Positions 1 to 64,000 of a stretch of 64,000 nucleotides of DNA are shown here, piece by piece. How positions within the stretch are numbered: position 1 is the stretch's first letter; every line of letters begins with the position of its first letter. Source of the stretch: Escherichia coli (GTDB lineage: Bacteria; Pseudomonadota; Gammaproteobacteria; Enterobacterales; Enterobacteriaceae); assembly GCF_030013205.1 (NCBI RefSeq), contig NZ_CP122648.1. One strand, written 5' to 3'. The translations under genes were made by a program, and so were the position numbers. The notes beneath the pieces were generated by a model. The model was not told the origin of the DNA, ran no database searches, and saw nothing but the letters and a program-made list of their open reading frames with translations.

Positions 1-1
1 G

Positions 2-592
2 ATTGGTCTGCTGCTGGCAGGATTAGTCTACTGGGGCTGTACGGTAGTCGTCTTACACTTCGACGCCTATGGTGAACAAATGGCGGCAGCAGCATCGCTT
101 CCAAAAATTGTAGTGCAACTGTTCGGTGTAGGAGCGTTATGGATTGCCTGCGTGATTGGCTATCTGGCCTGCTTTGCCAGTCTCAACATTTATATACAGA
201 GCTTCGCCCGCCTGGTCTGGTCGCAGGCGCAACATAATCCTGACCACTACCTGGCACGCCTCTCTTCTCGTCATATCCCGAATAATGCCCTCAATGCGGT
301 GCTCGGCTGCTGCGTGGTGAGCACGTTGGTGATTCATGCTTTAGAGATCAATCTGGACGCACTTATCATCTATGCCAATGGCATCTTTATTATGATTTAT
401 CTGTTATGCATGCTGGCAGGCTGTAAATTATTGCAAGGACGTTATCGACTACTGGCGGTGGCTGGCGGGCTGTTATGCGTTCTGTTACTGGCAATGGTCG
501 GCTGGAAAAGTCTCTATGCGCTGATCATGCTGGCGGGGTTATGGCTGTTTCTGCCAAAACGAAAAACGCCGGAAAATGGCATAACCACATAA
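2..592 (+). CDS. yjeH: YjeH-family amino-acid exporter, C-terminal part (5' end lies outside window)
   Basis: Open frame from window edge with no stops; hydrophobic multi-TM sequence; position opposite fxsA and before aspA as in E. coli. Confidence 0.8.
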   Translation: MGLLLAGLVYWGCTVVVLHFDAYGEQMAAAASLPKIVVQLFGVGALWIACVIGYLACFASLNIYIQSFARLVWSQAQHNPDHYLARLSSRHIPNNALNAVLGCCVVSTLVIHALEINLDALIIYANGIFIMIYLLCMLAGCKLLQGRYRLLAVAGGLLCVLLLAMVGWKSLYALIMLAGLWLFLPKRKTPENGITT

Positions 593-607
593 TCCGGCGT
601 TTCGGCA

Positions 608-1084
608 TTAATCCTGGCGATCGTCTTTATGATCAAGGCGGTCGCGGTCATCATCCTTTCGCTGGTACTCACCATCAAAAGTATTACCGCCACCGGTCCC
701 GGCGCTAAAACCGCCGCCAGGCATACGGGAAAAACGCAAATGCGGCATCAACTTCACTGTCAGATGCTTTTGCACCGGCGGTAATAAAAGCAGAAGACCG
801 AGGAAGTCGGTGAAAAAGCCCGGTAATAAAAGCAGCAAACCGGCAATGATCAGCGAAACACTTTTAATCATCTCCGCCGCTGGGTTTTCACCTGCCGCCA
901 TTTTTTGCTGCATCAGCACGAAATTCTTAAAGCCCTGGTTACGTACCAGTGACATACCGATAACTGACGTGAATATAACCAGCACGAGGGTCAGCAATAC
1001 CCCCAATACATGGGCAACCTGAATAAAGATTGAAATCTCAATATAGACATAAAGGAAAATGGCAATAAAAGGTAACCAGCGCAA
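608..1084 (-). CDS. fxsA: FxsA inner-membrane protein
   Basis: 158-aa ORF, N-terminal TM helices plus acidic C-terminal tail; conserved position next to aspA. Confidence 0.88.
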   Translation of the reverse strand: MRWLPFIAIFLYVYIEISIFIQVAHVLGVLLTLVLVIFTSVIGMSLVRNQGFKNFVLMQQKMAAGENPAAEMIKSVSLIIAGLLLLLPGFFTDFLGLLLLLPPVQKHLTVKLMPHLRFSRMPGGGFSAGTGGGNTFDGEYQRKDDDRDRLDHKDDRQD

Positions 1085-1420
1085 AGGTTTCTCCTGTAAT
1101 AGCAGCCGGTTAAACCCGGCTACCTGAATGGGTTGCGAATCGCGTTCAGCTTATATTGTGGTCATTAGCAAAATTTCAAGATGTTTGCGCAACTATTTTT
1201 GGTAGTAATCCCAAAGCGGTGATCTATTTCACAAATTAATAATTAAGGGGTAAAAACCGACACTTAAAGTGATCCAGATTACGGTAGAAATCCTCAAGCA
1301 GCATATGATCTCGGGTATTCGGTCGATGCAGGGGATAATCGTCGGTCGAAAAACATTCGAAACCACATATATTCTGTGTGTTTAAAGCAAATCATTGGCA
1401 GCTTGAAAAAGAAGGTTCAC

Positions 1421-2857
1421 ATGTCAAACAACATTCGTATCGAAGAAGATCTGTTGGGTACCAGGGAAGTTCCAGCTGATGCCTACTATGGTGTTCACAC
1501 TCTGAGAGCGATTGAAAACTTCTATATCAGCAACAACAAAATCAGTGATATTCCTGAATTTGTTCGCGGTATGGTAATGGTTAAAAAAGCCGCAGCTATG
1601 GCAAACAAAGAGCTGCAAACCATTCCTAAAAGTGTAGCGAATGCCATCATTGCCGCATGTGATGAAGTCCTGAACAACGGAAAATGCATGGATCAGTTCC
1701 CGGTAGACGTCTACCAGGGCGGCGCAGGTACTTCCGTAAACATGAACACCAACGAAGTGCTGGCCAATATCGGTCTGGAACTGATGGGTCACCAGAAAGG
1801 TGAATATCAGTACCTGAACCCGAACGACCATGTTAACAAATGTCAGTCCACTAACGACGCCTACCCGACCGGTTTCCGTATCGCAGTTTACTCTTCCCTG
1901 ATTAAGCTGGTAGATGCGATTAACCAACTGCGTGAAGGCTTTGAACGTAAAGCTGTCGAATTCCAGGACATCCTGAAAATGGGTCGTACCCAGCTGCAGG
2001 ACGCAGTACCGATGACCCTCGGTCAGGAATTCCGCGCTTTCAGCATCCTGCTGAAAGAAGAAGTGAAAAATATCCAACGTACCGCTGAACTGCTGCTGGA
2101 AGTTAACCTTGGCGCAACAGCAATCGGTACTGGTCTGAACACGCCGAAAGAGTACTCTCCGCTGGCAGTGAAAAAACTGGCTGAAGTCACTGGCTTCCCA
2201 TGCGTACCGGCTGAAGACCTGATCGAAGCGACCTCTGACTGCGGCGCTTATGTAATGGTTCACGGCGCGCTGAAACGCCTGGCTGTGAAGATGTCCAAAA
2301 TCTGTAACGACCTGCGCTTGCTCTCTTCTGGTCCACGTGCCGGCCTGAACGAGATCAACCTGCCGGAACTGCAGGCGGGCTCTTCCATCATGCCAGCTAA
2401 AGTAAACCCGGTTGTTCCGGAAGTGGTTAACCAGGTATGCTTCAAAGTCATCGGTAACGACACCACTGTTACCATGGCAGCAGAAGCAGGTCAGCTGCAG
2501 TTGAACGTTATGGAGCCGGTCATTGGCCAGGCTATGTTCGAATCCGTTCACATTCTGACCAACGCTTGCTACAACCTGCTGGAAAAATGCATTAACGGCA
2601 TCACTGCTAACAAAGAAGTGTGCGAAGGTTACGTTTACAACTCTATCGGTATCGTTACTTACCTGAACCCGTTCATCGGTCACCACAACGGTGACATCGT
2701 GGGTAAAATCTGTGCCGAAACCGGTAAGAGTGTACGTGAAGTCGTTCTGGAACGCGGTCTGTTGACTGAAGCGGAACTTGACGATATTTTCTCCGTACAG
2801 AATCTGATGCACCCGGCTTACAAAGCAAAACGCTATACTGATGAAAGCGAACAGTAA
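1421..2857 (+). CDS. aspA: aspartate ammonia-lyase
   Basis: 478 aa from ATG at 1421 ([13 protein letters not shown]...), fumarase/aspartase family; track ORF begins 15 codons upstream. Confidence 0.97.
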
Positions 2858-2878
2858 TCGTACAGGGTAGTACAAATA

Positions 2879-2910
2879 AAAAAGGCACGTCAGATGACGT
2901 GCCTTTTTTC
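2879..2910 (+). terminator. rho-independent terminator after aspA
   Basis: GC hairpin ggcacgtc/gacgtgcc followed by T6. Confidence 0.6.
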
Positions 2911-2974
2911 TTGTGAGCAGTAACTTAAAAATAACAATCTAATATCAACTTGTTAAAAAACAAGGAAGGCTAAT

Positions 2975-4276
2975 ATGCTAGTTGTAGAACTCATCATAGT
3001 TTTGCTGGCGATCTTCTTGGGCGCCAGATTGGGGGGAATAGGTATTGGTTTTGCAGGCGGATTGGGGGTGCTGGTTCTTGCCGCTATTGGCGTTAAACCC
3101 GGTAACATCCCGTTCGATGTCATTTCCATTATCATGGCGGTTATCGCCGCTATTTCTGCCATGCAGGTTGCTGGCGGTCTGGACTATCTGGTTCATCAGA
3201 CAGAAAAGCTGCTGCGCCGTAACCCGAAATACATCACGATCCTCGCACCGATCGTGACCTATTTCCTGACTATCTTTGCTGGTACTGGCAACATCTCTCT
3301 GGCGACACTGCCAGTTATCGCTGAAGTTGCGAAGGAACAAGGCGTTAAACCTTGCCGTCCGCTGTCTACTGCAGTGGTATCCGCGCAGATTGCGATCACC
3401 GCATCGCCAATCTCAGCGGCAGTGGTTTACATGTCTTCCGTAATGGAAGGTCATGGCATCAGCTACCTCCATCTGCTCTCCGTGGTCATCCCGTCCACCC
3501 TGCTGGCGGTTCTGGTGATGTCCTTCCTGGTCACTATGCTGTTCAACTCCAAACTCTCTGACGATCCGATTTATCGCAAGCGTCTGGAAGAAGGCCTGGT
3601 TGAACTGCGCGGTGAAAAGCAGATTGAAATCAAATCCGGTGCAAAAACGTCCGTCTGGCTGTTCCTGCTGGGCGTAGTTGGCGTTGTTATCTATGCAATC
3701 ATCAACAGCCCAAGCATGGGTCTGGTTGAAAAACCGCTGATGAACACCACCAACGCAATCCTGATCATCATGCTCAGCGTTGCAACTCTGACCACCGTTA
3801 TCTGTAAAGTCGATACCGACAACATCCTCAACTCCAGCACCTTCAAAGCAGGTATGAGCGCCTGTATTTGTATCCTGGGTGTTGCATGGCTGGGCGATAC
3901 TTTCGTTTCCAACAACATCGACTGGATCAAAGATACCGCTGGTGAAGTGATTCAGGGTCATCCGTGGCTGCTGGCCGTCATCTTCTTCTTTGCTTCTGCT
4001 CTGCTGTACTCTCAGGCTGCAACCGCAAAAGCACTGATGCCGATGGCTCTGGCACTGAACGTTTCTCCGCTGACCGCTGTTGCTTCTTTCGCTGCGGTGT
4101 CTGGTCTGTTCATTCTGCCGACCTACCCGACGCTGGTTGCTGCGGTACAGATGGATGACACGGGTACTACCCGTATCGGTAAATTCGTCTTCAACCATCC
4201 GTTCTTCATCCCGGGTACTCTGGGTGTTGCCCTTGCCGTTTGCTTCGGCTTCGTGCTGGGTAGCTTCATGCTGTAA
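2975..4276 (+). CDS. dcuA: anaerobic C4-dicarboxylate transporter DcuA
   Basis: 433-aa polytopic membrane protein, paralogous to the DcuB ORF at 52105. Confidence 0.95.
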   Translation: MLVVELIIVLLAIFLGARLGGIGIGFAGGLGVLVLAAIGVKPGNIPFDVISIIMAVIAAISAMQVAGGLDYLVHQTEKLLRRNPKYITILAPIVTYFLTIFAGTGNISLATLPVIAEVAKEQGVKPCRPLSTAVVSAQIAITASPISAAVVYMSSVMEGHGISYLHLLSVVIPSTLLAVLVMSFLVTMLFNSKLSDDPIYRKRLEEGLVELRGEKQIEIKSGAKTSVWLFLLGVVGVVIYAIINSPSMGLVEKPLMNTTNAILIIMLSVATLTTVICKVDTDNILNSSTFKAGMSACICILGVAWLGDTFVSNNIDWIKDTAGEVIQGHPWLLAVIFFFASALLYSQAATAKALMPMALALNVSPLTAVASFAAVSGLFILPTYPTLVAAVQMDDTGTTRIGKFVFNHPFFIPGTLGVALAVCFGFVLGSFML

Positions 4277-4285
4277 TGACCAATC

Positions 4286-4311
4286 GCGGGGCTTCAGGCC
4301 CCGCTTTCTTT
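4286..4311 (+). terminator. rho-independent terminator after dcuA
   Basis: hairpin gcggggc-ttcag-gccccgc followed by T-rich tract. Confidence 0.55.
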
Positions 4312-4390
4312 CCCGCCGACTAACATCCTTCCCCCGTCCGTTGTATAGTGACCTCTCTCTTGCGGTTCCATCTGTTCTTGCGAGGTGTTT

Positions 4391-4729
4391 ATGCTTGATG
4401 AAAAAAGTTCGAATACCGCGTCTGTCGTGGTGCTATGTACGGCACCGGATGAAGCGACAGCCCAGGATTTAGCCGCCAAAGTGCTGGCGGAAAAACTGGC
4501 GGCCTGCGCGACCTTGATCCCCGGCGCTACCTCTCTCTATTACTGGGAAGGTAAGCTGGAGCAAGAATACGAAGTGCAGATGATTTTAAAAACTACCGTA
4601 TCTCACCAGCAGGCACTGCTGGAATGCCTGAAGTCTCATCATCCATATCAAACCCCGGAACTTCTGGTTTTACCTGTTACACACGGAGACACAGATTACC
4701 TCTCATGGCTCAACGCATCTTTACGCTGA
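4391..4729 (+). CDS. cutA: divalent-cation tolerance protein CutA
   Basis: 112 aa from ATG 4391 ([14 protein letters not shown]...), SD gcgaggtg upstream; 3' end overlaps dsbD start. Confidence 0.9.
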
Positions 4730-6402
4730 TCCTGCTACTTTGCAGCACTTCCGTTTTTGCCGGATTATTCGACGCGCCGGGACGTTCACAATTTGTCCCC
4801 GCGGATCAAGCCTTTGCTTTTGATTTTCAGCAAAACCAACATGACCTGAATCTGACCTGGCAGATCAAAGACGGTTACTACCTCTACCGTAAACAGATCC
4901 GCATTACGCCGGAACACGCGAAAATTGCCGACGTGCAGCTGCCGCAAGGCGTCTGGCATGAAGATGAGTTTTACGGCAAAAGCGAGATTTACCGCGATCG
5001 GCTGACGCTTCCCGTCACCATCAACCAGGCGAGTGCGGGAGCGACGTTAACTATCACCTACCAGGGCTGTGCTGATGCCGGTTTCTGTTATCCGCCAGAA
5101 ACCAAAACCGTTCCGTTAAGCGAAGTGGTCGCCAACAACGCAGCGTCACAGCCTGTGTCTGTTCCGCAGCAAGAGCAGCCCACCGCGCAATTGCCCTTTT
5201 CCGCGCTCTGGGCGTTGTTGATCGGTATTGGTATCGCCTTTACGCCATGCGTGCTGCCAATGTACCCACTGATTTCTGGTATCGTGCTGGGCGGTAAACA
5301 GCGGCTCTCCACTGCCAGAGCATTGTTGCTGACCTTTATTTATGTGCAGGGGATGGCGCTGACTTACACGGCACTGGGTCTGGTGGTTGCCGCCGCAGGG
5401 TTACAGTTCCAGGCGGCGCTACAGCACCCATACGTGCTCATTGGCCTCGCTATCGTCTTTACCTTGCTGGCGATGTCAATGTTTGGCTTGTTTACTCTGC
5501 AACTCCCCTCTTCGCTGCAAACACGTCTCACGCTGATGAGCAATCGCCAACAGGGCGGCTCACCTGGCGGTGTGTTTGTTATGGGGGCGATTGCCGGACT
5601 GATCTGTTCACCATGCACCACCGCACCGCTTAGCGCGATTCTGCTGTATATCGCCCAAAGCGGGAACATGTGGCTGGGGGGCGGCACGCTTTATCTCTAT
5701 GCGTTGGGCATGGGCCTGCCGCTGATGCTAATTACCGTCTTTGGTAACCGCTTGCTGCCGAAAAGCGGCCCGTGGATGGAACAAGTCAAAACCGCGTTTG
5801 GTTTTGTGATCCTCGCACTGCCGGTCTTCCTGCTGGAGCGAGTGATTGGTGATATATGGGGATTACGCTTGTGGTCGGCGCTTGGTGTCGCATTCTTTGG
5901 CTGGGCCTTTATCACCAGCCTACAGGCCAAACGCGGCTGGATGCGCGTGGTGCAAATAATCCTGCTGGCAGCGGCATTGGTTAGCGTGCGCCCACTTCAG
6001 GATTGGGCATTTGGTGCGACGCATACCGCGCAAACTCAGACGCATCTCAACTTTACACAAATCAAAACGGTAGATGAGTTAAATCAGGCGCTCGTTGAAG
6101 CCAAAGGCAAACCAGTGATGTTAGATCTCTATGCCGACTGGTGCGTCGCCTGTAAAGAGTTTGAGAAATACACCTTCAGCGACCCGCAGGTGCAAAAAGC
6201 GTTAGCAGACACGGTATTACTTCAGGCCAACGTCACTGCCAACGACGCACAAGATGTGGCGCTGTTAAAGCATCTTAATGTCCTTGGCCTACCGACAATT
6301 CTCTTTTTTGACGGACAAGGCCAGGAGCATCCACAAGCACGCGTCACGGGCTTTATGGATGCTGAAACCTTCAGCGCACATTTGCGCGATCGCCAACCGT
6401 GA
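4705..6402 (+). CDS. dsbD: thiol:disulfide interchange protein DsbD
   Basis: 565 aa from ATG 4705 ([13 protein letters not shown]...); CxxC thioredoxin-like C-terminal domain (WCVACK). Confidence 0.95.
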
Positions 6403-6438
6403 ACGACACTTGCAGTGGGAAAGACGGAGGAAAATAGC

Positions 6439-7014
6439 GTGCAACGTGAAGATGTACTGGGAGAAGCCCTGAAATTATTAGAATTACAAGGGATTGCCAA
6501 CACCACGCTGGAGATGGTTGCTGAACGTGTGGATTATCCACTGGACGAGCTACGCCGCTTCTGGCCAGACAAAGAGGCAATCCTCTACGATGCGCTGCGT
6601 TATCTTAGCCAACAGATAGATGTCTGGCGTCGTCAGCTGATGCTGGACGAAACGCAAACCGCCGAACAAAAGTTGCTGGCACGTTATCAGGCGTTATCGG
6701 AGTGCGTTAAAAACAACCGCTATCCGGGCTGTCTGTTTATCGCTGCCTGTACGTTTTATCCCGATCCTGGCCACCCTATTCATCAACTGGCCGATCAGCA
6801 AAAAAGCGCGGCCTACGATTTCACCCACGAACTGTTAACCACACTGGAAGTTGACGATCCGGCGATGGTAGCAAAGCAGATGGAACTGGTGCTGGAAGGC
6901 TGTTTAAGCCGAATGCTGGTGAATCGTAGCCAGGCGGATGTCGACACCGCACATCGGCTGGCGGAAGATATCCTGCGCTTCGCCCGCTGCCGCCAGGGTG
7001 GTGCTTTGACCTGA
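6439..7014 (+). CDS. yjdC: TetR-family transcriptional regulator YjdC
   Basis: 191 aa from GTG 6439 with SD ggagg; N-terminal HTH. Confidence 0.85.
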
Positions 7015-7120
7015 CAGAAACACAGAAAAGAAGCGATTTGCCGCAATCTTAAGCAGTTGAATCGCTTTTACTGAAATTAGGTTGACGAGATGTGCAGATT
7101 ACGGTTTAATGCGCCCCGTT

Positions 7121-7196
7121 GCCCGGATAGCTCAGTCGGTAGAGCAGGGGATTGAAAATCCCCGTGTCCTTGGTTCGATTCCGAGTCCGGGCACCA
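7121..7196 (+). tRNA. pheU: tRNA-Phe (anticodon GAA)
   Basis: 76-nt cloverleaf sequence GCCCGGATAGCTCAGTCGGTAGAGCAGGGGATTGAAAATCCCC...CCA; anticodon loop TTGAAAA. Confidence 0.95.
7174..7196 (+). repeat. attL core (3' end of pheU), duplicated at 38277-38298
   Basis: 23 nt ttcgattccgagtccgggcacca; 22 of these recur (one G fewer) at 38277. Confidence 0.75.
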
Positions 7197-7208
7197 AATT
7201 CATATCAA

Positions 7209-7236
7209 CGGACCTCCACGGAGGTCCGTTTTTCGT
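7209..7236 (+). terminator. terminator hairpin downstream of pheU
   Basis: ggacctcc-acg-gaggtcc followed by T5. Confidence 0.6.
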
Positions 7237-7393
7237 TTCAGAACACCATGATTTAAGTGTTCTTCCTCCAAATCAATTCTACCGAACTCAACCAAATTCT
7301 CCCCACATCAACCTCATTGTGTGGGTATAATTGCGGGTATACCCCAGTTCGACAGAATTTATACCCTCTTTAACGCATTCAGAAGGCTGAACT

Positions 7394-8656
7394 ATGGCAC
7401 TGACTGACGCAAAAATCCGGGCTGCAAAGCCCACTGACAAGGCTTATAAACTCACTGACGGGGCCGGCATGTTCCTGCTGGTTCATCCTAATGGTTCCCG
7501 TTACTGGCGTCTCCGCTATCGTATTCTGGGTAAGGAGAAGACTCTGGCACTTGGTGTGTATCCAGAAGTTTCTCTCTCCGAAGCTCGTACAAAACGGGAT
7601 GAGGCCCGAAAACTGATTTCAGAGGGGATTGACCCTTGCGAACAGAAAAGAGCTAAAAAAGTTGTCCCTGATTTACAGCTCTCTTTTGAACATATTGCAC
7701 GACGCTGGCATGCCAGTAATAAACAATGGGCACAATCACACAGCGATAAAGTACTCAAAAGCCTCGAGACACACGTTTTCCCCTTTATCGGCAACCGGGA
7801 TATCACAACACTCAGTACCCCGGACCTGCTTATCCCTGTTCGTGCTGCAGAAGCTAAACAAATTTATGAAATCGCCAGTCGTCTGCAGCAAAGAATATCT
7901 GCTGTAATGCGTTATGCCGTACAGTCTGGCATCATCAGATATAACCCGGCTCTGGATATGGCTGGTGCATTGACCACGGTAAAACGCCAGCATCGCCCTG
8001 CACTGGATCTTTCACGCCTGCCTGAACTTCTGTCGCGTATTGACGGTTATAAAGGCCAGCCTGTCACCCGACTGGCAGTTATGCTGAATTTACTGGTTTT
8101 TATTCGTTCCAGTGAACTCAGATACGCCCGCTGGTCTGAAATTGATATTGACAATGCCATGTGGACTATTCCAGCCGAACGCGAACCTCTGCCTGGCGTA
8201 AAATTCTCACACCGGGGCTCCAAGATGCGAACACCACATCTTGTGCCACTCAGCAAACAGGCTGTAGCCATACTGGCAGAACTACAGACATGGGCTGGTG
8301 AAAATGGTCTGATCTTTACGGGAGCACATGACCCGCATAAACCAATCAGTGAAAATACTGTAAATAAAGCCCTGAGGGTGATGGGGTATGACACAACCCA
8401 GGATGTCTGTGGCCATGGATTCCGTGCGATGGCATGTAGTGCGCTGATCGAATCAGGTTTGTGGTCCCGCGATGCTGTTGAACGTCAGATGAGCCATCAG
8501 GAACGTAACGGTGTACGCGCTGCGTATATCCATAAAGCCGAACATCTGGAAGAACGCCGGCTGATGCTACAGTGGTGGGCAGATTTTCTGAATGCGAACA
8601 GAGAGAAATGTATCAGTCCGTTTGATTATGCAAAGATCAACAATCCATTAAAATAG
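7394..8656 (+). CDS. int: P4-type tyrosine integrase
   Basis: 420 aa directly downstream of tRNA-Phe; N-terminal MALTDAKIRAAKP... and C-terminal HGFRAMA...RAAY tyrosine-recombinase signature. Confidence 0.9.
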   Translation: MALTDAKIRAAKPTDKAYKLTDGAGMFLLVHPNGSRYWRLRYRILGKEKTLALGVYPEVSLSEARTKRDEARKLISEGIDPCEQKRAKKVVPDLQLSFEHIARRWHASNKQWAQSHSDKVLKSLETHVFPFIGNRDITTLSTPDLLIPVRAAEAKQIYEIASRLQQRISAVMRYAVQSGIIRYNPALDMAGALTTVKRQHRPALDLSRLPELLSRIDGYKGQPVTRLAVMLNLLVFIRSSELRYARWSEIDIDNAMWTIPAEREPLPGVKFSHRGSKMRTPHLVPLSKQAVAILAELQTWAGENGLIFTGAHDPHKPISENTVNKALRVMGYDTTQDVCGHGFRAMACSALIESGLWSRDAVERQMSHQERNGVRAAYIHKAEHLEERRLMLQWWADFLNANREKCISPFDYAKINNPLK

Positions 8657-8819
8657 TAATAATCCCCGGGCAAAATGCCCGGGGTACTTTGAATGACTAT
8701 TTTTCTTTGGGCGTGATGAAGAAGATTGATGGTAAGACAAATTACTCCCGACTCTTACGTATTTTCATGGAAAGAAATCCCCCAATATCATCCATCGGGA
8801 TCGAGTAATAACCTGTAAT

Positions 8820-9005
8820 ATGCTGCAGGTTCCGACAGCGGCGGCAAATATGCAGCACATATTGTGCTCACTGATCGGCACCTGCCGTCTGAACAATGCG
8901 GAGTCAGAAAAATTGCTGCATTACGTCACAGATCATATGCAGGACTGGTCGGCAAACCGGGTACGCGATCTGTTGCCCTGGAAAGTTGATCTGACCTCTC
9001 AGTAA
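8820..9005 (+). pseudogene. IS66-family transposase C-terminal fragment
   Basis: 61-aa ORF ...LIGTCRLN...LLPWKVDL matches the C-terminus of the larger IS66-like fragment at 9730-10251. Confidence 0.5.
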
Positions 9006-9069
9006 ATATCAATACGGTTCTGGCGAGCCGCTTACAATCGAACTGGGATACAGGGAGATAAAACAGACG

Positions 9070-9429
9070 ATGCAACTGAGCAGGCTGACGCTGAGAAGTA
9101 AAAAGCCGGAGCTTGTGGAGCAAGAGCTGTGGGGTGTCTTACTGGCTTATAATCTGGTGAGATATCAGATGATTAAAATGGCGGAACATCTGAAAGGTTA
9201 CTGGCCGAATCAACTGAGTTTCTCAGAATCATGCGGAATGGTGATGAGAATGCTGATGACATTGCAGGGCGCTTCACCGGGACATATACCGGAGCTGATG
9301 CGCGATCTTGCAAGTATGGGACAACTTGTGAAATTACCGACAATAAGGGAAAGGGCCTTCCCGAGAGTGGTAAAGGAGAGGCCCTGGAAATACCCCACAG
9401 CCCCGAAAAAGAGCCAGTCAGTTGCTTAA
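9070..9429 (+). pseudogene. DDE transposase C-terminal fragment (IS4-like)
   Basis: 119-aa truncated ORF resembling a DDE transposase C-terminal region; no N-terminal catalytic part. Confidence 0.4.
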
Positions 9430-9753
9430 CTGACTGGCATTAGGCCGCCGGGGGCGTTTTTTTACCACCGGGACTTCGGACATAACGGTGTTTTCAGTAA
9501 GTACGACAGGTACTGTGGAGGCACTCCCGTAAAGACGGGCATCAAGTTCCCGCTCCGACATACCTGCGGGCAGAGGCCATGAAAGGCCAGCTTTTCGGAA
9601 GCGCACGAACATACCACAAACTGTTGATTTTGGTACGCCCAGGCGACGTCCGGCCACAATCCGTGGTAAATGTTCTTCAAAGTGAAGACGTAAAGCTTCA
9701 GTGATCCAGGTCCGGTATTCCATACGATAGTGTCCATTAAAAATGATGGACAT
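9418..9753 (-). pseudogene. transposase N-terminal HTH fragment (family uncertain)
   Basis: 111-aa ORF with HTH-like segment (RRLGVPKSTV), embedded among IS debris. Confidence 0.3.
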
Positions 9754-10251
9754 TATTTTTGTGGAGCCGGAGGAAACACACCAGACTGTTTAAATGAGCC
9801 GGTTACCGAAATACGCGGGTTGCCGGTGTCTGAACGCCTGGCGGTCAGGCAAATGCAGAGTAAACCGCTACTGACTTCCCTGTATAAGCTGATGCAGGAG
9901 AAAGAACACACATTATCGAAAAAATGCCGTCTGAGAGATGCGTTCCGGTATATCCGGAAGCACTGGGTTGCGTTGTGCAACTTCTGTGATGATGGTCTGG
10001 CGGAGGCGGATAATAATGCCGCGGAAAGAGCGCTTCGTGCAGTCTGTCTCGGAAAGAAAAACTTTATGTTCTTCGGCAGCGATCACGGCGGCGAGCGAGG
10101 AGCACTGTTGTACGGGCTGATCGGCACCTGCCGACTGAACGGTATCGATCCGGAAGCGTATCTGCGCCATATCCTGAGCGTACTGCCGGAATGGCCTTCC
10201 AACCGAGTTGACGAACTCCTGCCATGGAACGTAGTACTCACCAATAAATAA
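9730..10251 (+). pseudogene. IS66-family transposase (TnpC) C-terminal fragment
   Basis: 173-aa ORF ending ...GIDPEAYLRHILSVLPEWPSNRVDELLPWN; gtaagcg-type end motif about 40 bp downstream. Confidence 0.6.
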
Positions 10252-10385
10252 GCGTCAATACGGCACTCCGTTAACGCTTACGTTTAAGTCATAAAGCCAT
10301 GCAGAACGCTCACCTCCCAAGATCTTGGTTTTTATAAGGTGTAATGATAATGTAAGCTAATGTTTCACATGCCAAAGGAAACACC

Positions 10386-11714
10386 ATGAGCCACAGGGAA
10401 TTGTTCAGCGAATTTCTTGAAAATTTGAATCTTGACCTCAAACAGGCAAAAAAGATCAGCTATCACTATCGAAAAATAACCAAGTCATTAAATCTTGCGT
10501 TCAGAGGAACGAGTTCCCGGGTAGCAAACCGCTTGAAAGTGGGGTCAGTAGGCAGACATACCGCAATAAAAGGCATATCCGATCTGGATATGCTTTATAT
10601 TATGCCCCCCAATCAGTATGAATATTATAACCGTAAGGATAATGGTCAGTCTGCATTGCTTACAGATGTCAGAAACATTCTGGCGGAAGAATATCCTGAC
10701 CAGACTGTGAAAAAGGACAGACTGGTTGTTCAGATCATCTTTAAAAACTTTTATGTCGAGGTTCAACCTGTATTCAGACAGGATGATGACAGCTTTAAAT
10801 TCCCTGAAAGCTATAATGGAGGAGCATGGCGCATTACAAAACCTCTTCACGAAAAGGCGGCCATGACCGCATTTTCGCGAGATAAATCCAATAATCTGCG
10901 CAAGCTGTGTAAAATGATCAGAGCCTGGAAGAACCTGCATGGCGTCAATATGGGTGGCTTACTGATAGACACACTAGCGTATCGCTTTCTTTCATCAACA
11001 TCAGATTATGACAATACCGGAAATGGCAGCCTGGGAGCCCTCGCCAGAGACTTTTTTGAATATCTGTCAAATGAGGAGAGAAAGGAAAGGTATCTCGCGT
11101 TAGGCAGTAATCAGCATGTACGTGTTAAATCTCCCTGGTTTGGCCGGGCAGCGAAACACGCGTATGAATTATGTTGTGATGCCTTAGACGCTGAGGGGGC
11201 TGCCAGTGAAAATGACCGCTGGCGCAAAGTGTTCGGACGAGCCTTCCCCAGACGTAAAGTGGGTATTATGGAAGCCCGTCTTGGTCTGGAATCGCATGCG
11301 GCAGATGCTGTTCCCTGGACCGATACCGAAGAGTTTATAGAGGATAAATATCCGGTGGATATCAGGTACTCACTCAACCTTGACTGTACCGTAACCCAGG
11401 ATGGTTTCCCTCCCAGAAGCCTGAGGGAGATGCTTACCAGAAGATTCCGCCTCTCCGCTCGAAAATCTCTCCTTTTCCGGGCAGACTTGACAGAAATGGA
11501 GGCAGAGGAACCCTACACCGTTATGTGGAAGGTACTGAACGTGGGTGACGAAGCACGCAGAAGAAATATGATCCGGGGACAAATCGTTTCGGACGGCGGC
11601 TACTGTACGAAGAAAGAAACTACCGACTTCCGCGGAGATCACATGGTAGAATGCTATGTGATAAAAAATGAGGTTGTGGTTGCCCGGGCCCAGATTGAAG
11701 TTCCCATAAGCTGA
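10386..11714 (+). CDS. Pol-beta-fold nucleotidyltransferase with C-terminal extension (SMODS/CD-NTase-like plus AGS-C-like region)
   Basis: ATG with SD aaagga; GS-x10-SDLD nucleotidyltransferase signature (VGSVGRHTAIKGISDLD); about 150-aa C-terminal extension; AT-rich gene. Confidence 0.6.
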   Translation: MSHRELFSEFLENLNLDLKQAKKISYHYRKITKSLNLAFRGTSSRVANRLKVGSVGRHTAIKGISDLDMLYIMPPNQYEYYNRKDNGQSALLTDVRNILAEEYPDQTVKKDRLVVQIIFKNFYVEVQPVFRQDDDSFKFPESYNGGAWRITKPLHEKAAMTAFSRDKSNNLRKLCKMIRAWKNLHGVNMGGLLIDTLAYRFLSSTSDYDNTGNGSLGALARDFFEYLSNEERKERYLALGSNQHVRVKSPWFGRAAKHAYELCCDALDAEGAASENDRWRKVFGRAFPRRKVGIMEARLGLESHAADAVPWTDTEEFIEDKYPVDIRYSLNLDCTVTQDGFPPRSLREMLTRRFRLSARKSLLFRADLTEMEAEEPYTVMWKVLNVGDEARRRNMIRGQIVSDGGYCTKKETTDFRGDHMVECYVIKNEVVVARAQIEVPIS

Positions 11715-11721
11715 GGTTTTT

Positions 11722-12297
11722 ATGACGCAATCAGAGATGCTGAAATTAATCGCCCGACATGGTTATAACGTTGGATTTGGCGCTAAGAAAAACTTTGCCA
11801 CCTATGATCTGATTTGTAAGGCATCCGGTTGGATTAGCTTTATTTCTCTTGCTGTCGGTGTGTTCGCCCTTTTTATTCCTGAGCTGGCCACAAACGTCAT
11901 TTCCGCGATATTAATTATATTTGGTGTTGCTACAATGTACATTCAGTTTTATGACTCGGAAAAGCAGAGTTATGAAAGTGCGGGGATTGAGCAGACCAAA
12001 ATTTTTAATGAACTTGAAGTCATCTACCGCAACGTAAAAAGCGATGCAAACTTTGACTATCAGCGTACACAACAATCCATCGACGCTATCATGTCCCGGT
12101 TTTACGGCACGGTCATCAGCAAACAGATCTTCGGAAGTAACTGGTACGCACATTATAAATTTTACTGTGAATTTGAAAAAGCATGGGTTGAAGAAGAGCT
12201 GAACCTGACACTGAAGGACAAAATCCCGCTTTCGCTCTGCTTTCTCGCCGGTCTGGCGATCATTTTTACTATAGCTGTCATCTGGAAAACGCCCTGA
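11722..12297 (+). CDS. small multi-TM membrane protein (SLATT-like predicted effector)
   Basis: 191 aa, starts 8 nt after the nucleotidyltransferase stop with SD gagg; two adjacent N-proximal hydrophobic helices and one C-terminal helix. Confidence 0.55.
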   Translation: MTQSEMLKLIARHGYNVGFGAKKNFATYDLICKASGWISFISLAVGVFALFIPELATNVISAILIIFGVATMYIQFYDSEKQSYESAGIEQTKIFNELEVIYRNVKSDANFDYQRTQQSIDAIMSRFYGTVISKQIFGSNWYAHYKFYCEFEKAWVEEELNLTLKDKIPLSLCFLAGLAIIFTIAVIWKTP

Positions 12298-12848
12298 TGC
12301 TGCAGCCAATGAAAAATTCAGCAAGCTGACTGTCAAATATGCGATGTATAGCCGGTATCACCATCCAGTGTACGTTCTATAAGGGGGGCGCTTGGAAAAC
12401 GGGTAGAGTCAAGATGTGGCGCGGTAATTTTACAGGTCAGGCATATCTGTTGCCGCCTCTTTCGATTGGCGGTGCCTTACTGTCCTGACCATAAATCCTG
12501 TTTCCACACCCCGCTCATCGAAGCGGACATGCGCTTCTAACACATCCGGCTCTCGGACAGAATCATGCCTTCGCCCACGGAAACCTCTGCGGGAGCTTCG
12601 GTGCATATTTTCATGGAAGGGGATCACCCAATAACTTCCATCGAGATCGGGTCATAACGGCCAATCCGTGATCGAATAGAGCGGAATACGCACTCTGACG
12701 AACTGCTTACATTTAAACTAATTACAAACTATATAAATCCGCCTTGCTCATTCACAGGGTAGATATATTCTTACTTTTAATTTTATGTGTAATTAACTGA
12801 TGACGAAAAATGAATTGAACTGTAAATGCATATCTAAGTTTTTCATTC

Positions 12849-13574
12849 TTATGATGTACATAATACCTTAAAATTATCAACTAGCTGAGCATTAACCTCC
12901 ATCTGACTAATCCCCCATAATGCGGCTAACTGTTTCTCTGCAATCCCACTATCCCATGGCATTAGTGGGTCATTACGAAACTTAGCAAATGGCCCATCTG
13001 TTTCTGTAAGAATGCGTGATTTGGGTATTTTCAAAACTAAGGCCTTACCCTTTATTGTATCGAGCATAGCAGGCCCCACTGAGAACCAGCATCCTAAATC
13101 AATTGCCCTTTCAAGCTGCTTAGGTGTTCCAGTGAACCAATGCAATATTGCCACCCCATCGATATTTTCAATCTCATCAAGCACCGCTGATGCACTTCCC
13201 CGACTATGGATAGTCATAATCTTGCCACCAGCCCGATTTACACTGTTGAGAATGTGTCGGAACACTTTCAATTGAATATCCCAATGTTCTTTAAATCCCT
13301 GTCCACCATCAAGCCCTATTTCCCCTACATACTTAGTTTCCGAAAGCAATGAATCAAACAGGTCTAACTCATGCGATCTTTGATGCGCGATTTGAGGATG
13401 TAGCCCAAGAGCAGTTCGGATTCGTTGACTTTCTTTAGCCAATAAAGAAGTACCATGCCATGCTTTAGGTGTTGTTGTCACCGACAGAATATAAGTCCCT
13501 CGACGTTTACTTTCTTCAGCCACGAGGTCTGGCCGAGGATATAAGTCTAGATGACAGTGCATATCGATGCTCAT
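12849..13574 (-). CDS. qatD: TatD-family metal-dependent DNase (QatD)
   Basis: 241 aa; N-terminal HxH metal motif (MSIDMHCHLDLYP); start ATG overlaps qatC stop (ATGA). Confidence 0.8.
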   Translation of the reverse strand: MSIDMHCHLDLYPRPDLVAEESKRRGTYILSVTTTPKAWHGTSLLAKESQRIRTALGLHPQIAHQRSHELDLFDSLLSETKYVGEIGLDGGQGFKEHWDIQLKVFRHILNSVNRAGGKIMTIHSRGSASAVLDEIENIDGVAILHWFTGTPKQLERAIDLGCWFSVGPAMLDTIKGKALVLKIPKSRILTETDGPFAKFRNDPLMPWDSGIAEKQLAALWGISQMEVNAQLVDNFKVLCTS

Positions 13575-14890
13575 ACTATGTTCTCACTCAGTAAATAGCT
13601 TTCAACCTCATCCAGGCCATCCTTAAATACTTGCTTGAAATTATCAAATTCTGCCGTAGGCAAAGGGCCACTTTTGGCAATCCATGTACCTATTTTCAAA
13701 GTCGATTTCTGCGTGATCGCAATCCTAAGGGCGATCAGGTCGTCCCTGCGATCTATTTCATTCATTACTTTAGCTAAGGACTGGAAAATATATTCAACAT
13801 CTCTACTAATTCCCCCTGCATGAAGTGATGCTCGTCGAATGATACACGGTATACATACCCCACATTGCTGCCCCATTCGTTTCCAATGACTGCAGGATAC
13901 TGTACTTTCCACAATTTTAGATAAGAGCTGCTTATTTGAACATTCGGAGATCATTTTTCCTTTTGTCTTAAACTGATATGGATTGATTATTTGACAAGAA
14001 ATACCGAGCGCATCAAAGATCTTTTGTATGCTCGTAATAAAATGTGGATGTGTTGTTCGTGTGCTCAGCGAACCTATCCGCCGTGGAGTAAGTGGTGCAT
14101 TTAATGAGATAAATCCATTTTCAGGTACGAACAAATCAATCTTTTCTTGTTGAGATATCTCTTGTACGGCACAAGCACCTACGGCCGCAAAGGCAAGAAA
14201 ATTGAGGCTACGAGTTCGCATCGTAATATCAGTCACGCCTTGATAAATGTGTGGGTCAGCATTAATCTCAAAGCGCGAAAATTGGCCACTTAATTTTTCA
14301 GCAATCTGATCTTGACGAGACTTATCCCCCTTATAAGCATGACTAACCAAAAGTGGAGCGCGCCCTGCAGCCAGAAGATCTATTGCACCAATAGCTGAAT
14401 CCAGACCTCCTGAAAATAGGCTGACACAGTCAAGCCCTTTTAGCTTAATCAGACGATGCCTTGAATGCTGGCTATAAGGCTCTGGCGGTGCATAACCATC
14501 GTCACAAAATTCGAAATCCCAGATGTCTCCACTAAGAAAATGCAAAGCACTCTCAAGTTCTTTCTTTAGACTAATCCATCTGGATGGTTCATGAAGGGGG
14601 AGTCGTAACGACAATTGGCGGGTCCAACCATCCTCGGAACTTTCACGCTGAACGAAAGTATCTGCTGCAGTTACTGCTAATGCAACACTCAGAAAATCCA
14701 TGACCTTAGCTGGAAGCTGTACTCCCAAACGTCTGATCCGATCAATCGCAGGATTCCCGATAACAGATATATCTCCGCGCCTCTGACCACTTAATCCATA
14801 TAGCTGAACAGGTAACACTTTCTCACTTGCTGGCGGCAAATGGTGATGTTTATGATGGAAAACTAATTGTGTCACTGGTATGCCTCCCAT
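13571..14890 (-). CDS. qatC: QueC-like PP-loop ATPase (QatC)
   Basis: 439 aa; PP-loop SGGLDS; C-terminal Cys cluster CSHW...CGVCIPC as in QueC. Confidence 0.8.
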   Translation of the reverse strand: MGGIPVTQLVFHHKHHHLPPASEKVLPVQLYGLSGQRRGDISVIGNPAIDRIRRLGVQLPAKVMDFLSVALAVTAADTFVQRESSEDGWTRQLSLRLPLHEPSRWISLKKELESALHFLSGDIWDFEFCDDGYAPPEPYSQHSRHRLIKLKGLDCVSLFSGGLDSAIGAIDLLAAGRAPLLVSHAYKGDKSRQDQIAEKLSGQFSRFEINADPHIYQGVTDITMRTRSLNFLAFAAVGACAVQEISQQEKIDLFVPENGFISLNAPLTPRRIGSLSTRTTHPHFITSIQKIFDALGISCQIINPYQFKTKGKMISECSNKQLLSKIVESTVSCSHWKRMGQQCGVCIPCIIRRASLHAGGISRDVEYIFQSLAKVMNEIDRRDDLIALRIAITQKSTLKIGTWIAKSGPLPTAEFDNFKQVFKDGLDEVESYLLSENIV

Positions 14891-15624
14891 TCTTGCCAGG
14901 CCTCAATAATGGCCTGACGTTCAATTTTTACCATTTGGTTTCGTGTGAACGATCTTATGTTACCGGCAAGTTTTGGTGCCATATGTTTATCAACAACAAC
15001 TTTAATCAATTCCCGGAGTTCAATTTCTGCATGAATTGCCTTTGAAGGTGTATCTGCTTTGTTCCATGCCCTATTAGAATCCATTACCATCTGAAGGAAA
15101 ATACTTTCCGCTAGATAACCAATCATTGTGTCAACAATCACACCATCAGTTATTTTTTGAGGATCGAAAATTTCTACGCCATCAAGAGCCTCCACTAAAG
15201 CATGGTTCATGGCCGCACAGATCTTTTCTGAGTCACCATCCTGTGATGTTAAAGCTTGAGCAATAGTTGATATTGCTATTTCGCATGGAAGGCCTGCCAA
15301 ACTGCCCAAATCGATGCTTGGTTCTCCGGGAGCCGAAGGCATTCCCACTAAAGCCCCAAATAATTCGGCCCCAGCTTGCGTGACACTCCCTAATCGCCGA
15401 GCAGCGTTACTGCTCCCTCCGGAGGCTTTTCGCGCGTAGTGCCCTATGGCTTTTCTGAAATCTGCTCGATTTCCATTTGATACCGCATTTCCCAACGATT
15501 CTCGAAATGGCGCAAACCTCCTTTCTTGCGGCGAGGGTAACGGTTGCTGTGGCTGATCATCAGCCCATGGTGGAACCAGCGGAGAGCCACCTCCTGGACC
15601 TTTACTTGATTGTGATGTTCCCAT
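14872..15624 (-). CDS. qatB: QatB (function unknown)
   Basis: 250 aa Gly/Pro-rich protein between the KAP ATPase and QueC-like genes; start overlaps qatA stop by 1 nt, 3' end overlaps qatC by 19 nt. Confidence 0.65.
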   Translation of the reverse strand: MGTSQSSKGPGGGSPLVPPWADDQPQQPLPSPQERRFAPFRESLGNAVSNGNRADFRKAIGHYARKASGGSSNAARRLGSVTQAGAELFGALVGMPSAPGEPSIDLGSLAGLPCEIAISTIAQALTSQDGDSEKICAAMNHALVEALDGVEIFDPQKITDGVIVDTMIGYLAESIFLQMVMDSNRAWNKADTPSKAIHAEIELRELIKVVVDKHMAPKLAGNIRSFTRNQMVKIERQAIIEAWQEWEAYQ

Positions 15625-17408
15625 TAAGCGTCCTTATTCCATTGTTCATCTTTTAATGCTGCAGTCATCCACGCTGGTCGTTTCATCCCCAACTGTAATT
15701 CCTGTAGATAACGAATTAATATGCTGGCTGCATCTGTTGAGTAGCGGGCCAACAGACATGCGCCGGAAAAGCCTCTGGGCTTACGATCCCAATCTGATAC
15801 CTGCCGTAACTGGTTAATTAAACCTTCCATTACAGGTATTTGCTCCTCACGAGGAAGTGCTTTCAAAAGGTTTTCTGCTGTAGGAGAACTAGTGTTTTTC
15901 AATTCAATTAGTGCATTTAGTACTTCCCGTCCAGATGGCGATAAACCAACCACATATGCACCTATTGGCATAGTTTCTCGGGACAGATATATGGCGGCCC
16001 TTAAGTCAATCCCACCAAGACGAGGTTCAAGTTGGGCCCATTGACTGATGAAAGATTTAGTCGTTGGACTATCAGTCCATGTCTTTGGTGCATCAGTAGG
16101 TATTTGACCGCCATTATCGTCAAGCTGTTTAAGTATCTGGGGAACACCTTGTTCAATATCCACGAGATGATATAAATCAGCGGTGCCATCCACTCCAACA
16201 CAGCGTTCAAAAATTACTAGCTTAGTAATAATTGCTTCATCCAAAGGCATTGCTCGTCGCTTCGCAATTTGAGATCGCATTTTCACAACATTCAACAAGC
16301 GTTTAACGATCCTGGGATTACCATGAATAATTGGAGAGTTGGCTAAAATGGGAGCAATACGGTCAGCACGCGCAAACGCCAGCGCGAGGTTGCTATCATC
16401 CGCTTCACCAGTCATTTTTAAGGCCTCCTGACGTGAGATTGGTTCATCTTTCCAGGATTGCTGTAACGCCTTCTCTAAGCCCTCACGGAGCATAGTTATT
16501 TTTTCGCCTTCTAAGCCATGTTCAATGGCATAAAGCATGAACAGATACGAACGGATCTCACGGACCCCAGCCTTAGGCACCCGAATAGGAACCTGGATTA
16601 GCTTATCCAGATAATCTATTTGATGGCGCTGTGATGCCCCTTTGAAGTAATCAGCCACAGAAGAGCGAATCATGTCCTCATCTGCTGCAATAATAAAGGC
16701 TGTATTAGTCAAGAAAAGGAATAGCCTGATAGCTTCAAGTGTATGGATAGCATTGGCAGGGAGACAGCGGTCTAGGTTATCTATTACCACAATGAGTGGC
16801 TTTCCAAGTTCTTCTAGAATTTCCCCATATTCCTTACGAAAGGCATCAATCTGCTGAGGGGGGCTTTTTTTTGTTTGTGGTTTAATCAAACCACAAGCAG
16901 TTTCTTTACCTTCTTTAGCTATATTGCCTAAAGCCTCATACTCTTCCTGACTCTGGATGCCATCGGTGATATTTCTTAATGCACCAATCCCCCTAGAAAG
17001 CAAACCGCCAGTAGGTAATCCTGCCATTAAAGCTGTACCCTCAGCTAGTAATCCCATAGCTCTAAAACCATCAACTCGACTAAGGAGTCTCTTAGTTTTT
17101 GATATAAGGGTAGAATTACCTTCAGCAGCTTTTGTCAATTCTGTAGCGATGACTTCAAGAAGTGCGGCACGGGCGTCGTCGTACCCCTGATAGAGCCAAG
17201 AGTCAAAATTGATAACAATCCAATCTTTGTCGTCTTGCTCAAGTTTTTGCTCTATCAGTTTTAACAGAGAGGATTTACCTGCCCCCCAGTTTCCAAAAAT
17301 TCCGATAGATACTGGTAACATATCTTTCGTGGTAAGTACATCCACGGCTAACTGAGATACTTCACCAAAATTTAGGTAGTCTTCTGATGACTCTTTGTCT
17401 GACCACAT
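15624..17408 (-). CDS. qatA: KAP-family P-loop NTPase (QatA)
   Basis: 594 aa; Walker A GNWGAGKSS near N-terminus. Confidence 0.8.
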   Translation of the reverse strand: MWSDKESSEDYLNFGEVSQLAVDVLTTKDMLPVSIGIFGNWGAGKSSLLKLIEQKLEQDDKDWIVINFDSWLYQGYDDARAALLEVIATELTKAAEGNSTLISKTKRLLSRVDGFRAMGLLAEGTALMAGLPTGGLLSRGIGALRNITDGIQSQEEYEALGNIAKEGKETACGLIKPQTKKSPPQQIDAFRKEYGEILEELGKPLIVVIDNLDRCLPANAIHTLEAIRLFLFLTNTAFIIAADEDMIRSSVADYFKGASQRHQIDYLDKLIQVPIRVPKAGVREIRSYLFMLYAIEHGLEGEKITMLREGLEKALQQSWKDEPISRQEALKMTGEADDSNLALAFARADRIAPILANSPIIHGNPRIVKRLLNVVKMRSQIAKRRAMPLDEAIITKLVIFERCVGVDGTADLYHLVDIEQGVPQILKQLDDNGGQIPTDAPKTWTDSPTTKSFISQWAQLEPRLGGIDLRAAIYLSRETMPIGAYVVGLSPSGREVLNALIELKNTSSPTAENLLKALPREEQIPVMEGLINQLRQVSDWDRKPRGFSGACLLARYSTDAASILIRYLQELQLGMKRPAWMTAALKDEQWNKDA

Positions 17409-17539
17409 TTTTATATCCTTTACATCACCAATTTTTACGTCATTGAGTAAACTACAGGTTTGATAAAACCAACTCTGTTCAGGTGGGCAAATTCAGTGTA
17501 CCACTTCATCAATAATCCAATATGATGACTGCTATAGAT

Positions 17540-18742
17540 CTATTTTTTAAAGAATGAAATAAGCTTTCTTATCCCAGTCCATATTTTCCTATCAGAATCC
17601 GAAGGGTTAAATTCGCTCTTGTCAAAATCAGCAACCTCAGCAACCTCAGCAACCTCAGCAACCTCAGCAACCTCAGCAACCTCAGCAACCTCAGCAACCT
17701 CAGCAACCTCAGCAACCTCAGCAACCTCAGCAACCTCAGCAACCTCAGCAACCTCAGCAAGGTTTATTCTATTTTGATGAGCTGTCAAATGTTCTTTGTT
17801 AATTTCATCTCTAATTAGCTGTTCTTTTTCTATGCTGTAGTTTTTGTCATTATAAGTCACATCAAAATCATCTAAGAAAACGATATAAATCAATTTAAAA
17901 AAACTAGTCTTAAATAAAAAACTATCGCACTCATCAGGAAAACCAAAAAAGAAAACATTAAGATATTTGGTTGCTTTGCGCTTGTCTTTTAGTCCATTAT
18001 AATACTTATTTGCTTCTGCTCTTTGTTTTTCATACTCACTACAGAAAAAACTCTTTTTACTTTCATCCCATTCTGAAGCATCAATTTCAAGTTTATATGC
18101 TTGTTTGGTACCTTTCTTTCTGGCTAAAAAAGTAAGGTAATATCTATTCGAATTTATCTCCAGCCGTATATTAGATTGAATTTTACCAAAATAAATTGCT
18201 GGCTTATTATATCTAATTCCTTCTTTATAGATGATTAGTTGAAAAGTATCTTTATAAGTTCTAACTCCATAAGGGGGAATTGATAATGGTTCATAGAGAT
18301 TATCTCCATTAATGTAGTAGTCTACTACCGGTTTGATGCTTGAAGATGACACAGGGTGTACTTTACCTCCCAAATCTTTTTCATCATCTCGCGTCTGTTT
18401 GATAATTCTTCTGCCAGAAGAGTCGTAATTTCTTTCAGACACATCAAGTTTCAGAAGAGATATAGCTAATGCCGGTGGTGAATTATGCTTTTTATTATTC
18501 TTTGAGTTACACTTATTTTTACTCTTAGGATCATGAATCTTACATCCCGGCCTATGAGTCTCTTTATATCGAAAGTATGATTGATTTAAATTTATTTCTT
18601 TGAAGCTACATGGAGTAGCGGGTATCCTACATTTGTCATACGGGCATTCAAAAGTGGTTGTTCGTATATAAAGATCATCCATTTCCCGAAGATCATGACC
18701 ATGAACAATTTCACCACTAACAGAATCTCTTGCTATTGTCAC
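17540..18742 (-). CDS. hypothetical protein with N-terminal Cys cluster and C-terminal (Ala-Glu-Val)n repeat
   Basis: 400 aa; GTG start preceded by perfect SD AAGGAG at 5-nt spacing; C33/C38/C45/C67 with flanking His; AT-rich; co-directional with qatA 131 bp downstream. Confidence 0.6.
   Translation of the reverse strand: MTIARDSVSGEIVHGHDLREMDDLYIRTTTFECPYDKCRIPATPCSFKEINLNQSYFRYKETHRPGCKIHDPKSKNKCNSKNNKKHNSPPALAISLLKLDVSERNYDSSGRRIIKQTRDDEKDLGGKVHPVSSSSIKPVVDYYINGDNLYEPLSIPPYGVRTYKDTFQLIIYKEGIRYNKPAIYFGKIQSNIRLEINSNRYYLTFLARKKGTKQAYKLEIDASEWDESKKSFFCSEYEKQRAEANKYYNGLKDKRKATKYLNVFFFGFPDECDSFLFKTSFFKLIYIVFLDDFDVTYNDKNYSIEKEQLIRDEINKEHLTAHQNRINLAEVAEVAEVAEVAEVAEVAEVAEVAEVAEVAEVAEVAEVAEVADFDKSEFNPSDSDRKIWTGIRKLISFFKK
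17628..17760. repeat. perfect 9-bp tandem repeat (gcaacctca), about 14.8 copies, in-frame within the 400-aa CDS
   Basis: Direct reading of sequence; encodes the AEV repeat on the minus strand. Confidence 0.97.
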
Positions 18743-18980
18743 ACAATCTCCTTTGATAAAAATTAATAGATTCTAATTTCATACCAAGGCTAATTTAAAT
18801 AAAGGCTATTTAAGAGAAAAACAAGTCAGCCTGACAGACATATCCCCTCCCATGGCAATATGCCGCTATTTCGCGTTTTTTTTCACGCCATAATGCGTTT
18901 CAAGGTAGCGAATATCTTCGATTGCCCATGGTGTGCGCATTCTTTTGGGTTTATTTTCCATTACCATGTTTTATCAGCCA

Positions 18981-19190
18981 TCATGGCAGCCTCTCCGGTT
19001 TGCCAGCGTGTTCCACCTGATAACGATTAATCAGCTGATTCAGTGCCATTTCAGCCTGTTTTTGCTGCTGTTCACTGCCATTCTGGTTACGGGCTTCATC
19101 ATAGCGACGTAACTGCTCTTCCGCCGGGATATGCCGGTTAAAAGCCTGCATGATGCCAAACACCTCTGTTTTCAGTTCACTGACCGTCAT
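18981..19190 (-). CDS. small hypothetical protein
   Basis: 69 aa from internal ATG with SD gggga (track ORF 84 aa); Gln/Glu-rich helical sequence. Confidence 0.4.
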   Translation of the reverse strand: MTVSELKTEVFGIMQAFNRHIPAEEQLRRYDEARNQNGSEQQQKQAEMALNQLINRYQVEHAGKPERLP

Positions 19191-19950
19191 GTATTTTCCC
19201 CGCTGTTCATCCAGACGGTTCAGGCGCTCAGCCATCCGCGGCCTGAAGAGATAAAGGCGATAATAAAACAGACATCAGTGTCAGTGACAGCAAGGACGGA
19301 CAGCGCCGGAATAAGCTTTGTTCCTCAGCCCTCACGTTCCTGCAACATAATTTTCCAGCCAAACGAAAAACCTTTTATTCATGCCATACCAATAATCGCC
19401 AGCCTCCTGGCGATGCCTCCCACCATGTTTTGCAGTGGTACGCTACCGCCCTTCCGGTATTTACCCGCATCAACCGGTACCAGAATGCTGAGTAACAAAC
19501 CAGCTCAGAACTGACTGAATTTTGATCATTATAGAATAATGATCTGAACTGCAGCAATATAACAGATTTATCGATCGATATAACGCAAATGAACAGATCT
19601 TTATTCTGTCATATATCGCAAAAACAGCACATTACAAAATTTATAACCATAATTAATGGAAAAGTGCAGAAAATTATTCCACTGAATGCTTTTAATACAG
19701 TTAGTTAGCTAAAAAAATAGCAATTTTTGATTTCAGTCATTGAAAATTGCAATGCGTGACGATTCAACAGCATTTAAGTGAGTTTCAGGATATGGGAAGG
19801 ACATGAAAGGAGGAGCGCAATAAAATATACAGGAAGAAGGGGAAAATGTTTCGTAAAAACAGAAAATTAACAGCGCACATCAGGAAACTCAGTCTCCTGA
19901 TTCAGTGCTACCACATGAAAATTTAGTTAACTGTTACCGTACTAAAATTT

Positions 19951-20142
19951 ATGTCAGAAGATGTTCCATTACCGAAAGTCAATCAGCGATACAAAGACGA
20001 TCATGGTGCGCTTGTCACCGTGACCAGTGTTGAGGAAACCCGGGTGGTGTTTATGCGGGACGGCTATCCGCATCCCTGCATGCGACCGATGTACAACTTT
20101 CTGGGAAAATTCAAACCCGAACCCCGGGAAGAAACAGAATAA
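19951..20142 (+). CDS. small island protein (DUF4222-like)
   Basis: 63-aa ORF MSEDVPLPKVNQRYKDDHG...; family assignment from memory. Confidence 0.4.
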   Translation: MSEDVPLPKVNQRYKDDHGALVTVTSVEETRVVFMRDGYPHPCMRPMYNFLGKFKPEPREETE

Positions 20143-20194
20143 AACGAAATCCCTGCCGGCAATCACACTGCCTGATGGCAGCATAATCCACTTA

Positions 20195-20428
20195 TTAATT
20201 CTCATCCCCGGAGACAAGCCCAGAAAACCACTCCGGGTGTTCACTGTATGCCGTGTTCAGCGCATCCCAGGAAACGTTTATATAAAAGCTGTCCTGCAAT
20301 TTCCGGGTAACCACCTCTGCCAGGCGGTTCCGGTTATCCGCCAGTCCGGCATAACCTCTCTCTGTCAGCCACTCATTCAGTTCATGTTTCAGAGACAGAT
20401 TAATAATCTCATAATCGGACCTTGCCAT
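20195..20428 (-). CDS. small hypothetical protein
   Basis: 77 aa from ATG 20428 with SD aagga upstream. Confidence 0.4.
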   Translation of the reverse strand: MARSDYEIINLSLKHELNEWLTERGYAGLADNRNRLAEVVTRKLQDSFYINVSWDALNTAYSEHPEWFSGLVSGDEN

Positions 20429-20523
20429 TCCCGTTTCCTTAGCACATATTTTCAGGCACGGGGATAAAGTATAAAGAATGTCGTACTGCTGCTGCCAGAG
20501 CAATATTCCCCCTGATGGTTGTA

Positions 20524-21159
20524 TCAGAGATGGTATGCCGGTACTTTGCGGGTTGTTCCTGTCAGGTTATCGTGCACCTCCACGGTCGTGGTCACCACCG
20601 GCATTCCGGCCTTTCTCAGCCTCAGAACATCAGCCGCAATACGCTGACTGCCAAACCAGAACAGGCCGTCCAGTGCAGTCACCAGTAAACCCGCCTCCAG
20701 TGCATACTTCAGCCGTTCACGGGGCGCTTTCACTTCCCGGGCAACCTGCTGATATGGCAATGATGTGTTTTCATTCCCAACCACGCGACGAATACGGTGA
20801 GACAGATGATACCGGAATGTATCCGGCACACCAGAAAGGCTGGCCTTCAGGCTGTACACGCAACCAAACCGTTTATCGTTAAACACCACATTTTTCTGGC
20901 TGATGCCCCATTCTTCACGCAGCGCGGCAATCAGTTGTGGTGTCCGGGTAAGCAGCAAGCGAAAAGGCAGTTCAAAACTGGTGACGTAATCCACATTCAG
21001 CAGTGCAATACGCAGCCGTTCTTCTGGCCCGGCCTCTGTCTGCCGGCACTCCTCCAGAACATCCTGCCACTGCTGGCGAAGACGGGGCGATTCGCTCCGT
21101 TCTGTAAAACAGTATTTATCCGCCAGATAGTCAATTTGTGTACGCATACTGAAGAGCAT
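20524..21159 (-). CDS. hypothetical island protein
   Basis: Long ORF (219 aa from a TTG); first ATG at 21159; start uncertain. Confidence 0.4.
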   Translation of the reverse strand: MLFSMRTQIDYLADKYCFTERSESPRLRQQWQDVLEECRQTEAGPEERLRIALLNVDYVTSFELPFRLLLTRTPQLIAALREEWGISQKNVVFNDKRFGCVYSLKASLSGVPDTFRYHLSHRIRRVVGNENTSLPYQQVAREVKAPRERLKYALEAGLLVTALDGLFWFGSQRIAADVLRLRKAGMPVVTTTVEVHDNLTGTTRKVPAYHL

Positions 21160-21456
21160 TCCGTATAAAGATTCAGCTGACAAAACTTTATCAGTCCATA
21201 AGAATCAACGGAAGCACCGATGGTTCACTTGGTCATCGCCAAGTTTTGCCATAACCGGTAGCAATGATCATTCTGTGTAACTATTTGGCCCACAGATGAT
21301 GATGTTTATCGATGTCTCCTCTGTCTGAATGTCGCATAAAGAGGATCATCAGCAGACACAGCCAGTGAACCACCGTCCGCGGAACAAAGCGCCGGACCAC
21401 ATCCGGATCCGGCAGGGACATGACTGGCATGATCAAGTAATTATGTCGCATCTCCC

Positions 21457-21870
21457 TCACTCCTGGTCCCGGAGCAAATCTGGCTGGTATCTGTAAACAT
21501 ACTTCGTACATGCCGCTCTGCAATAAATCCCCGTATCACAGGTTTCACAGAACTTCTTCCCATGAAAAAGCCTCTCGCACATCACGCAATGCCACTCCAG
21601 CACGACAGGTAATGGCGATAAAAACATCGCCATATCATCAATGTAAGGATGGGATTTTTCCGGATTCAGCACCACGCAGGCCGCCTTCTGTTGCGCGCTC
21701 AGGGCATGTAAATCATGCTCAAACCACGCCCCCTGAGCATCTGTCTGCAAAATCAACCGGCCACGACAGGAAAGGCAGAAACACTGCCGGATATTTCTGC
21801 TGAGCGCAGAGTTGGCACTGATAATGTGCTCACCCGGCGTGATCCCCAGCCCCATTTTTATGCCGTTCAT
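21457..21870 (-). CDS. Cys/His-rich small protein (putative zinc-binding)
   Basis: 137 aa with multiple CxxC pairs; ATG overlaps upstream gene stop (ATGA). Confidence 0.5.
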   Translation of the reverse strand: MNGIKMGLGITPGEHIISANSALSRNIRQCFCLSCRGRLILQTDAQGAWFEHDLHALSAQQKAACVVLNPEKSHPYIDDMAMFLSPLPVVLEWHCVMCERLFHGKKFCETCDTGIYCRAACTKYVYRYQPDLLRDQE

Positions 21871-22256
21871 CCTGCTACCACCTCCTCACTGAAGCGCCCG
21901 GTCTGGCAGTGTGTGCAGTACTGCTCCCCATAATAATCGTGGTGACATTGTCTGCAGTACCAGCTGGCTTTACGTACTACGGGTAAGGCATCCGGTACGA
22001 ATTGCTGCAGACGTTTAATCAAACGTATTTCTCTGCGTTCCGGTCTGACATAAGGGCACTCATGACCGTGCTCAGTCAGCCCATCGTCAGTGTGTTCAAA
22101 CCAGGGACGTTCAGTGTCGTATTGCGGGTGGTATCTGAGTGCACTGCCACAAAGATGACAGGTATAACGATCATATGGCGCAGTCTGTGCGGTACGGGCA
22201 CCGGTCAGACGTCCGTTGCCATCAAATGCGAGAAAAGATTTTGCGTACATAGTCAT
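21867..22256 (-). CDS. Cys/His-rich small protein (putative zinc-binding)
   Basis: 129 aa; SD gagga; CHLCG...CPY...CRQCHH...CTHCQ motifs. Confidence 0.55.
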   Translation of the reverse strand: MTMYAKSFLAFDGNGRLTGARTAQTAPYDRYTCHLCGSALRYHPQYDTERPWFEHTDDGLTEHGHECPYVRPERREIRLIKRLQQFVPDALPVVRKASWYCRQCHHDYYGEQYCTHCQTGRFSEEVVAG

Positions 22257-22509
22257 ATTCCTCAGCCGCCAGACGACACGCAGGCAACAGCCGTCCCGGT
22301 ACGGGCAGCGTGGTCAGGGTGTGAATGGCGGTTCAGTTAAAATCTGGACTGGAGTTTGGGTAAAGCAGGCTGGTTGCTGTTACAGCACTGTGGTTGTCAC
22401 ACAATGGAACACTGACGTAAAAAACAGTCCGTGGGCGAGTGGATACATCGTTGCTGCCAGACAACAACCCATACTTTTGGTTTGCCGGGTATTGGCGCGC
22501 CAGTCGTGC

Positions 22510-23079
22510 TCAACTCCGGCTACAGCCAAAATTACGCTCACCGGTACCGTTGACTTTGGTGTACTCTTTCGCGAGATAGTCAGCACGGTTCAGCATATCC
22601 CGTAAACCAGCATCATCATCGCGTTCCAGCCACACCACCGGCCTGGCCGGAAAATGCACCAGCGTGGCATAGCATCCGGCATCCACCCCCAGGGCACTGC
22701 ACCACGCCTGTTTAATCATCCCGGCCAGTGACCCCGGATCGCGGTAATCGCCCGCACCACACCAGGTATCACGGTTGACCAGCAGTATCAGGTGATAGTG
22801 TTTTTTACCCCTGAGCACCCCGAATTCCCGGGCCCAGACGTAATGCAGCCTTGTGGTATGTACGCGTTTACCTTCACGGCGCTTACGCTTCTGGTAAGCA
22901 TCGATTCGGGCTTTCAGGGCATTGATGAAGCGGGATATCACTGCTGCGTCAGTTGCTGCCGGTACATCCGGGAGACGCAGGTCAACCCGCAATGCCGTCA
23001 GACGGGGATGAACATCAAGTGCGCGCAGCACCGTCTCACGGATACGTTGTTGCCAGAAGGGTTTGTACTCGTGTGTCAT
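22510..23079 (-). CDS. YagK/YfjJ-family (inovirus Gp2-like) protein
   Basis: 189 aa; SD ggag; resembles YfjJ-type proteins of CP4-57-like elements (from memory). Confidence 0.55.
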   Translation of the reverse strand: MTHEYKPFWQQRIRETVLRALDVHPRLTALRVDLRLPDVPAATDAAVISRFINALKARIDAYQKRKRREGKRVHTTRLHYVWAREFGVLRGKKHYHLILLVNRDTWCGAGDYRDPGSLAGMIKQAWCSALGVDAGCYATLVHFPARPVVWLERDDDAGLRDMLNRADYLAKEYTKVNGTGERNFGCSRS

Positions 23080-23282
23080 GGTTAAATCTCCGTATGGTTT
23101 CGTTCATACGGAATAACCACGCCGTTAAAAATGCGCAGAGTCCCTGAAGTGATCGCCAACCAGGCAATATCTCAGGCACCCGGTGATAACCCGACAGTCG
23201 TCTCCGGACTGACGGCTGAATTTTCAGCGTTGTTTTTTTAATGCAAAAAGCCGGTTACGGGGAAGGTTGTGAGGAGGACGTG

Positions 23283-23480
23283 ATGGTGATACGCCAAACG
23301 GTGTGCAGGGATTGTGATAACGCCATCCCTCATAATACGGAATGTTGCCCGAGCTGCGCGTCAACAGCTTCCTCAGGCTATTACCGAAATACCGATCGTC
23401 TGCTCTTTCTACTGACGTTACTGTCTGTGCTGATTCTGGCTGTCGTTTCAGGCGTCAGTGTATTTGTACTGTTGCGGTAG
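23283..23480 (+). CDS. small zinc-ribbon membrane protein
   Basis: 65 aa from ATG with strong SD gaggagg; CxxC...CCPSC followed by a C-terminal TM helix. Confidence 0.4.
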   Translation: MVIRQTVCRDCDNAIPHNTECCPSCASTASSGYYRNTDRLLFLLTLLSVLILAVVSGVSVFVLLR

Positions 23481-23818
23481 GTTACAGGGGAGGAATTATC
23501 CGGAATCAACGGGGCAGAACGCCCCGCCGCCTCTGCGTTTGCTGTGCCAGACAGTAACGCGCCGGATCCCCGGTAAATACGAGAAAACCTCAGCATATAC
23601 AGGCCGGTAATGCCCGAAAATCAGCCCATGACCACCCACACCTCCGGATACCATTCCCTTTTGATTTCGAATTCTTCGCTATACCGCTTAACGTTCCCGG
23701 TATTATCCTGGTTCCCGACAACAGGAACATATTCAGCTTTTAACAACCTGAGAAAACCCAAAAAGAATCACACAGAGCAGATAACACCTGGCGCAATACC
23801 GCTGTGATTGCCAAACGT

Positions 23819-24031
23819 TCAGGTGACATATTTCCAGACGGAAGCCGGCACGCGATCATAAAGTTTGTTCATCGTCAGTTCTGCCAGCCGGTGATCGACC
23901 GCAGAGTTGAAAGCTTCCAGCTCCGCAGGGGTAAGTTTATAACGCGTGTGGGAAATCACTTTTTCCAGTGTCTCCCGGGATGAACAACGACGGAACTGAT
24001 ACAGCCAGTCTTCTTTGGTTTTAACTTCCAT
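23819..24031 (-). CDS. small hypothetical protein
   Basis: 70 aa, SD gagagg upstream. Confidence 0.4.
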   Translation of the reverse strand: MEVKTKEDWLYQFRRCSSRETLEKVISHTRYKLTPAELEAFNSAVDHRLAELTMNKLYDRVPASVWKYVT

Positions 24032-24733
24032 TAGCCTCTCATTACTTTATGCTGCAATTAACGTGATACTGTCAGCATGCCGCACCAGACCGGCATTCTG
24101 GTACCCTCCCCAAACTTATTACTCCCGTGCCACCACTTAACCGGTATCTCAGACTGACACTCACCAGGTCGGATACGTTTACCGCTCAAATACACTCTGT
24201 TCACGTGTGTTGCAGGTACGTTTTATATACGCAGGTTATACGCCAGCTATCAGAGATAGCCCTGTGGGTACAACGCAATCTGTTGTTACTGCGTTCTCAT
24301 ACCCACTGATCACACTCACAGTGTTTATTTCACATATATGAACTCATGTATTTGATCTCATGTGTTTGCTCTCTCTTATATATTTAATACCAATCAGACA
24401 GTCTTATCCCATCGGTGATACCTGTCGCCTGCCCGCCGGACACGGGCTGCCCCACCGTAACCGCCCCGTAAATAACTCTGCAATTATCAGAACGACGGCT
24501 CTTCCCCTCATCCTCCCGAAAAGCATCCCTTCTCTGTCGTGCGTACGCGCGGGAAGCATCGTTTCGCGGTAGCCACCGGGTATCTCAGCATCATGCCCCC
24601 TGTTTATCTCTCGGCAGGAATATTCCCCTACTCATTTTTTACGTTTCTCCCCGGTTGTTATGCCGGTGAAGGTGGTGCGTTGTTTTTATCACCAATGCCG
24701 GTTGAGATTAACAACATCCGAAGGAACATTTTC

Positions 24734-24940
24734 ATGAATATCCCAGTTTCACTGATGGATGACCAGATGGTCGACATGGCGTTTATCACTCAACTGACCG
24801 GCTTAACCGATAAGTGGTTTTACAAGCTCATCAAGGATGGTGCCTTTCCAGCCCCCATCAAACTCGGCCGCAGCTCCCGATGGCTGAAAAGTGAAGTGGA
24901 AGCCTGGTTGCAGGCGCGTATTGCTCAGTCCCGTCCGTAA
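24734..24940 (+). CDS. alpA: AlpA-family phage transcriptional regulator
   Basis: 68 aa from ATG with SD aagga; HTH, ...RSSRWLKSEVEAWL... typical of AlpA/Vis. Confidence 0.7.
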   Translation: MNIPVSLMDDQMVDMAFITQLTGLTDKWFYKLIKDGAFPAPIKLGRSSRWLKSEVEAWLQARIAQSRP

Positions 24941-25025
24941 TTCCTGACCGTTATCCGTTCAACCGCAGCGAATACACTATCCGGCCTCCGGAGGCATTCT
25001 GCTGCGTGCTAAAGGAGAAAATATT

Positions 25026-25598
25026 ATGCAAAAACTTGAAAACCGGTGTGATCTGCTGCTCATCCAGCATCAGAAATGGATGGCAAGTGTAACCCGGTTT
25101 ATTGTCGCTCATGGAATGGGCTCTCCGCATCTTCATGGTTATCACCGCCTGACCCTGGCCCACTTTTTTCTGCCGGAAAAAGGCACCATTATCTCGGTGG
25201 CACCACAGGGACTCTATCAGGTCGTCAACCCGGGAACGCCACCGTTCCTTCCTGCCATTCAGGAAGGGTTAATGACCAGCATTCAGACGCATGAAATCAT
25301 GCTGCTTACACATTTTAACCTGGGTGGTGTTTTACTCAGTGAACTACATCGTCTGGGCGAAAGCCGGCTGGCAAACAGGCTGAACAGTCTGCTCCGGCGT
25401 TTTGACGATCGCGATCTCTACCACACCCTGATATGGCTGTGCTGGTATGATCTGATGTGCGCCCGCTCCATGCAGCCCTGGACTGAAGAGTTAAAGCATA
25501 AATCACACGCAGAACTTGAACGCTGGGCTGTGGCACGCAAACGGGAAAAGCGCGAGCTTGAACTGATGATTGACGAGTATCTGCTATACGCCTGTTGA
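25026..25598 (+). CDS. hypothetical island protein
   Basis: 190 aa, SD aaggag. Confidence 0.5.
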   Translation: MQKLENRCDLLLIQHQKWMASVTRFIVAHGMGSPHLHGYHRLTLAHFFLPEKGTIISVAPQGLYQVVNPGTPPFLPAIQEGLMTSIQTHEIMLLTHFNLGGVLLSELHRLGESRLANRLNSLLRRFDDRDLYHTLIWLCWYDLMCARSMQPWTEELKHKSHAELERWAVARKREKRELELMIDEYLLYAC

Positions 25599-25712
25599 TT
25601 CATAACATTCCCGGGCCTGCGCGCATTCACTTTTCTTCCGTCACCATCATACAAAAGCTGGTGGTGACGAACATACGGCAATACAGCCTGAATAATCAGT
25701 CTCAGTGAGGCA

Positions 25713-27218
25713 TTATGACCGAAAGAATTGCTCTTTCCATTCTCTCAGTTTCTGGCTGTGATAGCCCTGCTCGTAACACGCCTTCAACTCAGAGAACGTG
25801 ATATTGTTTACTCTGGAAAGCAGGACATAGGTTGTTTTACCTTCTCTCTCAAAGGAAAGCTTTAACTGAGACGCAAGAATGTTCAACAGTGCGTTCAGTT
25901 TTTTTCTGTTTCTGAAACGCCCCGGGCCACACTGGAGAATATAATTTTTCCTGACACGAGGCGGGCATTCTCCGCGGCACTCCTCAATGAGCCAGTCGAG
26001 CAGCTCCTGTGCGTCCTGCAGCTGCAGTTCAGATTCATCAGGTAACGCAAATAATTTTTTATATTCATCTGTGTACCACGAACTTATTACGACAGCAGAC
26101 GTCATGATATCGGCAGTAATTTTCCCTTCCCCCTGACTGAAATACTGCAATAATGCAGCAATTCTCGCAATGTTTTCTGTTTTTTTTGAAACATGTCCCC
26201 GAAACGCACTTAACGGACCGGAAGGAGATAAATCCTGCTCAAGAACATTATAGTGCTCAATAAATATTTTTTGCGCTTCAGGCGAAAAATGCAGACAATA
26301 CCGTTCATCCTTACTGGATTTTTCAATACTGGCTCTGGCCAGTTCCATTAATCGTTCATGAAATGCCGTTAACGATCCTCCCGGGGTCACAGCTCCGTTA
26401 ATAAAGCGTTTCCCCTGCGTGCTTGCAGGTTTACTGATAAGGCAACGGGCAAGAAAACCACTGTCTCTGGCAACAGCACCTTTTCGCTCCATATATCGGT
26501 CAAAAAGACCGGGTTGCACCATGAGGGATAACGTCATTCTGGCATTTTCAATCATCTGTTCGGGTTCATTCTTTCTGTCCACAGACAACACTGAGCCATC
26601 CCACATTTTGTTAATAAAAGGCAACTCAGACAGGGTATATCCATCAAATATAATACCAGCTTCATCTGACATAATACCAACTGAACGCCATTTACCACAA
26701 AGCTGATTCTTAATTGCCGCAGTCGTGGCATCATTAACAATGAATTTATACCTCACAGGTTCTTCCGCACTGTTTTTCTGAAGTACTTCCAGTTGTCTGA
26801 GGGTTTCTGACTCATCCGCGCCTTTGCGGAGTTCTTTATTCAGTTTTGACAACAATGCTTTTTTCTGAGCCTTTAAAAGCTCTTCCTTGTTTTTCCAGAC
26901 AGCCAGTTCACTTTTGTATCTGGAATATAACTGCATCTCCTGCTGGTACAGGGGCTTCATTAATAATTTGTCCACTGCGGTTTTTCGTTCTCCGGACTCG
27001 GCAAGCGTCAGGAAAAAAAGAGAAACCGGCCCCCGCAGTGTATTCAGTCTGCAGACATCAATCAGATTCTGGCAGACAAGTGAAACAGCGCCCAGTGCAG
27101 ATGCTGCCACAAGCCCAAGGGGAGCCTGCGTAATTTGCTGAGCTTCAATAACGGCATCACGAATGAGTGGAGGCAGCGAACTCAGGGGGAACTCATCACA
27201 AGGCTGACCGAATGACAT
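25713..27218 (-). CDS. DUF3987-like (YfjI-family) island protein
   Basis: 501 aa from ATG 27218 with SD tgaggt (track ORF starts at upstream TTG); follows alpA as in CP4-57-like elements. Confidence 0.5.
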   Translation of the reverse strand: MSFGQPCDEFPLSSLPPLIRDAVIEAQQITQAPLGLVAASALGAVSLVCQNLIDVCRLNTLRGPVSLFFLTLAESGERKTAVDKLLMKPLYQQEMQLYSRYKSELAVWKNKEELLKAQKKALLSKLNKELRKGADESETLRQLEVLQKNSAEEPVRYKFIVNDATTAAIKNQLCGKWRSVGIMSDEAGIIFDGYTLSELPFINKMWDGSVLSVDRKNEPEQMIENARMTLSLMVQPGLFDRYMERKGAVARDSGFLARCLISKPASTQGKRFINGAVTPGGSLTAFHERLMELARASIEKSSKDERYCLHFSPEAQKIFIEHYNVLEQDLSPSGPLSAFRGHVSKKTENIARIAALLQYFSQGEGKITADIMTSAVVISSWYTDEYKKLFALPDESELQLQDAQELLDWLIEECRGECPPRVRKNYILQCGPGRFRNRKKLNALLNILASQLKLSFEREGKTTYVLLSRVNNITFSELKACYEQGYHSQKLREWKEQFFRS

Positions 27219-28402
27219 AGTAACCTCACTACATACAGATATAAAAGCACTGCAATTTTGGCTATTAATAGCAAAAATAGCAGTCAAATCAATATGAGGT
27301 AAAAATTTTTGTTGATTTAATGGTTAAATAATAACCACAGTGTGTTTTGCTGCTGAAGAAAGACAAAATGAATCTGTGTGTCCCCTCCTTCCCTTCGGAG
27401 CATATCTACTGTTCAAATTTTACACAATCACGTACAAACAAAAAGCATCATCCCGGGTATTGCAGATACCGGTTTCCTGCCGGGAAGAATCATAAACAGA
27501 AAACCCGGAATAACACCTTCAGAAAGCGACTTCCCTCCTGAAGAATAATAAAGAAGACGATAATTCCTGTCCTGAATTCGATATTTCATGGATATGACGC
27601 CATTTTTATAAATGACAAAAAAGCATTTAATGCTGACACATCAGGAAAAACAAAATAATACCCCCCTGCCGATACAGATAAAACACACCAATTTTCTTTG
27701 AATGCTCCCGCATAATTGTCAGACAGTGATAAAAATGGGTTATGACAATCTTTCTTCAACAAAAACCTGTCTTCTGTTTTTTTACATCAGCATCCTGCTT
27801 AAATTAAACGTAAACGAGCACAGCATTTCTGTACCAGAACTAAAAATCAGCTATTATTCAGCACCCTCAATCAATAAAATCTCAACAATATTATCCGGAA
27901 CAGCATGGTACCTCTATCAAAGGTTTTTAACAGGACAATTAACATTACTGAACAGCCTTCCTGCAGAACCACTGCAAATATAAAACCAGGGCGCAGGATA
28001 AATAATCACACCCTGAAAAATGCTGTCACACAAAAAAAAATTAATCACTGCACATAATCCGGAAGCGAAATACCAAACAACCCGGTATCAACAGGTATCA
28101 TTGCGTGCGCCACTCTTATAAAAAACACACAGCAGAAGTAAGATAATTATAAACGTAATTTTAATATCTCTCTGCCCCCCACAAAAAAACACTGAAAAAA
28201 AAATACTCACATCAGTAAACATGAGCACACCTGATAATCAGGCTGTCAGAGGAATGATATTTCCCTTTTACGGGATAGTCAGCCCGCCATTGAACAATGT
28301 TCAAATCGATTCAAAATAATTTCAGACAGATATTATCGTTGTGAGTCCCCCGCCACCTTTCCGGTACGCGGGATTTTGTCTTTTTTCACCGGGAATACAT
28401 GT

Positions 28403-29275
28403 ATGAATCCGTCTGATGCCATTGAGGCAATTGAAAAACCGCTCTCCTCCCTGCCTTATTCGCTTTCCCGTCACATCCTGGAACATCTGCGTAAACTCAC
28501 CAGCCACGAACCCATGATTGGCATTATGGGGAAAAGCGGGGCCGGTAAATCCTCACTCTGTAATGCGCTGTTTCAGGGGGAGGTCACCCCGGTCAGTGAT
28601 GTTCACGCCGGCACCCGGGAAGTGCGGCGCTTCCGTCTGAGTGGCCACGGTCACAGCATGATTATCACTGACCTGCCCGGGGTGGGCGAGAGCCGGGACA
28701 GGGATGCAGAGTATGAAGCCCTGTACCGTGACATTCTGCCTGAACTTGACCTGGTACTGTGGCTGATTAAAGCCGATGACCGTGCCCTGTCTGTGGATGA
28801 GTATTTCTGGCGACACATCCTGCACCGGGGACATCAGCGGGTACTGTTTGTGGTGACGCAGGCCGATAAAACGGAGCCCTGCCATGAATGGGATATGGCC
28901 GGTATTCAGCCTTCTCCCGCACAGGCACAGAACATTCGCGAAAAAACGGAGGCGGTATTCCGTCTGTTCCGGCCCGTACATCCGGTTGTGGCCGTATCGG
29001 CCCGCACCGGCTGGGAACTGGATACGCTGGTCAGCGCGCTCATGACAGCACTTCCCGACCATGCCGCCAGTCCCCTGATGACCCGCCTGCAGGACGAGCT
29101 GTGCACGGAATCTGTCCGGGGGCAGGCCCGTGAACAGTTTACCGGTGCGGTGGACCGGATATTTGACACGGCGGAGAGCGTCTGTGTTGCCTCTGTTGCA
29201 CGCACGGTTCTGCGTGCCGTCCGTGACACGGTGGTCTCTGTTGCCCGCGCGGTATGGAACTGGATTTTCTTCTGA
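28403..29275 (+). CDS. yeeP: YeeP/YkfA-family GTPase
   Basis: P-loop GKSGAGKSS; placed immediately upstream of the antigen 43 gene as in CP4-44. Confidence 0.7.
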   Translation: MNPSDAIEAIEKPLSSLPYSLSRHILEHLRKLTSHEPMIGIMGKSGAGKSSLCNALFQGEVTPVSDVHAGTREVRRFRLSGHGHSMIITDLPGVGESRDRDAEYEALYRDILPELDLVLWLIKADDRALSVDEYFWRHILHRGHQRVLFVVTQADKTEPCHEWDMAGIQPSPAQAQNIREKTEAVFRLFRPVHPVVAVSARTGWELDTLVSALMTALPDHAASPLMTRLQDELCTESVRGQAREQFTGAVDRIFDTAESVCVASVARTVLRAVRDTVVSVARAVWNWIFF

Positions 29276-29389
29276 ACAGTCTGCCAGGGAAATGCCTGAT
29301 TACATTACGTTAACCAACTGAAAACATGACACAAACACCTCATACTCCTCCTGTTTCTCTTGCATGACTGCCTCGTCATTAATAGAATA

Positions 29390-29432
29390 AAACGATCGAT
29401 AAAACAGGTATCGATCGCCATCATCGATCGTT
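29390..29432. promoter_or_regulatory. three clustered GATC sites upstream of Ag43 (Dam/OxyR phase-variation switch)
   Basis: GATC at 29394, 29413 and 29426 within 36 bp, about 220 bp upstream of the Ag43 start. Confidence 0.6.
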
Positions 29433-29646
29433 TATAGTGGTTAATGACCTGCGAAAAGGCAGTTGATTCTCTTCATCATGCAGAACGGAATTGCACACAA
29501 CGGACTGATGCTTCTCTGGCGGATGAGAGAGGGGAAGCATTTATGTCCGAGAAAAACCACTTTATCTGACCATGCTGTTTTGTACCTGCCGGTATCCACA
29601 TTTGTGGGTACCGGCTTTTTTATTCACCCTCTGTAAGGAAAAGCTG

Positions 29647-32493
29647 ATGAAACGACATCTGAACACCAGCTACAGGCTGGTATGGAATCACATTACGGGC
29701 ACCCTGGTGGTGGCTTCCGAACTGGCCCGCTCACGGGGGAAACGTACTGGCGTGGCGCTGGCGCTGTCTCTTGCCACCGCCACTTCAGTCCCGGCCCTGG
29801 CTGCTGACAGTGTTGTACAGGCAGGGGAAATCGTGAACGGCGGGACACTGGTAAATCATGACAACCAGATTGTCTTCGGTACGACCAACGGAATGACCAT
29901 CAGTACCGGGCTGGAGTATGGGCCGGATAACGAGGCCAATACCGGCGGGCAATGGGTACAGGATGGCGGCACAGCCAGTAATACCACCATCAGCAACGGC
30001 GGGCTCCAGTTTGTAGGTGCCGGGGGAAAGGCTACAGACACAATAATCAATGAAGGAGGCGGACAAAGTCTGAAGGGACTGGCACTGAACACCACGCTGA
30101 ATGGTGGCGAGCAGTGGATGCATGAAGGTGCGATAGCCACAGGAACCGTCATTAATGATAAGGGCTGGCAGGTCGTCAAACCCGGCGCAGTGGCAACAGA
30201 CACCGTTGTGAATACCGGCGCAGAAGGAGGACCGGATGCAGAAAATGGTGATACCGGGCAGTTTGTTCGCGGAAATGCCGTACGTACCACTATCAATAAA
30301 AATGGTCGTCAGATTGTGGTAGCCACCGGAGTGGCAAACACCACGGTGGTTTATGCCGGCGGCGACCAGACGGTACATGGCCACGCACTGGATACCACGC
30401 TGAATGGCGGTAACCAGTATGTGCACAACGGCGGTACAACGTCTGACACTGTTGTGAACAGTGACGGCTGGCAGATTATCAAGGAAGGTGGTCTGGCGGA
30501 TTTCACCACCGTTAACCAGAAAGGCAAACTGCAGGTGAACGCCGGTGGTACAGCCACGAATGTCACCCTGAAGCAGGGCGGCGCACTGGTCACCAGTACT
30601 GCTGCAACGGTTCTTGGCAGCAACCGTCTGGGGAATTTCACGGTGGAAAACGGTAAGGCTGACGGCGTTGTTCTGGAGTCCGGCGGTCGCCTGGATGTAC
30701 TGGAGGGCCATTCAGCGCAGAATACCCTGGTGGATGACGGCGGTACCCTGGCAGTGTCTGCCGGTGGTAAGGCAACAGATGTCACCATGACATCCGGTGG
30801 TGCCCTGATTGCAGACAGTGGTGCCACTGTTGAGGGGACCAATGCCAGCGGTAAGTTCAGTATTGATGGCATATCCGGTCAGGCCAGCGGCCTGCTGCTG
30901 GAAAATGGCGGCAGCTTTACGGTTAATGCCGGGGGACAGGCCGGTAACACCACTGTCGGATATCGTGGAACACTGACGCTGGCTGCCGGGGGAAGTCTGA
31001 GTGGCAGAACACAGCTCAGTAAAGGTGCCAGCATGGTACTGAATGGCGATGTGGTCAGTACCGGCGATATTGTTAACGCAGGGGAGATTCGCTTTGATAA
31101 TCAGACAACACCGGATGCCGCGCTGAGCCGTGCTGTTGCAAAAAGTAACTCCCCGGTAACGTTCCATAAACTGACCACCAGTAACCTCACCGGCCAGGGC
31201 GGCACCATCAATATGCGTGTCAGCCTTGATGGCAGTAATGCCTCAGACCAGCTGGTAATTAATGGTGGTCAGGCAACCGGCAAAACCTGGCTTGCGTTCA
31301 CAAATGTCGGAAACAGCAATCTCGGGGTGGCAACCTCCGGACAGGGTATCAGGGTTGTGGATGCACAGAATGGCGCCACCACAGAAGAAGGTGCGTTTGC
31401 CCTGAGTCGCCCGCTTCAGGCCGGCGCCTTTAACTACACCCTGAACCGTGACAGCGATGAAGACTGGTACCTGCGCAGTGAAAATACTTATCGTGCTGAA
31501 GTCCCCCTGTATGCCTCCATGCTGACACAGGCAATGGACTATGACCGGATTCTGGCAGGCTCCCGCAGCCATCAGACCGGTGTAAGCGGTGAAAATAACA
31601 GCGTCCGTCTCAGCATTCAGGGCGGTCATCTCGGGCACGATAACAACGGTGGTATTGCCCGTGGGGCCACGCCGGAAAGCAGCGGCAGCTATGGCTTCGT
31701 CCGTCTGGAGGGTGACCTGCTCAGAACAGAGGTTGCCGGTATGTCTCTGACGACAGGGGTGTATGGTGCTGCAGGCCATTCTTCCGTTGAAGTTAAGGAT
31801 GATGACGGCTCCCGCGCCGGCACGGTCCGGGATGATGCCGGCAGCCTGGGCGGATACCTGAATCTGGTACACACATCCTCCGGCCTGTGGGCTGACATTG
31901 TGGCACAGGGAACCCGCCACAGCATGAAAGCGTCATCGGACAATAACGACTTCCGCGCCCGGGGCTGGGGCTGGCTGGGCTCACTGGAAACCGGTCTGCC
32001 CTTCAGTATCACTGACAATCTGATGCTGGAGCCACAACTGCAGTACACCTGGCAGGGACTTTCCCTGGATGACGGCCAGGATAACGCCGGTTATGTGAAG
32101 TTCGGGCATGGCAGTGCACAACATGTGCGTGCCGGCTTCCGTCTGGGCAGCCACAACGATATGACCTTTGGTGAAGGCACCTCATCCCGTGACACCCTGC
32201 GCGACAGTGCAAAACACAGTGTGCGTGAACTGCCGGTGAACTGGTGGGTACAGCCTTCTGTTATCCGCACCTTCAGTTCCCGGGGTGACATGAGCATGGG
32301 GACAGCCGCTGCCGGCAGTAACATGACGTTATCACCGTCACAGAATGGCACGTCACTGGACCTGCAGGCCGGACTGGAAGCCCGTGTCCGGGAAAATATC
32401 ACCCTGGGGGTACAGGCCGGTTATGCCCACAGCGTCAGCGGCAGCAGTGCTGAAGGTTATAACGGTCAGGCCACGCTGAATGTGACTTTCTGA
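29647..32493 (+). CDS. flu: antigen 43 self-associating autotransporter
   Basis: 949 aa from ATG 29647 (MKRHLNTSYRLVWNH...); long Gly/Thr-rich beta-helix passenger and C-terminal beta-barrel. Confidence 0.9.
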   Translation: MKRHLNTSYRLVWNHITGTLVVASELARSRGKRTGVALALSLATATSVPALAADSVVQAGEIVNGGTLVNHDNQIVFGTTNGMTISTGLEYGPDNEANTGGQWVQDGGTASNTTISNGGLQFVGAGGKATDTIINEGGGQSLKGLALNTTLNGGEQWMHEGAIATGTVINDKGWQVVKPGAVATDTVVNTGAEGGPDAENGDTGQFVRGNAVRTTINKNGRQIVVATGVANTTVVYAGGDQTVHGHALDTTLNGGNQYVHNGGTTSDTVVNSDGWQIIKEGGLADFTTVNQKGKLQVNAGGTATNVTLKQGGALVTSTAATVLGSNRLGNFTVENGKADGVVLESGGRLDVLEGHSAQNTLVDDGGTLAVSAGGKATDVTMTSGGALIADSGATVEGTNASGKFSIDGISGQASGLLLENGGSFTVNAGGQAGNTTVGYRGTLTLAAGGSLSGRTQLSKGASMVLNGDVVSTGDIVNAGEIRFDNQTTPDAALSRAVAKSNSPVTFHKLTTSNLTGQGGTINMRVSLDGSNASDQLVINGGQATGKTWLAFTNVGNSNLGVATSGQGIRVVDAQNGATTEEGAFALSRPLQAGAFNYTLNRDSDEDWYLRSENTYRAEVPLYASMLTQAMDYDRILAGSRSHQTGVSGENNSVRLSIQGGHLGHDNNGGIARGATPESSGSYGFVRLEGDLLRTEVAGMSLTTGVYGAAGHSSVEVKDDDGSRAGTVRDDAGSLGGYLNLVHTSSGLWADIVAQGTRHSMKASSDNNDFRARGWGWLGSLETGLPFSITDNLMLEPQLQYTWQGLSLDDGQDNAGYVKFGHGSAQHVRAGFRLGSHNDMTFGEGTSSRDTLRDSAKHSVRELPVNWWVQPSVIRTFSSRGDMSMGTAAAGSNMTLSPSQNGTSLDLQAGLEARVRENITLGVQAGYAHSVSGSSAEGYNGQATLNVTF

Positions 32494-32820
32494 TAATCAG
32501 GTCACTCCCCTTCAGGCCCCGGCCATCATGACCGGGGCTTTTTACTTTCAGGGAGCAACAGATATGCCTGGTTGTACATCACGTTTATTGCCCGAAGGCC
32601 CTTTTGCTGCCAAATGGCATCTGAATCGATCACAGTTTGACCGGTTATTACCCGATCCCGATGGGGTTATTGGGTGATCTCCTTCCATAAAAATACGCAG
32701 CTCGCCAGTGAAGGGCTTCTCAGACAATAAACGTCATTCATTTCATCGGTCAGGCCGCGTCTTCTCCGGGAGACGCGGCTTTTTCATTTATACCGCTAAC
32801 TCATTCATAAGGAGCAAATC

Positions 32821-33639
32821 ATGCGATTAGCAAGTCGTTTTGGTCATGTAAACCAGATACGCCGTGACCGTCCGCTGACACATGAAGAACTGATGCACTA
32901 TGTACCCAGTATTTTTGGGGAAGATCGGCATACCTCCCGCAGTGAACGCTATGCGTACATTCCCACCATCACCGTACTGGAAAGCCTGCAGCGGGAAGGT
33001 TTTCAGCCATTCTTCGCCTGCCAGACCCGCGTGCGCGATCCGGGCCGCCGGGGATACACCAGACACATGCTGCGTCTGCGGCGGGCCGGGGAGATAACCG
33101 GACAACATGTCCCTGAAATTATTCTGCTCAACTCCCATGACGGTACCTCCAGCTACCAGATGCTGCCGGGTTACTTCAGATTCGTCTGCCAGAACGGCTG
33201 CGTCTGCGGTCAGTCTCTGGGGGAAGTCCGTGTGCCCCACCGGGGAAATGTGGTGGACAGAGTCATTGAAGGGGCTTACGAGGTAGTGGGCGTTTTTGAC
33301 CGGATTGAGGAAAAGCGTGATGCCATGCAGTCTCTGGTCCTGCCGCCACCGGCACGTCAGGCGCTGGCACAGGCGGCACTGACTTACCGTTATGGTGACG
33401 AACATCAGCCGGTCACCACCGCCGACATTCTGACGCCACGACGCAGGGAGGATTACGGTAAGGACCTGTGGAGTGCATATCAGACCATCCAGGAGAATAT
33501 GCTGAAAGGCGGGATTTCCGGTCGCAGCGCTAAAGGAAAACGTATCCACACCCGTGCCATTCACAGCATCGACACGGACATTAGGCTCAACCGCGCATTG
33601 TGGGTGATGGCAGAAACGCTGCTGGAGAGCCTGCGCTGA
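32821..33639 (+). CDS. DUF945/YfjQ-family protein
   Basis: 272 aa, SD aaggag; CP4-type island protein. Confidence 0.65.
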   Translation: MRLASRFGHVNQIRRDRPLTHEELMHYVPSIFGEDRHTSRSERYAYIPTITVLESLQREGFQPFFACQTRVRDPGRRGYTRHMLRLRRAGEITGQHVPEIILLNSHDGTSSYQMLPGYFRFVCQNGCVCGQSLGEVRVPHRGNVVDRVIEGAYEVVGVFDRIEEKRDAMQSLVLPPPARQALAQAALTYRYGDEHQPVTTADILTPRRREDYGKDLWSAYQTIQENMLKGGISGRSAKGKRIHTRAIHSIDTDIRLNRALWVMAETLLESLR

Positions 33640-33730
33640 TGCTGTTTCCCTGAAAGTGCAGCCCTGACTCACGTCTGTACCAGTCCCCAGGCATTCTTCC
33701 ATTCATTTGCTTTTTATAAGGAATAATCTC

Positions 33731-34216
33731 ATGACAACCTCTTCGCATAATTCCACCACACCTTCTGTTTCCGTAACCGCTGCATCAGGGAATAACCAGT
33801 CTCAACTGGTTGCCACTCCCGTCCCTGATGAACAGCGCATCAGTTTCTGGCCGCAGCACTTTGGCCTCATTCCACAGTGGGTGACCCTGGAGCCCCGTAT
33901 CTTCGGCTGGATGGACCGTCTGTGTGAAGACTACTGCGGTGGTATCTGGAATCTGTATACCCTGAACAACGGCGGGGCATTTATGGCACCCGAACCGGAT
34001 GACGATGATGACGAAACATGGGTACTGTTCAATGCCATGAACGGTAACCGCGCTGAAATGAGCCCGGAAGCCGCCGGTATTGCCGCCTGTCTGATGACGT
34101 ACAGCCATCATGCCTGTCGTACGGAGTGTTATGCCATGACGGTCCATTATTACCGGCTGCGGGATTACGCCCTGCAGCATCCTGAATGCAGCGCCATTAT
34201 GCGCATCATCGACTGA
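33731..34216 (+). CDS. antirestriction protein (YfjX/KlcA-like)
   Basis: 161 aa from ATG with SD aagga; acidic DDDDDE patch. Confidence 0.65.
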   Translation: MTTSSHNSTTPSVSVTAASGNNQSQLVATPVPDEQRISFWPQHFGLIPQWVTLEPRIFGWMDRLCEDYCGGIWNLYTLNNGGAFMAPEPDDDDDETWVLFNAMNGNRAEMSPEAAGIAACLMTYSHHACRTECYAMTVHYYRLRDYALQHPECSAIMRIID

Positions 34217-34230
34217 GCCGGAGAAGCACA

Positions 34231-34707
34231 ATGCAACAACTTTCCTTTCTGCCCGGAGAGATGACAACCAGAGAGCGCAGTCTCATTCTGCGGGCCCTGA
34301 AAACCCTGGACCGCCATCTTCATGAACCCGGTGTGGCCTTCACCTCCACGCATGCGGCACGGGAATGGCTGATTCTGAACATGGCAGGACTGGAGCGGGA
34401 AGAGTTCCGGGTACTGTATCTGAACAACCAGAATCAGCTGATTGCGGGTGAAACCCTCTTCACCGGCACCATCAACCGCACGGAGGTCCATCCCCGGGAA
34501 GTGATTAAACGTGCCCTGTACCACAATGCCGCTGCCGTGATACTGGCACACAACCACCCGTCCGGTGAAGTCACTCCCAGTAAGGCAGACCGGCTTATTA
34601 CGGAACGTCTGGTACAGGCACTGGCCATGGTGGATATCCGGGTGCCGGACCATCTGATAGTCGGTGGCAGCCAGGTTTTCTCCTTTGCCGAACACGGTCT
34701 GCTTTAA
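34231..34707 (+). CDS. RadC-like JAB-domain protein (YeeS/YfjY family)
   Basis: 158 aa; JAMM motif HNHPSGE. Confidence 0.8.
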   Translation: MQQLSFLPGEMTTRERSLILRALKTLDRHLHEPGVAFTSTHAAREWLILNMAGLEREEFRVLYLNNQNQLIAGETLFTGTINRTEVHPREVIKRALYHNAAAVILAHNHPSGEVTPSKADRLITERLVQALAMVDIRVPDHLIVGGSQVFSFAEHGLL

Positions 34708-34775
34708 CCCGTCACCGTCACAACCACATCACACCTGTTTTCACTTTTATCTTCTGTCTTCAGAGGTATCCCACC

Positions 34776-34997
34776 ATGAAAATTATCACCCGTGGTGAAG
34801 CCATGCGCATTCACCGTCAGCATCCGGCATCCCGTCTTTTTCCGTTCTGCACCGGTAAGTACCGCTGGCACGGCAGCACTGAGGCATATACCGGTCGTGA
34901 AGTGCAGGATATTCCCGGTGTGCTGGCCGTGTTTGCTGAACGCCGTAAGGACAGTTTTGGCCCGTATGTCCGGCTGATGAGTGTAACCCTGAACTGA
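34776..34997 (+). CDS. YeeT/DUF987-family protein
   Basis: 73 aa, SD gagg. Confidence 0.6.
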   Translation: MKIITRGEAMRIHRQHPASRLFPFCTGKYRWHGSTEAYTGREVQDIPGVLAVFAERRKDSFGPYVRLMSVTLN

Positions 34998-35015
34998 GTC
35001 AGGAAGGGAATTCTG

Positions 35016-35660
35016 ATGAGCAGAATTATCACCACCACCGTGTATACGCTGGATGAACTTTCCTGCCCGGCACGGGAAAAAGCCCGCGACGGGTACCGTC
35101 AGCATCATGCTGACAGCAACTGGTATGAAAACGTGTATGAAGACTTCAGGGAGGTCTGTGACATTTTCGGGATTAACCTCCGCCAGCGTGTTATCCGGCT
35201 CAGCAGTGGCAGGTTTATGGAAGAGCCGTGCATCTGGTTCAGCGGATTCTGCAGCCAGGGGGACGGAGCCTGTTTTGAAGGACGCTGGCACTGGCAGTCA
35301 GCAACAGCCAGGAGAATCCGGGAGTATGCCCCACAGGACCGTGAAATTCATCGTATCGCGGATGCCCTGCAGTCGGTACAGAAGCGTAACTTCTGGCAGT
35401 TACAGGCTGAAATCAGTCACCGGGGACGTTACTGCCATCCGTACAGCATGGATATCACCGTCACCCGGAACAGTCCGACTGGTCAGGTAATGACAACCGA
35501 TGCGGAAGCCGCTGTCAGCGAAGCCCTGCGCGACCTGGCCTTCTGGTTGTACCGTCAGCTGGAAAACGAGTACGACTGGCTGACCTCAGACGCCGCTGTG
35601 GATGAGGCCCTTCTCATCAACGAATACACCTTCACCGAAGCCGGTCTGCGCGCCGGCTGA
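35016..35660 (+). CDS. hypothetical protein (Cys/Trp-rich)
   Basis: 214 aa, SD ggaaggg; sits between yeeT-like gene and cbeA. Confidence 0.5.
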   Translation: MSRIITTTVYTLDELSCPAREKARDGYRQHHADSNWYENVYEDFREVCDIFGINLRQRVIRLSSGRFMEEPCIWFSGFCSQGDGACFEGRWHWQSATARRIREYAPQDREIHRIADALQSVQKRNFWQLQAEISHRGRYCHPYSMDITVTRNSPTGQVMTTDAEAAVSEALRDLAFWLYRQLENEYDWLTSDAAVDEALLINEYTFTEAGLRAG

Positions 35661-35709
35661 CTCGTCATCGTTAAACTATCATTCACCGATTTTCTGTGAG
35701 GATTTTATC

Positions 35710-36078
35710 GTGTCAGACACACTCCATGAAACAAATTATCCCGACGACAACAACGACCGCTCCTGGTGGGGGCTACCCTGCACCGTGACGCCCTGTTTCA
35801 GGGCACGTCTGGTGCAGGAAGGGAACCGGTTGCATTACCTTGCAGACCGTGCCGGTATCAGAGGCCGGTTCAGCGACGCGGATGCGTACCATCTGGACCA
35901 GGCCTTTCCGCTGCTGATGAAACAACTGGAACTCATGCTCACCAGCGGTGAACTCAGTCCCCGCCATCAGCATACCGTCACGCTGTATGCAAAAGGGCTG
36001 ACCTGCGAAGCCGACACCCTCGGCAGTTGTGGCTACGTTTATATGGCTGTTTATCCGACGCCCGAAACGAAAAAGTAA
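35710..36078 (+). CDS. cbeA: CbeA/YeeU-family type IV antitoxin
   Basis: 122 aa from GTG 35710 with SD gagga (MSDTLHETNYPDD...WWGLPCTVTPCF...). Confidence 0.8.
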   Translation: MSDTLHETNYPDDNNDRSWWGLPCTVTPCFRARLVQEGNRLHYLADRAGIRGRFSDADAYHLDQAFPLLMKQLELMLTSGELSPRHQHTVTLYAKGLTCEADTLGSCGYVYMAVYPTPETKK

Positions 36079-36167
36079 ATAATCAGAATAACCTTCTGCT
36101 CCGGCCAGGTGCTTTCACCACACCACTTTCCCATTTCTCATCTCTGCATATCAGGAAAATCTTCAGT

Positions 36168-36545
36168 ATGAAAACATTACCTGTATTACCCGGGCAGGCG
36201 GCCGGTTTACGCCCGTCTCCGGTTGAAATCTGGCAGACACTGCTTACCAGACTGCTGGACCAGCATTACGGCCTCACGCTGAATGACACGCCGTTTGCCG
36301 ATGAACGTGTGATTGAGCAGCATATTGAGGCAGGCATATCACTGTGTGATGCGGTGAACTTTCTCGTGGAAAAATACGCGCTGGTGCGTACCGACAAGCC
36401 GGGATTCAACGCCTGTACCCACTCTCAGTTAATAAACAGCATCGATATCCTCCGGGCCCGCCGGGCAACAGGCCTGATGACCCGCGACAATTACAGAACG
36501 GTGAACAATATCACCCGGGGTAAACATTCGGAGGCGAAACGATGA
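36168..36545 (+). CDS. cbtA: CbtA/YeeV-family toxin
   Basis: 125 aa (MKTLPVLPGQAAGLRPSPVEIWQ...) directly downstream of the antitoxin. Confidence 0.8.
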   Translation: MKTLPVLPGQAAGLRPSPVEIWQTLLTRLLDQHYGLTLNDTPFADERVIEQHIEAGISLCDAVNFLVEKYALVRTDKPGFNACTHSQLINSIDILRARRATGLMTRDNYRTVNNITRGKHSEAKR

Positions 36546-37030
36546 AACTGACCCTGACACTGGAAGCCGACAGTATTAATGTGCAGGCACTGAACATGGA
36601 GCGAATTGTTGTTGACGTCGATGGTATTGAGCTCGCTGAACTGATTAATAAGGTCGCTGAAAACGGTTATTCACTCCGCGTGGTGGATGCTCCCGAACAG
36701 CAGACAACGGATTCTCCACCATCGTTTACGGCCCTTACCGGCATACGCTGCAGTACCGCACATATCACGGAAAAGGATAACGCCTGGCTGTACTCGCTGT
36801 CACACCAGACCAGTGACTTCGGTGAATCAGAATGGATTCATTTCACAGGTAGCGGATATCTGTTACGTACCGATGCGTGGTCATATCCGGTTCTGCGGCT
36901 TAAACGCCTGGGGCTGTCAAAAACGTTCCGTCGTCTGGTTGTCACACTCATCCAACGTTATGGCGTCAGTCTCATTCATCTGGATGCCAGCGCTGAATGT
37001 CTGCCGGACCTGCCCACTTTCGACTGGTAA
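36542..37030 (+). CDS. YeeW-like protein
   Basis: 162 aa, start overlaps cbtA stop (ATGA). Confidence 0.55.
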   Translation: MKLTLTLEADSINVQALNMERIVVDVDGIELAELINKVAENGYSLRVVDAPEQQTTDSPPSFTALTGIRCSTAHITEKDNAWLYSLSHQTSDFGESEWIHFTGSGYLLRTDAWSYPVLRLKRLGLSKTFRRLVVTLIQRYGVSLIHLDASAECLPDLPTFDW

Positions 37031-37031
37031 C

Positions 37032-37239
37032 CAGGAACAACATGAAATCATTAACCACAGAAACCGCACTGGATATTCTGATTGCGTGGCTACAAGACAA
37101 TATCGACTGCGAATCGGGAATTATCTTTGACAACGATGAGGATAGAACGGATTCGGCAGCACTGTTGCCCTGTATCGAACAGGCCAGAGAGGATGTCCGT
37201 ACCCTGCGTCAGCTGCAGTTTCTGCAACAGAACCGGTGA
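37032..37239 (+). CDS. small island protein (YpjJ-like)
   Basis: 68 aa from ATG with SD agga. Confidence 0.4.
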
Positions 37240-37323
37240 GTCTTACTCACCAGACTTCATTCCACTGACGCCAGCCTGAATACGGCTGGCGTTTTCGTTT
37301 ATCTGCAAAAAGGAATATCGATT

Positions 37324-38166
37324 ATGTCTGAAATCACAGCCTCTCGTCCGGAAGTGGTCAACGGGCATACGGACGTTATCTGCTCAACCAGTATCCGCCA
37401 CATTCTGGCTGTACGAAAGAGTACATTGCTGCAAATCGACACACTTATCCGGCAACTGGCTGAAATATCAGCAATGACAGAAAGTATTGGAGGTAAAACG
37501 GCTCTGGACTGGGCCATGAAACAGGATTTTCGCTGCGGTTGCTGGCTGATGGAGAAACCGGAAACCGCAATGAAAGCCATCACACGCAATCTTGATCGCG
37601 AACTCTGGCGTGATCTGATGCAACGTTCCGGGTTGCTGAGTCTGATGGATGCGCAGACCCGGGACACATGGTACAGGTCACTGGAATATGATAATTTTCC
37701 GGAAATCAGCGAAGCGAACATTCTGAGCACATTTGAACAACTGCACCAGAACAAAGATGAAGTGTTTGAACGGGGAGTGATCAACGTCTTCAAAGGGCTG
37801 AGCTGGGATTACAAAACCAACTCACCCTGTAAATTTGGCAGTAAAATTATCGTCAACAATCTGGTGAGGTGGGACCAGTGGGGATTTCATCTTATCAGTG
37901 GAATGCAGGCAGATCGCCTGGCTGACCTGGAAAGAATGTTGCATCTGCTCAGCGGTAAACCGATCCCCGACAACCGGGGGAATATCACCATTAATCTGGA
38001 TGACCACATACAGTCCGTTCAGGGTAAAGGACGCTATGAAGATGAGATGTTCATCATTAAATACTTTAAGAAGGGATCTGCACACATCACTTTCAAAAGG
38101 CTGGAGCTGATTGACAGAATTAACGATATAATAGCTAGGCACTTTCCTTCTGTGCTCTCAGCCTGA
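37324..38166 (+). CDS. DUF4942-like island protein
   Basis: 280 aa, SD aaagga; family assignment from memory. Confidence 0.5.
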   Translation: MSEITASRPEVVNGHTDVICSTSIRHILAVRKSTLLQIDTLIRQLAEISAMTESIGGKTALDWAMKQDFRCGCWLMEKPETAMKAITRNLDRELWRDLMQRSGLLSLMDAQTRDTWYRSLEYDNFPEISEANILSTFEQLHQNKDEVFERGVINVFKGLSWDYKTNSPCKFGSKIIVNNLVRWDQWGFHLISGMQADRLADLERMLHLLSGKPIPDNRGNITINLDDHIQSVQGKGRYEDEMFIIKYFKKGSAHITFKRLELIDRINDIIARHFPSVLSA

Positions 38167-38276
38167 CCCCGAGTTTGATTCCCTTTCGATATCAAAAGGG
38201 ACTGCGGGTACAAAAGAGGGTACATCTTTCACCAAACCAAACAAAATAAACTAATATCAACATGATAGAAGCATTC

Positions 38277-38298
38277 TTCGATTCCGAGTCCGGCACCA
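38277..38298 (+). repeat. attR: duplicate of pheU 3' end
   Basis: ttcgattccgagtccggcacca matches 7174-7196 with one G fewer; flanking about 150 bp also resembles the region downstream of pheU. Confidence 0.75.
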
Positions 38299-38463
38299 AA
38301 TTCATATAAACGGACCTCCACGGAGGTCCGTTTTTCGTTTCAGGACGCCACAATTTAAGCGTTCTGCCTAAAAATCATTTCTACCGAACTCAACCAAATT
38401 CTCCCCACAACACCAGCATTTTGCGGGTATATCCCAATTCGGGAAAATTTGTTCCTGAGCTAT

Positions 38464-38655
38464 AGCGCTGACTGACGTGAAATGTCGTGCGACCCCGTGA
38501 TGCTGTTGAATGTCAAATGACGTCATCAGGAGCGTAACGCATCCATAAAGCACAACACCGGTCTGAACGCCGACTGATGAGATTTTCTGAATGAGAACAA
38601 AGAGAAATGTATCAGTCCGCTTGCTCATGCAAAGACTAACAATCCATAAAAATAG
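38464..38655 (+). pseudogene. integrase remnant (first codons fused to 3' end; internal deletion)
   Basis: gctgactgacg matches int start at 7399; 38490-38655 parallels int 8460-8656 including the stop. Confidence 0.6.
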
Positions 38656-38914
38656 TAAGCGCGCCGGGCAATTTCCCATGGATTATTTTCTGAACATTTT
38701 TCTTTGGCAAAGATGATGAATTTTGATGATAAGGAATATTACTTCTGGTTCTCAGTAAAATCCTTTCGTAATACTATGTAATCAAGAAGTTTATGGCTGG
38801 TAAAAATAACGTCTTGCATTCACCAATAATATGTAAATAAAACCATCTATAGATGGTAAAAATAGGTTGTGGCAATTATCATTGCATCATTCCCTTTTCG
38901 AATGAGTTTCTATT

Positions 38915-40453
38915 ATGCAACAACCTGTAGTTCGCGTTGGCGAATGGCTTGTTACTCCGTCCATAAACCAAATTAGCCGCAATGGGCGTCAACTTACCCT
39001 TGAGCCGAGATTAATCGATCTTCTGGTTTTCTTTGCTCAACACAGTGGCGAAGTACTTAGCAGGGATGAACTTATCGATAATGTCTGGAAGAGAAGTATT
39101 GTCACCAATCACGTTGTGACGCAGAGTATCTCAGAACTACGTAAGTCATTAAAAGATAATGATGAAGATAGTCCTGTCTATATCGCTACTGTACCAAAGC
39201 GCGGCTATAAATTAATGGTGCCGGTTATCTGGTACAGCGAAGAAGAGGGAGAGGAAATAATGCTATCTTCGCCTCCCCCTATACCAGAGGCGGTTCCTGA
39301 CACAGATTCTCCCTCCCACAGTCTTAACATTCAAAACACCGCAACACCACCTGAACAATCCCCTGTTAAAAGCAAACGATTCACTACCTTTTGGGTATGG
39401 TTTTTTTTCCTGTTGTCGTTAGGTATCTGTGTAGCACTGGTAGCGTTTTCAAGTCTTGATACACGTCTTCCGATGAGCAAATCGCGTATTTTGCTCAATC
39501 CACGCGATATTGACATTAATATGGTAAATAAAAGTTGTAACAGCTGGAGTTCCCCGTATCAGCTCTCTTACGCGATAGGCGTGGGTGATTTGGTGGCGAC
39601 ATCACTTAACACCTTCTCCACCTTTATGGTGCATGACAAAATCAACTACAACATTGATGAACCGAGCAGTTCCGGTAAAACATTATCTATTGCGTTTGTT
39701 AATCAGCGCCAATACCGTGCTCAACAATGCTTTATGTCGGTAAAATTGGTAGACAATGCAGATGGTTCAACCATGCTGGATAAACGTTATGTCATCACTA
39801 ACGGTAATCAGCTGGCGATTCAAAATGATTTACTGGAGAGTTTATCAAAAGCGTTAAACCAACCGTGGCCACAACGAATGCAGGAGATGCTCCAGCAAAT
39901 TTTGCCTCATCGTGGTGCGTTATTAACTAATTTTTATCAGGCACATGATTATTTACTGCATGGCGATGATAAATCATTGAACCGTGCCAGTGAATTATTG
40001 GGTGAGATTGTTCAATCATCCCCAGAATTTACCTACGCGAGAGCAGAAAAAGCATTAGTTGATATCGTGCGCCATTCTCAACATCCTTTAGATGAAAAAC
40101 AATTAGCAGCACTGAACACAGAAATAGATAACATTGTTACACTACCGGAATTGAATAACCTGTCCATTATATATCAAATAAAAGCGGTCAGTGCTCTGGT
40201 AAAAGGTAAAACAGATGAGTCTTATCAGGCGATAAATACTGGCATTGATCTTGAAATGTCCTGGCTAAATTATGTATTGCTTGGCAAGGTTTATGAAATG
40301 AAGGGGATGAACCGGGAAGCAGCTGATGCATATCTCACCGCCTTTAATTTACGCCCAGGGGCAAACACCCTTTACTGGATTGAAAATGGTATATTCCAGA
40401 CTTCTGTTCCTTATGTTGTACCTTATCTCGACAAATTTCTCGCTTCAGAATAA
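38915..40453 (+). CDS. cadC: membrane-integrated transcriptional activator CadC
   Basis: 512 aa; N-terminal winged-helix, single TM (FTTFWVWFFFLLSLGICVALVAF), periplasmic sensor. Confidence 0.95.
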   Translation: MQQPVVRVGEWLVTPSINQISRNGRQLTLEPRLIDLLVFFAQHSGEVLSRDELIDNVWKRSIVTNHVVTQSISELRKSLKDNDEDSPVYIATVPKRGYKLMVPVIWYSEEEGEEIMLSSPPPIPEAVPDTDSPSHSLNIQNTATPPEQSPVKSKRFTTFWVWFFFLLSLGICVALVAFSSLDTRLPMSKSRILLNPRDIDINMVNKSCNSWSSPYQLSYAIGVGDLVATSLNTFSTFMVHDKINYNIDEPSSSGKTLSIAFVNQRQYRAQQCFMSVKLVDNADGSTMLDKRYVITNGNQLAIQNDLLESLSKALNQPWPQRMQEMLQQILPHRGALLTNFYQAHDYLLHGDDKSLNRASELLGEIVQSSPEFTYARAEKALVDIVRHSQHPLDEKQLAALNTEIDNIVTLPELNNLSIIYQIKAVSALVKGKTDESYQAINTGIDLEMSWLNYVLLGKVYEMKGMNREAADAYLTAFNLRPGANTLYWIENGIFQTSVPYVVPYLDKFLASE

Positions 40454-40818
40454 GTAACTCCCGGGTTGATTTATGCTCGGCAATATTTGTTGTTGAGTTT
40501 TTGTATGTTCCTGTTGGTATAATATGTTGCGGCAATTTATTTGCCGCATAATTTTTATTACATAAATTTAACCAGAAAATATCCCGCAATCCATTGTAAA
40601 CATTGAATGTTTATCTTTTCATGATATCAACTTGCGATCCTGATGTGTTAATAAAAAACCTCAAGTTCTCACTTACAGAAACTTTTGTGTTATTTCACCT
40701 AATCTTTAGGATTAATCCTTTTTTCGTGAGTATTCTTAGCACCAGTTTGGTCTGGTCAGGAAATAGTTATACATCATGACCCGGACTCCAAATTCAAAAA
40801 TGAAATTAGGAGAAGAGC

Positions 40819-42153
40819 ATGAGTTCTGCCAAGAAGATCGGGCTATTTGCCTGTACCGGTGTTGTTGCCGGTAATATGATGGGGAGCGGTATTGCATTAT
40901 TACCTGCGAACCTAGCAAGTATCGGTGGTATTGCTATCTGGGGTTGGATTATCTCTATTATTGGTGCAATGTCGCTGGCGTATGTATATGCCCGACTGGC
41001 AACAAAAAACCCGCAACAAGGTGGCCCAATTGCTTATGCCGGAGAAATTTCCCCTGCATTTGGTTTTCAGACAGGTGTTCTTTATTACCATGCTAACTGG
41101 ATTGGTAACCTGGCGATTGGTATTACCGCTGTATCTTATCTTTCCACCTTCTTCCCAGTATTAAATGATCCTGTTCCGGCGGGTATCGCCTGTATTGCTA
41201 TCGTCTGGGTATTTACCTTTGTAAATATGCTCGGCGGTACCTGGGTAAGCCGTTTAACCACTATTGGTCTGGTGCTGGTTCTTATTCCTGTGGTAATGAC
41301 AGCTATTGTTGGCTGGCATTGGTTTGATGCTGCGACTTATGCTGCTAACTGGAATACTGCGGATACCACTGATGGTCATGCGATCATTAAAAGTATTCTG
41401 CTCTGCCTGTGGGCCTTCGTGGGTGTTGAATCCGCAGCTGTAAGTACTGGTATGGTTAAAAACCCGAAACGTACCGTTCCGCTGGCAACCATGCTGGGTA
41501 CTGGTTTAGCAGGTATTGTTTATATCGCTGCGACTCAGGTGCTTTCCGGTATGTATCCGTCTTCTGTAATGGCAGCTTCCGGTGCTCCGTTTGCAATCAG
41601 TGCTTCAACTATCCTCGGTAACTGGGCTGCGCCGCTGGTTTCTGCATTCACCGCCTTTGCGTGCCTGACTTCTCTGGGCTCCTGGATGATGTTGGTAGGC
41701 CAGGCAGGTGTACGTGCCGCTAACGACGGTAACTTCCCGAAAGTTTATGGTGAAGTCGACAGCAACGGTATTCCGAAAAAAGGTCTGCTGCTGGCTGCAG
41801 TGAAAATGACTGCCCTGATGATCCTCATCACTCTGATGAACTCTGCCGGTGGTAAAGCATCTGACCTGTTCGGTGAACTGACCGGTATCGCAGTACTGCT
41901 GACTATGCTGCCGTACTTCTACTCTTGCGTTGACCTGATTCGTTTTGAAGGCGTTAACATCCGCAACTTTGTCAGCCTGATCTGCTCTGTACTGGGTTGC
42001 GTGTTCTGCTTCATCGCGCTGATGGGCGCAAGCTCCTTCGAGCTGGCAGGTACCTTCATCGTCAGCCTGATTATCCTGATGTTCTACGCTCGCAAAATGC
42101 ACGAGCGCCAGAGCCACTCAATGGATAACCACACAGCGTCTAACGCACATTAA
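40819..42153 (+). CDS. cadB: lysine/cadaverine antiporter CadB
   Basis: 444-aa APC-family transporter, paralogous to the AdiC ORF. Confidence 0.95.
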   Translation: MSSAKKIGLFACTGVVAGNMMGSGIALLPANLASIGGIAIWGWIISIIGAMSLAYVYARLATKNPQQGGPIAYAGEISPAFGFQTGVLYYHANWIGNLAIGITAVSYLSTFFPVLNDPVPAGIACIAIVWVFTFVNMLGGTWVSRLTTIGLVLVLIPVVMTAIVGWHWFDAATYAANWNTADTTDGHAIIKSILLCLWAFVGVESAAVSTGMVKNPKRTVPLATMLGTGLAGIVYIAATQVLSGMYPSSVMAASGAPFAISASTILGNWAAPLVSAFTAFACLTSLGSWMMLVGQAGVRAANDGNFPKVYGEVDSNGIPKKGLLLAAVKMTALMILITLMNSAGGKASDLFGELTGIAVLLTMLPYFYSCVDLIRFEGVNIRNFVSLICSVLGCVFCFIALMGASSFELAGTFIVSLIILMFYARKMHERQSHSMDNHTASNAH

Positions 42154-42232
42154 TTAAAAGTATTTTCCGAGGCTCCTCCTTTCATTTTGTCCCATGTGTT
42201 GGGAGGGGCCTTTTTTACCTGGAGATATGACT

Positions 42233-44380
42233 ATGAACGTTATTGCAATATTGAATCACATGGGGGTTTATTTTAAAGAAGAACCCATCCGTGAACTTCA
42301 TCGCGCGCTTGAACGTCTGAACTTCCAGATTGTTTACCCGAACGACCGTGACGACTTATTAAAACTGATCGAAAACAATGCGCGTCTGTGCGGCGTTATT
42401 TTTGACTGGGATAAATATAATCTCGAGCTGTGCGAAGAAATTAGCAAAATGAACGAGAACCTGCCGTTGTACGCGTTCGCTAATACGTATTCCACTCTCG
42501 ATGTAAGCCTGAATGACCTGCGTTTACAGATTAGCTTCTTTGAATATGCGCTGGGTGCTGCTGAAGATATTGCTAATAAGATCAAGCAGACCACTGACGA
42601 ATATATCAACACTATTCTGCCTCCGCTGACCAAAGCACTGTTTAAATATGTTCGTGAAGGTAAATATACTTTCTGTACTCCTGGTCACATGGGCGGTACT
42701 GCATTCCAGAAAAGCCCGGTAGGTAGCCTGTTCTATGATTTCTTTGGTCCGAACACCATGAAATCTGATATTTCCATTTCAGTATCTGAACTGGGTTCTC
42801 TGCTGGATCACAGTGGTCCACACAAAGAAGCAGAACAGTATATCGCTCGCGTCTTTAACGCAGACCGCAGCTACATGGTGACCAACGGTACTTCCACTGC
42901 GAACAAAATTGTTGGTATGTACTCTGCTCCGGCAGGCAGCACCATTCTGATTGACCGTAACTGCCACAAATCGCTGACCCACCTGATGATGATGAGCGAT
43001 GTTACGCCAATCTATTTCCGCCCGACCCGTAACGCTTACGGTATTCTTGGTGGTATCCCACAGAGTGAATTCCAGCACGCTACCATTGCTAAGCGTGTGA
43101 AAGAAACACCAAACGCAACCTGGCCGGTACATGCCGTAATTACTAACTCTACCTATGATGGTCTGCTGTACAACACCGACTTCATCAAGAAAACACTGGA
43201 TGTGAAATCCATCCACTTTGACTCCGCGTGGGTGCCTTACACCAACTTCTCACCGATTTACGAAGGTAAATGCGGTATGAGCGGTGGCCGTGTAGAAGGG
43301 AAAGTGATTTACGAAACCCAGTCCACTCACAAACTGCTGGCGGCGTTCTCTCAGGCTTCCATGATCCACGTTAAAGGTGACGTAAACGAAGAAACCTTTA
43401 ACGAAGCCTACATGATGCACACCACCACTTCTCCGCACTACGGTATCGTGGCGTCCACTGAAACCGCTGCGGCGATGATGAAAGGTAATGCTGGTAAGCG
43501 TCTGATCAACGGTTCCATTGAACGTGCGATCAAATTCCGTAAAGAGATCAAACGCCTGAGAACGGAATCTGATGGCTGGTTCTTTGATGTATGGCAGCCG
43601 GATCATATCGATACGACTGAATGCTGGCCGCTGCGTTCTGACAGCACCTGGCACGGCTTCAAAAACATCGATAACGAGCACATGTATCTTGACCCGATCA
43701 AAGTCACCCTGCTGACTCCGGGGATGGAAAAAGACGGCACCATGAGCGACTTTGGTATTCCGGCCAGCATCGTGGCGAAATACCTCGACGAACATGGCAT
43801 CGTTGTTGAGAAAACCGGTCCGTATAACCTGCTGTTCCTGTTCAGCATCGGTATCGATAAGACCAAAGCACTGAGCCTGCTGCGTGCTCTGACAGACTTC
43901 AAACGTGCGTTCGATCTGAACCTGCGTGTGAAAAACATGCTGCCGTCTCTGTATCGTGAAGATCCTGAATTCTATGAAAACATGCGTATTCAGGAACTGG
44001 CTCAGAATATCCACAAACTGATTGTTCACCACAATCTGCCGGATCTGATGTATCGCGCATTTGAAGTTCTGCCGACCATGGTAATGACTCCGTATGCTGC
44101 GTTCCAGAAAGAGCTGCACGGTATGACCGAAGAAGTTTACCTCGACGAAATGGTAGGTCGTATTAACGCCAATATGATCCTTCCGTATCCGCCGGGAGTT
44201 CCTCTGGTAATGCCGGGTGAAATGATCACCGAAGAAAGCCGTCCGGTTCTGGAGTTCCTGCAGATGCTGTGTGAAATCGGCGCTCACTATCCGGGCTTTG
44301 AAACCGATATTCACGGTGCATACCGTCAGGCTGATGGCCGCTATACCGTTAAGGTATTGAAAGAAGAAAGCAAAAAATAA
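42233..44380 (+). CDS. cadA: inducible lysine decarboxylase CadA
   Basis: 715 aa from ATG 42233 (MNVIAILNHMG...); fold-III PLP decarboxylase, paralogous to AdiA. Confidence 0.97.
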   Translation: MNVIAILNHMGVYFKEEPIRELHRALERLNFQIVYPNDRDDLLKLIENNARLCGVIFDWDKYNLELCEEISKMNENLPLYAFANTYSTLDVSLNDLRLQISFFEYALGAAEDIANKIKQTTDEYINTILPPLTKALFKYVREGKYTFCTPGHMGGTAFQKSPVGSLFYDFFGPNTMKSDISISVSELGSLLDHSGPHKEAEQYIARVFNADRSYMVTNGTSTANKIVGMYSAPAGSTILIDRNCHKSLTHLMMMSDVTPIYFRPTRNAYGILGGIPQSEFQHATIAKRVKETPNATWPVHAVITNSTYDGLLYNTDFIKKTLDVKSIHFDSAWVPYTNFSPIYEGKCGMSGGRVEGKVIYETQSTHKLLAAFSQASMIHVKGDVNEETFNEAYMMHTTTSPHYGIVASTETAAAMMKGNAGKRLINGSIERAIKFRKEIKRLRTESDGWFFDVWQPDHIDTTECWPLRSDSTWHGFKNIDNEHMYLDPIKVTLLTPGMEKDGTMSDFGIPASIVAKYLDEHGIVVEKTGPYNLLFLFSIGIDKTKALSLLRALTDFKRAFDLNLRVKNMLPSLYREDPEFYENMRIQELAQNIHKLIVHHNLPDLMYRAFEVLPTMVMTPYAAFQKELHGMTEEVYLDEMVGRINANMILPYPPGVPLVMPGEMITEESRPVLEFLQMLCEIGAHYPGFETDIHGAYRQADGRYTVKVLKEESKK

Positions 44381-44392
44381 TTAGCTCGTACA

Positions 44393-44422
44393 AGGGAAGT
44401 GGCTTGCCACTTCCCTTTTTTG
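44393..44422 (+). terminator. rho-independent terminator after cadA
   Basis: agggaagtgg-cttg-ccacttccct followed by T6. Confidence 0.6.
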
Positions 44423-44438
44423 CTCATAAGGAGAACAC

Positions 44439-45896
44439 ATGAAAACACCCTCACAGCCGCGCGCGATATACTATATCGTGGCGATCCAAATCTGGGAGTA
44501 CTTCAGTTTTTACGGCATGCGTGCCTTACTCATTCTCTATCTCACCCATCAGCTTGGTTTTGATGATAACCATGCCATCAGCCTGTTCAGCGCATATGCA
44601 TCTCTGGTTTACGTTACCCCTATTCTCGGCGGCTGGCTTGCCGACCGCCTGCTCGGCAACCGCACTGCAGTGATTGCCGGCGCGCTGTTAATGACCCTTG
44701 GCCATGTGGTGCTGGGCATTGATACAAATTCAACTTTTAGCCTGTATCTGGCGCTGGCAATCATTATTTGTGGCTACGGTTTATTCAAATCAAACATCAG
44801 CTGTTTGCTTGGCGAGCTCTACGACGAGAACGATCATCGACGTGATGGCGGTTTTTCGCTGCTGTATGCTGCGGGCAATATCGGTTCTATCGCAGCCCCA
44901 ATCGCCTGCGGCCTGGCTGCTCAGTGGTATGGATGGCATGTTGGCTTTGCCCTTGCGGGTGGCGGCATGTTTATCGGTTTGTTGATTTTCTTAAGCGGTC
45001 ATCGTCATTTCCAGTCCACGCGTAGTATGGATAAAAAAGCGCTAACAAGCGTTAAATTTGCCTTACCAGTATGGAGCTGGTTAGTGGTGATGCTCTGTTT
45101 AGCCCCTGTATTTTTTACCCTGCTGCTGGAGAACGACTGGTCAGGATATTTGCTGGCGATCGTTTGCCTCATTGCCGCACAAATCATTGCCCGCATGATG
45201 ATCAAATTCCCCGAACACCGCCGTGCTCTTTGGCAAATTGTATTGTTGATGTTTGTCGGGACATTGTTCTGGGTACTGGCACAACAGGGCGGCAGTACCA
45301 TCAGCCTGTTTATCGATCGATTTGTGAATCGTCAGGCATTCAATATTGAAGTACCTACTGCACTATTCCAGTCGGTGAACGCAATTGCGGTGATGCTCGC
45401 TGGGGTTGTACTTGCCTGGCTGGCATCGCCAGAAAGCCACGGTAACTCAACATTGCGCGTCTGGCTGAAGTTTGCCTTTGGTTTACTGCTGATGGCTTGT
45501 GGCTTTATGTTGCTGGCATTTGATGCCCGACATGCAGCGGCTGACGGTCAAGCGTCAATGGGCGTGATGATATCCGGGCTGGCGCTAATGGGCTTTGCCG
45601 AACTCTTTATTGACCCGGTGGCGATTGCGCAAATCACGCGTCTGAAAATGTCTGGCGTATTAACCGGTATTTATATGCTGGCAACAGGCGCGGTCGCCAA
45701 CTGGCTGGCAGGCGTCGTGGCACAGCAGACGACAGAGTCGCAAATTAGCGGTATGGCAATTGCCGCTTACCAGCGATTCTTTTCTCAAATGGGAGAGTGG
45801 ACGTTGGCTTGTGTCGCGATCATCGTCGTATTGGCCTTTGCTGCCCGTTTTCTGTTTAGCACGCCGACGAATATGATACAGGAGAGCAACGATTAA
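44439..45896 (+). CDS. dtpC: dipeptide/tripeptide permease DtpC (YjdL)
   Basis: 485-aa POT-family transporter ([31 protein letters not shown]...). Confidence 0.9.
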
Positions 45897-46132
45897 CTGT
45901 CGTAAAAACAATTGGTTATGAATAAATTAACTTTCAGTTTATCACACTAGTAAATTGAGATTAATAAGTCATTTAAACCATTTTTATGGTTATTTATTAG
46001 TGATATCAACTTGAGGTAAGCGTTAGTTTCGATAAGATAAACTGAGTTATTAATAGTCGAGGCAGATAATACAGTGTACCGATCTGTCTCTTTATCTACG
46101 CTAAATTGAAAGCTGGATTTAGAGGAACCAAA

Positions 46133-47650
46133 ATGTCTGAACAAGAAACACGGGGAGCCAATGAGGCTATTGATTTTAACGATGAACTGAGAAATCGCCG
46201 CGAAAAACTGGCGGCACTGCGTCAGCAAGGTGTGGCGTTTCCTAATGATTTTCGCCGCGACCATACCTCTGACCAGTTGCACGAAGAGTTTGATGCGAAG
46301 GATAACCAGGAACTGGAATCCTTAAACATTGAAGTCTCGGTTGCTGGCCGAATGATGACCCGTCGTATCATGGGGAAAGCCTCCTTTGTAACGTTGCAGG
46401 ATGTCGGTGGCCGTATTCAACTGTACGTTGCAAGAGATAGCCTGCCAGAAGGTGTTTATAACGATCAGTTTAAAAAATGGGATCTGGGTGACATTATCGG
46501 TGCCCGCGGTACGCTGTTTAAGACGCAAACCGGTGAGCTTTCCATTCACTGTACTGAGCTGCGCCTGCTGACTAAAGCACTACGTCCTTTACCAGATAAA
46601 TTCCATGGTCTGCAGGATCAGGAAGTCCGTTATCGTCAACGTTATCTGGACCTCATCGCTAACGATAAATCCCGTCAAACGTTTGTTGTCCGTTCAAAAA
46701 TTCTGGCCGCTATCCGTCAGTTCATGGTCGCGCGCGGCTTTATGGAAGTAGAAACCCCGATGATGCAGGTAATTCCAGGTGGGGCATCTGCTCGCCCGTT
46801 TATTACCCATCATAACGCTCTGGATTTAGATATGTACCTGCGTATCGCGCCGGAGCTGTATCTGAAACGTCTGGTTGTAGGCGGTTTTGAACGGGTATTC
46901 GAAATCAACCGTAACTTCCGTAATGAAGGTATTTCTGTTCGCCATAATCCTGAGTTCACAATGATGGAACTCTACATGGCGTATGCGGATTACCACGATT
47001 TGATTGAACTGACGGAGTCCCTGTTCCGCACCCTGGCACAAGAAGTTCTGGGTACCACTAAAGTCACTTATGGCGAGCATGTGTTTGATTTCGGCAAACC
47101 GTTTGAAAAACTCACCATGCGCGAAGCAATCAAAAAATATCGTCCAGAAACCGATATGGCCGACCTGGATAATTTTGATGCTGCTAAAGCATTAGCTGAA
47201 TCTATCGGAATTACGGTAGAGAAAAGCTGGGGGCTGGGACGTATTGTCACAGAGATCTTTGATGAAGTGGCAGAAGCACATCTGATTCAGCCAACCTTTA
47301 TTACGGAATATCCGGCAGAAGTGTCCCCGCTGGCGCGCCGTAATGATGTTAACCCGGAAATCACCGACCGTTTTGAATTCTTCATCGGTGGTCGTGAAAT
47401 CGGTAATGGTTTTAGCGAATTAAACGACGCAGAAGATCAGGCTGAACGTTTCCAGGAACAGGTTAACGCTAAAGCTGCAGGTGACGACGAAGCCATGTTC
47501 TATGACGAAGATTACGTGACTGCGCTGGAATATGGTCTGCCGCCAACCGCTGGTCTGGGTATTGGTATCGACCGAATGATTATGCTGTTTACAAACAGTC
47601 ATACTATTCGCGACGTTATTCTCTTCCCGGCGATGCGCCCACAGAAATAA
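46133..47650 (+). CDS. lysU: lysyl-tRNA synthetase, heat-inducible
   Basis: 505 aa from ATG 46133 ([11 protein letters not shown]...); class II aaRS. Confidence 0.93.
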
Positions 47651-47664
47651 ATTTCACTTAAATG

Positions 47665-47693
47665 AACGAAGCAGTCAGGCGACTGCTTCGTTC
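47665..47693. terminator. hairpin between convergent lysU and ghoT (possible bidirectional terminator)
   Basis: 13-bp stem gaacgaagcagtc/gactgcttcgttc with 3-nt loop ; no clean T-run. Confidence 0.4.
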
Positions 47694-47768
47694 GTCGTTC
47701 CGCAAATCCAGTTATGAGGAGAGACGCTTCGTTTCAAGATAACCAGCGGGTCCACTCAACTACAGCTC

Positions 47769-47942
47769 CTAAAAGAGAGAAAAAAGTAATGCCACAGGCA
47801 GACTCATTGGCCAGGTTATTCCGACCAGGAATGCACTAAGTAAACGAATATGTGTTTTCTCATGTGAGATAAACCAGATAATGACAAAGGATATGTTCAC
47901 ACCAATCACATAAAAAATTAATATTTTAGAGAATAGTGCCAT
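47769..47942 (-). CDS. ghoT: GhoT membrane-lytic toxin
   Basis: 57 aa read manually (MALFSKILIFYVIGVNISFVIIWFISHEKTHIRLLSAFLVGITWPMSLPVALLFSLF); below ORF-track length cutoff. Confidence 0.85.
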   Translation of the reverse strand: MALFSKILIFYVIGVNISFVIIWFISHEKTHIRLLSAFLVGITWPMSLPVALLFSLF

Positions 47943-47969
47943 TTTTTATGTTCTTCTTATCCTTCCTGG

Positions 47970-48266
47970 CTACTTGTAAAACTGACGGAAATAATCATCA
48001 ACTGTCATAATGTTGAGGTCAAAGTCAATATCCGGTAAGTCTAAGCATTTAAGCCTGATTAAATCTTCGATTTCACTTGCGGCTAACGATGTCGTTATTG
48101 CGAAGGAGTTTTCATTCAATTGTCGTGGTATCCCATATTCATCAGCCACGATAGAGGAGAAATTCATATCATACATCAATGATCTTAACCTTAAGAACAC
48201 TGAGGAATAAGATGATGGATAATCAAAAGAAACAACATAAGTATTGAACTTGTTTTTACCTTCCAT
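47970..48266 (-). CDS. ghoS: GhoS antitoxin (type V, RNase)
   Basis: 98 aa directly upstream of ghoT on same strand. Confidence 0.85.
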   Translation of the reverse strand: MEGKNKFNTYVVSFDYPSSYSSVFLRLRSLMYDMNFSSIVADEYGIPRQLNENSFAITTSLAASEIEDLIRLKCLDLPDIDFDLNIMTVDDYFRQFYK

Positions 48267-48492
48267 AATATGACTCCTATCAATATTGAACGCTCTGGGG
48301 ACGCAAAACTTATTAACCCCGATCGATGATTTTCATATAGGAGATATTCTTTTTTTTGCTCAGTAAAGGGGATGACTTGGGACAAAAAAACGCTCTCTCT
48401 GCCCATTCTTTGTGCATCCCCCTACCCTTCAGATGCTCTCCTGCATCACACCGCGGAGAGCATGAAAAATATCGTGACTCTGTACTCTCCCA

Positions 48493-48765
48493 TCAACTGC
48501 GAATATCATCATACTCCCGCGTTTTATCAAATTCGTGTTTCGCAAATGGGCATAGTGGGATAATTTTTCGTTTTTCCCGACGCATTTTTTCCACGACTTT
48601 CGCAACCAGCTGTTTACCAATCCCCTGCCCTTTCAGGCTTTCATCGACATCGGTATGTTCGATAATCGCTAAATTCTCTCCGGTCGGCACAAAGACAATT
48701 TCAGCGATTTGCTTGCCTTGTTCGTCATTAATGTAAAATTTATTGTGGCCTTCGCGTATTTCCAT
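48493..48765 (-). CDS. yjdJ: GNAT-family acetyltransferase YjdJ
   Basis: 90 aa; conserved position between ghoS and yjdI. Confidence 0.8.
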
Positions 48766-48776
48766 TTTACCCTCGC

Positions 48777-49007
48777 TTATTTATGACGGTATTTCAGCGC
48801 GCCGCTCGGGCACGTATCAATCACTTTAACCACAGTGGTGACGTCAACTTCATCCGGCATGATCCACGGCTTTCGTTTGAGATTAAATAACTTGCCGTTG
48901 CCACGTACGCAATTGCCAGAATGCTGACATATCGCAGTGTTGAACCAGACATCGATCTTTTCGCCGGTATAGCAGCGATAACCACCGTCCAGTAGATCCT
49001 GATCCAT
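48777..49007 (-). CDS. yjdI: YjdI (small Cys-containing protein)
   Basis: 76 aa from ATG 49007 ([16 protein letters not shown]...); track ORF extends 19 codons upstream. Confidence 0.75.
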
Positions 49008-49186
49008 GACCTTCCCCCTCTCATCAGTATGGTTTTCGCAATAAGCATAGCCCGGAATCTTCATACCGCACCGGCAGTTTCAGTTTCCAGAGCCTCTTCC
49101 CCTATATAGCCAATCATTCTTACTCCCTTTGAATTACCCGCCTCATCAGAGATAATGCTTAAGAAATTTGTCACACAAGGAAGCTG

Positions 49187-50818
49187 ATGAGACATTCATT
49201 GCCCTACCGCATGTTACGCAAACGTCCGATGAAATTGAGTACCACAGTGATCTTAATGGTCAGCGCGGTACTGTTCTCGGTGCTATTGGTGGTGCATCTG
49301 ATTTACTTCTCGCAAATCAGTGATATGACGCGAGACGGGCTAGCCAACAAGGCACTGGCGGTGGCGCGTACCCTCGCCGACTCGCCGGAAATCCGTCAGG
49401 GCTTGCAGAAAAAACCGCAGGAGAGTGGAATCCAGGCCATCGCGGAAGCCGTACGCAAACGCAACGATCTGCTGTTTATTGTCGTTACCGATATGCAAAG
49501 TCTTCGCTACTCGCACCCTGAAGCCCAGCGTATTGGTCAGCCATTTAAAGGTGATGACATCCTTAAGGCGCTGAATGGCGAAGAAAATGTCGCTATCAAT
49601 CGCGGTTTTCTGGCGCAGGCTTTACGCGTATTTACCCCCATCTACGATGAAAATCATAAACAAATTGGCGTGGTGGCGATCGGCCTTGAGTTAAGTCGCG
49701 TGACCCAACAGATCAATGACAGTCGCTGGAGCATTATCTGGTCGGTATTATTTGGCATGCTGGTCGGACTGATTGGCACCTGCATTCTGGTTAACGTACT
49801 GAAAAAAATTCTTTTTGGCCTGGAACCCTACGAAATCTCCACGCTGTTTGAGCAGCGCCAGGCCATGTTGCAGTCCATCAAAGAAGGCGTCGTTGCCGTG
49901 GACGATCGCGGCGAGGTCACGCTGATCAACGATGCCGCACAAGAATTGCTGAATTACCGTAAGTCGCAGGACGATGAGAAACTGTCGACGCTAAGCCACT
50001 CGTGGTCACAGGTGGTAGATGTCTCGGAAGTGTTACGCGACGGTACCCCGCGCCGCGACGAAGAGATTACGATTAAAGATCGGCTATTACTGATCAACAC
50101 CGTTCCGGTGCGCAGTAATGGCGTTATCATCGGTGCCATTTCAACCTTCAGGGACAAAACTGAAGTACGTAAACTGATGCAGCGACTCGATGGTCTGGTC
50201 AACTATGCTGACGCACTTCGTGAACGATCCCACGAATTTATGAATAAATTGCATGTGATTCTCGGATTATTGCATCTGAAGAGTTATAAGCAGTTGGAAG
50301 ATTACATTCTCAAAACAGCCAATAACTATCAGGAAGAGATTGGCTCTCTGCTGGGTAAGATCAAATCTCCGGTTATCGCTGGTTTTTTAATCAGCAAGAT
50401 TAACCGCGCGACCGATTTAGGCCATACGCTGATTTTAAACAGTGAAAGCCAGCTGCCAGACAGCGGTAGTGAGGATCAGGTCGCGACGCTGATTACCACG
50501 TTGGGAAATCTGATAGAAAACGCGCTGGAGGCATTAGGACCGGAACCCGGTGGCGAAATTAGCGTAACATTGCACTACCGTCACGGCTGGCTGCACTGCG
50601 AAGTTAACGATGATGGACCGGGGATCGCACCCGACAAAATCGATCACATTTTTGACAAAGGTGTCTCGACAAAAGGAAGCGAGCGAGGCGTCGGTTTAGC
50701 ACTTGTCAAACAACAGGTAGAAAATCTCGGCGGCAGCATCGCCGTGGAATCGGAACCCGGGATTTTCACACAATTTTTTGTCCAGATACCCTGGGACGGG
50801 GAGAGGTCGAACAGATGA
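49187..50818 (+). CDS. dcuS: C4-dicarboxylate sensor histidine kinase DcuS
   Basis: 543 aa; two TM segments, periplasmic sensing domain, kinase core. Confidence 0.95.
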   Translation: MRHSLPYRMLRKRPMKLSTTVILMVSAVLFSVLLVVHLIYFSQISDMTRDGLANKALAVARTLADSPEIRQGLQKKPQESGIQAIAEAVRKRNDLLFIVVTDMQSLRYSHPEAQRIGQPFKGDDILKALNGEENVAINRGFLAQALRVFTPIYDENHKQIGVVAIGLELSRVTQQINDSRWSIIWSVLFGMLVGLIGTCILVNVLKKILFGLEPYEISTLFEQRQAMLQSIKEGVVAVDDRGEVTLINDAAQELLNYRKSQDDEKLSTLSHSWSQVVDVSEVLRDGTPRRDEEITIKDRLLLINTVPVRSNGVIIGAISTFRDKTEVRKLMQRLDGLVNYADALRERSHEFMNKLHVILGLLHLKSYKQLEDYILKTANNYQEEIGSLLGKIKSPVIAGFLISKINRATDLGHTLILNSESQLPDSGSEDQVATLITTLGNLIENALEALGPEPGGEISVTLHYRHGWLHCEVNDDGPGIAPDKIDHIFDKGVSTKGSERGVGLALVKQQVENLGGSIAVESEPGIFTQFFVQIPWDGERSNR

Positions 50819-51534
50819 TCAATGTATTAATTATCGATGACGACGCAATGGTCGCGGAGCTGAATCGCCGATACGTGGCACAAATCCCGGGCTTTCAATG
50901 CTGTGGAACGGCTTCGACGCTGGAGAAAGCCAAAGAGATTATCTTCAATAGCGATACGCCTATCGACCTGATATTGCTAGATATCTATATGCAAAAAGAG
51001 AACGGGCTCGATTTACTGCCTGTCCTGCATAACGCGCGTTGCAAAAGTGATGTGATTGTCATCTCCTCCGCAGCCGATGCGGCAACCATTAAAGATTCGC
51101 TGCATTACGGTGTCGTGGATTACCTGATCAAACCCTTCCAGGCTTCCCGCTTTGAAGAGGCGCTCACCGGCTGGCGGCAAAAGAAAATGGCGCTGGAAAA
51201 ACATCAGTATTATGACCAGGCCGAGCTTGATCAGCTAATCCACGGCAGCAGCTCCAACGAGCAGGATCCTCGTCGCTTGCCAAAAGGCTTAACGCCGCAG
51301 ACGTTACGCACGCTGTGCCAGTGGATTGACGCGCATCAGGACTATGAGTTTTCAACCGACGAGCTGGCTAACGAGGTTAACATTTCGCGTGTTTCCTGCC
51401 GTAAATACCTCATCTGGCTGGTCAACTGCCACATCTTGTTCACCAGTATCCATTATGGCGTCACGGGGCGTCCGGTTTACCGTTACCGTATTCAGGCAGA
51501 ACACTACTCACTGCTGAAACAATATTGCCAATAA
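50815..51534 (+). CDS. dcuR: response regulator DcuR
   Basis: 239 aa; start overlaps dcuS stop (ATGA); receiver domain plus HTH. Confidence 0.95.
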   Translation: MINVLIIDDDAMVAELNRRYVAQIPGFQCCGTASTLEKAKEIIFNSDTPIDLILLDIYMQKENGLDLLPVLHNARCKSDVIVISSAADAATIKDSLHYGVVDYLIKPFQASRFEEALTGWRQKKMALEKHQYYDQAELDQLIHGSSSNEQDPRRLPKGLTPQTLRTLCQWIDAHQDYEFSTDELANEVNISRVSCRKYLIWLVNCHILFTSIHYGVTGRPVYRYRIQAEHYSLLKQYCQ

Positions 51535-52104
51535 CGGATCGCTGGTTATCTGTAAGTAATAATTATTACTGTAATGCAAAATATTCCTGGCACAAGTTAC
51601 ATTCTTCATCAGTAAAACTTGTGCCAGATCAAATATAATTATCCCTCCATCATCGTTAAAAATTAATATCTCTTCAGATGAACGGTGTTTTTAATTTCAA
51701 AACGCTAACAAAAGTTAATTAACTATTATGTCACCCGCATTATGTGTATTTTTACCCACAAATGGGTAGATCAGATTAATCTATAAACCTAATGATATCT
51801 GCCCTGAGAACAAAAAATAGACCGATAAATATCAATAAGATAACAGCAAACAAAACATTAACATCTGCGCAGTACAAACTATAAACCCATCGCCAGAGAG
51901 TTTTTCTCTCTGAAAAAGCCGCTTATCACAGTGCATAAATTTGCCGCTGCTTTAATCAGCCAATATTCACTGTGAGGTATTTGCTAAAGCCGGTAACGAC
52001 CAAACGGATATTTAGTCAGGCTCTGAAAACAGTTCATACAAAACAGAACGTGACTGTGATCTATTCAGCAAAAATTTAAATAGGATTATCGCGAGGGTTC
52101 ACAC

Positions 52105-53445
52105 ATGTTATTTACTATCCAACTTATCATAATACTGATATGTCTGTTTTATGGTGCCAGAAAGGGTGGTATCGCGCTGGGTTTATTAGGCGGTATCGGT
52201 CTGGTCATTCTGGTCTTCGTCTTCCACCTTCAGCCAGGTAAACCACCGGTTGATGTCATGCTGGTTATCATTGCGGTAGTGGCGGCATCGGCGACCTTGC
52301 AAGCTTCGGGCGGTCTTGATGTCATGCTGCAAATTGCCGAGAAGCTGCTGCGCCGCAACCCGAAATATGTCTCAATTGTCGCGCCGTTTGTGACCTGTAC
52401 GCTGACCATTCTTTGCGGTACGGGTCATGTGGTTTACACCATTCTGCCGATCATCTACGACGTCGCCATTAAGAACAACATCCGTCCGGAACGCCCGATG
52501 GCGGCAAGTTCTATCGGTGCACAGATGGGGATTATCGCCAGTCCGGTGTCGGTTGCAGTCGTGTCTCTGGTTGCGATGCTGGGTAATGTCACCTTTGATG
52601 GTCGCCATCTTGAGTTCCTCGACCTGCTGGCAATCACCATTCCATCGACGTTAATCGGTATCCTGGCGATCGGTATCTTCAGCTGGTTCCGCGGTAAAGA
52701 TCTGGATAAAGACGAAGAGTTCCAGAAATTCATCTCCGTACCGGAAAACCGTGAGTATGTTTACGGTGATACTGCGACGCTGCTGGATAAAAAACTGCCG
52801 AAAAGCAACTGGCTGGCAATGTGGATCTTCCTCGGGGCAATCGCTGTAGTCGCCCTTCTTGGTGCTGATTCGGACCTGCGTCCATCCTTCGGTGGCAAAC
52901 CGCTGTCGATGGTACTGGTTATTCAGATGTTTATGCTGCTGACCGGGGCGCTGATTATTATCCTGACCAAAACCAATCCCGCGTCTATCTCAAAAAACGA
53001 AGTCTTCCGTTCCGGTATGATCGCCATCGTGGCGGTGTACGGTATCGCATGGATGGCAGAAACCATGTTCGGTGCGCATATGTCTGAAATTCAGGGCGTA
53101 CTGGGCGAAATGGTGAAAGAGTATCCGTGGGCCTATGCCATTGTTCTGCTGCTGGTTTCCAAGTTTGTAAACTCTCAGGCTGCGGCGCTGGCGGCGATTG
53201 TTCCGGTCGCGCTGGCGATCGGCGTTGATCCGGCATACATCGTGGCTTCAGCACCGGCTTGCTACGGTTATTACATCCTGCCGACTTATCCGAGCGATCT
53301 GGCAGCGATTCAGTTTGACCGTTCCGGCACCACCCACATCGGTCGCTTCGTCATCAACCACAGCTTTATTCTGCCGGGGTTGATTGGTGTGAGCGTATCG
53401 TGCGTCTTCGGCTGGATCTTCGCCGCGATGTACGGGTTCTTATAA
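52105..53445 (+). CDS. dcuB: anaerobic C4-dicarboxylate transporter DcuB
   Basis: 446 aa, DcuA paralogue; long AT-rich regulatory region upstream (51535-52104). Confidence 0.95.
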
Positions 53446-53522
53446 ATGCACTTTGCGTGCCGCCCGTGACTACGCGGCACGCCATTTTCGAATAACAAAT
53501 ACAGAGTTACAGGCTGGAAGCT

Positions 53523-55169
53523 ATGTCAAACAAACCCTTTATCTACCAGGCACCTTTCCCGATGGGGAAAGACAATACCGAATACTATCTACTCACTTCC
53601 GATTACGTTAGCGTTGCCGACTTCGACGGCGAAACCATTCTGAAAGTGGAACCAGAAGCCCTGACCCTGCTGGCGCAGCAAGCCTTTCACGACGCTTCTT
53701 TCATGCTCCGCCCGGCCCACCAGAAACAGGTCGCGGCTATTCTTCACGATCCAGAAGCCAGCGAAAACGACAAGTACGTGGCGCTGCAATTCTTAAGAAA
53801 CTCCGAAATCGCCGCCAAAGGCGTGCTGCCGACCTGCCAGGACACCGGCACTGCGATCATCGTCGGTAAAAAAGGCCAGCGCGTGTGGACCGGTGGCGGT
53901 GATGAAGAAGCGCTGTCGAAAGGCGTCTATAACACCTATATCGAAGATAACCTGCGCTATTCACAGAACGCGCCGCTGGACATGTATAAAGAGGTCAACA
54001 CCGGCACGAACCTGCCTGCGCAAATCGACCTGTACGCGGTAGATGGCGATGAGTACAAATTCCTTTGCGTTGCGAAAGGCGGCGGCTCTGCCAACAAAAC
54101 GTATCTCTACCAGGAAACCAAAGCCCTGCTGACTCCCGGCAAACTGAAAAACTTCCTCGTCGAGAAAATGCGTACCCTCGGTACTGCAGCCTGCCCGCCG
54201 TACCATATCGCGTTTGTGATTGGCGGTACGTCTGCGGAAACCAACCTGAAAACCGTCAAGTTAGCAAGCGCTCACTATTACGATGAACTGCCGACGGAAG
54301 GGAACGAACATGGTCAGGCGTTCCGCGATGTCCAGCTGGAACAGGAACTGCTGGAAGAGGCCCAGAAACTCGGTCTTGGCGCGCAGTTTGGTGGTAAATA
54401 CTTCGCGCACGACATTCGCGTTATCCGTCTGCCGCGTCACGGTGCATCCTGCCCGGTAGGCATGGGCGTCTCCTGCTCCGCTGACCGTAACATTAAAGCG
54501 AAAATCAACCGCGAAGGTATCTGGATCGAAAAACTGGAACACAATCCAGGCCAGTACATTCCACAAGAACTGCGTCAGGCCGGTGAAGGCGAAGCGGTGA
54601 AAGTCGACCTTAACCGCCCGATGAAAGAGATCCTCGCCCAGCTTTCGCAATATCCGGTTTCCACTCGTTTGTCGCTCACCGGCACCATTATTGTGGGTCG
54701 AGATATTGCACACGCCAAGCTGAAAGAGCTGATTGACTCCGGTAAAGAACTTCCGCAGTACATCAAAGATCACCCGATCTACTACGCGGGTCCGGCGAAA
54801 ACGCCTGCCGGTTATCCATCAGGTTCACTTGGCCCAACCACCGCAGGTCGTATGGACTCCTACGTGGATCTGCTGCAATCCCACGGCGGCAGCATGATCA
54901 TGCTGGCGAAAGGTAACCGCAGTCAGCAGGTTACCGACGCGTGTCATAAACACGGCGGCTTCTACCTCGGTAGCATCGGCGGTCCGGCGGCGGTACTGGC
55001 GCAGCAGAGCATCAAGCATCTGGAATGCGTCGCTTATCCGGAGCTGGGTATGGAAGCTATCTGGAAAATCGAAGTAGAAGATTTCCCGGCGTTTATCCTG
55101 GTCGATGACAAAGGCAACGACTTCTTCCAGCAAATCGTCAACAAACAGTGCGCGAACTGCACTAAGTAA
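53523..55169 (+). CDS. fumB: class I (Fe-S) fumarate hydratase, anaerobic
   Basis: 548 aa; conserved Cys ligands; ends ...CANCTK. Confidence 0.95.
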
Positions 55170-55291
55170 CCTCTTCGGCCCAGCGCCTGGCAGCATGCTG
55201 CCAGGTGATCCCCCTGGGCCACCTCTTTTGCGATTGTAATTTCACGCTTGCTGGTGAATAGTCAGTATTTTCCCTGACTTGCGAACTCACC

Positions 55292-55942
55292 ATGACCCGC
55301 ACACTCAAGCCGTTAATTCTTAACACCGGCGCACTGGCGCTAACGTTAATCCTGATTTATACCGGCATTTCGGCCCGTGACAAACTCACCTGGCTGATGG
55401 AAGTGACACCGGTGATTATTGTCGTGCCGCTACTGCTTGCCACCGCTAAACGTTATCCGTTAACGCCGCTGCTCTATACGCTCATTTTCTTTCACGCCAT
55501 CATCCTGATGGTCGGCGGACAATACACCTACGCGAAAGTCCCCGTTGGTTTTGAGGTGCAGGAATGGCTGGGGTTGAGCCGTAATCCGTATGACAAACTG
55601 GGGCATTTTTTCCAGGGGCTGGTGCCTGCACTGGTGGCACGAGAGATCCTTGTGCGCGGGATGTACGTTCGCGGACATAAGATGGTGGTGTTTCTGGTCT
55701 GCTGCGTGGCGCTGGCGATAAGCGCGATGTATGAATTAATCGAGTGGTGGGCGGCGCTGGCAATGGGCCAGGGAGCGGATGATTTTCTCGGCACCCAGGG
55801 CGACCAGTGGGACACGCAATCCGATATGTTCTGCGCGCTGCTTGGCGCATTAACGACGGTGATATTCCTCGCTCGCTTTCATTGCCGCCAGCTACGGCGC
55901 TTTGGCTTAATCACCAGAGCGCCGGAAGCGATTACCCCTTAA
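55292..55942 (+). CDS. yjdF: inner-membrane protein YjdF
   Basis: 216-aa multi-TM ORF; stop overlaps melA stop on opposite strand. Confidence 0.8.
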   Translation: MTRTLKPLILNTGALALTLILIYTGISARDKLTWLMEVTPVIIVVPLLLATAKRYPLTPLLYTLIFFHAIILMVGGQYTYAKVPVGFEVQEWLGLSRNPYDKLGHFFQGLVPALVAREILVRGMYVRGHKMVVFLVCCVALAISAMYELIEWWAALAMGQGADDFLGTQGDQWDTQSDMFCALLGALTTVIFLARFHCRQLRRFGLITRAPEAITP

Positions 55943-57294
55943 CGGTGCAACCAGCCAGGCAGCCAGTCGCCGTGGGCAGCAATCAAGTCGTCAACAAGAG
56001 CATATATTTCGTCAATGCCCAGCACGGCGGCAGTATGCGGGTCCATCATCGCGGCGTGGTAAACACGGTCGCGATTTTCCGTAAGAATGGCTTCGGTCAG
56101 CAGCGTCTGTACGTTGATGTTGGTTTGCATCAGGGCGGCCAGATGCGAAGGTAGCGTACCGACTTTGGTCGGCTGAATGCCATTAGCATCAACCAGACAG
56201 GCCACTTCCACACAACATCCTTGTGGCAGGTTATCAATCAATCCATCGTTACGGACGTTGCCGTAAATCACACTCGGCTCGCCAGTCCAGATAGCGTTCA
56301 TGATTGTGCTGGCATATTCCCGTGACGGTTTAATATCAATCCGGGAGGCGTTTTTATACTCCTCCAGCTCTTTATGCCAGTTCGCCAGCTGCTCGACGCA
56401 GCGTTTCGGGTACTCATCCAGCGGTACTTTATAACGCTCAATCAAATCCTCACGACCTGGCTTAATAAACCACGGTGTGTACTCAGCAAAATGTTCTGAC
56501 GATTCCGTGACGAAGTAGCCCAGCTTTTTGAACATTTCGTAGCGCACAATATTCTGGCAGCGAGTATTGCCATGAATATTCGGCTTCGGTGCCTGCCCTG
56601 CTTCATAAGCCGCCAGCAGTTCCGGGTAGAGATTCACGTAACTGCCGTCGGCGGTTTTGCGCTCCAGTTCCAGGTAAAACGCCATATGGTTGATACCTGC
56701 ACAACGGTAACGCAGCGTAGACGGGTCGATATTGAGGTCACGCGCCAGCTCTTCCGCCGTTCCCTGCACCGAATGGCACAGCCCTACCTGTTTGATATGC
56801 GGATAGCGGGCATACATCGCCCAGGTATTCATCGCCATTGGGTTAACATAGTTGAGCATGGTGGCATCGGGGCAGACTTCCGTCATGTCCTCGCAAATTT
56901 GCCACAGATGCGGAATGGTACGTAGCGCGCGCATAATACCGCCCGGCCCCAACGTATCGGCAATGGTTTGTTCCAGACCATGCCGCTTACAGACCTCGAA
57001 ATCAGTCACCGTGCAAGGTTCATAACCGCCAATCTGAAATGCCACCACGACAAAATCAGCATCCTGTAAGGCTTCTTTCTGTTGGGTGTGGCAGGTGATT
57101 TTGCCGCTGGCCCCTGCTGAATCCATCAGCTTACGCACCACAATGTGCGACTCTTCCAGGCGGGTGGGATCAATGTCCATCAGGGCAATATGCGCCGTTT
57201 TCAGCGCCTCGCGATGGAACACATCACCAAGAATATTTTTAACGAAAATCGTCGAACCAGCGCCGATAAATGTAATTTTGGGTGCAGACATCAT
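55939..57294 (-). CDS. melA: alpha-galactosidase (NAD/Mn-dependent, GH4)
   Basis: 451 aa; N-terminal Rossmann motif GAGSTIF. Confidence 0.95.
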   Translation of the reverse strand: MMSAPKITFIGAGSTIFVKNILGDVFHREALKTAHIALMDIDPTRLEESHIVVRKLMDSAGASGKITCHTQQKEALQDADFVVVAFQIGGYEPCTVTDFEVCKRHGLEQTIADTLGPGGIMRALRTIPHLWQICEDMTEVCPDATMLNYVNPMAMNTWAMYARYPHIKQVGLCHSVQGTAEELARDLNIDPSTLRYRCAGINHMAFYLELERKTADGSYVNLYPELLAAYEAGQAPKPNIHGNTRCQNIVRYEMFKKLGYFVTESSEHFAEYTPWFIKPGREDLIERYKVPLDEYPKRCVEQLANWHKELEEYKNASRIDIKPSREYASTIMNAIWTGEPSVIYGNVRNDGLIDNLPQGCCVEVACLVDANGIQPTKVGTLPSHLAALMQTNINVQTLLTEAILTENRDRVYHAAMMDPHTAAVLGIDEIYALVDDLIAAHGDWLPGWLHR

Positions 57295-57372
57295 GCAGAT
57301 CTCCTGGCTTGCTTGAATAACTTCATCATGGCAGGCGAATCTGCAGAAAACCTCCGGCTTCCAGGTTGAGCA

Positions 57373-57426
57373 TTCCCATAAACTCAGATCCTACGTGAAG
57401 CAGCAGTAAATCTGAGTTTATGGGAA
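57373..57426. promoter_or_regulatory. 17-bp perfect inverted repeat in melA-melR divergent intergenic region (candidate operator)
   Basis: ttcccataaactcagat ... atctgagtttatgggaa separated by 20 bp. Confidence 0.4.
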
Positions 57427-57576
57427 TAAATTACCTGAAAAGCAGAGTTTTCGGCCTCAGAATGCTCGGACGGTCCCCTCGCCTCTCTGGGAAGAGAGTG
57501 AAAACCGTGCTCCCACTCGCAGTCATCCTCCCTCACTCCTGCCATAATTCTGATATTCCAGGAAAGAGAGCCATCC

Positions 57577-58485
57577 ATGAATAAAGATACGTTTATGTGC
57601 AGTAGCGACGAAAAACAGACCCGCAGCCCGCTATCGCTGTATTCGGAATACCAGCGGATGGAGATTGAGTTTCGCGCACCGCATATCATGCCCACCAGCC
57701 ACTGGCATGGTCAGGTCGAAGTGAATGTGCCTTTCGATGGCGATGTGGAATACCTGATCAACAATGAAAAAGTGAATATCAATCAGGGTCATATCACGCT
57801 GTTCTGGGCCTGTACACCGCACCAACTAACAGATACCGGAACCTGTCAGAGCATGGCGATTTTTAATCTGCCGATGCATCTGTTTCTCTCCTGGCCGCTG
57901 GATAAAGACCTGATTAACCACGTCACTCACGGTATGGTGATCAAATCACTGGCGACACAGCAACTTAGCCCGTTTGAAGTGCGCCGCTGGCAGCAGGAAT
58001 TGAACAGTCCGAACGAGCAAATTCGCCAGCTCGCCATTGATGAAATTGGCCTGATGCTCAAGCGATTTAGCCTCTCTGGCTGGGAACCGATTCTGGTCAA
58101 TAAAACCTCGCGCACACACAAAAACAGCGTCTCGCGCCATGCGCAATTTTATGTCAGCCAGATGCTGGGCTTTATTGCCGAAAACTATGATCAGGCGCTG
58201 ACCATCAACGATGTGGCTGAGCACGTCAAACTTAACGCCAACTATGCAATGGGGATATTCCAGCGGGTCATGCAATTGACGATGAAACAGTACATAACCG
58301 CGATGCGCATCAACCACGTTCGCGCGTTACTGAGCGATACCGATAAAAGTATTCTCGATATTGCCCTGACGGCAGGCTTTCGTTCAAGTAGTCGTTTTTA
58401 CAGCACGTTCGGCAAATATGTCGGCATGTCGCCGCAACAATACCGCAAACTTAGCCAACAGCGCCGCCAGACGTTTCCCGGCTAA
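57577..58485 (+). CDS. melR: AraC-family melibiose operon regulator MelR
   Basis: 302 aa; C-terminal AraC-type HTH. Confidence 0.95.
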   Translation: MNKDTFMCSSDEKQTRSPLSLYSEYQRMEIEFRAPHIMPTSHWHGQVEVNVPFDGDVEYLINNEKVNINQGHITLFWACTPHQLTDTGTCQSMAIFNLPMHLFLSWPLDKDLINHVTHGMVIKSLATQQLSPFEVRRWQQELNSPNEQIRQLAIDEIGLMLKRFSLSGWEPILVNKTSRTHKNSVSRHAQFYVSQMLGFIAENYDQALTINDVAEHVKLNANYAMGIFQRVMQLTMKQYITAMRINHVRALLSDTDKSILDIALTAGFRSSSRFYSTFGKYVGMSPQQYRKLSQQRRQTFPG

Positions 58486-58683
58486 AGACGATATCAGTAT
58501 CAGCCAAAAAAATAGTTTAGCCGTCGATAATAAGCAGTGAGAATAATTTAAAATAATCACATAACCTATTGTTTATAAAAACAAATATTTTAAAAATGTT
58601 TGTTTTTCACGCGCTTTACAGCCCGAAAAGGCCGGAAGATACTTGCCCGCAACGAAGATTCCTTCATAACCGGGTAAGCAATG

Positions 58684-60951
58684 ATGAAAGTATTAATTGT
58701 TGAAAGCGAGTTTCTCCATCAAGACACCTGGGTCGGTAACGCCGTTGAGCGTCTGGCTGATGCTTTAAGCCAGCAAAATGTTACCGTGATTAAATCCACC
58801 TCCTTTGATGATGGTTTTGCCATTCTCTCTTCAAACGAAGCCATTGACTGCCTGATGTTCAGCTATCAAATGGAACATCCGGACGAACATCAAAACGTCA
58901 GACAATTGATCGGTAAGCTTCATGAGCGCCAACAAAACGTGCCGGTCTTCCTGTTGGGCGATCGGGAAAAAGCCCTCGCCGCAATGGACCGGGATCTGCT
59001 GGAGCTTGTCGATGAATTCGCCTGGATTCTGGAAGATACCGCCGACTTTATCGCCGGACGCGCCGTTGCCGCGATGACCCGCTACCGCCAGCAACTGTTA
59101 CCGCCACTGTTCAGCGCGCTGATGAAATATAGCGACATCCATGAATATTCCTGGGCAGCGCCAGGCCACCAGGGTGGCGTTGGTTTTACCAAAACACCCG
59201 CCGGACGTTTCTACCATGACTACTATGGTGAAAACCTGTTCCGCACCGACATGGGCATCGAACGAACTTCCCTCGGTTCTTTGCTTGACCATACTGGCGC
59301 ATTTGGCGAAAGCGAAAAATATGCCGCACGCGTATTTGGTGCCGATCGCTCCTGGTCGGTAGTCGTCGGTACTTCCGGCTCTAACCGCACCATCATGCAG
59401 GCTTGCATGACCGATAACGATGTCGTGGTCGTTGACCGTAACTGCCATAAATCCATCGAACAAGGCTTGATGCTGACAGGCGCGAAACCGGTCTACATGG
59501 TGCCAAGCCGCAACCGCTACGGCATTATCGGGCCAATCTATCCGCAGGAAATGCAACCTGAAACCTTGCAGAAGAAAATCAGTGAAAGCCCGCTGACCAA
59601 AGACAAAGCCGGGCAAAAACCGTCTTACTGCGTGGTGACCAACTGTACCTATGACGGCGTGTGTTATAACGCGAAAGAAGCGCAGGATCTGCTGAAAAAA
59701 ACCTCCGATCGTCTGCACTTTGACGAAGCCTGGTACGGCTATGCACGTTTCAACCCGATCTATGCCGATCACTATGCCATGCGCGGCGAACCTGGCGATC
59801 ACAACGGTCCTACCGTTTTCGCCACCCACTCCACCCACAAACTGCTGAATGCACTGTCACAGGCCTCTTATATTCATGTACGTGAAGGTCGTGGGGCGAT
59901 TAACTTCTCCCGCTTCAACCAGGCCTACATGATGCATGCCACCACCTCCCCGCTGTATGCCATCTGCGCATCCAACGACGTGGCAGTGTCGATGATGGAC
60001 GGCAACAGCGGCCTGTCACTGACGCAGGAAGTGATCGACGAAGCGGTTGATTTCCGTCAGGCGATGGCGCGGCTGTATAAAGAGTTCACCGCTGACGGTA
60101 GCTGGTTCTTCAAACCGTGGAACAAAGAAGTCGTCACCGACCCACAAACCGGCAAAACCTATGACTTTGCTGACGCACCAACTAAACTGCTGACCACCGT
60201 TCAGGACTGCTGGGTCATGCATCCGGGCGAAAGCTGGCACGGCTTCAAAGATATTCCGGATAACTGGAGTATGCTCGACCCGATTAAAGTCAGCATCCTT
60301 GCTCCGGGAATGGGTGAAGATGGTGAACTGGAAGAAACCGGTGTTCCGGCGGCGCTGGTCACAGCCTGGCTTGGTCGCCACGGCATTGTGCCTACCCGTA
60401 CCACTGACTTCCAGATTATGTTCCTGTTCTCTATGGGCGTGACCCGTGGGAAATGGGGGACTCTGGTTAACACCCTTTGCTCCTTCAAACGCCACTATGA
60501 CGCCAACACCCCGCTGGCGCAGGTGATGCCGGAACTTGTTGAACAATATCCTGACACTTACGCGAACATGGGGATTCACGATCTGGGTGACACCATGTTT
60601 GCCTGGCTGAAAGAAAACAACCCTGGCGCACGGTTGAACGAAGCCTATTCCGGCCTGCCGGTGGCGGAAATCACCCCACGTGAAGCGTACAACGCGATTG
60701 TCGACAACAATGTCGAACTGGTATCCATTGAAAATCTGCCAGGACGCATCGCGGCAAACTCAGTTATCCCGTATCCGCCAGGAATCCCGATGCTGCTGTC
60801 TGGTGAAAACTTCGGCGATAAAAACAGTCCGCAAGTAAGTTATTTACGCTCGCTGCAATCCTGGGACCATCATTTCCCTGGGTTTGAACACGAAACAGAA
60901 GGGACAGAAATTATTGACGGTATTTACCACGTTATGTGTGTGAAAGCGTAA
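58684..60951 (+). CDS. adiA: biodegradative arginine decarboxylase AdiA
   Basis: 755 aa from second ATG (MKVLIVESEF...); CadA paralogue. Confidence 0.95.
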   Translation: MKVLIVESEFLHQDTWVGNAVERLADALSQQNVTVIKSTSFDDGFAILSSNEAIDCLMFSYQMEHPDEHQNVRQLIGKLHERQQNVPVFLLGDREKALAAMDRDLLELVDEFAWILEDTADFIAGRAVAAMTRYRQQLLPPLFSALMKYSDIHEYSWAAPGHQGGVGFTKTPAGRFYHDYYGENLFRTDMGIERTSLGSLLDHTGAFGESEKYAARVFGADRSWSVVVGTSGSNRTIMQACMTDNDVVVVDRNCHKSIEQGLMLTGAKPVYMVPSRNRYGIIGPIYPQEMQPETLQKKISESPLTKDKAGQKPSYCVVTNCTYDGVCYNAKEAQDLLKKTSDRLHFDEAWYGYARFNPIYADHYAMRGEPGDHNGPTVFATHSTHKLLNALSQASYIHVREGRGAINFSRFNQAYMMHATTSPLYAICASNDVAVSMMDGNSGLSLTQEVIDEAVDFRQAMARLYKEFTADGSWFFKPWNKEVVTDPQTGKTYDFADAPTKLLTTVQDCWVMHPGESWHGFKDIPDNWSMLDPIKVSILAPGMGEDGELEETGVPAALVTAWLGRHGIVPTRTTDFQIMFLFSMGVTRGKWGTLVNTLCSFKRHYDANTPLAQVMPELVEQYPDTYANMGIHDLGDTMFAWLKENNPGARLNEAYSGLPVAEITPREAYNAIVDNNVELVSIENLPGRIAANSVIPYPPGIPMLLSGENFGDKNSPQVSYLRSLQSWDHHFPGFEHETEGTEIIDGIYHVMCVKA

Positions 60952-61068
60952 CCACTATTCCGCTGAAGGCGTAATTGTTAAATAACATTACGCCGCCTGG
61001 CTTAAGGCCTTTTAAGTATGGCAACGTTTTCATAAAAATTGCTGCAAACAAAAAATGTCATGCTTTTT

Positions 61069-61096
61069 GCGCGGTCCCACCCCGCGCTTTTTTTTG
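61069..61096 (+). terminator. rho-independent terminator after adiA
   Basis: gcgcgg-tcccacc-ccgcgc followed by T9. Confidence 0.55.
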
Positions 61097-61286
61097 CCTG
61101 TTATTTATCCTTTTTTTAGCCTGTAAAAAAATATGTACATGAGAAATTACTATAAAAATTTGTAATATTAGTAAAACTCGTTATTTTTATGCATGTTTAT
61201 ATTCATCATACAATTATATAACCATTTCCCGGTATCGCTTTGCTTTAGCGAGAACTGGTCTTTTATTCGCACTCAGGAGTACATGT

Positions 61287-62048
61287 ATGAGGATTTGCAG
61301 CGACCAACCTTGTATTGTTTTATTGACTGAAAAAGATGTCTGGATAAGGGTGAATGGGAAAGAACCTATTAGCCTTAAAGCTAACCATATGGCGTTATTA
61401 AATTGTGAAAATAATATTATCGACGTCTCCTCTCTTAATAACACTTTGGTTGCTCATATTAGTCACGACATCATCAAAGATTACCTCCGGTTTCTGAATA
61501 AAGATCTCTCGCAAATACCAGTATGGCAACGTAGCGCTACGCCCATCCTCACTCTGCCATGCCTGACGCCAGACGTCTTTCGCGTTGCCGCGCAACACAG
61601 CATGATGCCCGCTGAAACTGAGTCAGAAAAGGAACGAACACGTGCATTATTATTCACTGTGCTATCCCGTTTTCTCGACAGTAAAAAATTCCTTTCACTA
61701 ATGATGTATATGTTACGTAATTGTGTAAGTGACAGCGTTTATCAAATTATTGAAAGCGATATCCACAAAGACTGGAATCTTAGTATGGTAGCCAGTTGTT
61801 TATGTCTTAGCCCGAGTCTGTTAAAGAAAAAGCTGAAAAGCGAAAACACCAGTTATAGCCAAATAATCACCACCTGCCGCATGCGTTATGCCGTAAATGA
61901 ATTAATGATGGACGGTAAAAATATCTCTCAGGTATCACAGTCCTGCGGCTACAACAGTACGTCGTACTTTATTTCTGTCTTTAAAGACTTCTACGGTATG
62001 ACGCCTCTGCATTATGTTAGTCAGCACAGAGAACGCACTGTCGCCTGA
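61287..62048 (+). CDS. adiY: AraC-family regulator AdiY
   Basis: 253 aa; AT-rich gene; C-terminal AraC HTH. Confidence 0.9.
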   Translation: MRICSDQPCIVLLTEKDVWIRVNGKEPISLKANHMALLNCENNIIDVSSLNNTLVAHISHDIIKDYLRFLNKDLSQIPVWQRSATPILTLPCLTPDVFRVAAQHSMMPAETESEKERTRALLFTVLSRFLDSKKFLSLMMYMLRNCVSDSVYQIIESDIHKDWNLSMVASCLCLSPSLLKKKLKSENTSYSQIITTCRMRYAVNELMMDGKNISQVSQSCGYNSTSYFISVFKDFYGMTPLHYVSQHRERTVA

Positions 62049-62184
62049 TTTTTAACCTTAACGAAGAGCTATATTAATAACGGCATCAGCGATAACCTGG
62101 TCGATAATAATTCAACTATCGAATGCAGGCGTATGATATGACGTAATTTATTGTCACGAAGCTCGCCTTCGCAGGAGTTTAATT

Positions 62185-63522
62185 ATGTCTTCGGATGCTG
62201 ATGCTCACAAAGTGGGCTTAATCCCCGTCACCCTGATGGTGTCGGGGAATATTATGGGGTCAGGTGTTTTTCTGTTACCTGCAAACCTGGCCTCCACTGG
62301 CGGGATTGCCATTTATGGATGGTTGGTGACGATTATCGGTGCGCTGGGGCTCTCGATGGTATACGCCAAAATGTCGTTCCTCGACCCAAGTCCTGGTGGT
62401 TCTTACGCTTACGCCCGCCGCTGCTTTGGCCCGTTTCTCGGTTATCAAACCAACGTCCTCTATTGGCTGGCCTGCTGGATCGGCAATATCGCCATGGTGG
62501 TCATTGGCGTAGGTTATTTAAGTTACTTCTTCCCGATTCTGAAAGATCCATTGGTATTAACCATCACCTGCGTCGTGGTGCTGTGGATCTTCGTCCTGCT
62601 GAATATTGTCGGTCCGAAAATGATCACCCGCGTGCAGGCCGTTGCCACCGTGCTGGCGCTGATCCCCATCGTCGGGATTGCCGTATTTGGCTGGTTCTGG
62701 TTCCGTGGTGAAACCTATATGGCGGCATGGAACGTCAGCGGCCTGGGCACCTTCGGCGCGATTCAAAGTACCCTTAACGTTACGCTGTGGTCGTTCATCG
62801 GTGTGGAAAGTGCCTCCGTTGCCGCAGGTGTGGTGAAAAACCCGAAACGCAACGTCCCTATAGCCACCATTGGTGGGGTATTGATTGCCGCCGTTTGCTA
62901 TGTGCTCTCCACCACCGCGATTATGGGGATGATCCCTAATGCCGCACTGCGCGTTTCTGCCTCGCCATTCGGTGATGCCGCACGGATGGCGTTGGGTGAC
63001 ACCGCCGGGGCCATTGTTTCCTTCTGCGCAGCTGCGGGTTGCTTAGGTTCACTGGGCGGCTGGACATTGCTGGCGGGTCAAACGGCGAAAGCCGCTGCCG
63101 ATGACGGACTGTTCCCACCAATTTTTGCCCGTGTTAATAAAGCGGGTACACCAGTGGCGGGGCTGATTATCGTCGGTATTTTGATGACCATCTTCCAGCT
63201 CAGCAGCATTTCACCAAACGCGACCAAAGAGTTCGGTCTGGTTTCTTCCGTCTCGGTCATCTTTACACTGGTGCCATATCTTTACACCTGTGCGGCGTTA
63301 CTGCTGCTCGGCCACGGTCACTTTGGTAAAGCACGCCCGGCATATCTGGCAGTTACTACCATTGCCTTCCTCTACTGCATCTGGGCCGTGGTGGGGTCCG
63401 GGGCGAAAGAGGTTATGTGGTCATTTGTCACCCTGATGGTCATCACCGCCATGTATGCGCTGAATTACAACCGGCTGCATAAAAACCCGTATCCCTTAGA
63501 TGCACCAATAAGCAAAGATTAA
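62185..63522 (+). CDS. adiC: arginine:agmatine antiporter AdiC
   Basis: 445-aa APC transporter, paralogous to CadB. Confidence 0.95.
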
Positions 63523-63546
63523 TTCCCCTTAATCCAGCAAACATAA

Positions 63547-63585
63547 AAGCCAACCTTAAGAACTTAAGGTTGGCTTAATTTTGCT
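63547..63585 (+). terminator. rho-independent terminator after adiC
   Basis: 14-bp stem aagccaaccttaag/cttaaggttggctt followed by T-rich tract. Confidence 0.55.
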
Positions 63586-63625
63586 TTGCGAGCATATGCG
63601 CACTTTGTTCGATGGAAACACCGTG

Positions 63626-64000
63626 ATGTTGAAGCGCCTACTAAAAAGACCCTCTTTGAATTTACTCGCCTGGCTATTGTTGGCCGCTTTTTATATCTCT
63701 ATCTGCCTGAATATTGCCTTTTTTAAACAGGTGTTACAGGCGCTGCCGCTGGACTCGCTGCATAACGTACTGGTTTTCTTGTCGATGCCGGTCGTCGCTT
63801 TCAGCGTGATTAATATTGTCCTGACACTAAGCTCTTTCTTATGGCTTAATCGACCGCTGGCCTGCCTGTTTATTCTGGTCGGCGCGGCTGCACAATATTT
63901 CATAATGACTTACGGCATCGTCATCGACCGCTCGATGATTGCCAATATTATTGATACCACTCCGGCAGAAAGTTATGCGTTGATGACGCCACAAATGTTA
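63626..64000 (+). CDS. eptA: phosphoethanolamine transferase EptA, N-terminal part (3' end outside window)
   Basis: ATG 63626 (MLKRLLKRPSLNLLAWLLLAAFYISICL...), N-terminal TM helices; open to window end. Confidence 0.85.
   Translation, partial: MLKRLLKRPSLNLLAWLLLAAFYISICLNIAFFKQVLQALPLDSLHNVLVFLSMPVVAFSVINIVLTLSSFLWLNRPLACLFILVGAAAQYFIMTYGIVIDRSMIANIIDTTPAESYALMTPQML

What the first reader, a model, noticed from the sequence alone, without database searches (positions are those of the whole stretch)
12380..12600. GC-rich structured non-coding segment between the multi-TM gene and qatD
This roughly 220-bp stretch is markedly more GC-rich than the flanking AT-rich genes and contains an imperfect 22-bp-arm hairpin (ggtcaggcatatctgttgccgcc ... 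ggcggtgccttactgtcctgacc). The only ORF through it (12430-12627, minus) lacks a ribosome-binding site. It may be a structured RNA, a recombination site or a gene remnant.
Basis: seen in the sequence. Interest (0 to 1): 0.25.

Follow-up and report, generated by a model that had tools for sequence, protein, structure and literature searches.

The report
Dead group II intron tail
The GC-rich hairpin segment is the unannotated, inactive last 199 bases of a group II intron, wedged between half a transposon end and two insertion-sequence ends; it is ordinary mobile-element debris and was already catalogued in 2012.

Summary
Window 12350-12650 is 51-59% GC against 25-49% in the flanks. An imperfect hairpin at 12435-12490 folds better than all 200 shuffles.

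The segment is not a new RNA. It is a mosaic of three mobile-element relics between an NTase/SLATT cassette and the Qat operon in an E. coli tRNA-Phe island:
- **12383-12402 (+):** the outer 20 nt of a 38-bp Tn3-family terminal inverted repeat.
- **12403-12601 (-):** the 3' 199 nt of a 1989-nt group II intron, 96.5% identical to an intact copy in a Buttiauxella plasmid. It holds the last 12 codons of the reverse transcriptase/maturase, domain V and a long domain VI.
- **12602-12692:** a left end and a right end of IS21-family elements with no genes between them.

Across 14 homologues, domain V, the branch-A stem and the hairpin all show compensatory changes. The window's domain V has a broken catalytic-triad pair, and the 5' 1790 nt of the intron are missing.

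Window 12403-12579 is 100% identical to fragment "E.c.F10a" (class F) of Leclercq & Cordaux 2012.

Verdict: already known, non-functional relic, low interest.

The parts
12383..12402 (+). Outer 20 nt (GGGGGGCGCTTGGAAAACGG) of a 38-bp Tn3-family terminal inverted repeat. On the minus strand it is the intron's 3' exon. The inner 18 nt of the repeat are missing.
   Evidence: It has 2 mismatches to the outer half of the intact, unoccupied repeat GGGGTCCGCTTGGAAAACGG|AAAATATCCTACGTTAAG. That repeat occurs in Yersinia pCFS1934 (about 1.3 kb beyond tnpR and a Tn3-family tnpA) and in pLVPK. The composite target is found in 3596 plasmid records. Similarity among the four enterobacterial intron copies stops at the GGGG end.
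12403..12601 (-). 5'-truncated group II intron remnant, equal to nt 1791-1989 of a 1989-nt intron. It is fragment E.c.F10 of Leclercq & Cordaux 2012, class F in that paper's table.
   Evidence: 96.5% identical over 199 nt to the 3' end of the intact Buttiauxella pBTX_57 intron. That intron has an ltrA with RVT_1 and GIIM domains, a D1D4-4 match of 104 bits and a 5' GTGCG. It is 73-80% identical (blastn) to eleven of the other introns of alpha-, beta- and gamma-proteobacteria and a planctomycete listed; ten of them are in the 14-sequence alignment. Window 12403-12579 is 100% identical to CFT073 NC_004431:4296437-4296613, which is E.c.F10a.
12563..12601 (-). Last 12 codons (PKLPQRFPWAKA) and the TGA stop of the intron-encoded reverse transcriptase/maturase.
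   Evidence: tblastn of the Buttiauxella protein: residues 453-464 match window 12601-12566 at 92% identity. In Buttiauxella, ltrA ends 39 nt inside the DNA match.
12520..12552 (-). Domain V (GAGCCGGAUGUGUUAGAAGCGCAUGUCCGCUUC), degenerate. A G-to-C change at 12523 breaks the C-G pair of the AGC catalytic triad.
   Evidence: The Rfam Intron_gpII alignment covers 12403-12554 at 17.3 bits. The intact relative scores 38.8 bits and the gathering score is 40. The pair at columns 59-85 is C-G in 13 of 14 sequences and C-C only in the window.
12406..12516 (-). Domain VI, unusually long (about 111 nt). It has a 13-bp basal stem with a bulged branch-point A at 12409, 7 nt from the 3' end ...GACUCUAC. 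A short 3-bp helix follows, then a distal arm.
   Evidence: RNAalifold consensus and pair counts: the basal helix is 100% paired with 4 compensatory pairs, and the bulged A column is invariant.
12435..12490 (-).
   Evidence: Helices 4 and 5 carry 7 pairs with changes on both sides. MFE z = -3.25.
12602..12658 (+). Left terminal region (starting TGCATATTTTCATGG...) of an ISEc12-like IS21-family element. It begins exactly where the intron homology stops.
   Evidence: 91-92% identical to the left end of ISEc12 in strain ZH193. There it lies 137 nt upstream of istA and interrupts a lom gene with a 5-bp ACTTT duplication. Related copies occur in 3163 of 5426 E. coli genomes.
12659..12692 (+). Right terminal 34 nt (...GATCGAATAGAGCGGAATACGCA) of an ISSso4-like IS21-family element.
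   Evidence: 100% identical to the sequence just after istB of an ISSso4-family IS21-like element that splits a terminase gene. Solo copies exist on plasmids. No istA/istB lies between the two ends, and no target duplication flanks 12602-12692.

Best explanation
The segment is a stack of three dead mobile-element relics with no present function. It reads on the minus strand.

Proposed history. The anatomy is shown; the order of events is inferred.
1. A Tn3-family transposon end lay just downstream of the NTase/SLATT cassette, with its GGGG outer tip at 12383 and its interior to the right.
2. A group II intron (class F in the 2012 catalogue) retrohomed into that 38-bp inverted repeat between repeat positions 20 and 21, reading outward.
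3. An IS21-family element inserted at intron nt 1790/1791, in the last codons of the reverse transcriptase gene.
4. Deletions or recombination between IS copies then removed four things: the IS interior, the 5' 1790 nt of the intron, the inner half of the repeat and the rest of the transposon. This fused what was left to the AT-rich spacer behind qatD.

What survives of the intron is the 3' tail. In an intact copy, domain V is the catalytic centre and the long domain VI presents the bulged branch-point adenosine. The GC-richness and the structure are inherited from the ribozyme.

Here the ribozyme cannot work. Domains I-IV and the protein are gone, and domain V has lost a catalytic-triad base pair.

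The whole block (NTase/SLATT, relics, Qat) has since travelled as a unit between genomic islands.
For: Setting: the window is 100% identical to an E. coli O157:H16 chromosome. The order there is tRNA-Phe, integrase, IS debris, NTase, SLATT, the unannotated gap, then qatD-qatC-qatB-KAP NTPase.

Intron identity:
- blastn of 12340-12700 hits the 3' ends of annotated ltrA-bearing group II introns.
- The best hit is an intact 1989-nt Buttiauxella intron. It has a 5' GTGCG, a D1D4-4 match of 104 bits, an ltrA with RVT_1 and GIIM domains, and an Intron_gpII match of 38.8 bits.
- Window 12601-12403 equals intron nt 1791-1989 at 96.5% identity.

3' boundary: in 14 homologues, conservation stops sharply after ...GACTCTAC. 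Unoccupied target sites confirm the junction.

Structure: 42 pairs are 96.8% paired, and 16 pairs have compensatory changes against 6.1 in shuffles (0 of 500 shuffles reach the observed value). Slid-partner controls give 32-46% pairing.

Decay:
- The C-C mismatch in domain V is unique to the window.
- The Rfam score falls from 38.8 to 17.3 bits.
- No other intron piece, no 5' exon motif and no further protein match is in the 64-kb window.
- The 5' 1790 nt of the intron have no megablast match in 5,426 complete E. coli genomes.

IS ends.

Prior record: E.c.F10a/b in PMC3522654 Tables S2 and S3 has identical sequence and the same SLATT-qatD gap in CFT073 and APEC O1. That paper reports 111 intron fragments, forming 55 distinct copies, in 90 Enterobacteriales genomes.

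The block 12298-12848 is 99.6% identical in CFT073 and APEC O1, which the paper places in islands at different positions.
Against: - The order of events is inferred only from junctions. No intermediate was found, such as an intact intron downstream of this SLATT gene.
- The two IS21-type ends resemble two different IS21 subgroups, so their origin (one hybrid element or two truncated ones) is unresolved.
- The class F assignment comes from the paper's table and was not re-derived here.
- Absence of function was not tested. The segment is retained at 99% identity or more in 243 E. coli genomes and partly on plasmid pEC507. That fits recent common descent but does not exclude use, for example as part of a 3' UTR.
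- No expression data were available.
Confidence: 0.94

Rival explanations
1. The intron tail has been exapted as a functional RNA element. It might act as a structured 3' UTR or stabiliser, as a terminator for the convergent NTase/SLATT and Qat operons, or as an antisense regulator.
For: The segment lies between two convergent defence operons, so read-through from either side would transcribe it. It folds stably. The arrangement is kept in 243 of 5426 E. coli genomes, and the left part also sits next to the same cassette on plasmid pEC507.
Against: - The terminator scan reports no site at the hairpin, and no T-run follows it on either strand.
- No promoter-like site lies inside it.
- No Rfam family other than the intron matches.
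- All E. coli copies are nearly identical, so conservation carries no signal of selection.
- In pEC507 an IS2 cuts the segment at window 12502 and removes domain V without loss of the cassette.
- The covariation comes entirely from intact introns elsewhere.
Confidence: 0.04
2. The ORF at 12430-12627 (-), or another small ORF here, encodes a small protein.
For: A 65-aa GTG-started ORF exists. An overlapping ORF on the same strand in the Xenorhabdus intron is annotated as a hypothetical protein.
Against: - The ORF starts inside the IS21 left end and runs into the intron, so it is a chimera of two unrelated relics.
- It has no Pfam match.
- In the same frame, 8 of the 10 more distant homologues carry in-frame stops, and most are frameshifted.
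- The region is explained by RNA pairing.
Confidence: 0.01
3. The segment is an active recombination or transposition site: a usable Tn3-family or IS21-family end that mobilises the neighbouring defence cassettes.
For: It contains a transposon repeat tip and both kinds of IS21-family termini. The NTase/SLATT-Qat block occurs in islands at different chromosomal positions and the cassette occurs on a plasmid.
Against: - Only 20 of the 38 bp of the Tn3-type repeat remain.
- No second copy of either half of the repeat (at most 4 mismatches) is in the 64-kb window.
- The 91-bp IS21 remnant has no target duplication and no istA/istB.
- The inner part of a Tn3-family repeat is needed for transposase binding. 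This rests on my own knowledge of Tn3-family biology, not on a test here.
- Movement of the block is equally explained by the flanking integrase and IS3/IS2 copies.
Confidence: 0.01

Closest known systems
Group II intron fragment E.c.F10a/E.c.F10b (Leclercq & Cordaux 2012, PLoS One 7:e52268, Tables S2 and S3)
   Same: Window 12403-12579 is 100% identical to the CFT073 coordinates given for E.c.F10a. The gene neighbourhood (SLATT gene, gap, qatD) is the same in CFT073 and APEC O1.
   Different: The paper lists 177 bp at 77% similarity to D.a.I1 and gives no homing site for this fragment. With a closer intact relative the fragment extends to 199 nt (to 12601). Both of its ends can now be assigned, to half a Tn3-family repeat and to an IS21 left end.
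Intact group II intron on Buttiauxella sp. 3AFRM03 plasmid pBTX_57 (ltrA WP_121813216.1), with near relatives in Xenorhabdus and Enterobacter ludwigii plasmids
   Same: 96.5% identity over the last 199 nt. It has the same domain V, the same long domain VI with a bulged A, the same ...GACUCUAC 3' end and the same 3' exon, which is the outer half of a Tn3-family repeat.
   Different: The Buttiauxella copy is complete: 1989 nt, a 5' GTGCG, domains I-IV and a 464-aa RT/maturase without an endonuclease domain. Its domain V is intact. The window has only 10% of the intron and a broken domain V pair.
Canonical group II intron domains V and VI (Rfam RF00029 Intron_gpII)
   Same: A 33-nt domain V with the AGC triad position. 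A domain VI stem with a bulged A 7 nt from an AC 3' end.
   Different: Domain VI is about 111 nt, with a roughly 100-nt insertion relative to the 77-position Rfam model. The window copy scores 17.3 bits and even the intact relative scores 38.8, both below the gathering score of 40.
IS21-family elements ISEc12 and ISSso4-like
   Same: The terminal sequences match: 57 nt of a left end at 91-92% and 34 nt of a right end at 100%.
   Different: No istA/istB, no internal sequence and no target-site duplication. The two ends resemble different subgroups.

Membership tests
Group II intron (as a fragment) | Sequence homology to an intron that has all the parts: 5' GUGYG, domains I-IV, an RT/maturase ORF in domain IV, and domains V and VI | tested here: met
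   Window 12403-12601 equals nt 1791-1989 of the Buttiauxella intron at 96.5%. That intron has GTGCG, a D1D4-4 match of 104 bits, RVT_1 and GIIM domains, and domains V and VI.
Group II intron (as a fragment) | Domain V: a hairpin of about 34 nt with a paired AGC triad and a 2-nt bulge | tested here: inconclusive
   It is present at 12520-12552 (-) and aligns to Rfam domain V. The C of AGC faces a C, a change unique among 14 homologues. Intron_gpII scores 17.3 bits, below the gathering score of 40. It is recognisable but degenerate.
Group II intron (as a fragment) | Domain VI: a helix with a bulged branch-point A 7-8 nt from a 3'-terminal AY | tested here: met
   A 13-bp stem that is 100% paired in 14 sequences with 4 compensatory pairs. 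The bulged A is at 12409, 7 nt from ...UAC-3' at 12403.
Functional (complete) group II intron | 5' GUGYG, domains I-IV with exon-binding sites, and an intact reverse transcriptase/maturase | tested here: not met
   Only the 3' 199 nt are present. blastn and tblastn with the full intron and its protein find nothing else in the window. There is no megablast match to the 5' 1790 nt in 5,426 E. coli genomes.
Bacterial class F group II introns | Phylogenetic placement of the protein and RNA with class F references such as D.a.I1 | not tested
   The class is taken from Table S2 of PMC3522654. No class reference sequences were available to test it here.
Tn3-family terminal inverted repeat | A repeat of about 38 bp beginning GGGG and ending TAAG at the end of an element with a Tn3-family transposase | tested here: inconclusive
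   The window has only the outer 20 nt. The full 38-bp unoccupied form (GGGG...ACGTTAAG) lies beyond tnpR and Tn3-family tnpA in pCFS1934. The partner repeat of that transposon was not found in the 3.3 kb examined. The GGGG/TAAG hallmark is from my own knowledge. The 38-bp length is supported by the text read.
IS21-family insertion sequence | istA and istB genes between terminal repeats that start TG and end CA, with a target duplication | tested here: not met
   The ends are present (TGCA... at 12602 and ...CGCA at 12692). There are no genes between them and no duplication. It is a remnant only.
Intrinsic terminator | A GC-rich stem-loop followed by a T-run | tested here: not met
   The scan of 12100-13000 finds none at the hairpin, and the sequence after either arm lacks a T-run.
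Any other curated RNA family (Rfam 15) | A covariance-model match at or near the gathering score | tested here: not met
   Only chance-level hits (E above 3) outside the segment at the 2-kb scale. In the 241-nt scan only intron models match.

The most novel reading that the evidence does not exclude
The relic records a group II intron lineage of Enterobacterales that homes into the 38-bp terminal inverted repeat of Tn3-family transposons, between repeat positions 20 and 21. Such an intron would parasitise, and probably disable, one end of another mobile element. I found no description of this target in the searchable literature. The fragment itself would still be inert.
Probability: 0.35. Interest if true: 0.3.

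Novelty: already known. Interest (0 to 1): 0.08.

Why it matters
It matters little for biology and somewhat for annotation. The segment is unannotated in RefSeq (features under the match: none), and it looks like a candidate regulatory RNA beside two anti-phage systems. Showing that it is a catalogued group II intron fragment flanked by a half transposon repeat and IS21 ends removes a false lead.

It also illustrates that the joints between defence cassettes in E. coli islands are built from layered mobile-element debris. ORFs called across domains V and VI of such introns are spurious; one such ORF is annotated in Xenorhabdus.

The only mildly new points are the exact boundaries and the inferred homing site of this intron subgroup inside a Tn3-family inverted repeat.

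Tried and rejected
- **Rfam, 2-kb scan at E up to 10:** no intron hit. Only a 241-nt scan with laxer filters recovered Intron_gpII, at 17.3 bits. A gathering-threshold scan of the whole window found only a tRNA and IS102 RNA.
- **Gap-free inverted-repeat search:** did not report the hairpin.
- **GTGCG at 12694-12690 (-):** I first suspected a group II intron 5' end, which would have meant an internally deleted intron. I rejected this. Those bases are the terminus of an IS21-family right end plus one flanking base, and 12595-12760 shares nothing with the full intron.
- **Coding hypothesis for ORF 12430-12627 (-):** no Pfam match and the frame is not conserved.
- **Terminator or promoter role:** no supporting sites.
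- **Exon-binding/intron-binding pairing to support retrohoming into the repeat:** inconclusive. A 9-nt complement in the Buttiauxella intron is not shared by the Xenorhabdus copy.
- **Partner repeat of the Yersinia transposon:** not found in the 3.3 kb upstream of tnpR.
- **Literature searches:** two for a group II intron targeting Tn3-family repeats and one for class F domain VI features. None was relevant.
- **Intact copy of this intron in E. coli:** none at megablast sensitivity.

Full report
**Setting**

The window is E. coli chromosome. A 461-nt query around the finding is 100% identical to E. coli O157:H16 98-3133 and many other strains. Annotation of the identical genome and the ORF list give this order:
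- tRNA-Phe at 7121-7193
- a tyrosine integrase at 7394-8656
- IS4 and IS66 pseudogene debris at about 8825-10251
- a nucleotide-binding (NTase-like) gene at 10386-11714 (+)
- a SLATT-domain gene at 11722-12297 (+)
- an unannotated gap
- the convergent Qat operon on the minus strand: qatD 12849-13574, qatC, a hypothetical (qatB position) and a KAP NTPase at 15624-17408

The finding lies in the gap. RefSeq annotates nothing there.

**Observation check**

- GC content is 0.51-0.59 across 12350-12650, 0.39-0.49 in the end of the SLATT gene and 0.25-0.28 at 12700-12900.
- The quoted hairpin arms are at 12435-12457 and 12468-12490.
- Folded as minus-strand RNA, the hairpin has an MFE of -18.6 kcal/mol, z = -3.25, and no shuffle among 200 does as well.
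- The surrounding 150 nt fold to -55.8 kcal/mol, z = -4.17.
- ORF 12430-12627 (-) exists. Two other small ORFs also overlap the segment.

**What it is: the intron tail**

A blastn search of 12340-12700 against plasmids hit the 3' ends of annotated ltrA genes, which encode group II intron reverse transcriptase/maturases. Identity was 96% in a Buttiauxella plasmid, 92-94% in Xenorhabdus and Enterobacter ludwigii, and 73-80% in Bradyrhizobium, Sinorhizobium, Microvirga, Burkholderia/Paraburkholderia, Azotobacter, another Enterobacter group and a planctomycete.

The Buttiauxella element is a complete intron on the strand corresponding to the window's minus strand:
- It starts GTGCGCCGTG....
- It matches Rfam group-II-D1D4-4 at 104 bits.
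- It encodes a 464-aa protein with RVT_1 and GIIM domains and no endonuclease domain.
- It matches Rfam Intron_gpII (domains V and VI) at 38.8 bits.
- It is 1989 nt long.

Window 12601-12403 equals its nt 1791-1989 at 96.5% identity. tblastn places the last 12 residues of the protein (PKLPQRFPWAKA) at 12601-12566, followed by a stop. Nothing else of the intron or its protein is in the 64-kb window.

**Structure**

I aligned the window with 13 homologues. Conservation ends abruptly after ...GACTCTAC, which fixes the 3' splice site at window 12403.

RNAalifold and explicit pair counting give these helices:
- Domain V at window 12520-12552.
- A 13-bp stem with an invariant bulged A at window 12409, 7 nt from the 3' end. 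This is the signature of domain VI.
- A 3-bp helix.
- A distal arm made of two helices capped by CGAAAG.

Over 42 pairs, 96.8% of cells are paired. Sixteen pairs show changes on both sides, against 6.1 ± 1.4 in column shuffles (0 of 500 shuffles reach the observed value). Sliding the 3' partners by 1-3 columns drops pairing to 32-46%. The hairpin is therefore a genuine, selected RNA helix, but in intact introns. Domain VI is long: about 111 nt, with a roughly 100-nt insertion relative to the 77-position Rfam model.

**Decay**

- The window's domain V reads GAGCCGGAUGUGUUAGAAGCGCAUGUCCGCUUC.
- The pair formed by the C of the AGC triad is C-G in 13 of 14 sequences and C-C only here. The change is a G-to-C substitution at 12523.
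- The Rfam score falls from 38.8 to 17.3 bits.
- The 5' 1790 nt of the intron have no megablast match in any of 5,426 complete E. coli genomes.
- The frame of ORF 12430-12627 is broken by stops or shifts in the more distant homologues, and the ORF has no Pfam match. Conservation is at the RNA level, not the protein level.

**Left boundary: half a transposon repeat**

The four enterobacterial copies share about 20 nt beyond the 3' splice site (CCGTTTTCCAAGCG..CCCC) and then diverge. The two intact copies also share a 5' exon...CTTAACGTA..ATAA.TT.

I joined the two exon halves and searched plasmids with the result. It matched 3596 records, 3327 of them over at least 80% of the query.

The unoccupied sequence is GGGGTCCGCTTGGAAAACGGAAAATATCCTACGTTAAG, 38 bp. 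In Yersinia plasmid pCFS1934 it lies beyond a resolvase gene and a Tn3-family transposase gene.

The 38-bp length is characteristic of Tn3-family ends according to the text read. The GGGG...TAAG hallmark rests on my own knowledge of Tn3, Tn21 and gamma-delta repeats.

So window 12383-12402 (+) is the outer 20 nt of such a repeat, with 2 mismatches. The intron sits between repeat positions 20 and 21 and reads from the transposon interior outward. The inner half of the repeat is absent from the window.

**Right boundary: two IS21-family ends**

The intron homology stops at 12601.

From 12602, TGCATATTTTCATGGAAGGGGATCACCC... matches the left end of the IS21-like element ISEc12 at 91-92% identity. 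In strain ZH193 that end lies 137 nt upstream of istA, and the element splits a lom gene with a 5-bp ACTTT duplication. Related copies occur in 3163 of 5426 E. coli genomes.

From 12659 to 12692...GCCAATCCGTGATCGAATAGAGCGGAATACGCA is identical to the right terminus of an ISSso4-family IS21-like element just after istB.

No IS genes lie between the two ends. The flanks (AGCTTCGG and CTCTGACG) are not a duplication. This is a 91-bp IS21-family remnant whose insertion and later deletion truncated the intron.

**Prior record**

Leclercq & Cordaux (2012, PMC3522654) surveyed 90 Enterobacteriales genomes. They found 111 group II intron fragments, forming 55 distinct copies.

[quoted passage not shown] It lists E.c.F10b in APEC O1 and S88 as the same fragment in an island at a different position.

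The CFT073 coordinates (NC_004431:4296437-4296613) fall in the SLATT-qatD gap and are 100% identical to window 12403-12579. APEC O1 has the same arrangement. The feature is therefore already catalogued.

My additions are these:
- the true extent of the fragment (199 nt)
- the domain assignment of the hairpin
- the damaged domain V
- both junctions

**Mechanism and history**

The anatomy is shown. The order of events is inferred:
1. A Tn3-family end lay downstream of the SLATT gene.
2. The intron retrohomed into the repeat.
3. An IS21-family element inserted at intron nt 1790/1791.
4. Deletions removed the IS interior, the 5' 90% of the intron, the inner half of the repeat and the transposon.

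The block 12298-12848 is 99.6% identical in CFT073 and APEC O1. The NTase/SLATT cassette with the half repeat and the intron tail up to window 12502 also sits on plasmid pEC507, where it is cut by IS2. The relic predates the spread of the block.

**Rivals**

- **Exapted RNA, terminator or regulator.** No terminator or promoter pattern is at the hairpin. No other Rfam family matches. Conservation among E. coli copies is uninformative, and IS2 truncation is tolerated in pEC507. I give this about 4%.
- **Small protein.** I give this about 1%.
- **Active transposition site.** I give this about 1%: only a half repeat, no partner repeat and no IS genes.

**Verdict**

The feature is real, ordinary and already known: an inert group II intron tail in mobile-element debris.

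The only point that may be new is peripheral. This intron subgroup appears to home into a Tn3-family inverted repeat, and I could not find this in the searchable literature.

Noticed in passing
window 12383-12402; L004 4020-6008; L006 2621-4609; L007 about 2621; L022 5008-5045; L023 5008-5045: The enterobacterial subgroup of this intron sits inside a 38-bp Tn3-family terminal inverted repeat, between positions 20 and 21, in four different contexts (the window, Buttiauxella, Xenorhabdus, E. ludwigii). The unoccupied repeat occurs in 3596 plasmid records. More distant relatives (Azotobacter, Burkholderia) sit beside IS66-family genes instead. I found no description of a Tn3-repeat homing site.
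   Followed up: partly
window 12406-12516 (-); alignment A2 columns 92-209: Domain VI of this intron lineage is about 111 nt, with a covarying distal arm capped by a GAAA-type loop. The Rfam model accommodates it only as a roughly 100-nt insertion. Even the intact Buttiauxella intron scores 38.8 bits, below the family's gathering score of 40, so such introns would be missed by a gathering-threshold scan of domains V and VI.
   Followed up: partly
window 12602-12692: A 91-bp unit made of an ISEc12-like left end and an ISSso4-like right end, with no genes and no target duplication. It could be a hybrid deletion derivative of one IS21-family element or two truncated elements. Solo copies of each end are common: the left end in 3163 of 5426 E. 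coli genomes, and the right end on many plasmids.
   Followed up: partly
window 10386-12297 (+); L005 2047-3973: The two-gene NTase-like plus SLATT cassette beside Qat is annotated only generically. It also occurs on the IncF plasmid pEC507 between IS3-family and IS2 copies. It looks like a separate mobile defence-type module.
   Followed up: no
L006 2570-2857 (-): In the Xenorhabdus plasmid a 'hypothetical protein' is annotated across the intron's domains V and VI, overlapping the end of ltrA. One search tested the frame of the window's own ORF, which is not conserved in the more distant homologues. By analogy the Xenorhabdus call is probably spurious, but its frame was not tested.
   Followed up: partly
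window 29392-29628 (+): Rfam IS102 RNA match at 68.2 bits (gathering score 46), indicating an IS-associated small RNA elsewhere in the window.
   Followed up: no
window about 8825-10251 and about 19035-20396 (from L001 annotation, offset +4299): Further debris in the same tRNA-Phe island: IS4 and IS66 transposase pseudogenes upstream of the NTase gene, plus type VI secretion remnants (a VasL-domain gene and a partial ImpA-family gene) beyond the Qat operon.
   Followed up: no

Follow-up and report, generated by a model that had tools for sequence, protein, structure and literature searches.

Does the gene cluster at positions 12849-17408 of a 64,000-nucleotide stretch of Escherichia coli DNA (contig NZ_CP122648.1; hereafter, the window) encode an intact QatABCD system, and how much of the mechanism described for other Qat systems might apply to it? 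An earlier note on this DNA had read the region as a QatABCD operon, and sequence comparison supports that reading. We propose that the cluster is very probably an intact QatABCD operon, expressed as a unit, that forms part of a compact gammaproteobacterial clade and lies in a tRNA-Phe island of E. coli, and that a mechanism can be transferred to it from studied relatives. QatABCD is an already known system, which PADLOC recognises at this locus and RefSeq annotates in part.

Gene content and protein families

The open reading frame map places all four genes on the minus strand, which the earlier note had left unspecified; they are co-oriented, in the canonical order qatA-qatB-qatC-qatD, and at exactly the coordinates that it had given:

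17409-17539, minus strand: region 5' of qatA, 131 nt, with an AAGGA Shine-Dalgarno sequence ~8 nt before the ATG (direct reading)
15624-17408, minus strand: qatA, KAP-family P-loop NTPase, 594 aa
14872-15624, minus strand: qatB, 250 aa
13571-14890, minus strand: qatC, QueC-like PP-loop ATP pyrophosphatase, 439 aa (434 aa from GTG 14875)
12849-13574, minus strand: qatD, TatD-family metal-dependent nuclease, 241 aa

We compared the proteins with the PADLOC Qat models, the NCBIfam equivalogs NF041923-NF041926 with their curated cut-offs, and Pfam. Each of the four was matched best, and over its full length, by its own PADLOC Qat model. The family assignments made earlier therefore stood for all four proteins in PADLOC and for QatC and QatD in NCBIfam, and did not stand for QatA and QatB in NCBIfam, where both fell below the cut-offs. 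The motifs that had been claimed (QatA Walker A, QatC SGGLDS with a Cys cluster, and QatD HxH, here H6-C-H8) were all found, and a search for inactivating mutations in them turned up none: the four open reading frames are full length and every motif residue is intact.

QatA matched the PADLOC QatA model (PDLC02210) with 1133 bits over residues 1-593/593 and Pfam KAP_NTPase (PF07693) at 1.8e-54, and scored 386 bits against NF041923, under its cut-off of 600. Its Walker A motif, G39-NWGAGKS-S47 with K45 included, is encoded at 17268-17294, and its Walker B motif reads IVVID210N; this D210 (16779-16781) has the number of a residue that Gao et al. 2020 mutated (cited in PMC13376578). A sequence search of the PDB with QatA gave no match, and the AF2 model was poor (pLDDT 67, pTM 0.40). 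The best PDB fold match of this low-confidence model was heptameric RdrA, with low TM-scores (0.2-0.3), and QatA has been reported as 7-8-mers (PMC13279940). QatA also matched PADLOC PifA at 2e-27. We take the possible resemblance of QatA to RdrA as a lead, not as a claim of membership.

QatB matched the PADLOC QatB model (PDLC02212) with 433 bits over residues 1-249, scored 75 bits against NF041924, under its cut-off of 100, and had no match in Pfam, where the 'QatB' family PF28083 is evidently newer than the release searched. The protein consists of a disordered tail of ~25-30 residues followed by an all-alpha globular domain; the AF2 model had a pLDDT of 86 overall and below 50 for residues 1-25, and its significant PDB matches by Foldseek were only to the QatB chains 9y01_A and 9y02_A. 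The N-terminal MGTS, encoded at 15613-15624, was invariant in 112/112 full-length relatives, and L16, P18 and W20 in the tail were invariant or nearly so among relatives. Both MGTS and the Pro/Trp tail motif are essential in a studied QatB (PMC13279940).

QatC scored 413 bits against NF041925 (cut-off 280) and 467 bits, over its full length, against the PADLOC QatC model, and matched the PDB QatC chains 9zee_B (E 3e-63) and 9vlk_A (7e-54) at ~37-38% identity, with an alignment that covers residues 46-434; the N- and C-terminal extensions are present. The PP-loop S160-GGLD-S165 (SGGLDS) lies at 14396-14413 and the zinc cysteines C333 and C343-GVC346-IPC349 at 13844-13894. Set against QueC, as the earlier note had suggested, QatC has SGGLDS and the four zinc cysteines, and T277 and T279 (14054-14062) replace the CDG-binding Tyr/Asp of QueC. 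Motifs described for Cluster 2 (PMC13329287) are also present: D65, D77(x)4R82(x)6W89xR91, D122xWxxxF128, R225xRxxxF231, E257xG259, H281-P282 and P304(x)4TK310. We rejected the possibility that QatC is a canonical QueC (preQ0 synthase), given its score of 21 bits against the TIGR00364 cut-off of 150 and the replaced CDG-binding residues; its match to Pfam QueC was fragmentary only. In phage genomes no close relative of QatC was found, only partial, 29%-identical matches in Listeria phages.

QatD scored 331.5 bits against NF041926 (cut-off 230), 322 bits over its full length against the PADLOC QatD model, and 3e-43 against Pfam TatD_DNase (PF01026), and in the PDB it matched 9xsn_A (6e-75) and 3gg7_A (6e-66). 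Its metal ligands are H6/H8 (13551-13559), E85, H123, H145 and E191/D193, in motifs that align with solved TatD-family structures including human TATDN3 (2y1h). A housekeeping TatD, YcfH or YjjV identity was rejected (37-41 bits against cut-offs of 395-481).

Gene junctions

Of the overlaps that the earlier note had described, the 1-nt TAATG junction of qatA and qatB and the 4-nt ATGA junction of qatC and qatD are as stated, while the 19-nt overlap of qatB and qatC hinges on an uncertain start, holding if qatC begins at ATG 14890, as RefSeq calls it. An in-frame GTG at 14875, with a GGGAGG box 7 nt upstream, would instead give a 4-nt GTGA overlap, and in two distant relatives with a 434-aa QatC gene callers choose the equivalent of 14875, where one of them has ATG. 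The RefSeq-annotated qatC start may thus be 15 nt too far upstream, with a 4-nt GTGA overlap in its place. Overlapping junctions were also kept in relatives at 60-79% protein identity. We infer from these junctions, as had been proposed, that the Qat genes may be co-expressed stoichiometrically; in the NCTC9009 system, a 1:1:1 complex of QatB, QatC and QatD has been reported, with QatA staying outside (preprint, bioRxiv 10.1101/2025.11.03.686418). In a consensus scan for promoters and terminators, the 131-nt gap upstream of qatA contained neither a sigma-70-like site nor a terminator, nothing was found 3' of qatD, and matches overall were fewer than in shuffled controls; no inverted repeat suggestive of a terminator was found either.

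Conservation and annotation

The 4.9-kb Qat DNA was 100% identical in at least 13 E. coli chromosomes among the matches listed, and at least 99% identical in ~250/5426 complete genomes, CFT073 among them (~4.5% of complete E. coli). The protein alleles are common RefSeq WP sequences, found across strains. In relatives at 60-79% protein identity, gene lengths were unchanged (594/250/434/241 aa) with zero indels, and against these relatives pS was 0.80-0.87, indicating saturated synonymous sites, while pN was only 0.12-0.27. The constant lengths without indels and the saturated pS with low pN indicate that these are not chance open reading frames, and the Qat genes appear to be under strong purifying selection relative to these relatives. 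Gene content, order, coupling and intactness, together with the QatB fold and the conservation of every functionally tested residue, are established directly for this locus. The residues that mutagenesis has found essential in other Qat systems are all there, among them MGTS of QatB, SGGLDS (S160/D164/S165), T277/T279 and the zinc cysteines of QatC, K45 and D210 of QatA, and the metal ligands of QatD.

RefSeq labels identical DNA qatC and qatD, and gives qatA and qatB as 'KAP family P-loop NTPase fold protein' and 'hypothetical protein', because both score under the NCBIfam cut-offs. We read these misses as clade divergence, not decay, since the QatB model matches only solved QatB and all motif residues are retained. 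In NCBIfam, the models for QatA and QatB appear to be tuned to the NCTC9009-type clade, and their cut-offs miss a common enterobacterial Qat clade, leaving two of the four genes without a Qat name in most of the RefSeq records examined. Genome annotation gains little from this result, as PADLOC and, in part, RefSeq already recognise the system.

Proposed mechanism

We build the proposed steps on studies of NCTC9009 and P. aeruginosa Qat (PMC13279940, PMC13376578, bioRxiv 10.1101/2025.11.03.686418) and transfer them by residue conservation; how complexes form, the chemistry of conjugation and what QatA and QatD do in the compact clade are inferences. Removal of the initiator Met of QatB would expose Gly2. 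The helical domain of QatB would bind QatC 1:1, with the flexible N-terminal tail threading into the QatC active site, where QatC would spend ATP adenylating a carboxylate substrate and join this substrate to the N-terminal amine of QatB. The substrate is probably other than CDG, the QueC substrate, because Thr277/Thr279 stand in place of the CDG-recognising Tyr/Asp. The QatBC pair would form the core of the defence, the TatD-type nuclease QatD might be tethered by the same QatB tail, and QatA would be a DNA-binding, ring-forming KAP ATPase, a separate accessory that widens the phage range. The conjugation step is hypothetical in every Qat system, because QatB modification has gone undetected and QatC activity has not been reconstituted in vitro (PMC13279940; bioRxiv 10.1101/2025.11.03.686418), and the earlier statement that the Qat mechanism is incompletely understood is accurate in 2026 (PMC13279940, PMC13376578, bioRxiv 10.1101/2025.11.03.686418).

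The transfer spans only ~37% identity in QatC and ~27% in QatB, and QatA and QatB score under the NCBIfam cut-offs, points that weigh against it. Published reports disagree on QatA and QatD: NCTC9009 requires both, and the P. aeruginosa system can do without them against lambda-vir. A literature search, including qatABCD together with CFT073, found no paper testing the compact Qat clade. We consider it unlikely that this clade is functionally unlike the studied systems, whether in the first substrate of QatC or in how far it depends on QatA and QatD, or that it is modulated by the hypervariable repeat gene that in E. coli always lies just 5' of it. The clade is native to CFT073, which offers a native-context model for what QatC attaches to QatB, and this strain is genetically tractable, so it could suit attempts to catch the elusive QatB modification.

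The homology of QatC to QueC and the TatD nuclease QatD would also accommodate a modification-dependent restriction system, in which QatC-derived 7-deazaguanine marks host DNA, QatD degrades unmodified phage DNA, and QatB perhaps depolarises the membrane, an effector role proposed in the PhageMaP preprint. Bas63 rIIA/rIIB-like genes counter qatABCD, for which a RexAB-like membrane step has been proposed (PhageMaP preprint, bioRxiv 10.1101/2024.10.10.617714). We regard this explanation as quite improbable: QatC falls far short of the canonical QueC cut-off and has Thr/Thr for the Tyr/Asp of QueC and Cap9, the NCTC9009 QatC fails to rescue a queC deletion in E. coli (PMC13329287), and the operon lacks a transglycosylase for base insertion into DNA. 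Moreover, QatBC without QatD suffices against lambda-vir (PMC13279940), and QatB is modelled as a soluble helical bundle, with solved QatB as its only match.

Genomic context

In the E. coli tRNA-Phe island, the Qat operon has two neighbours: a type I CBASS (10386-12297) and, just upstream of qatA, a repeat gene (17540-18742) with a variable 9-bp repeat. The CBASS has a cyclase and a SLATT effector and nothing else; it runs on the other strand, convergent with qatD, and its CD-NTase begins with MSHREL, without a Gly motif. PADLOC found no further defence system among nine other island ORFs, a weak LeoBC-like GTPase match aside. A type IV CBASS identity for the neighbour was rejected, as it has no Cap9 or Cap10 and its CD-NTase has no Met-Gly start; functional coupling of QatC to this adjoining CD-NTase, by analogy with type IV CBASS, was likewise rejected, because the cyclase lacks an N-terminal Gly motif and the two systems are not neighbours at the loci examined outside E. 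coli.

The conserved arrangement raises the question of whether the repeat gene, qatABCD and the type I CBASS instead work together as a single composite system, a block of ~8.4 kb. Within E. coli the junctions are kept nearly as often as Qat itself (CBASS-qatD in 242 genomes and repeat-gene-qatA in 241, Qat in 242-245), and the block recurs by different flanks in three genomes (dsbD/dicD, yqgA/speC, and grp genes, the last in CFT073). Neither neighbour, however, accompanies this Qat clade at the loci examined outside E. coli, and in CFT073 the repeat gene carries a frameshift. The CBASS has the opposite orientation, and its cyclase lacks the kind of N-terminal Gly motif used by QueC-type enzymes. 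Recent co-inheritance, rather than selection for linkage, would account for the >99% identity of the block, and we hold a composite system to be very unlikely.

The operon is almost certainly not a decaying, non-functional remnant: transposase fragments (IS66, IS4 and others) and several pseudogenes flank it and some strains have disrupted copies (e.g., an IS3 insertion in SCU-116), but its four full-length open reading frames with all motif residues intact, its alleles common across strains and the strong purifying selection apparent against relatives all speak against decay.

Comparison with known systems

RADAR RdrA and F-plasmid PifA have a KAP P-loop domain in common with QatA. In type IV CBASS, the QueC-family enzyme Cap9 takes the N-terminal Gly of its partner into its active site (Wassarman et al. 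2025, as cited in PMC13279940), a feature that QatBC would share by analogy. QatC, with its Thr/Thr, differs from Cap9, which retains the CDG-binding Tyr/Asp; Cap10 is missing from the operon, and the adjacent CBASS is type I, not type IV.

The P. aeruginosa qatABCD (9zee/9zef, 9y01/9y02; PMC13279940) shares the QatB fold with this locus (Foldseek probability 1.0) despite ~17% identity of the fold-aligned QatB, and its QatC is ~38% identical; every residue of the active site and the tail that has been probed by mutagenesis is conserved here. NCTC9009 QatABCD (Gao et al. 2020; 9vlk/9vll; bioRxiv 10.1101/2025.11.03.686418; PMC13376578) carries these four genes in identical order, and in common with this locus it has the KAP ATPase Walker B D210, the QatB MGTS, the QatD TatD ligands, and the SGGxDS, Thr-x-Thr and CGxCxxCxxRR motifs of QatC. 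The two differ in sequence and size: QatC is ~37% identical, with 439/434 aa here and 465 aa in NCTC9009, and QatB is ~27% identical, with 250 aa and a shorter tail here against 282 aa. The first zinc cysteine precedes CGxC by 9 residues here and by 19 in NCTC9009. The clade described here is compact, with a QueC-like short zinc loop in QatC and a short QatB tail.

Organization of the qat operon

Four minus-strand open reading frames occupy 12849–17408, bearing out the four-gene Qat operon that the earlier note had read there.

Open reading frames of the qat operon
15624–17408, minus: qatA, 594 aa
14872–15624, minus: qatB, 250 aa
13571–14890, minus: qatC, 439 aa
12849–13574, minus: qatD, 241 aa

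The motifs named in that reading were found: the QatA Walker A (G39-NWGAGKS-S47), the PP-loop (S160-GGLD-S165) and cysteine cluster (C333, C343, C346 and C349) of QatC, and the TatD HxH motif of QatD (H6-C-H8). The Walker B of QatA is IVVID210N. Direct reading confirmed the TAATG junction of qatA and qatB (1-nt overlap) and the ATGA junction of qatC and qatD (4-nt overlap). The 19-nt overlap claimed for qatB and qatC holds for the annotated qatC start, but the true overlap may be 4 nt, because a GTG at 14875, codon 6 of annotated qatC, shares the sequence GTGA with the end of qatB and is preceded by a GGGAGG box 7 nt upstream, and because gene callers place the start at the equivalent position in two distant relatives (434 aa; the codon is ATG in one of them). 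The annotated qatC start may be mis-set, which would be a small addition to existing knowledge. The upstream ATG sits within the qatB codons for Glu-Trp-Glu and is conserved for that reason, used or not. qatB and qatC are translationally coupled whichever start applies, and the 1-nt/4-nt junction pattern is kept in relatives.

All four genes are identical in length, with zero indels, to those of two relatives outside E. coli (L004 and L006; 60–79% protein identity). Synonymous differences from these relatives are saturated (pS = 0.80–0.87) and non-synonymous differences are 0.12–0.27. By this comparison, qatABCD code for proteins and evolve under strong purifying selection.

Family assignment

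PADLOC, which had been suggested as a check, matched all four proteins to Qat models.

Profile matches of the four Qat proteins
QatA: PADLOC 1133 bits (1–593 of 593); NCBIfam 386, fails cut-off of 600; Pfam KAP_NTPase, 1.8e-54
QatB: PADLOC 433 bits; NCBIfam 75, fails cut-off of 100; Pfam, no match
QatC: PADLOC 467 bits; NCBIfam 413, passes cut-off of 280; Pfam QueC, weak and split
QatD: PADLOC 322 bits; NCBIfam 331.5, passes cut-off of 230; Pfam TatD_DNase, 3e-43

Because QatA and QatB miss their NCBIfam cut-offs, RefSeq names them "KAP family P-loop NTPase fold protein" and "hypothetical protein"; this threshold gap is a small addition to existing knowledge of the clade. The canonical QueC model TIGR00364 gave QatC only 21 bits (cut-off 150). 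In the AlphaFold2 model of QatB (pLDDT 86), 25 disordered N-terminal residues precede a helical domain, and the solved QatB chains 9y01_A and 9y02_A were its only significant PDB matches. The best PDB match of a low-confidence AlphaFold2 model of QatA (15624–17408) was the heptameric RdrA ring ATPase of RADAR, which agrees with the published 7–8-mer estimate for QatA, but the TM-scores of the match are only 0.2–0.3; PADLOC links the KAP domain of QatA to PifA.

Genomic context and distribution

The operon lies within a ~31-kb island that adjoins tRNA-Phe and contains IS fragments.

Features of the island around the qat operon
7121–7196: tRNA-Phe, left edge of the island
7394–8656: tyrosine integrase, after tRNA-Phe at the left edge
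10386–12297, plus: two-gene type I CBASS, convergent with qatD
10386–11714, plus: CD-NTase, 442 aa (PADLOC cyclase, 587 bits)
11722–12297, plus: SLATT 2TM effector (SLATT_6), 191 aa
17540–18742, minus: repeat-carrying ORF, 400 aa, directly upstream of qatA

A copy of the tRNA 3' end and adjoining island sequence (38277–38431, 91% identical), just before cadC (38915), suggests either the right-hand end of the island or what is left of a second insertion. Between the integrase and CBASS (8820–10251) are pieces of IS66-family and IS4-family transposase genes, which RefSeq relatives annotate as pseudogenes. A segment of ~4 kb (32669–36726), between the Ag43 gene and a DUF957/DUF4942 module, is missing from the otherwise near-identical K_EC180 chromosome. 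An Rfam IS102 RNA match (29392–29628, plus; 68 bits, gathering score 46) lies directly upstream of a 973-aa Ag43/Cah autotransporter ORF (29572–32493) and overlaps its start.

The CBASS–qatD junction is conserved in 242 E. coli genomes, and the repeat gene, qatABCD and CBASS move as a single block in E. coli, with flanking genes that differ across three genomes. Among the relatives compared in other taxa, neither CBASS nor the repeat gene adjoins the same Qat clade, and the repeat gene is a frameshifted pseudogene in CFT073; we therefore regard both as co-inherited neighbours and not as Qat components. The CBASS cyclase has the N-terminus MSHREL, which rules it out as a candidate substrate of QueC-type enzymes. 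The repeat ORF contains a perfect 9-bp tandem repeat (x14.8; 17628–17760) encoding (Ala-Glu-Val)n. In the listed E. coli genomes, the locus is shorter or longer than in the window by multiples of 9 bp (−63 to +279 bp), which makes the tract a hypervariable VNTR that stays in frame. This ORF had no Pfam or NCBIfam match and a weak PADLOC match to PD-Lambda-4_B (4e-6).

A 4.9-kb query spanning the operon had a 100% identical counterpart in at least 13 of the E. coli chromosomes listed, most of them from porcine ETEC/O139 strains, and matched at ≥99% identity in ~250 of 5426 complete genomes, CFT073 among them. Conjugative plasmids of Xenorhabdus and Shewanella also carry members of the clade, which is present across Enterobacterales, Aeromonas, Pseudomonas, Marinobacter and others. 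Matching genes are already named qatC and qatD in database records; the operon is a known, annotated system and not new, and that its clade is native to CFT073 is a small addition to existing knowledge. The QatABCD observation is confirmed and its interpretation supported.

Proposed mechanism and comparison with studied Qat systems

[quoted passage not shown] The same four publications report that defence is abolished or severely reduced by QatB G2D and tail deletions and by QatC SGGxDS, Thr-to-Ala and zinc-cysteine mutants, that use of CDG (the substrate of canonical QueC) by QatC was not detectable, and that no QatB adduct was found. Transferred by residue conservation, the published mechanism is the best-supported account of the window's operon: QatC would adenylate a carboxylate and ligate it to Gly2 of QatB, QatB would bridge QatC and the nuclease QatD, and QatA would act as a separate ring ATPase that broadens phage range. 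The ligation chemistry is putative for every Qat system. The older idea that Qat modifies DNA and restricts DNA fits poorly, because QatC has a remodelled active site, no transglycosylase is encoded in the operon, NCTC9009 QatC did not complement a queC deletion (PMC13329287) and QatBC alone suffices against lambda-vir (PMC13279940).

Every residue reported as functionally important in the studied systems is kept in the window proteins. QatB carries MGTS (invariant in 112/112 full-length relatives), L16, P18 and W20; QatC carries S160, D164, S165, T277, T279, the four cysteines and the Cluster 2 motifs (PMC13329287); QatA carries D210; and H6, H8, E85, H123, H145 and D193 of QatD align with solved TatD-family structures. 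The part of the literature searched contained no experimental test of this clade. Despite the conserved residues, the clade is divergent in sequence: QatC shares ~37–38% identity with the two crystallised QatCs and QatB ~27% with 9vll_A, and the spacing from the first cysteine to CGxC in the zinc loop is 9 residues in the window QatC compared with 19 in the studied proteins.

Follow-up and report, generated by a model that had tools for sequence, protein, structure and literature searches.

A C-terminally extended member of the Avs8B / PD-lambda-4B family is encoded by an autonomous genomic island gene beside the Qat operon of Escherichia coli

We have analysed a 64,000-nucleotide stretch of Escherichia coli DNA (hereafter the window) in which an open reading frame (ORF) of 400 codons lies directly upstream of qatABCD. 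Our data assign its product to the uncharacterised Avs8B / PD-lambda-4B family, of which it is a divergent member with a C-terminal extension (a 'long form'), and show that the ORF is carried as autonomous cargo by a tRNA-Phe genomic island, independently of Qat and not as a fifth component of it. Qat and a type I CBASS system were inserted between the island integrase and the ORF, which was already in place. The best overall account, which we hold with slightly more confidence than doubt, is that of an autonomous long-form Avs8B-family island gene, outside Qat, whose product would bind nucleic acid and be tethered to the membrane.

Results

The gene

The ORF and its upstream signals are as follows.

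17540..18742, minus strand: coding sequence, 400 residues, WP_000150684.1, 'hypothetical protein' in RefSeq (ORF list, translation, RefSeq annotation, PADLOC, family links, dN/dS)
18748..18753, minus strand: Shine-Dalgarno sequence AAGGAG, with the GTG 5 nt further on (read from the sequence)
18770..18799, minus strand: sigma-70-like site TTTAAA-18-TAGAAT, 9/12, a candidate promoter of the ORF's own (consensus scan)

An earlier sequence-only reading had described an AT-rich, GTG-initiated gene of 400 codons behind AAGGAG, co-directional with qatA, and this description holds in every part. The GTG start, read from the sequence, occupies 18742-18740 on the minus strand, which is also that of qatA, and homologues keep the N-terminus MTIA(K/R)D. 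The stop codon precedes the qatA start (17408) by 131 bp. The GC content is 34.6% (32.1% without the repeat described below) as against 43-47% in qatA-D, and GC3 is 0.25 as against 0.34-0.36. Comparison with the Citrobacter orthologue over codons 2-328 gave a dN/dS of 0.185, which indicates purifying selection, and an intact ORF of this type is kept in at least 242 E. coli genomes. The sigma-70-like site is the only one found upstream of the ORF by the consensus scan and is weak evidence for a promoter, shuffled sequences giving as many sites in total. An antisense ORF at 17569-17760 (LLR repeat) was dismissed as a by-product of the tandem repeat.

Family assignment

The protein had been called unassignable, with a middle and C-terminal part that matched nothing. 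Searches of general collections were indeed empty: there was no match in NCBIfam, none in a PDB sequence-profile search at E <= 1, and nothing significant in Pfam for the protein or for 56 family members, the best score being CoiA_N at 7e-3 in one member. The verdict is nevertheless overturned by PADLOC and phmmer. The direct PADLOC match, to PD-Lambda-4_B (PDLC03992), is weak (E 4.1e-6, residues 209-288 against positions 222-296 of the 303 in the profile). Among 1.84 billion representatives phmmer found 68 hits, including proteins of about 300 residues that align full-length; hits with E values of 1e-5 to 1e-12, spanning residues ~1-290 of the query, match the PD-Lambda-4_B profile end to end. 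Eight short hits (~296-310 residues) were scanned; seven match the profile from end to end at 1e-37 to 3e-92 and one, P0021, does not match it. Two long forms that were scanned likewise match it from end to end, at 3e-14 and 3e-7. Full-length membership is thus transitive, since the hits of the query themselves match the profile.

A structure search had also been suggested, and it leads to the same family. Foldseek with an AlphaFold2 (AF2) model of the protein finds family members of about 300 residues in AFDB at E ~1e-19 with target TM scores of 0.70-0.73. Against AFDB50 there were 137 hits at E <= 1e-3, from Proteobacteria, Actinobacteria and Bacteroidota; those listed are nearly all 'uncharacterized', and the exceptions (PARP, 'Ribonucleases G and E' and WYL domain) are repeat-driven or generic labels. 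An alignment of 56 family sequences that includes short forms shows near-invariant positions at F57, L97, L153, Y163, F167, W225, F264 and F265, and 25 of the 56 make up the long-form subgroup. In viral collections, tblastn against 50,697 phage genomes (INPHARED) gave no match, one locus was matched among the 2.9 million viral contigs of IMG/VR, and the matches in PHROGs, all of them low-complexity and to the repeat region, were dismissed. A phage-gene origin was rejected on the INPHARED and IMG/VR results.

The first listing of the family is as gene B of a STAND system (PADLOC; bioRxiv 10.1101/2025.07.02.662641). Avs8B is its only tested member: Avs8 could defend against lambda without it, and in the absence of Avs8A it conferred no protection (bioRxiv 10.1101/2025.07.02.662641). 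The best PD-Lambda-4_B profile match that we examined (P0052) adjoins Hachiman, not Avs8A. Hence adjacency to Avs8A is a mark of the PD-lambda-4 system and not of the protein family.

Domain architecture

The AF2 model (pLDDT 82.3, pTM 0.74) and the family alignment divide the protein into the following segments.

18512..18742, minus strand: predicted N-terminal CCHC zinc-binding domain, residues 1-77 (C33, C38, H63 and C67 invariant)
18353..18511, minus strand: inner linker, residues 78-130, mostly disordered, basic and low-complexity, net charge +4 (pLDDT, net charge)
17831..18352, minus strand: OB-like beta-barrel, residues 131-304, with beta1-3, helix 227-250 and beta4-5, net charge +5 (AF2)
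17759..17830, minus strand: start of the exit helix, residues 305-328 of a predicted helix 305-340 that leads from the core to the repeat (AF2 secondary structure)
17628..17760, minus strand: 9-bp tandem repeat (GCTGAGGTT)x14.8, encoding (AEV)x14 at residues 329-370, codons 17633-17758 (TRF)
17543..17593, minus strand: C-terminal basic amphipathic helix, residues 384-400 (DRKIWTGIRKLISFFKK), a putative membrane-targeting or partner-binding tip (AF2, hydrophobic moment)

A Cys4 zinc ribbon had been proposed for the N-terminus. Zinc binding by this region is still predicted, but the ligand set is a different one. The protein has cysteines at 33, 38, 45 and 67 and histidines at 63 and 70; the sole invariant residues in the 56-sequence alignment are C33, C38, H63 and C67, which gives a CCHC site, and C45 is not conserved. 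The modelled zinc domain had no match in the PDB. The inner linker has pLDDT values of 58-71 in blocks 71-90 and 101-130 and of 92 in block 91-100, so that residues ~91-100, with the near-invariant L97, are modelled confidently within it. The domain that follows is modelled as a beta-barrel of five strands, the third and fourth of them separated by a helix, the arrangement of an OB fold, and the family median of its net charge is +6. This positive charge is only suggestive of single-stranded DNA binding. No transmembrane segment (maximum KD19 1.38) and no signal peptide were found. Since no polar residue is invariant beyond the four metal ligands, the protein looks like a binder rather than an enzyme.

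In the C-terminal tip AF2 places a helix at 388-399 with low pLDDT. The tip has a net charge of +6 and a hydrophobic moment of 0.86, a value reached by 165 of 5000 shuffles of the tip; the highest 11-mer of the core gives 0.76, and the C-terminus of FtsA gives 0.78. A net-positive amphipathic C-terminal helix is present in 25/25 complete long forms, where it follows 70-221 low-complexity residues. As modelled, the tip helix is likely to bind membrane; alternatively it could dock on a protein partner. The short-form relatives, Avs8B included, have neither spacer nor tip, and a membrane step would therefore be confined to long forms.

The AEV repeat and the TR2 paralogue

The (AEV)x14 tract noted earlier at residues 329-370 is confirmed as a perfect 9-bp array (14.8 copies, 100% matches by TRF). 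It is an in-frame, hypervariable VNTR and forms an acidic, disordered spacer. In place of the 14 copies found here, perfect arrays of 8, 24 and 64 units were verified in other E. coli; the length differences are multiples of 9 bp in 67 of the 72 genomes sampled (8-64 copies, median 34), and the protein varies from 382 to 550 residues in other E. coli. These alleles of 8-64 copies sit in flanks that are at least 98.4% and mostly at least 99.4% identical. Related Belgian pig ETEC isolates carry 14, 21, 22, 25, 27, 31, 40, 50 and 59 copies, and the Citrobacter orthologue has the identical repeat unit. Copy number thus varies between closely related strains, as in phase-variable genes. ON/OFF phase variation was however rejected: the units of 9 bp here and 6 bp in the paralogue described below are multiples of three, and the alleles checked are intact and end in an identical C-terminus. 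Because the unit is divisible by three, the variation is one of length. A literature search covering 6 of the 18 possible rotations of the 9-bp unit found no typing scheme that uses it.

A paralogue of the same long-form architecture, 58% identical, is present in E. coli O157:H7 (WP_000150580.1, hypothetical protein). It carries the MLVA locus TR2 as a perfect in-frame tandem repeat at the matching linker position, flanked by exact matches to both TR2 primers. Its tip, KVWGRLKKIITFFKK, is nearly that of the 400-residue protein. In Enterobacter, Pantoea and Erwinia the element that harbours it continues with a lipoprotein gene and a relaxase.

Relation to Qat

The following neighbours of the ORF bear on its origin.

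7121..8656, plus strand: tRNA-Phe (7121-7196) and island integrase (7394-8656) (ARAGORN, annotation)
12849..17408, minus strand: qatD, qatC, qatB and qatA, a separate mobile module (PADLOC, DNA identity to a Xenorhabdus nematophila plasmid)
17409..17539, minus strand: 131-bp spacer between the ORF and qatA, of which the last 14 bp (17409-17422) are common to the Xenorhabdus Qat module (sequence scan, homology)
18981..19235, minus strand: vasL (T6SS) remnant directly upstream of the ORF (RefSeq pseudogene annotation)

PADLOC confirms qatA-D at E values of 0 to 6e-97. The sequence-only reading had offered two possibilities for the ORF, a fifth Qat component or an independent defence candidate in the same hotspot, and had proposed a survey of co-occurrence with qatABCD. 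In that survey, an hmmsearch with the family profile at E <= 10, no relative was found within 7 kb of qatC in any of seven independent Qat loci from six genera (Xenorhabdus, with a QatC 86.6% identical, Acinetobacter, two Vibrio, Calothrix, P. aeruginosa and Methylobacterium), and 8/8 positive controls were recovered at E <= 1e-75. The X. nematophila plasmid module is homologous to the window at 85% DNA identity over 12854-17422 only, the homology ending 14 bp upstream of qatA. The stretch 17752-18783, which contains most of the ORF, and the vasL remnant are in turn homologous to tRNA-Phe islands of Citrobacter and Klebsiella that have no Qat at that position. These two homology blocks show that the ORF and Qat are separately inherited modules. 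The GC contents of ORF and qat genes are about 10 points apart, QatBC of E. coli alone protects against lambda-vir (PMC13279940), and Qat of E. coli NCTC9009 was described as four genes (PMC13376578). The proposal of a fifth Qat component is therefore not borne out.

A weaker form of the proposal is that the ORF encodes an accessory or adaptor subunit of the neighbouring P-loop NTPase QatA, as Avs8B might be for Avs8A, which tunes sensing, range or localisation without being essential. We consider this unlikely. The ORF is co-directional with qatA, and the 131-bp spacer contains no site resembling a terminator or promoter; an attenuator or terminator was rejected there, the RNA fold being no better than in shuffles (z = +1.55). 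On these grounds, and since the shared Qat module starts only 14 bp before qatA, the ORF may be transcriptionally coupled to Qat. The two also co-occur at nearly 1:1 in E. coli, with 242 genomes each, but these copies belong to one module that is at least 99% identical, so that the co-occurrence is no independent evidence. [quoted passage not shown] The family's first listing as gene B of a STAND system agrees with an adaptor role, as does one long-form relative, P0022, encoded directly upstream of a 1792-residue Avs-like STAND gene. Against it stand the seven Qat loci without a relative, the homology boundaries, the difference in GC content and the dispensability of Avs8B for Avs8A; moreover, other relatives adjoin Old (ABC-ATPase/TOPRIM), Hachiman, a DISARM-like system, relaxases or nothing relevant.

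Genomic neighbourhoods of relatives

In the window, tRNA-Phe and the integrase define the island to which the ORF belongs. In Citrobacter the order of genes is tRNA-Phe, integrase, ORF, Old, vasL, T6SS, the first three in the order of the window. The neighbour of the ORF on the vasL side is the Old nuclease in both Citrobacter and Klebsiella, and on the other side, in Citrobacter, it is the integrase. In the window, 19113-19214 is homologous to the vasL genes of two loci (L009 and L026). The remnant travels with the ORF and marks the ancestral arrangement, still seen in Citrobacter and Klebsiella. In these two genera the orthologue comes after vasL where a T6SS cluster ends, and in E. coli the remnant is directly upstream; one could suppose from these positions that the ORF belonged to a T6SS, as an effector, immunity or adaptor gene, and outlasted its decay together with the vasL fragment. 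This reading is disfavoured and very improbable. Old is inserted between the orthologue and vasL; the product is a cytoplasmic protein with a zinc site, without signal peptide or transmembrane segment and without a Pfam domain of any kind, T6SS-related or other; and all other relatives lack a T6SS context. A T6SS role was rejected, the adjacency being confined to the Citrobacter/Klebsiella/E. coli lineage.

The context survey is small. A search with the close-clade alignment gave six genomic loci, and the whole comprises about 13 independent neighbourhoods, which are not a statistical sample. In most of them defence genes lie within a few kb (CBASS, Qat, Old, PD-lambda-1, Hachiman, DISARM-like with BrxR, Avs-like, AbiGi, a DS1_2 anti-phage protein and HNH), and relatives directly adjoin Old, Hachiman, the DISARM-like system with BrxR and the Avs-like STAND protein. 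Relatives are integrase-proximal in three unrelated elements. Relaxases of three types (MobQ/MobA, TrwC and MobP-like) are adjacent to relatives or within two genes of them in three unrelated elements, a MobC relaxase lies about 8 kb from the relative in pVA1, within the transfer region, and ArdA is near a relative in one element.

The nearby defence genes, the integrase-proximal position in three element types and the intact ORF under purifying selection would fit a stand-alone anti-phage or anti-plasmid single-gene system that came by chance to lie in a Qat/CBASS hotspot. We rate this as a minority possibility, though the least improbable of the alternatives. Conserved catalytic residues and a recognisable effector domain are absent, Avs8B without Avs8A gave no defence, and many long forms are found in transfer regions beside relaxases rather than in defence islands. 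Of the second possibility raised by the earlier reading, independence and association with islands and mobile elements are thus upheld; defence is a candidate function only, Avs8B having given none in the absence of Avs8A. The stand-alone defence reading overlaps with our preferred account, which leaves the direction of action open.

The relaxases and ArdA could instead point to a DNA-handling factor of mobile elements. The protein would then be an SSB-like or leading-region binder of the transferred strand (protection, establishment or anti-defence), or else a membrane-anchored accessory of the relaxosome or coupling apparatus; the E. coli copy would survive as a relic in an island no longer able to transfer. 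The OB fold, disordered linker and short conserved tip have the general layout of SSB-type proteins, and the near absence from viral collections agrees with this reading. It is nonetheless doubtful, and we give it no more credence than an adaptor role. By sequence the protein matches neither SSB nor any Pfam family, its tip is basic and amphipathic and not the acidic tip of SSB, and short forms occur in chromosomal defence islands without transfer genes. In addition, no relaxase or mating genes were seen in the annotated stretch around the ORF (~5400-30900 of the window), yet the gene is intact in all those E. coli genomes.

Discussion

Collectively these results favour an autonomous long-form Avs8B-family gene, and a mechanism can be proposed on this basis. 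The zinc domain and the positively charged OB barrel would together form a nucleic-acid-binding module, with single-stranded DNA as its most plausible ligand. Through the C-terminal helix the protein would be held at the inner membrane, on the cytoplasmic side, in the manner of the FtsA and MinD tails, or docked on a partner, and the variable spacer would set the reach of the binding module. The protein would act alone on DNA at the envelope, be it phage DNA that is injected or conjugative DNA that enters or leaves the cell. Its role would lie in conflicts or traffic between mobile elements, whether as defence, counter-defence or help in transfer.

A more far-reaching form of this proposal, which we put forward as a long shot, is that the long forms are an unrecognised class of membrane-tethered OB-fold DNA binders that act autonomously at the envelope on injected phage genomes or conjugative strands, and that a hypermutable in-frame repeat sets their reach and generates a clonal spread of spacer lengths. 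If this were true, the spacer would act as a 'molecular ruler', and its variation would be of a contingency type other than ON/OFF phase variation; the polymorphism of TR2, which exceeds that of every other MLVA locus in E. coli O157:H7, would have a functional cause; and 'gene B' of PD-lambda-4 would stand as a system of its own, outside Avs8.

Several points follow for annotation. Qat stays a four-gene system and the ORF should not be counted as 'QatE'. Members of the family adjoin no fewer than six unrelated kinds of defence system (Avs8A, an Avs-like STAND protein, Qat, Old, Hachiman and a DISARM-like system), which suggests that Avs8B, listed in a two-gene system yet dispensable there, is a widespread independent gene of islands and mobile elements. 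Such independence would explain why Avs8A can do without it. The models provide a first structural description of the family, a predicted CCHC zinc domain with an OB-like barrel and no catalytic signature, and a long-form subgroup is newly defined by its disordered spacer and amphipathic tip. Two hypervariable E. coli VNTRs, the 9-bp AEV array and O157 TR2, lie at the same position in two paralogues, which raises the question whether selection acts on spacer length.

The ORF resembles QatABCD genes in being adjacent to them, on one strand and jointly inherited within E. coli. It differs in its base composition, in its separate homology block and in not being conserved with Qat in the other lineages examined. 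Compared with Avs8B (E. coli ECOR07 WP_000443183.1), the whole core of CCHC N-domain, inner linker and OB-like barrel is homologous by way of intermediate sequences, although direct similarity is weak (~20-27% identity). Both proteins are encoded in defence islands and neither has an assigned function. Avs8B, at ~303 residues, ends with the core, whereas the protein of the window departs from the ~300-residue length of the family and continues beyond the core with an exit helix, the spacer encoded by the VNTR and the amphipathic tip, a tail of at least 96 residues. The neighbour of Avs8B is Avs8A, a Mrr nuclease-STAND NTPase, whereas those of the ORF are qatA (a KAP NTPase) and the vasL remnant.

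The O157:H7 paralogue has a 6-bp repeat (GAGCCA, encoding PE) in place of the 9-bp AEV unit, belongs to another element, in which two tyrosine recombinases precede it and Qat is not nearby, and is known as a typing marker only. SSB-type proteins share the order of OB fold, disordered linker and short conserved C-terminal tip. No Pfam, NCBIfam or PDB sequence match places the protein in the SSB, RPA or related families, and in contrast to E. coli SSB, T7 gp2.5 and T4 gp32 it carries a zinc site in a separate N-terminal domain and a tip that is basic and amphipathic rather than acidic.

The terminal amphipathic net-positive helix joined by a flexible linker to a soluble domain recalls the tails of FtsA and MinD, as an analogy of design without homology. 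Noc, which binds DNA and brings it to the membrane, is a precedent for such a tether. Compared with FtsA, MinD and Noc, the spacer of the 400-residue protein is much longer and is hypervariable.

Identity and Family of the ORF

The gene upstream of qatA (the ORF) encodes, as the sequence-only reading had it, 400 aa from a GTG start; the ORF list shows a single reading frame here, on the minus strand (17540..18742). That reading was also right that an AAGGAG Shine-Dalgarno sequence (5 nt before the GTG) precedes it, that it is AT-rich (GC 34.6%, 32.1% without its repeat; GC3 0.25) and that 131 bp separate its stop from the qatA start. Its N-terminus, MTIA(K/R)D, is kept in homologues, which fixes the start. 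Comparison with the Citrobacter orthologue gave a dN/dS of 0.185 (dS 0.62); the ORF is under purifying selection. RefSeq holds the identical protein as a ‘hypothetical protein’ (WP_000150684.1).

The middle and C-terminal portions of the protein had been said to match nothing, and sequence searches of Pfam, NCBIfam and PDB indeed gave no match, but the protein can be placed by PADLOC, phmmer relatives and Foldseek. PADLOC returned a weak match to PD-Lambda-4_B (E 4e-6, residues 209-288), and 68 relatives emerged when 1.84 billion representatives were searched exhaustively with phmmer, the majority aligning over ORF residues ~1-290. The PD-Lambda-4_B profile is matched end to end by seven of the eight short relatives scanned (~296-310 aa; 1e-37 to 3e-92) and by two long-form relatives, which carry an extra spacer and C-terminal tip, at 3e-14 and 3e-7; among the relatives scanned, P0021 (306 aa) gave no match to it. 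Foldseek against AFDB50 gave 137 matches at E <= 1e-3, and those listed, from Proteobacteria, Actinobacteria and Bacteroidota, are nearly all ‘uncharacterized’; the few other labels (PARP, ‘Ribonucleases G and E’, WYL domain) are repeat-driven or generic. Judged by its PADLOC match and the profile matches of its relatives, the ORF belongs, as a divergent representative, to the Avs8B family, which is already catalogued as PD-lambda-4 gene B. PD-lambda-4 is now named Avs8, and Avs8A is a Mrr-STAND sensor of major capsid proteins (bioRxiv 10.1101/2025.07.02.662641).

Position of the ORF in the tRNA-Phe Island

The window contains the E. coli tRNA-Phe island adjoining dsbD and dicD, laid out as follows.

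7121-7196, tRNA-Phe
7394-8656, integrase
after the integrase and before the CBASS genes, IS debris
10386-11714, plus strand, type I CBASS CD-NTase-type cyclase, 442 aa (PADLOC E 9e-177)
11722-12297, plus strand, CBASS 2TM/SLATT effector, 191 aa (PADLOC E 2e-82)
between CBASS and the ORF, qatD, qatC, qatB and qatA, in this order
18981-19235, minus strand, pseudogene remnant of the T6SS gene vasL, directly upstream of the ORF (homology at 19113-19214)

The Qat operon was correctly identified (PADLOC QatA E = 0, QatB 9e-131, QatC 2e-140, QatD 6e-97). Since type I CBASS sits between the integrase and Qat, the island carries at least two defence systems beside the ORF. Two small ‘putative zinc ribbon proteins’ are encoded in the same island (21457-21870 and 21867-22256, minus strand) and share a similar C-x2-C ... 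RPWFEH ... H-x-C motif. The profile of the ORF-family N-domain matched the second (21867-22256) with only 57% probability (hhalign, E 1e-4), and the pair (21457-22256) are possible distant relatives of the ORF zinc module.

The Citrobacter portucalensis island runs from tRNA-Phe and integrase through the ORF orthologue and an Old nuclease (PADLOC E 8e-67) to vasL, PD-lambda-1 and T6SS; that of Klebsiella aerogenes has ORF, a 237-aa gene, Old and vasL. The C. portucalensis orthologue, 79% identical to the ORF, shares its 9-bp repeat and has KILTGIKKIISFFKK as its tip. In both tRNA-Phe islands the linkage of vasL to the ORF is intact at the end of the T6SS cluster, with the Old nuclease inserted between them. 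As these orders retain the ORF, it is a conserved anchor gene of these islands. That it is simply a T6SS leftover seems very improbable. The defence cargo inserted beside the ORF differs: E. coli has Qat and CBASS towards the integrase, whereas Citrobacter and Klebsiella have Old towards vasL.

The ORF Is Separable from Qat

The ORF had been offered as a possible fifth Qat component, and several lines of evidence speak against this, the island order among them. We searched seven independent plasmid Qat loci (Xenorhabdus, whose QatC is 86.6% identical to that of the window, Acinetobacter, two Vibrio, Calothrix, P. aeruginosa and Methylobacterium) in six frames with the family profile; none gave an ORF-family match at E <= 10, and the search recovered each of the eight positive-control loci at E <= 1e-75. 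By blastn the Xenorhabdus Qat module aligns to 12854-17422 at 85% identity and stops 14 bp upstream of the qatA start (shared 17409-17422), and the Citrobacter and Klebsiella loci align to 17752-18783 (the ORF and its leader) and to the vasL remnant at 19113-19214. By these alignments Qat and the ORF are two blocks with separate inheritance. Base composition also separates them, the four qat genes having GC 43-47% and GC3 0.34-0.36 against 0.25 for the ORF. Furthermore, Qat is defined with four genes, and QatBC of E. coli alone suffices against lambda-vir (PMC13279940, PMC13376578).

Within E. coli the ORF and Qat co-occur at near 1:1 (242 genomes, >=80% coverage per query) and are contiguous in the entries examined. 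Because this is a single module of >=99% identity, the co-occurrence represents one evolutionary event. Neither a terminator nor a promoter-like site was found in the 131-bp spacer, and transcriptional read-through from the ORF into qat may occur. As the homology between E. coli and Xenorhabdus starts only 14 bp before qatA, the Qat promoter lies outside the shared module, and E. coli Qat must be driven from ORF-side sequence or by read-through.

Neighbourhoods of Family Members

The long forms and the core-only short forms (~300 aa) occur in the following settings.

Long form, E. coli O157:H7 EDL933 paralogue (58% identical) and Enterobacter, Pantoea and Erwinia relatives: preceded by two tyrosine recombinases, then a 543-aa protein and a pair of small genes; in the latter three genera the genes that follow encode a lipoprotein, a 222-aa protein and a MobP-like relaxase
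Long form, Xenorhabdus: isolated copy with the lipoprotein gene of that element
Long form, Yersinia: divergent from a MobQ/MobA relaxase, then traD and the pilV shufflon
Long form, 39 Vibrio plasmid records: mostly ~70-kb pVA1 type; in pVA1, the one inspected, within the transfer region and IS-interrupted
Long form P0022, metagenomic conjugative element (L024): after T4CP and TrwC, then a 1792-aa Avs-like STAND gene; ArdA nearby
Long form P0030, P2-like prophage end: after integrase, MarR and HNH
Short form P0036: divergent from brxR, SNF2 helicase and DUF1156 (DISARM-like)
Short form P0052, with the strongest match to the Avs8B profile among those examined: divergent from Hachiman hamA/hamB
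Short form P0046: near an Imm_superinfect gene

No family match was found in 50,697 phage genomes, and IMG/VR gave a single locus. Given these varied neighbourhoods, the family is carried as cargo in genomic islands and in conjugative or mobilisable elements, with no fixed partner. Of the narrower readings, a purely stand-alone defence gene, as neighbouring defence genes might suggest, is unlikely; an SSB-like transfer factor, to which the relaxase and transfer-region settings might point, we consider distinctly unlikely. An adaptor for NTPases, in keeping with members that adjoin Avs8A, an Avs-like protein and QatA, is similarly doubtful.

In pVA1 of Vibrio parahaemolyticus, ISVa2 (IS5-like) appears to split the family member (L005:8309-9193 and 10098-10508), and a weak profile match (E 0.011) suggests that the ORF just past the IS encodes the displaced C-terminal part. 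Matches of ~880 bp, comparable to the pVA1 fragment, recur in most of the other 38 records. In the metagenomic element, the STAND protein (L024:9373-14751) is Avs4- and PDC-M54A-like (E 1e-17 to 3e-19), and TrwC relaxase-primase, long-form member and STAND gene follow directly one after another, so that here a STAND gene of the defence type is located within a transfer region.

Metal Site, Predicted Core and C-terminal Tip

Of the zinc site first drawn as four cysteines, C33, C38 and C67 stand as invariant in the 56-sequence family alignment; C45 is not conserved, and H63 takes its place. These four are the sole invariant residues and the metal site is therefore CCHC. No other polar residue being invariant, the alignment argues that the protein binds rather than catalyses. 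Across the family the OB domain carries a positive net charge (median +6), and the protein contains no TM segment or signal peptide (maximum 19-residue hydropathy 1.38).

The AF2 model built with the family alignment has a pLDDT of 82.3 (core 90-98) and a pTM of 0.74. Residues 78-130 are basic and mostly disordered, with a short confident stretch at ~91-100, and a helix at 305-340 exits the core into the repeat. Beyond it confidence is low, and a terminal helix is predicted at 388-399. The aligned family falls into two groups: short proteins stop at the core (tail 0-7 residues) and long ones add 70-221 low-complexity residues rich in Pro, Ser, Glu and Lys; the few partial sequences of intermediate length are cut where contigs end in the repeat. 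A net-positive amphipathic terminal helix is found in 25/25 complete long forms (for example ...IWTGIRKLISFFKK, ...SWIRRLFW, ...LVRRLWRWLFKR, ...FFQFIRRRR and ...IISWLRKFIRK). The ORF tip has a hydrophobic moment of 0.86, against a maximum of 0.76 for 11-mers of its own core and 0.78 for the FtsA tail, and only 165 of 5000 tip shuffles reached it.

A Hypervariable Spacer and MLVA Locus TR2

The (AEV)x14 tract noted earlier occupies residues 329-370, and its coding DNA is a perfect tandem array of the 9-bp unit GCTGAGGTT (14.8 copies, 100% matches, 17628-17760). In 67 of 72 sampled E. coli genomes the allele differs from the window by exact 9-bp multiples, which implies copy numbers of 8-64 (median 34); the 14 of the window lie near the low end. 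Sequence inspection verified perfect arrays of 8, 24 and 64 copies, each in an intact allele with an identical C-terminus. Copy number varies even among related Belgian pig ETEC isolates. The ORF repeat is thus a hypervariable in-frame VNTR. The other five alleles (H118, H134, H147, H154 and H156) are off by +125, +148, +172, +273 and +343 bp; four of these are also non-multiples of 3, and they may be frameshifts, other indels or long-read assembly errors. A 63-aa (LLR)n reading frame overlapping the repeat in another frame of the same strand (17569-17760, minus) arises mechanically from the tandem repeat and has no support as a gene.

At the same spacer position the O157:H7 paralogue (L010:9001-10221; EDL933, NZ_CP120944.1 1177005-1178225) carries a perfect (GAGCCA)x17.7 encoding (PE)n. 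This repeat is flanked by exact matches to both published primers for TR2 (L010 9716-9733 and 10242-10259), a locus with unit TGGCTC that showed the greatest diversity in PMC2246123; the O157:H7 MLVA locus TR2 sits in the spacer of the ORF paralogue. With units of 9 and 6 bp, slippage alters spacer length and not reading frame.

Proposed Mechanism

With family membership, Qat independence, domain layout, VNTR and conserved tip established, we propose that the zinc domain and OB barrel form a nucleic-acid-binding module whose most plausible target is ssDNA, that the tip would serve as an anchor on the inner membrane or on a partner, and that the spacer would determine how far this module extends. 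On this view the protein would work alone on DNA at the envelope in mobile-element conflict or traffic, with a role in defence, counter-defence or transfer help. To the catalogued family our analysis adds a structural description, evidence for independence from any single defence system, the long-form architecture and a tie to two VNTRs, TR2 among them. In design, the ORF tip would resemble the membrane-targeting tails of FtsA and MinD, a likeness without homology.

Follow-up and report, generated by a model that had tools for sequence, protein, structure and literature searches.

What does a perfect tandem repeat inside a defence-island gene of Escherichia coli do to the protein that it encodes, and does it act as a contingency tract? 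The repeat occupies positions 17628-17760 of the window, the whole 64-kb stretch of DNA that was analysed. Tandem Repeats Finder (TRF) describes it as identical short units arranged head-to-tail, as expected of a coding VNTR (period 9, 14.8 copies, 100% matches, no indels). Its score of 266 is by far the highest of the window, the runner-up reaching 50. On the coding (minus) strand the unit is GCTGAGGTT, present in 14 full copies (14.8 as counted by TRF), and reads GCT GAG GTT, that is, Ala-Glu-Val (AEV); residues 329-371 of the product are (AEV)14 followed by an additional alanine. The original prediction of a perfect 9-bp array of about 14.8 copies, in frame and encoding AEV, is thus borne out by TRF and by the raw sequence, the quoted unit gcaacctca being that of the + strand, i.e., the non-coding one.

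The array is contained in a 400-aa ORF on the minus strand (17540..18742, with the stop codon at 17540-17542), which starts from a GTG codon and is identical to the RefSeq annotation WP_000150684.1, "hypothetical protein". Putative expression signals precede the ORF on the same strand (18750..18799): a sigma-70-like TTTAAA-18-TAGAAT promoter (18799-18770) and an AAGGAG Shine-Dalgarno motif just 5′ of the GTG, both being consensus matches only, in a region where promoter-like sites are not above those of shuffled sequences. The gene is part of an island of ~31 kb inserted at tRNA-Phe (7121-7196), with dsbD/dicD on one side and cadC on the other. Besides the repeat gene, it contains an integrase and IS debris, a type I CBASS (cyclase, 10386-11714; 2TM effector, 11722-12297), a complete QatDCBA system (12849-17408), a T6SS VasL remnant, and Ag43 together with a CP4-like module with YeeU/CbtA.

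The repeat gene lies directly upstream of qatA and on the same strand, with the tract ~220 bp upstream of the qatA start. Two roles that this position might suggest were considered and rejected. The gene is not a fifth Qat component, since its product matches no Qat model (QatA, B, C and D are the four downstream genes) and homologs occur without Qat nearby. Examples of the latter are found in E. coli O166:H15, where the homolog adjoins a restriction-type methyltransferase/helicase pair, in O157:H7, in Xenorhabdus, in Yersinia, where it lies between MobA and TraD in a plasmid or ICE-like locus, and on Vibrio plasmids. Nor does the tract serve as a spacer in the qatA promoter: it is coding and, as homologous tracts exist without any downstream operon, it is unlikely to regulate qatA in cis.

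Copy-number variation among E. coli strains

The locus was found in 277 of 5,426 complete E. coli genomes (~5%). To estimate copy number, the length of the matched span was compared with the window's 1,701 bp in the 96 complete E. coli genomes for which full coverage was listed. The difference was an exact multiple of 9 bp in 87 of them, and these whole-unit steps define 43 distinct alleles, the smallest of about 7 and the largest of about 64 units (median, 33). The window allele, at 14 units, sits near the low end of this range. Variation was equally apparent where the surrounding DNA is invariant: thirteen pig ETEC genomes with flanks 100% identical to those of the window carried 11 alleles (14, 21, 22, 24, 25, 27, 31, 39, 40, 50 and 59 units). 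Arrays of 7, 14, 24 and 59 units were fetched, and each was found to be perfect and bordered by identical flanks. The window locus itself is matched exactly, copy number included, by E. coli ETEC1748.

Together, these comparisons showed the tract to be a genuine coding VNTR, in frame and hypervariable, with polymorphism in whole units. They also settle what had been anticipated from the window sequence. Length variability was found as expected, and the proposal that perfect identity reflects ongoing homogenisation, or turnover, fits the perfection of arrays as different in size as those of 7, 14, 24 and 59 units. The designation of the tract as a "length-variable contingency" element is established only in its first part, however; the unit is a multiple of three and its gain or loss changes nothing except protein length.

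A single allele was found within each clonal set (DS566/-1/-2; 32F4/33F4/33E; ETEC4070/4071). Since isolates of a clonal set share one allele, the tract behaves as an MLVA-grade marker and is not scrambled every few generations; for the same reason the mutation rate at the window locus is not extreme. The locus is suited to high-resolution typing of the ~5% of E. coli with the tRNA-Phe island. Carriers of the island locus include CFT073, APEC O1, S88 and pig ETEC.

Architecture of the repeat protein

Residues 1-300 of the protein (17843..18742, minus strand) correspond to a conserved globular region. Homologs of the protein, 50-82% identical, are found in Klebsiella, Citrobacter, Serratia, Xenorhabdus, Providencia, Pectobacterium, Yersinia and Enterobacter; those of Aliivibrio and Vibrio are 30% identical. 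Searches of Pfam and NCBIfam with the repeat protein gave no family match, a PHROGs search matched solely the low-complexity repeat, a PDB sequence search returned nothing meaningful, and a search of phage genomes gave no match to the repeat gene. Structural neighbours in AFDB were all uncharacterised or bore misleading automatic names. In the AlphaFold2 (AF2) model, whose mean pLDDT is 60.7 overall, the best-modelled core spans residues about 134-300, with high confidence for residues ~160-290, and shows weak OB-fold-like similarity. An alignment of 14 homologs revealed a C-x4-C ... H-x3-C motif at residues 33-70 (18533..18646, minus strand), a putative zinc-binding knuckle or ribbon. C33, C38, H63 and C67 are invariant in all 14 sequences, the 30%-identical Aliivibrio protein included, which suggests a CCHC zinc site.

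A relationship to a known defence gene emerged from profile comparisons. PADLOC reported a partial match to PD-Lambda-4_B, limited to 80 residues (209-288; E 4e-6). A profile built from the 14 homologs, which led to 233 representative clusters, retrieved full-length PD-Lambda-4_B proteins (E 1e-24 to 1e-14) over profile positions 1-285. Because the ~300-aa matches of the family profile are themselves full-length PD-Lambda-4_B proteins (E 1e-27 to 1e-92), residues 1-~300 can be placed in the Avs8B superfamily; the data support homology at this level, as judged from sequence.

Avs8B, the second gene of PD-lambda-4/Avs8, is not needed for defence against lambda and has no known function (PMC12236752). 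The homology consequently yields no mechanism for the repeat protein. The likeness to PD-lambda-4_B / Avs8B (Vassallo 2022; PMC12236752) consists of the N-terminal ~300 aa, assigned to a common superfamily, and of genomic context, as the repeat gene too adjoins a P-loop NTPase defence gene. The differences are equally clear. Avs8B ends at ~300 aa, without linker or tail, whereas the window protein has 400 aa and possesses both. Avs8B lies directly downstream of the STAND/Mrr gene Avs8A, while the repeat gene lies upstream of that of the KAP NTPase QatA. Other homologs of the family stand alone or reside on plasmids.

The part of the protein that Avs8B lacks is organised in the same way throughout the longer members of the family. 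Homologs of 360-553 aa have a three-part architecture in which the ~300-aa conserved region is followed by a low-complexity and frequently acidic linker (about 30-220 residues) and by a C-terminal tail. The AEV repeat makes up the bulk of the linker in the window protein, where residues 301-384 include 24 acidic and 5 basic residues. The tail, residues 385-400 (17543..17590, minus strand), has the sequence RKIWTGIRKLISFFKK and, from the AF2 model and its sequence pattern, is predicted to form a basic amphipathic helix, a putative membrane-targeting sequence. It has a hydrophobic moment of 0.77 and a net charge of +3, with z 2.5 versus shuffles, and AF2 places a helix at 383-399. The tail is net-positive in 48 of the 51 long homologs and visibly amphipathic in most (e.g., RRLWRWLFKR, SKILNFFRK, KVRKWLRRVSG). 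These are the sequence features of a C-terminal amphipathic helix of the MinD/FtsA type, conserved in type and not in sequence.

From its sequence pattern and by analogy with such helices, the C-terminal helix is most likely a peripheral anchor at the cytoplasmic face of the inner membrane. The repeat and the tail are modelled at very low confidence by AF2 (pLDDT ~30-45). Presumably the AEV repeat is not part of a folded domain and acts as an acidic spacer between the globular region and the putative anchor. A change in copy number would then alter the length of the spacer, with the frame and the tail being kept.

Comparable designs are familiar from other bacterial proteins. MinD and FtsA have C-terminal amphipathic helices, FtsZ has a C-terminal linker, and TonB contains a (Glu-Pro)n/(Lys-Pro)n rod. 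What these proteins have in common with the window protein is a globular domain, a low-complexity or acidic spacer under loose length constraint, and a short terminal element that binds a membrane or a partner. They show no homology to it, however, and their linkers are not hypermutable perfect DNA repeats, nor do they vary among strains on such a scale.

Hypervariable linkers in O157:H7 and on Vibrio plasmids

A paralog 58% identical to the window protein is present in 314 complete genomes, nearly all of them O157:H7. In strain EC4115, the equivalent position in the linker is occupied by a perfect array of GCCAGA (40.7 copies), which encodes (PE)40; PE repeats are known to form rigid, extended spacers. 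Among 54 O157 genomes, spans vary in multiples of 6 bp, giving 23 alleles of 10-63 units. Exact matches to the published TR2 primers flank the (PE)n array on either side, and on the basis of this sequence correspondence the array is the MLVA locus TR2/Vhec1/O157-10. TR2 has the unit TGGCTC and was the most diverse locus of one study (PMC2246123); it is the same locus as Vhec1 and O157-10 (PMC3768571), the three names being listed with Noller 2003, Lindstedt 2003 and Keys 2005 as tabulated in PMC3768571 and PMC2246123. Of the O157 VNTRs, O157-10 is the least stable, gaining or losing whole units at 1.3-4.8e-4 per generation (PMC3777172), a measured rate that belongs to O157-10 alone and not to the window locus.

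The two loci resemble each other in several ways. In both, a perfect in-frame coding VNTR stands between an equivalent conserved domain and a common ...WGRLKKIITFFKK tail; their span is similar (10-63 units at O157-10) and changes by whole units. They differ in the unit, 6-bp GCCAGA (Pro-Glu) at O157-10 versus a 9-bp Ala-Glu-Val unit in the window, and in their surroundings, as the O157 gene lies not in the tRNA-Phe/Qat island but in an element that encodes two tyrosine recombinases, with a BamE-like gene in convergent orientation.

A more distant homolog, ~30% identical, is encoded by Vibrio plasmids of the pVA1 type, associated with the shrimp disease AHPND. At the equivalent linker site it has a perfect GCTGAAGTT array that again encodes AEV, and the Aliivibrio fischeri homolog likewise has a perfect GCTGAAGTT (AEV) array in its linker. 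On the pVA1-type plasmids the array comprises about 3-29 copies; arrays of 2, 5, 15 and 28 units were verified to be perfect, and for 16 of the 18 plasmids the difference in length is a multiple of 9 bp. A "9 bp small sequence repeat" has been used for genotyping pVA1-type plasmids (Han et al. 2015, as cited in PMC6117253), and this marker is probably the GCTGAAGTT array found here. The plasmid and window loci thus share an AEV unit (GCTGAAGTT versus GCTGAGGTT), a homologous protein with the repeat at an equivalent position and a tail of like type, and perfect arrays whose copy number varies, in the Vibrio case among near-identical plasmids. The proteins are nevertheless only ~30% identical, and the Vibrio gene is plasmid-borne, where it adjoins traF and a lytic transglycosylase gene.

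Shorter PE repeats, of 2-10 units, are present in homologs from Xenorhabdus, Yersinia, Pectobacterium, Enterobacter, Pantoea and Erwinia. In a separate scan of contigs (5 loci), PE and AEV repeats were also seen in E. albertii, Enterobacter, Pantoea and Erwinia. A hypervariable linker is a recurrent trait of the family, represented by AEV in the window, (PE)n in O157 and (AEV)n in Vibrio. Three hypervariable repeats are thereby united by one architecture, in which an Avs8B-like domain is followed by an acidic spacer of variable length and, at the terminus, by a predicted amphipathic helix.

In-frame coding VNTRs were already known, and the paralogous O157-10 is a textbook MLVA marker. A whole-word literature search with the 9-bp unit of the window, in 18 rotations covering both strands, found no VNTR paper. 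Likewise, the link that joins the window locus, O157-10 and the pVA1 array as one linker of an Avs8B-like, probably membrane-tethered family was not found in the accessible literature.

Probable slippage and the question of selection

Whole-unit changes in such an array could arise by out-of-register realignment of the perfect 9-bp units, either through replication slippage or through unequal sister-strand exchange. Each event would add or remove Ala-Glu-Val triplets without causing a frameshift, and copy number would set the length of the tether, about 7-64 units being equivalent to 21-192 repeat residues. Hairpin-driven instability was considered and rejected, as single strands of the array do not fold (MFE 0 and -2.1 kcal/mol, weaker than shuffles); since they have no hairpin potential, simple out-of-register realignment is the likely route. 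Slippage is thus the presumed mechanism at the window locus, in analogy with the paralogous O157-10, where direct measurements support it. Selection, for its part, would chiefly preserve the frame and the tail, the length of the spacer being loosely constrained.

The reading that we favour, and consider probable, treats the tract as a hypermutable coding VNTR that keeps the frame and encodes an acidic spacer that connects an Avs8B-like region to a putative membrane-anchoring amphipathic helix. For the orphan Avs8B family, this provides a testable hypothesis, that of a membrane tether whose reach varies. A further question that follows is whether hypervariability of tether length is selected in genes of mobile elements and defence islands.

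If so, the tract would be an adaptive contingency locus: mutability itself would be selected, with tethers of different length being favoured by different phages, plasmids or counter-defence proteins. We regard this as unlikely, although it is the most serious of the alternatives. Perfect hypermutable arrays occupy the equivalent linker in three lineages (AEV in E. coli, PE in O157, AEV on the Vibrio plasmid), both unit lengths (9 and 6 bp) are multiples of 3 and preserve the C-terminal helix, and the window gene resides in a defence island beside Qat and CBASS. Moreover, the AEV 9-mers are identical at 8 of 9 bases between proteins that are only 30% identical; given A-E-V, however, identical Ala and Val codons are expected by chance in about 1 of 16 cases. 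Other observations count against selected mutability. No allele has a known phenotype, and the distribution of alleles is broad and flat over about 7-64 units, without obvious preferred lengths. High turnover is enough to sustain long perfect arrays, with no need for selection. Furthermore, most members of the family have non-repetitive low-complexity linkers of 30-220 aa, so that both the length and the sequence of the linker appear loosely constrained.

A broader form of the same proposal, that a family of mobile-element and defence-island proteins, in which a spacer would tether a CCHC motif and an Avs8B-like domain to the inner membrane, repeatedly evolved a hypermutable in-frame repeat as its tether, or has kept one since the Vibrio-Escherichia split, because mutability is selected, seems to us slightly more doubtful still. 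Were it true, populations would sample tethers of ~20-190 residues and thereby tune or diversify the encounter with phage or plasmid DNA, or with an NTPase partner, at the membrane. O157-10 and the pVA1 small sequence repeat would then be read-outs of functional length diversification and not neutral microsatellites.

At the other extreme, the ORF could be a functionless hitch-hiker, a decaying or inert piece of cargo whose repeat is a neutral microsatellite without consequence for the cell. The lack of any Pfam or NCBIfam match, the dispensability of Avs8B for defence, the presence of the locus in only ~5% of complete E. coli genomes and the frameshifts in some alleles are all compatible with this view. 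The ORF is nonetheless intact in most genomes, its Cys/His residues are invariant and its core is conserved from Vibrio to Escherichia. The three-part architecture, with the frame open through to the C-terminal helix, is kept in 48 of 51 long homologs, and the length of either repeat unit is divisible by 3. There are hints of purifying selection on the tail that follows the repeat, and the hitch-hiker alternative appears improbable.

Classical phase variation, in which slippage would turn expression of the repeat gene, or of the Qat operon that follows it, ON and OFF, fares considerably worse and is judged very improbable. The contingency loci of Haemophilus and Neisseria (Moxon) rely on units of 1-7 bp whose length is no multiple of 3, or on promoter tracts, and are reversibly turned ON and OFF. 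The window tract resembles them in that it is hypermutable, consists of simple sequence and lies within a gene of an accessory locus related to conflict; it differs in altering protein length only. An ON/OFF switch was rejected on the grounds that the unit length is divisible by three and the tract lies inside the ORF: whole-unit slippage, of 9 bp here or 6 bp in the paralog, never shifts the frame, and 87 of the 96 alleles are in frame. Spans that are not multiples of 9 bp do occur in the remaining 9 of 96 genomes, and the two such loci inspected had a 1-bp or a 5-bp deletion within the array and were annotated as frameshifted or split. These cases are sub-unit indels, however, and not products of slippage; they could be real null alleles or long-read errors. 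Strains 300709 and CUVET20-PYO2 are among those with frameshifted alleles. A scan for promoters and terminators, uninformative overall, found no intrinsic terminator between the repeat gene and qatA, which counts in favour of such a switch. In O157:H7, Xenorhabdus, Enterobacter and Pantoea, on the other hand, the downstream gene is convergent, leaving no operon to regulate.

Finally, an assembly or sequencing artefact can be dismissed: although arrays like this one are prone to mis-assembly, and short-read assemblies do show breaks at this point, the array is present in >240 complete genomes from many laboratories (perfect where checked), with allele sizes that are identical within clonal sets and different between lineages. 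The breaks themselves leave a characteristic trace. Many database proteins of the family are labelled "partial" and end exactly at the repeat, or N-gaps fall there in scaffolds, from which it follows that short-read assemblies break at the arrays. The repeat is thus a predictable breakpoint in short-read assemblies and a source of misannotation, under labels such as "partial", "procyclic acidic repetitive protein" and "Ribonucleases G and E".

Island context and nearby defence systems

The repeat-bearing gene (17540-18742, minus strand) lies within a genomic island that extends from position 7121 to 38900 of the window. The island is inserted at tRNA-Phe (7121-7196) and flanked by dsbD/dicD and cadC. 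It includes an integrase gene (7394-8656), IS4/IS66 fragments (around 8825-10251), a T6SS VasL pseudogene (18981-19238), hha (23819-24031), Ag43 (29645-32491) and a YeeU/CbtA toxin-antitoxin pair (35708-36543), along with antirestriction and RadC genes. Imperfect 14-bp tandem repeats with 84-87% matches occur at 24335-24373 (2.8 copies) and 36312-36339 (2.1 copies).

Two anti-phage systems were identified in the same island. A two-gene type I CBASS on the plus strand (10386-12297) pairs a gene for an oligonucleotide cyclase (matching PADLOC Cyclase, E 9e-177) with one for a 2TM/SLATT effector (E 2e-82). The second, a complete QatDCBA system on the minus strand (12849-17408), lies directly downstream of the repeat-bearing gene; all four components matched their models (QatA, E=0; QatB, 9e-131; QatC, 2e-140; QatD, 6e-97). 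No intrinsic terminator was predicted in the 131-bp gap separating the repeat-bearing gene from the Qat system.

Genomic settings of the homologs

One of the long homologs, the distantly related P0049 (438 aa), is encoded directly downstream of a GASH / DO-GTPase1/2 / GAP1-N1 conflict system on a JGI metagenome contig (L019, 179-7317). Taken with Avs8A (STAND) and QatA (KAP), this makes three instances of family members adjoining NTPase-centred defence systems, a pattern that is suggestive only.

The PE-type paralog, which carries (PE)n at the corresponding linker, is part of a conserved module, as seen in E. coli O157:H7 EC4115 (L012, 715-7905) and in loci L015, L016, L002 and L011. Here, two tyrosine recombinase genes and the gene for a 543-aa DNA-binding protein come first, followed by a pair of small ORFs, the repeat gene and a convergent gene for a lipoprotein of the BamE-domain/SEN1984 family. 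This layout is common to O157:H7, Enterobacter and Pantoea, and a BamE-domain/SEN1984-family lipoprotein neighbour of the repeat gene was also found in Xenorhabdus. On Vibrio pVA1-type AHPND plasmids, including pVPE61a (L023, 209-3628), traF, a lytic transglycosylase gene and two hypothetical genes lie directly upstream of the homolog, whose start overlaps the ORF before it. Many pVA1-type plasmids gave a second matching place in the megablast search.

A 243-aa ENA metagenome protein (P0014) proved to be a chimeric relative in which an unrelated N-terminus of about 100 aa precedes the family's C-terminal module (from about residue 225 in the numbering of the window protein); it contains a (PE)5 repeat and has a hydrophobic tail. 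This arrangement suggests that the C-terminal module is separable.

Off-frame alleles and database names

In 9 of the 96 complete E. coli genomes compared, the span of the locus could not be divided into 9-bp multiples. Sub-unit deletions were found inside the array in two genomes listed as "complete", 5 bp long in CUVET20-PYO2 (L008) and 1 bp long in strain 300709 (L010), and in both the RefSeq annotation of the gene is frameshifted or split. The off-multiple spans and sub-unit deletions may represent real null alleles or long-read errors.

Among the AFDB/UniProt entries for family members, A8AM90, A0A743YS84, A0A0H3PS76 and A0A376ME16 bear the automatic names "Procyclic acidic repetitive protein (PARP)" or "Ribonucleases G and E". 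These misleading labels evidently stem from the PE/AEV repeat.
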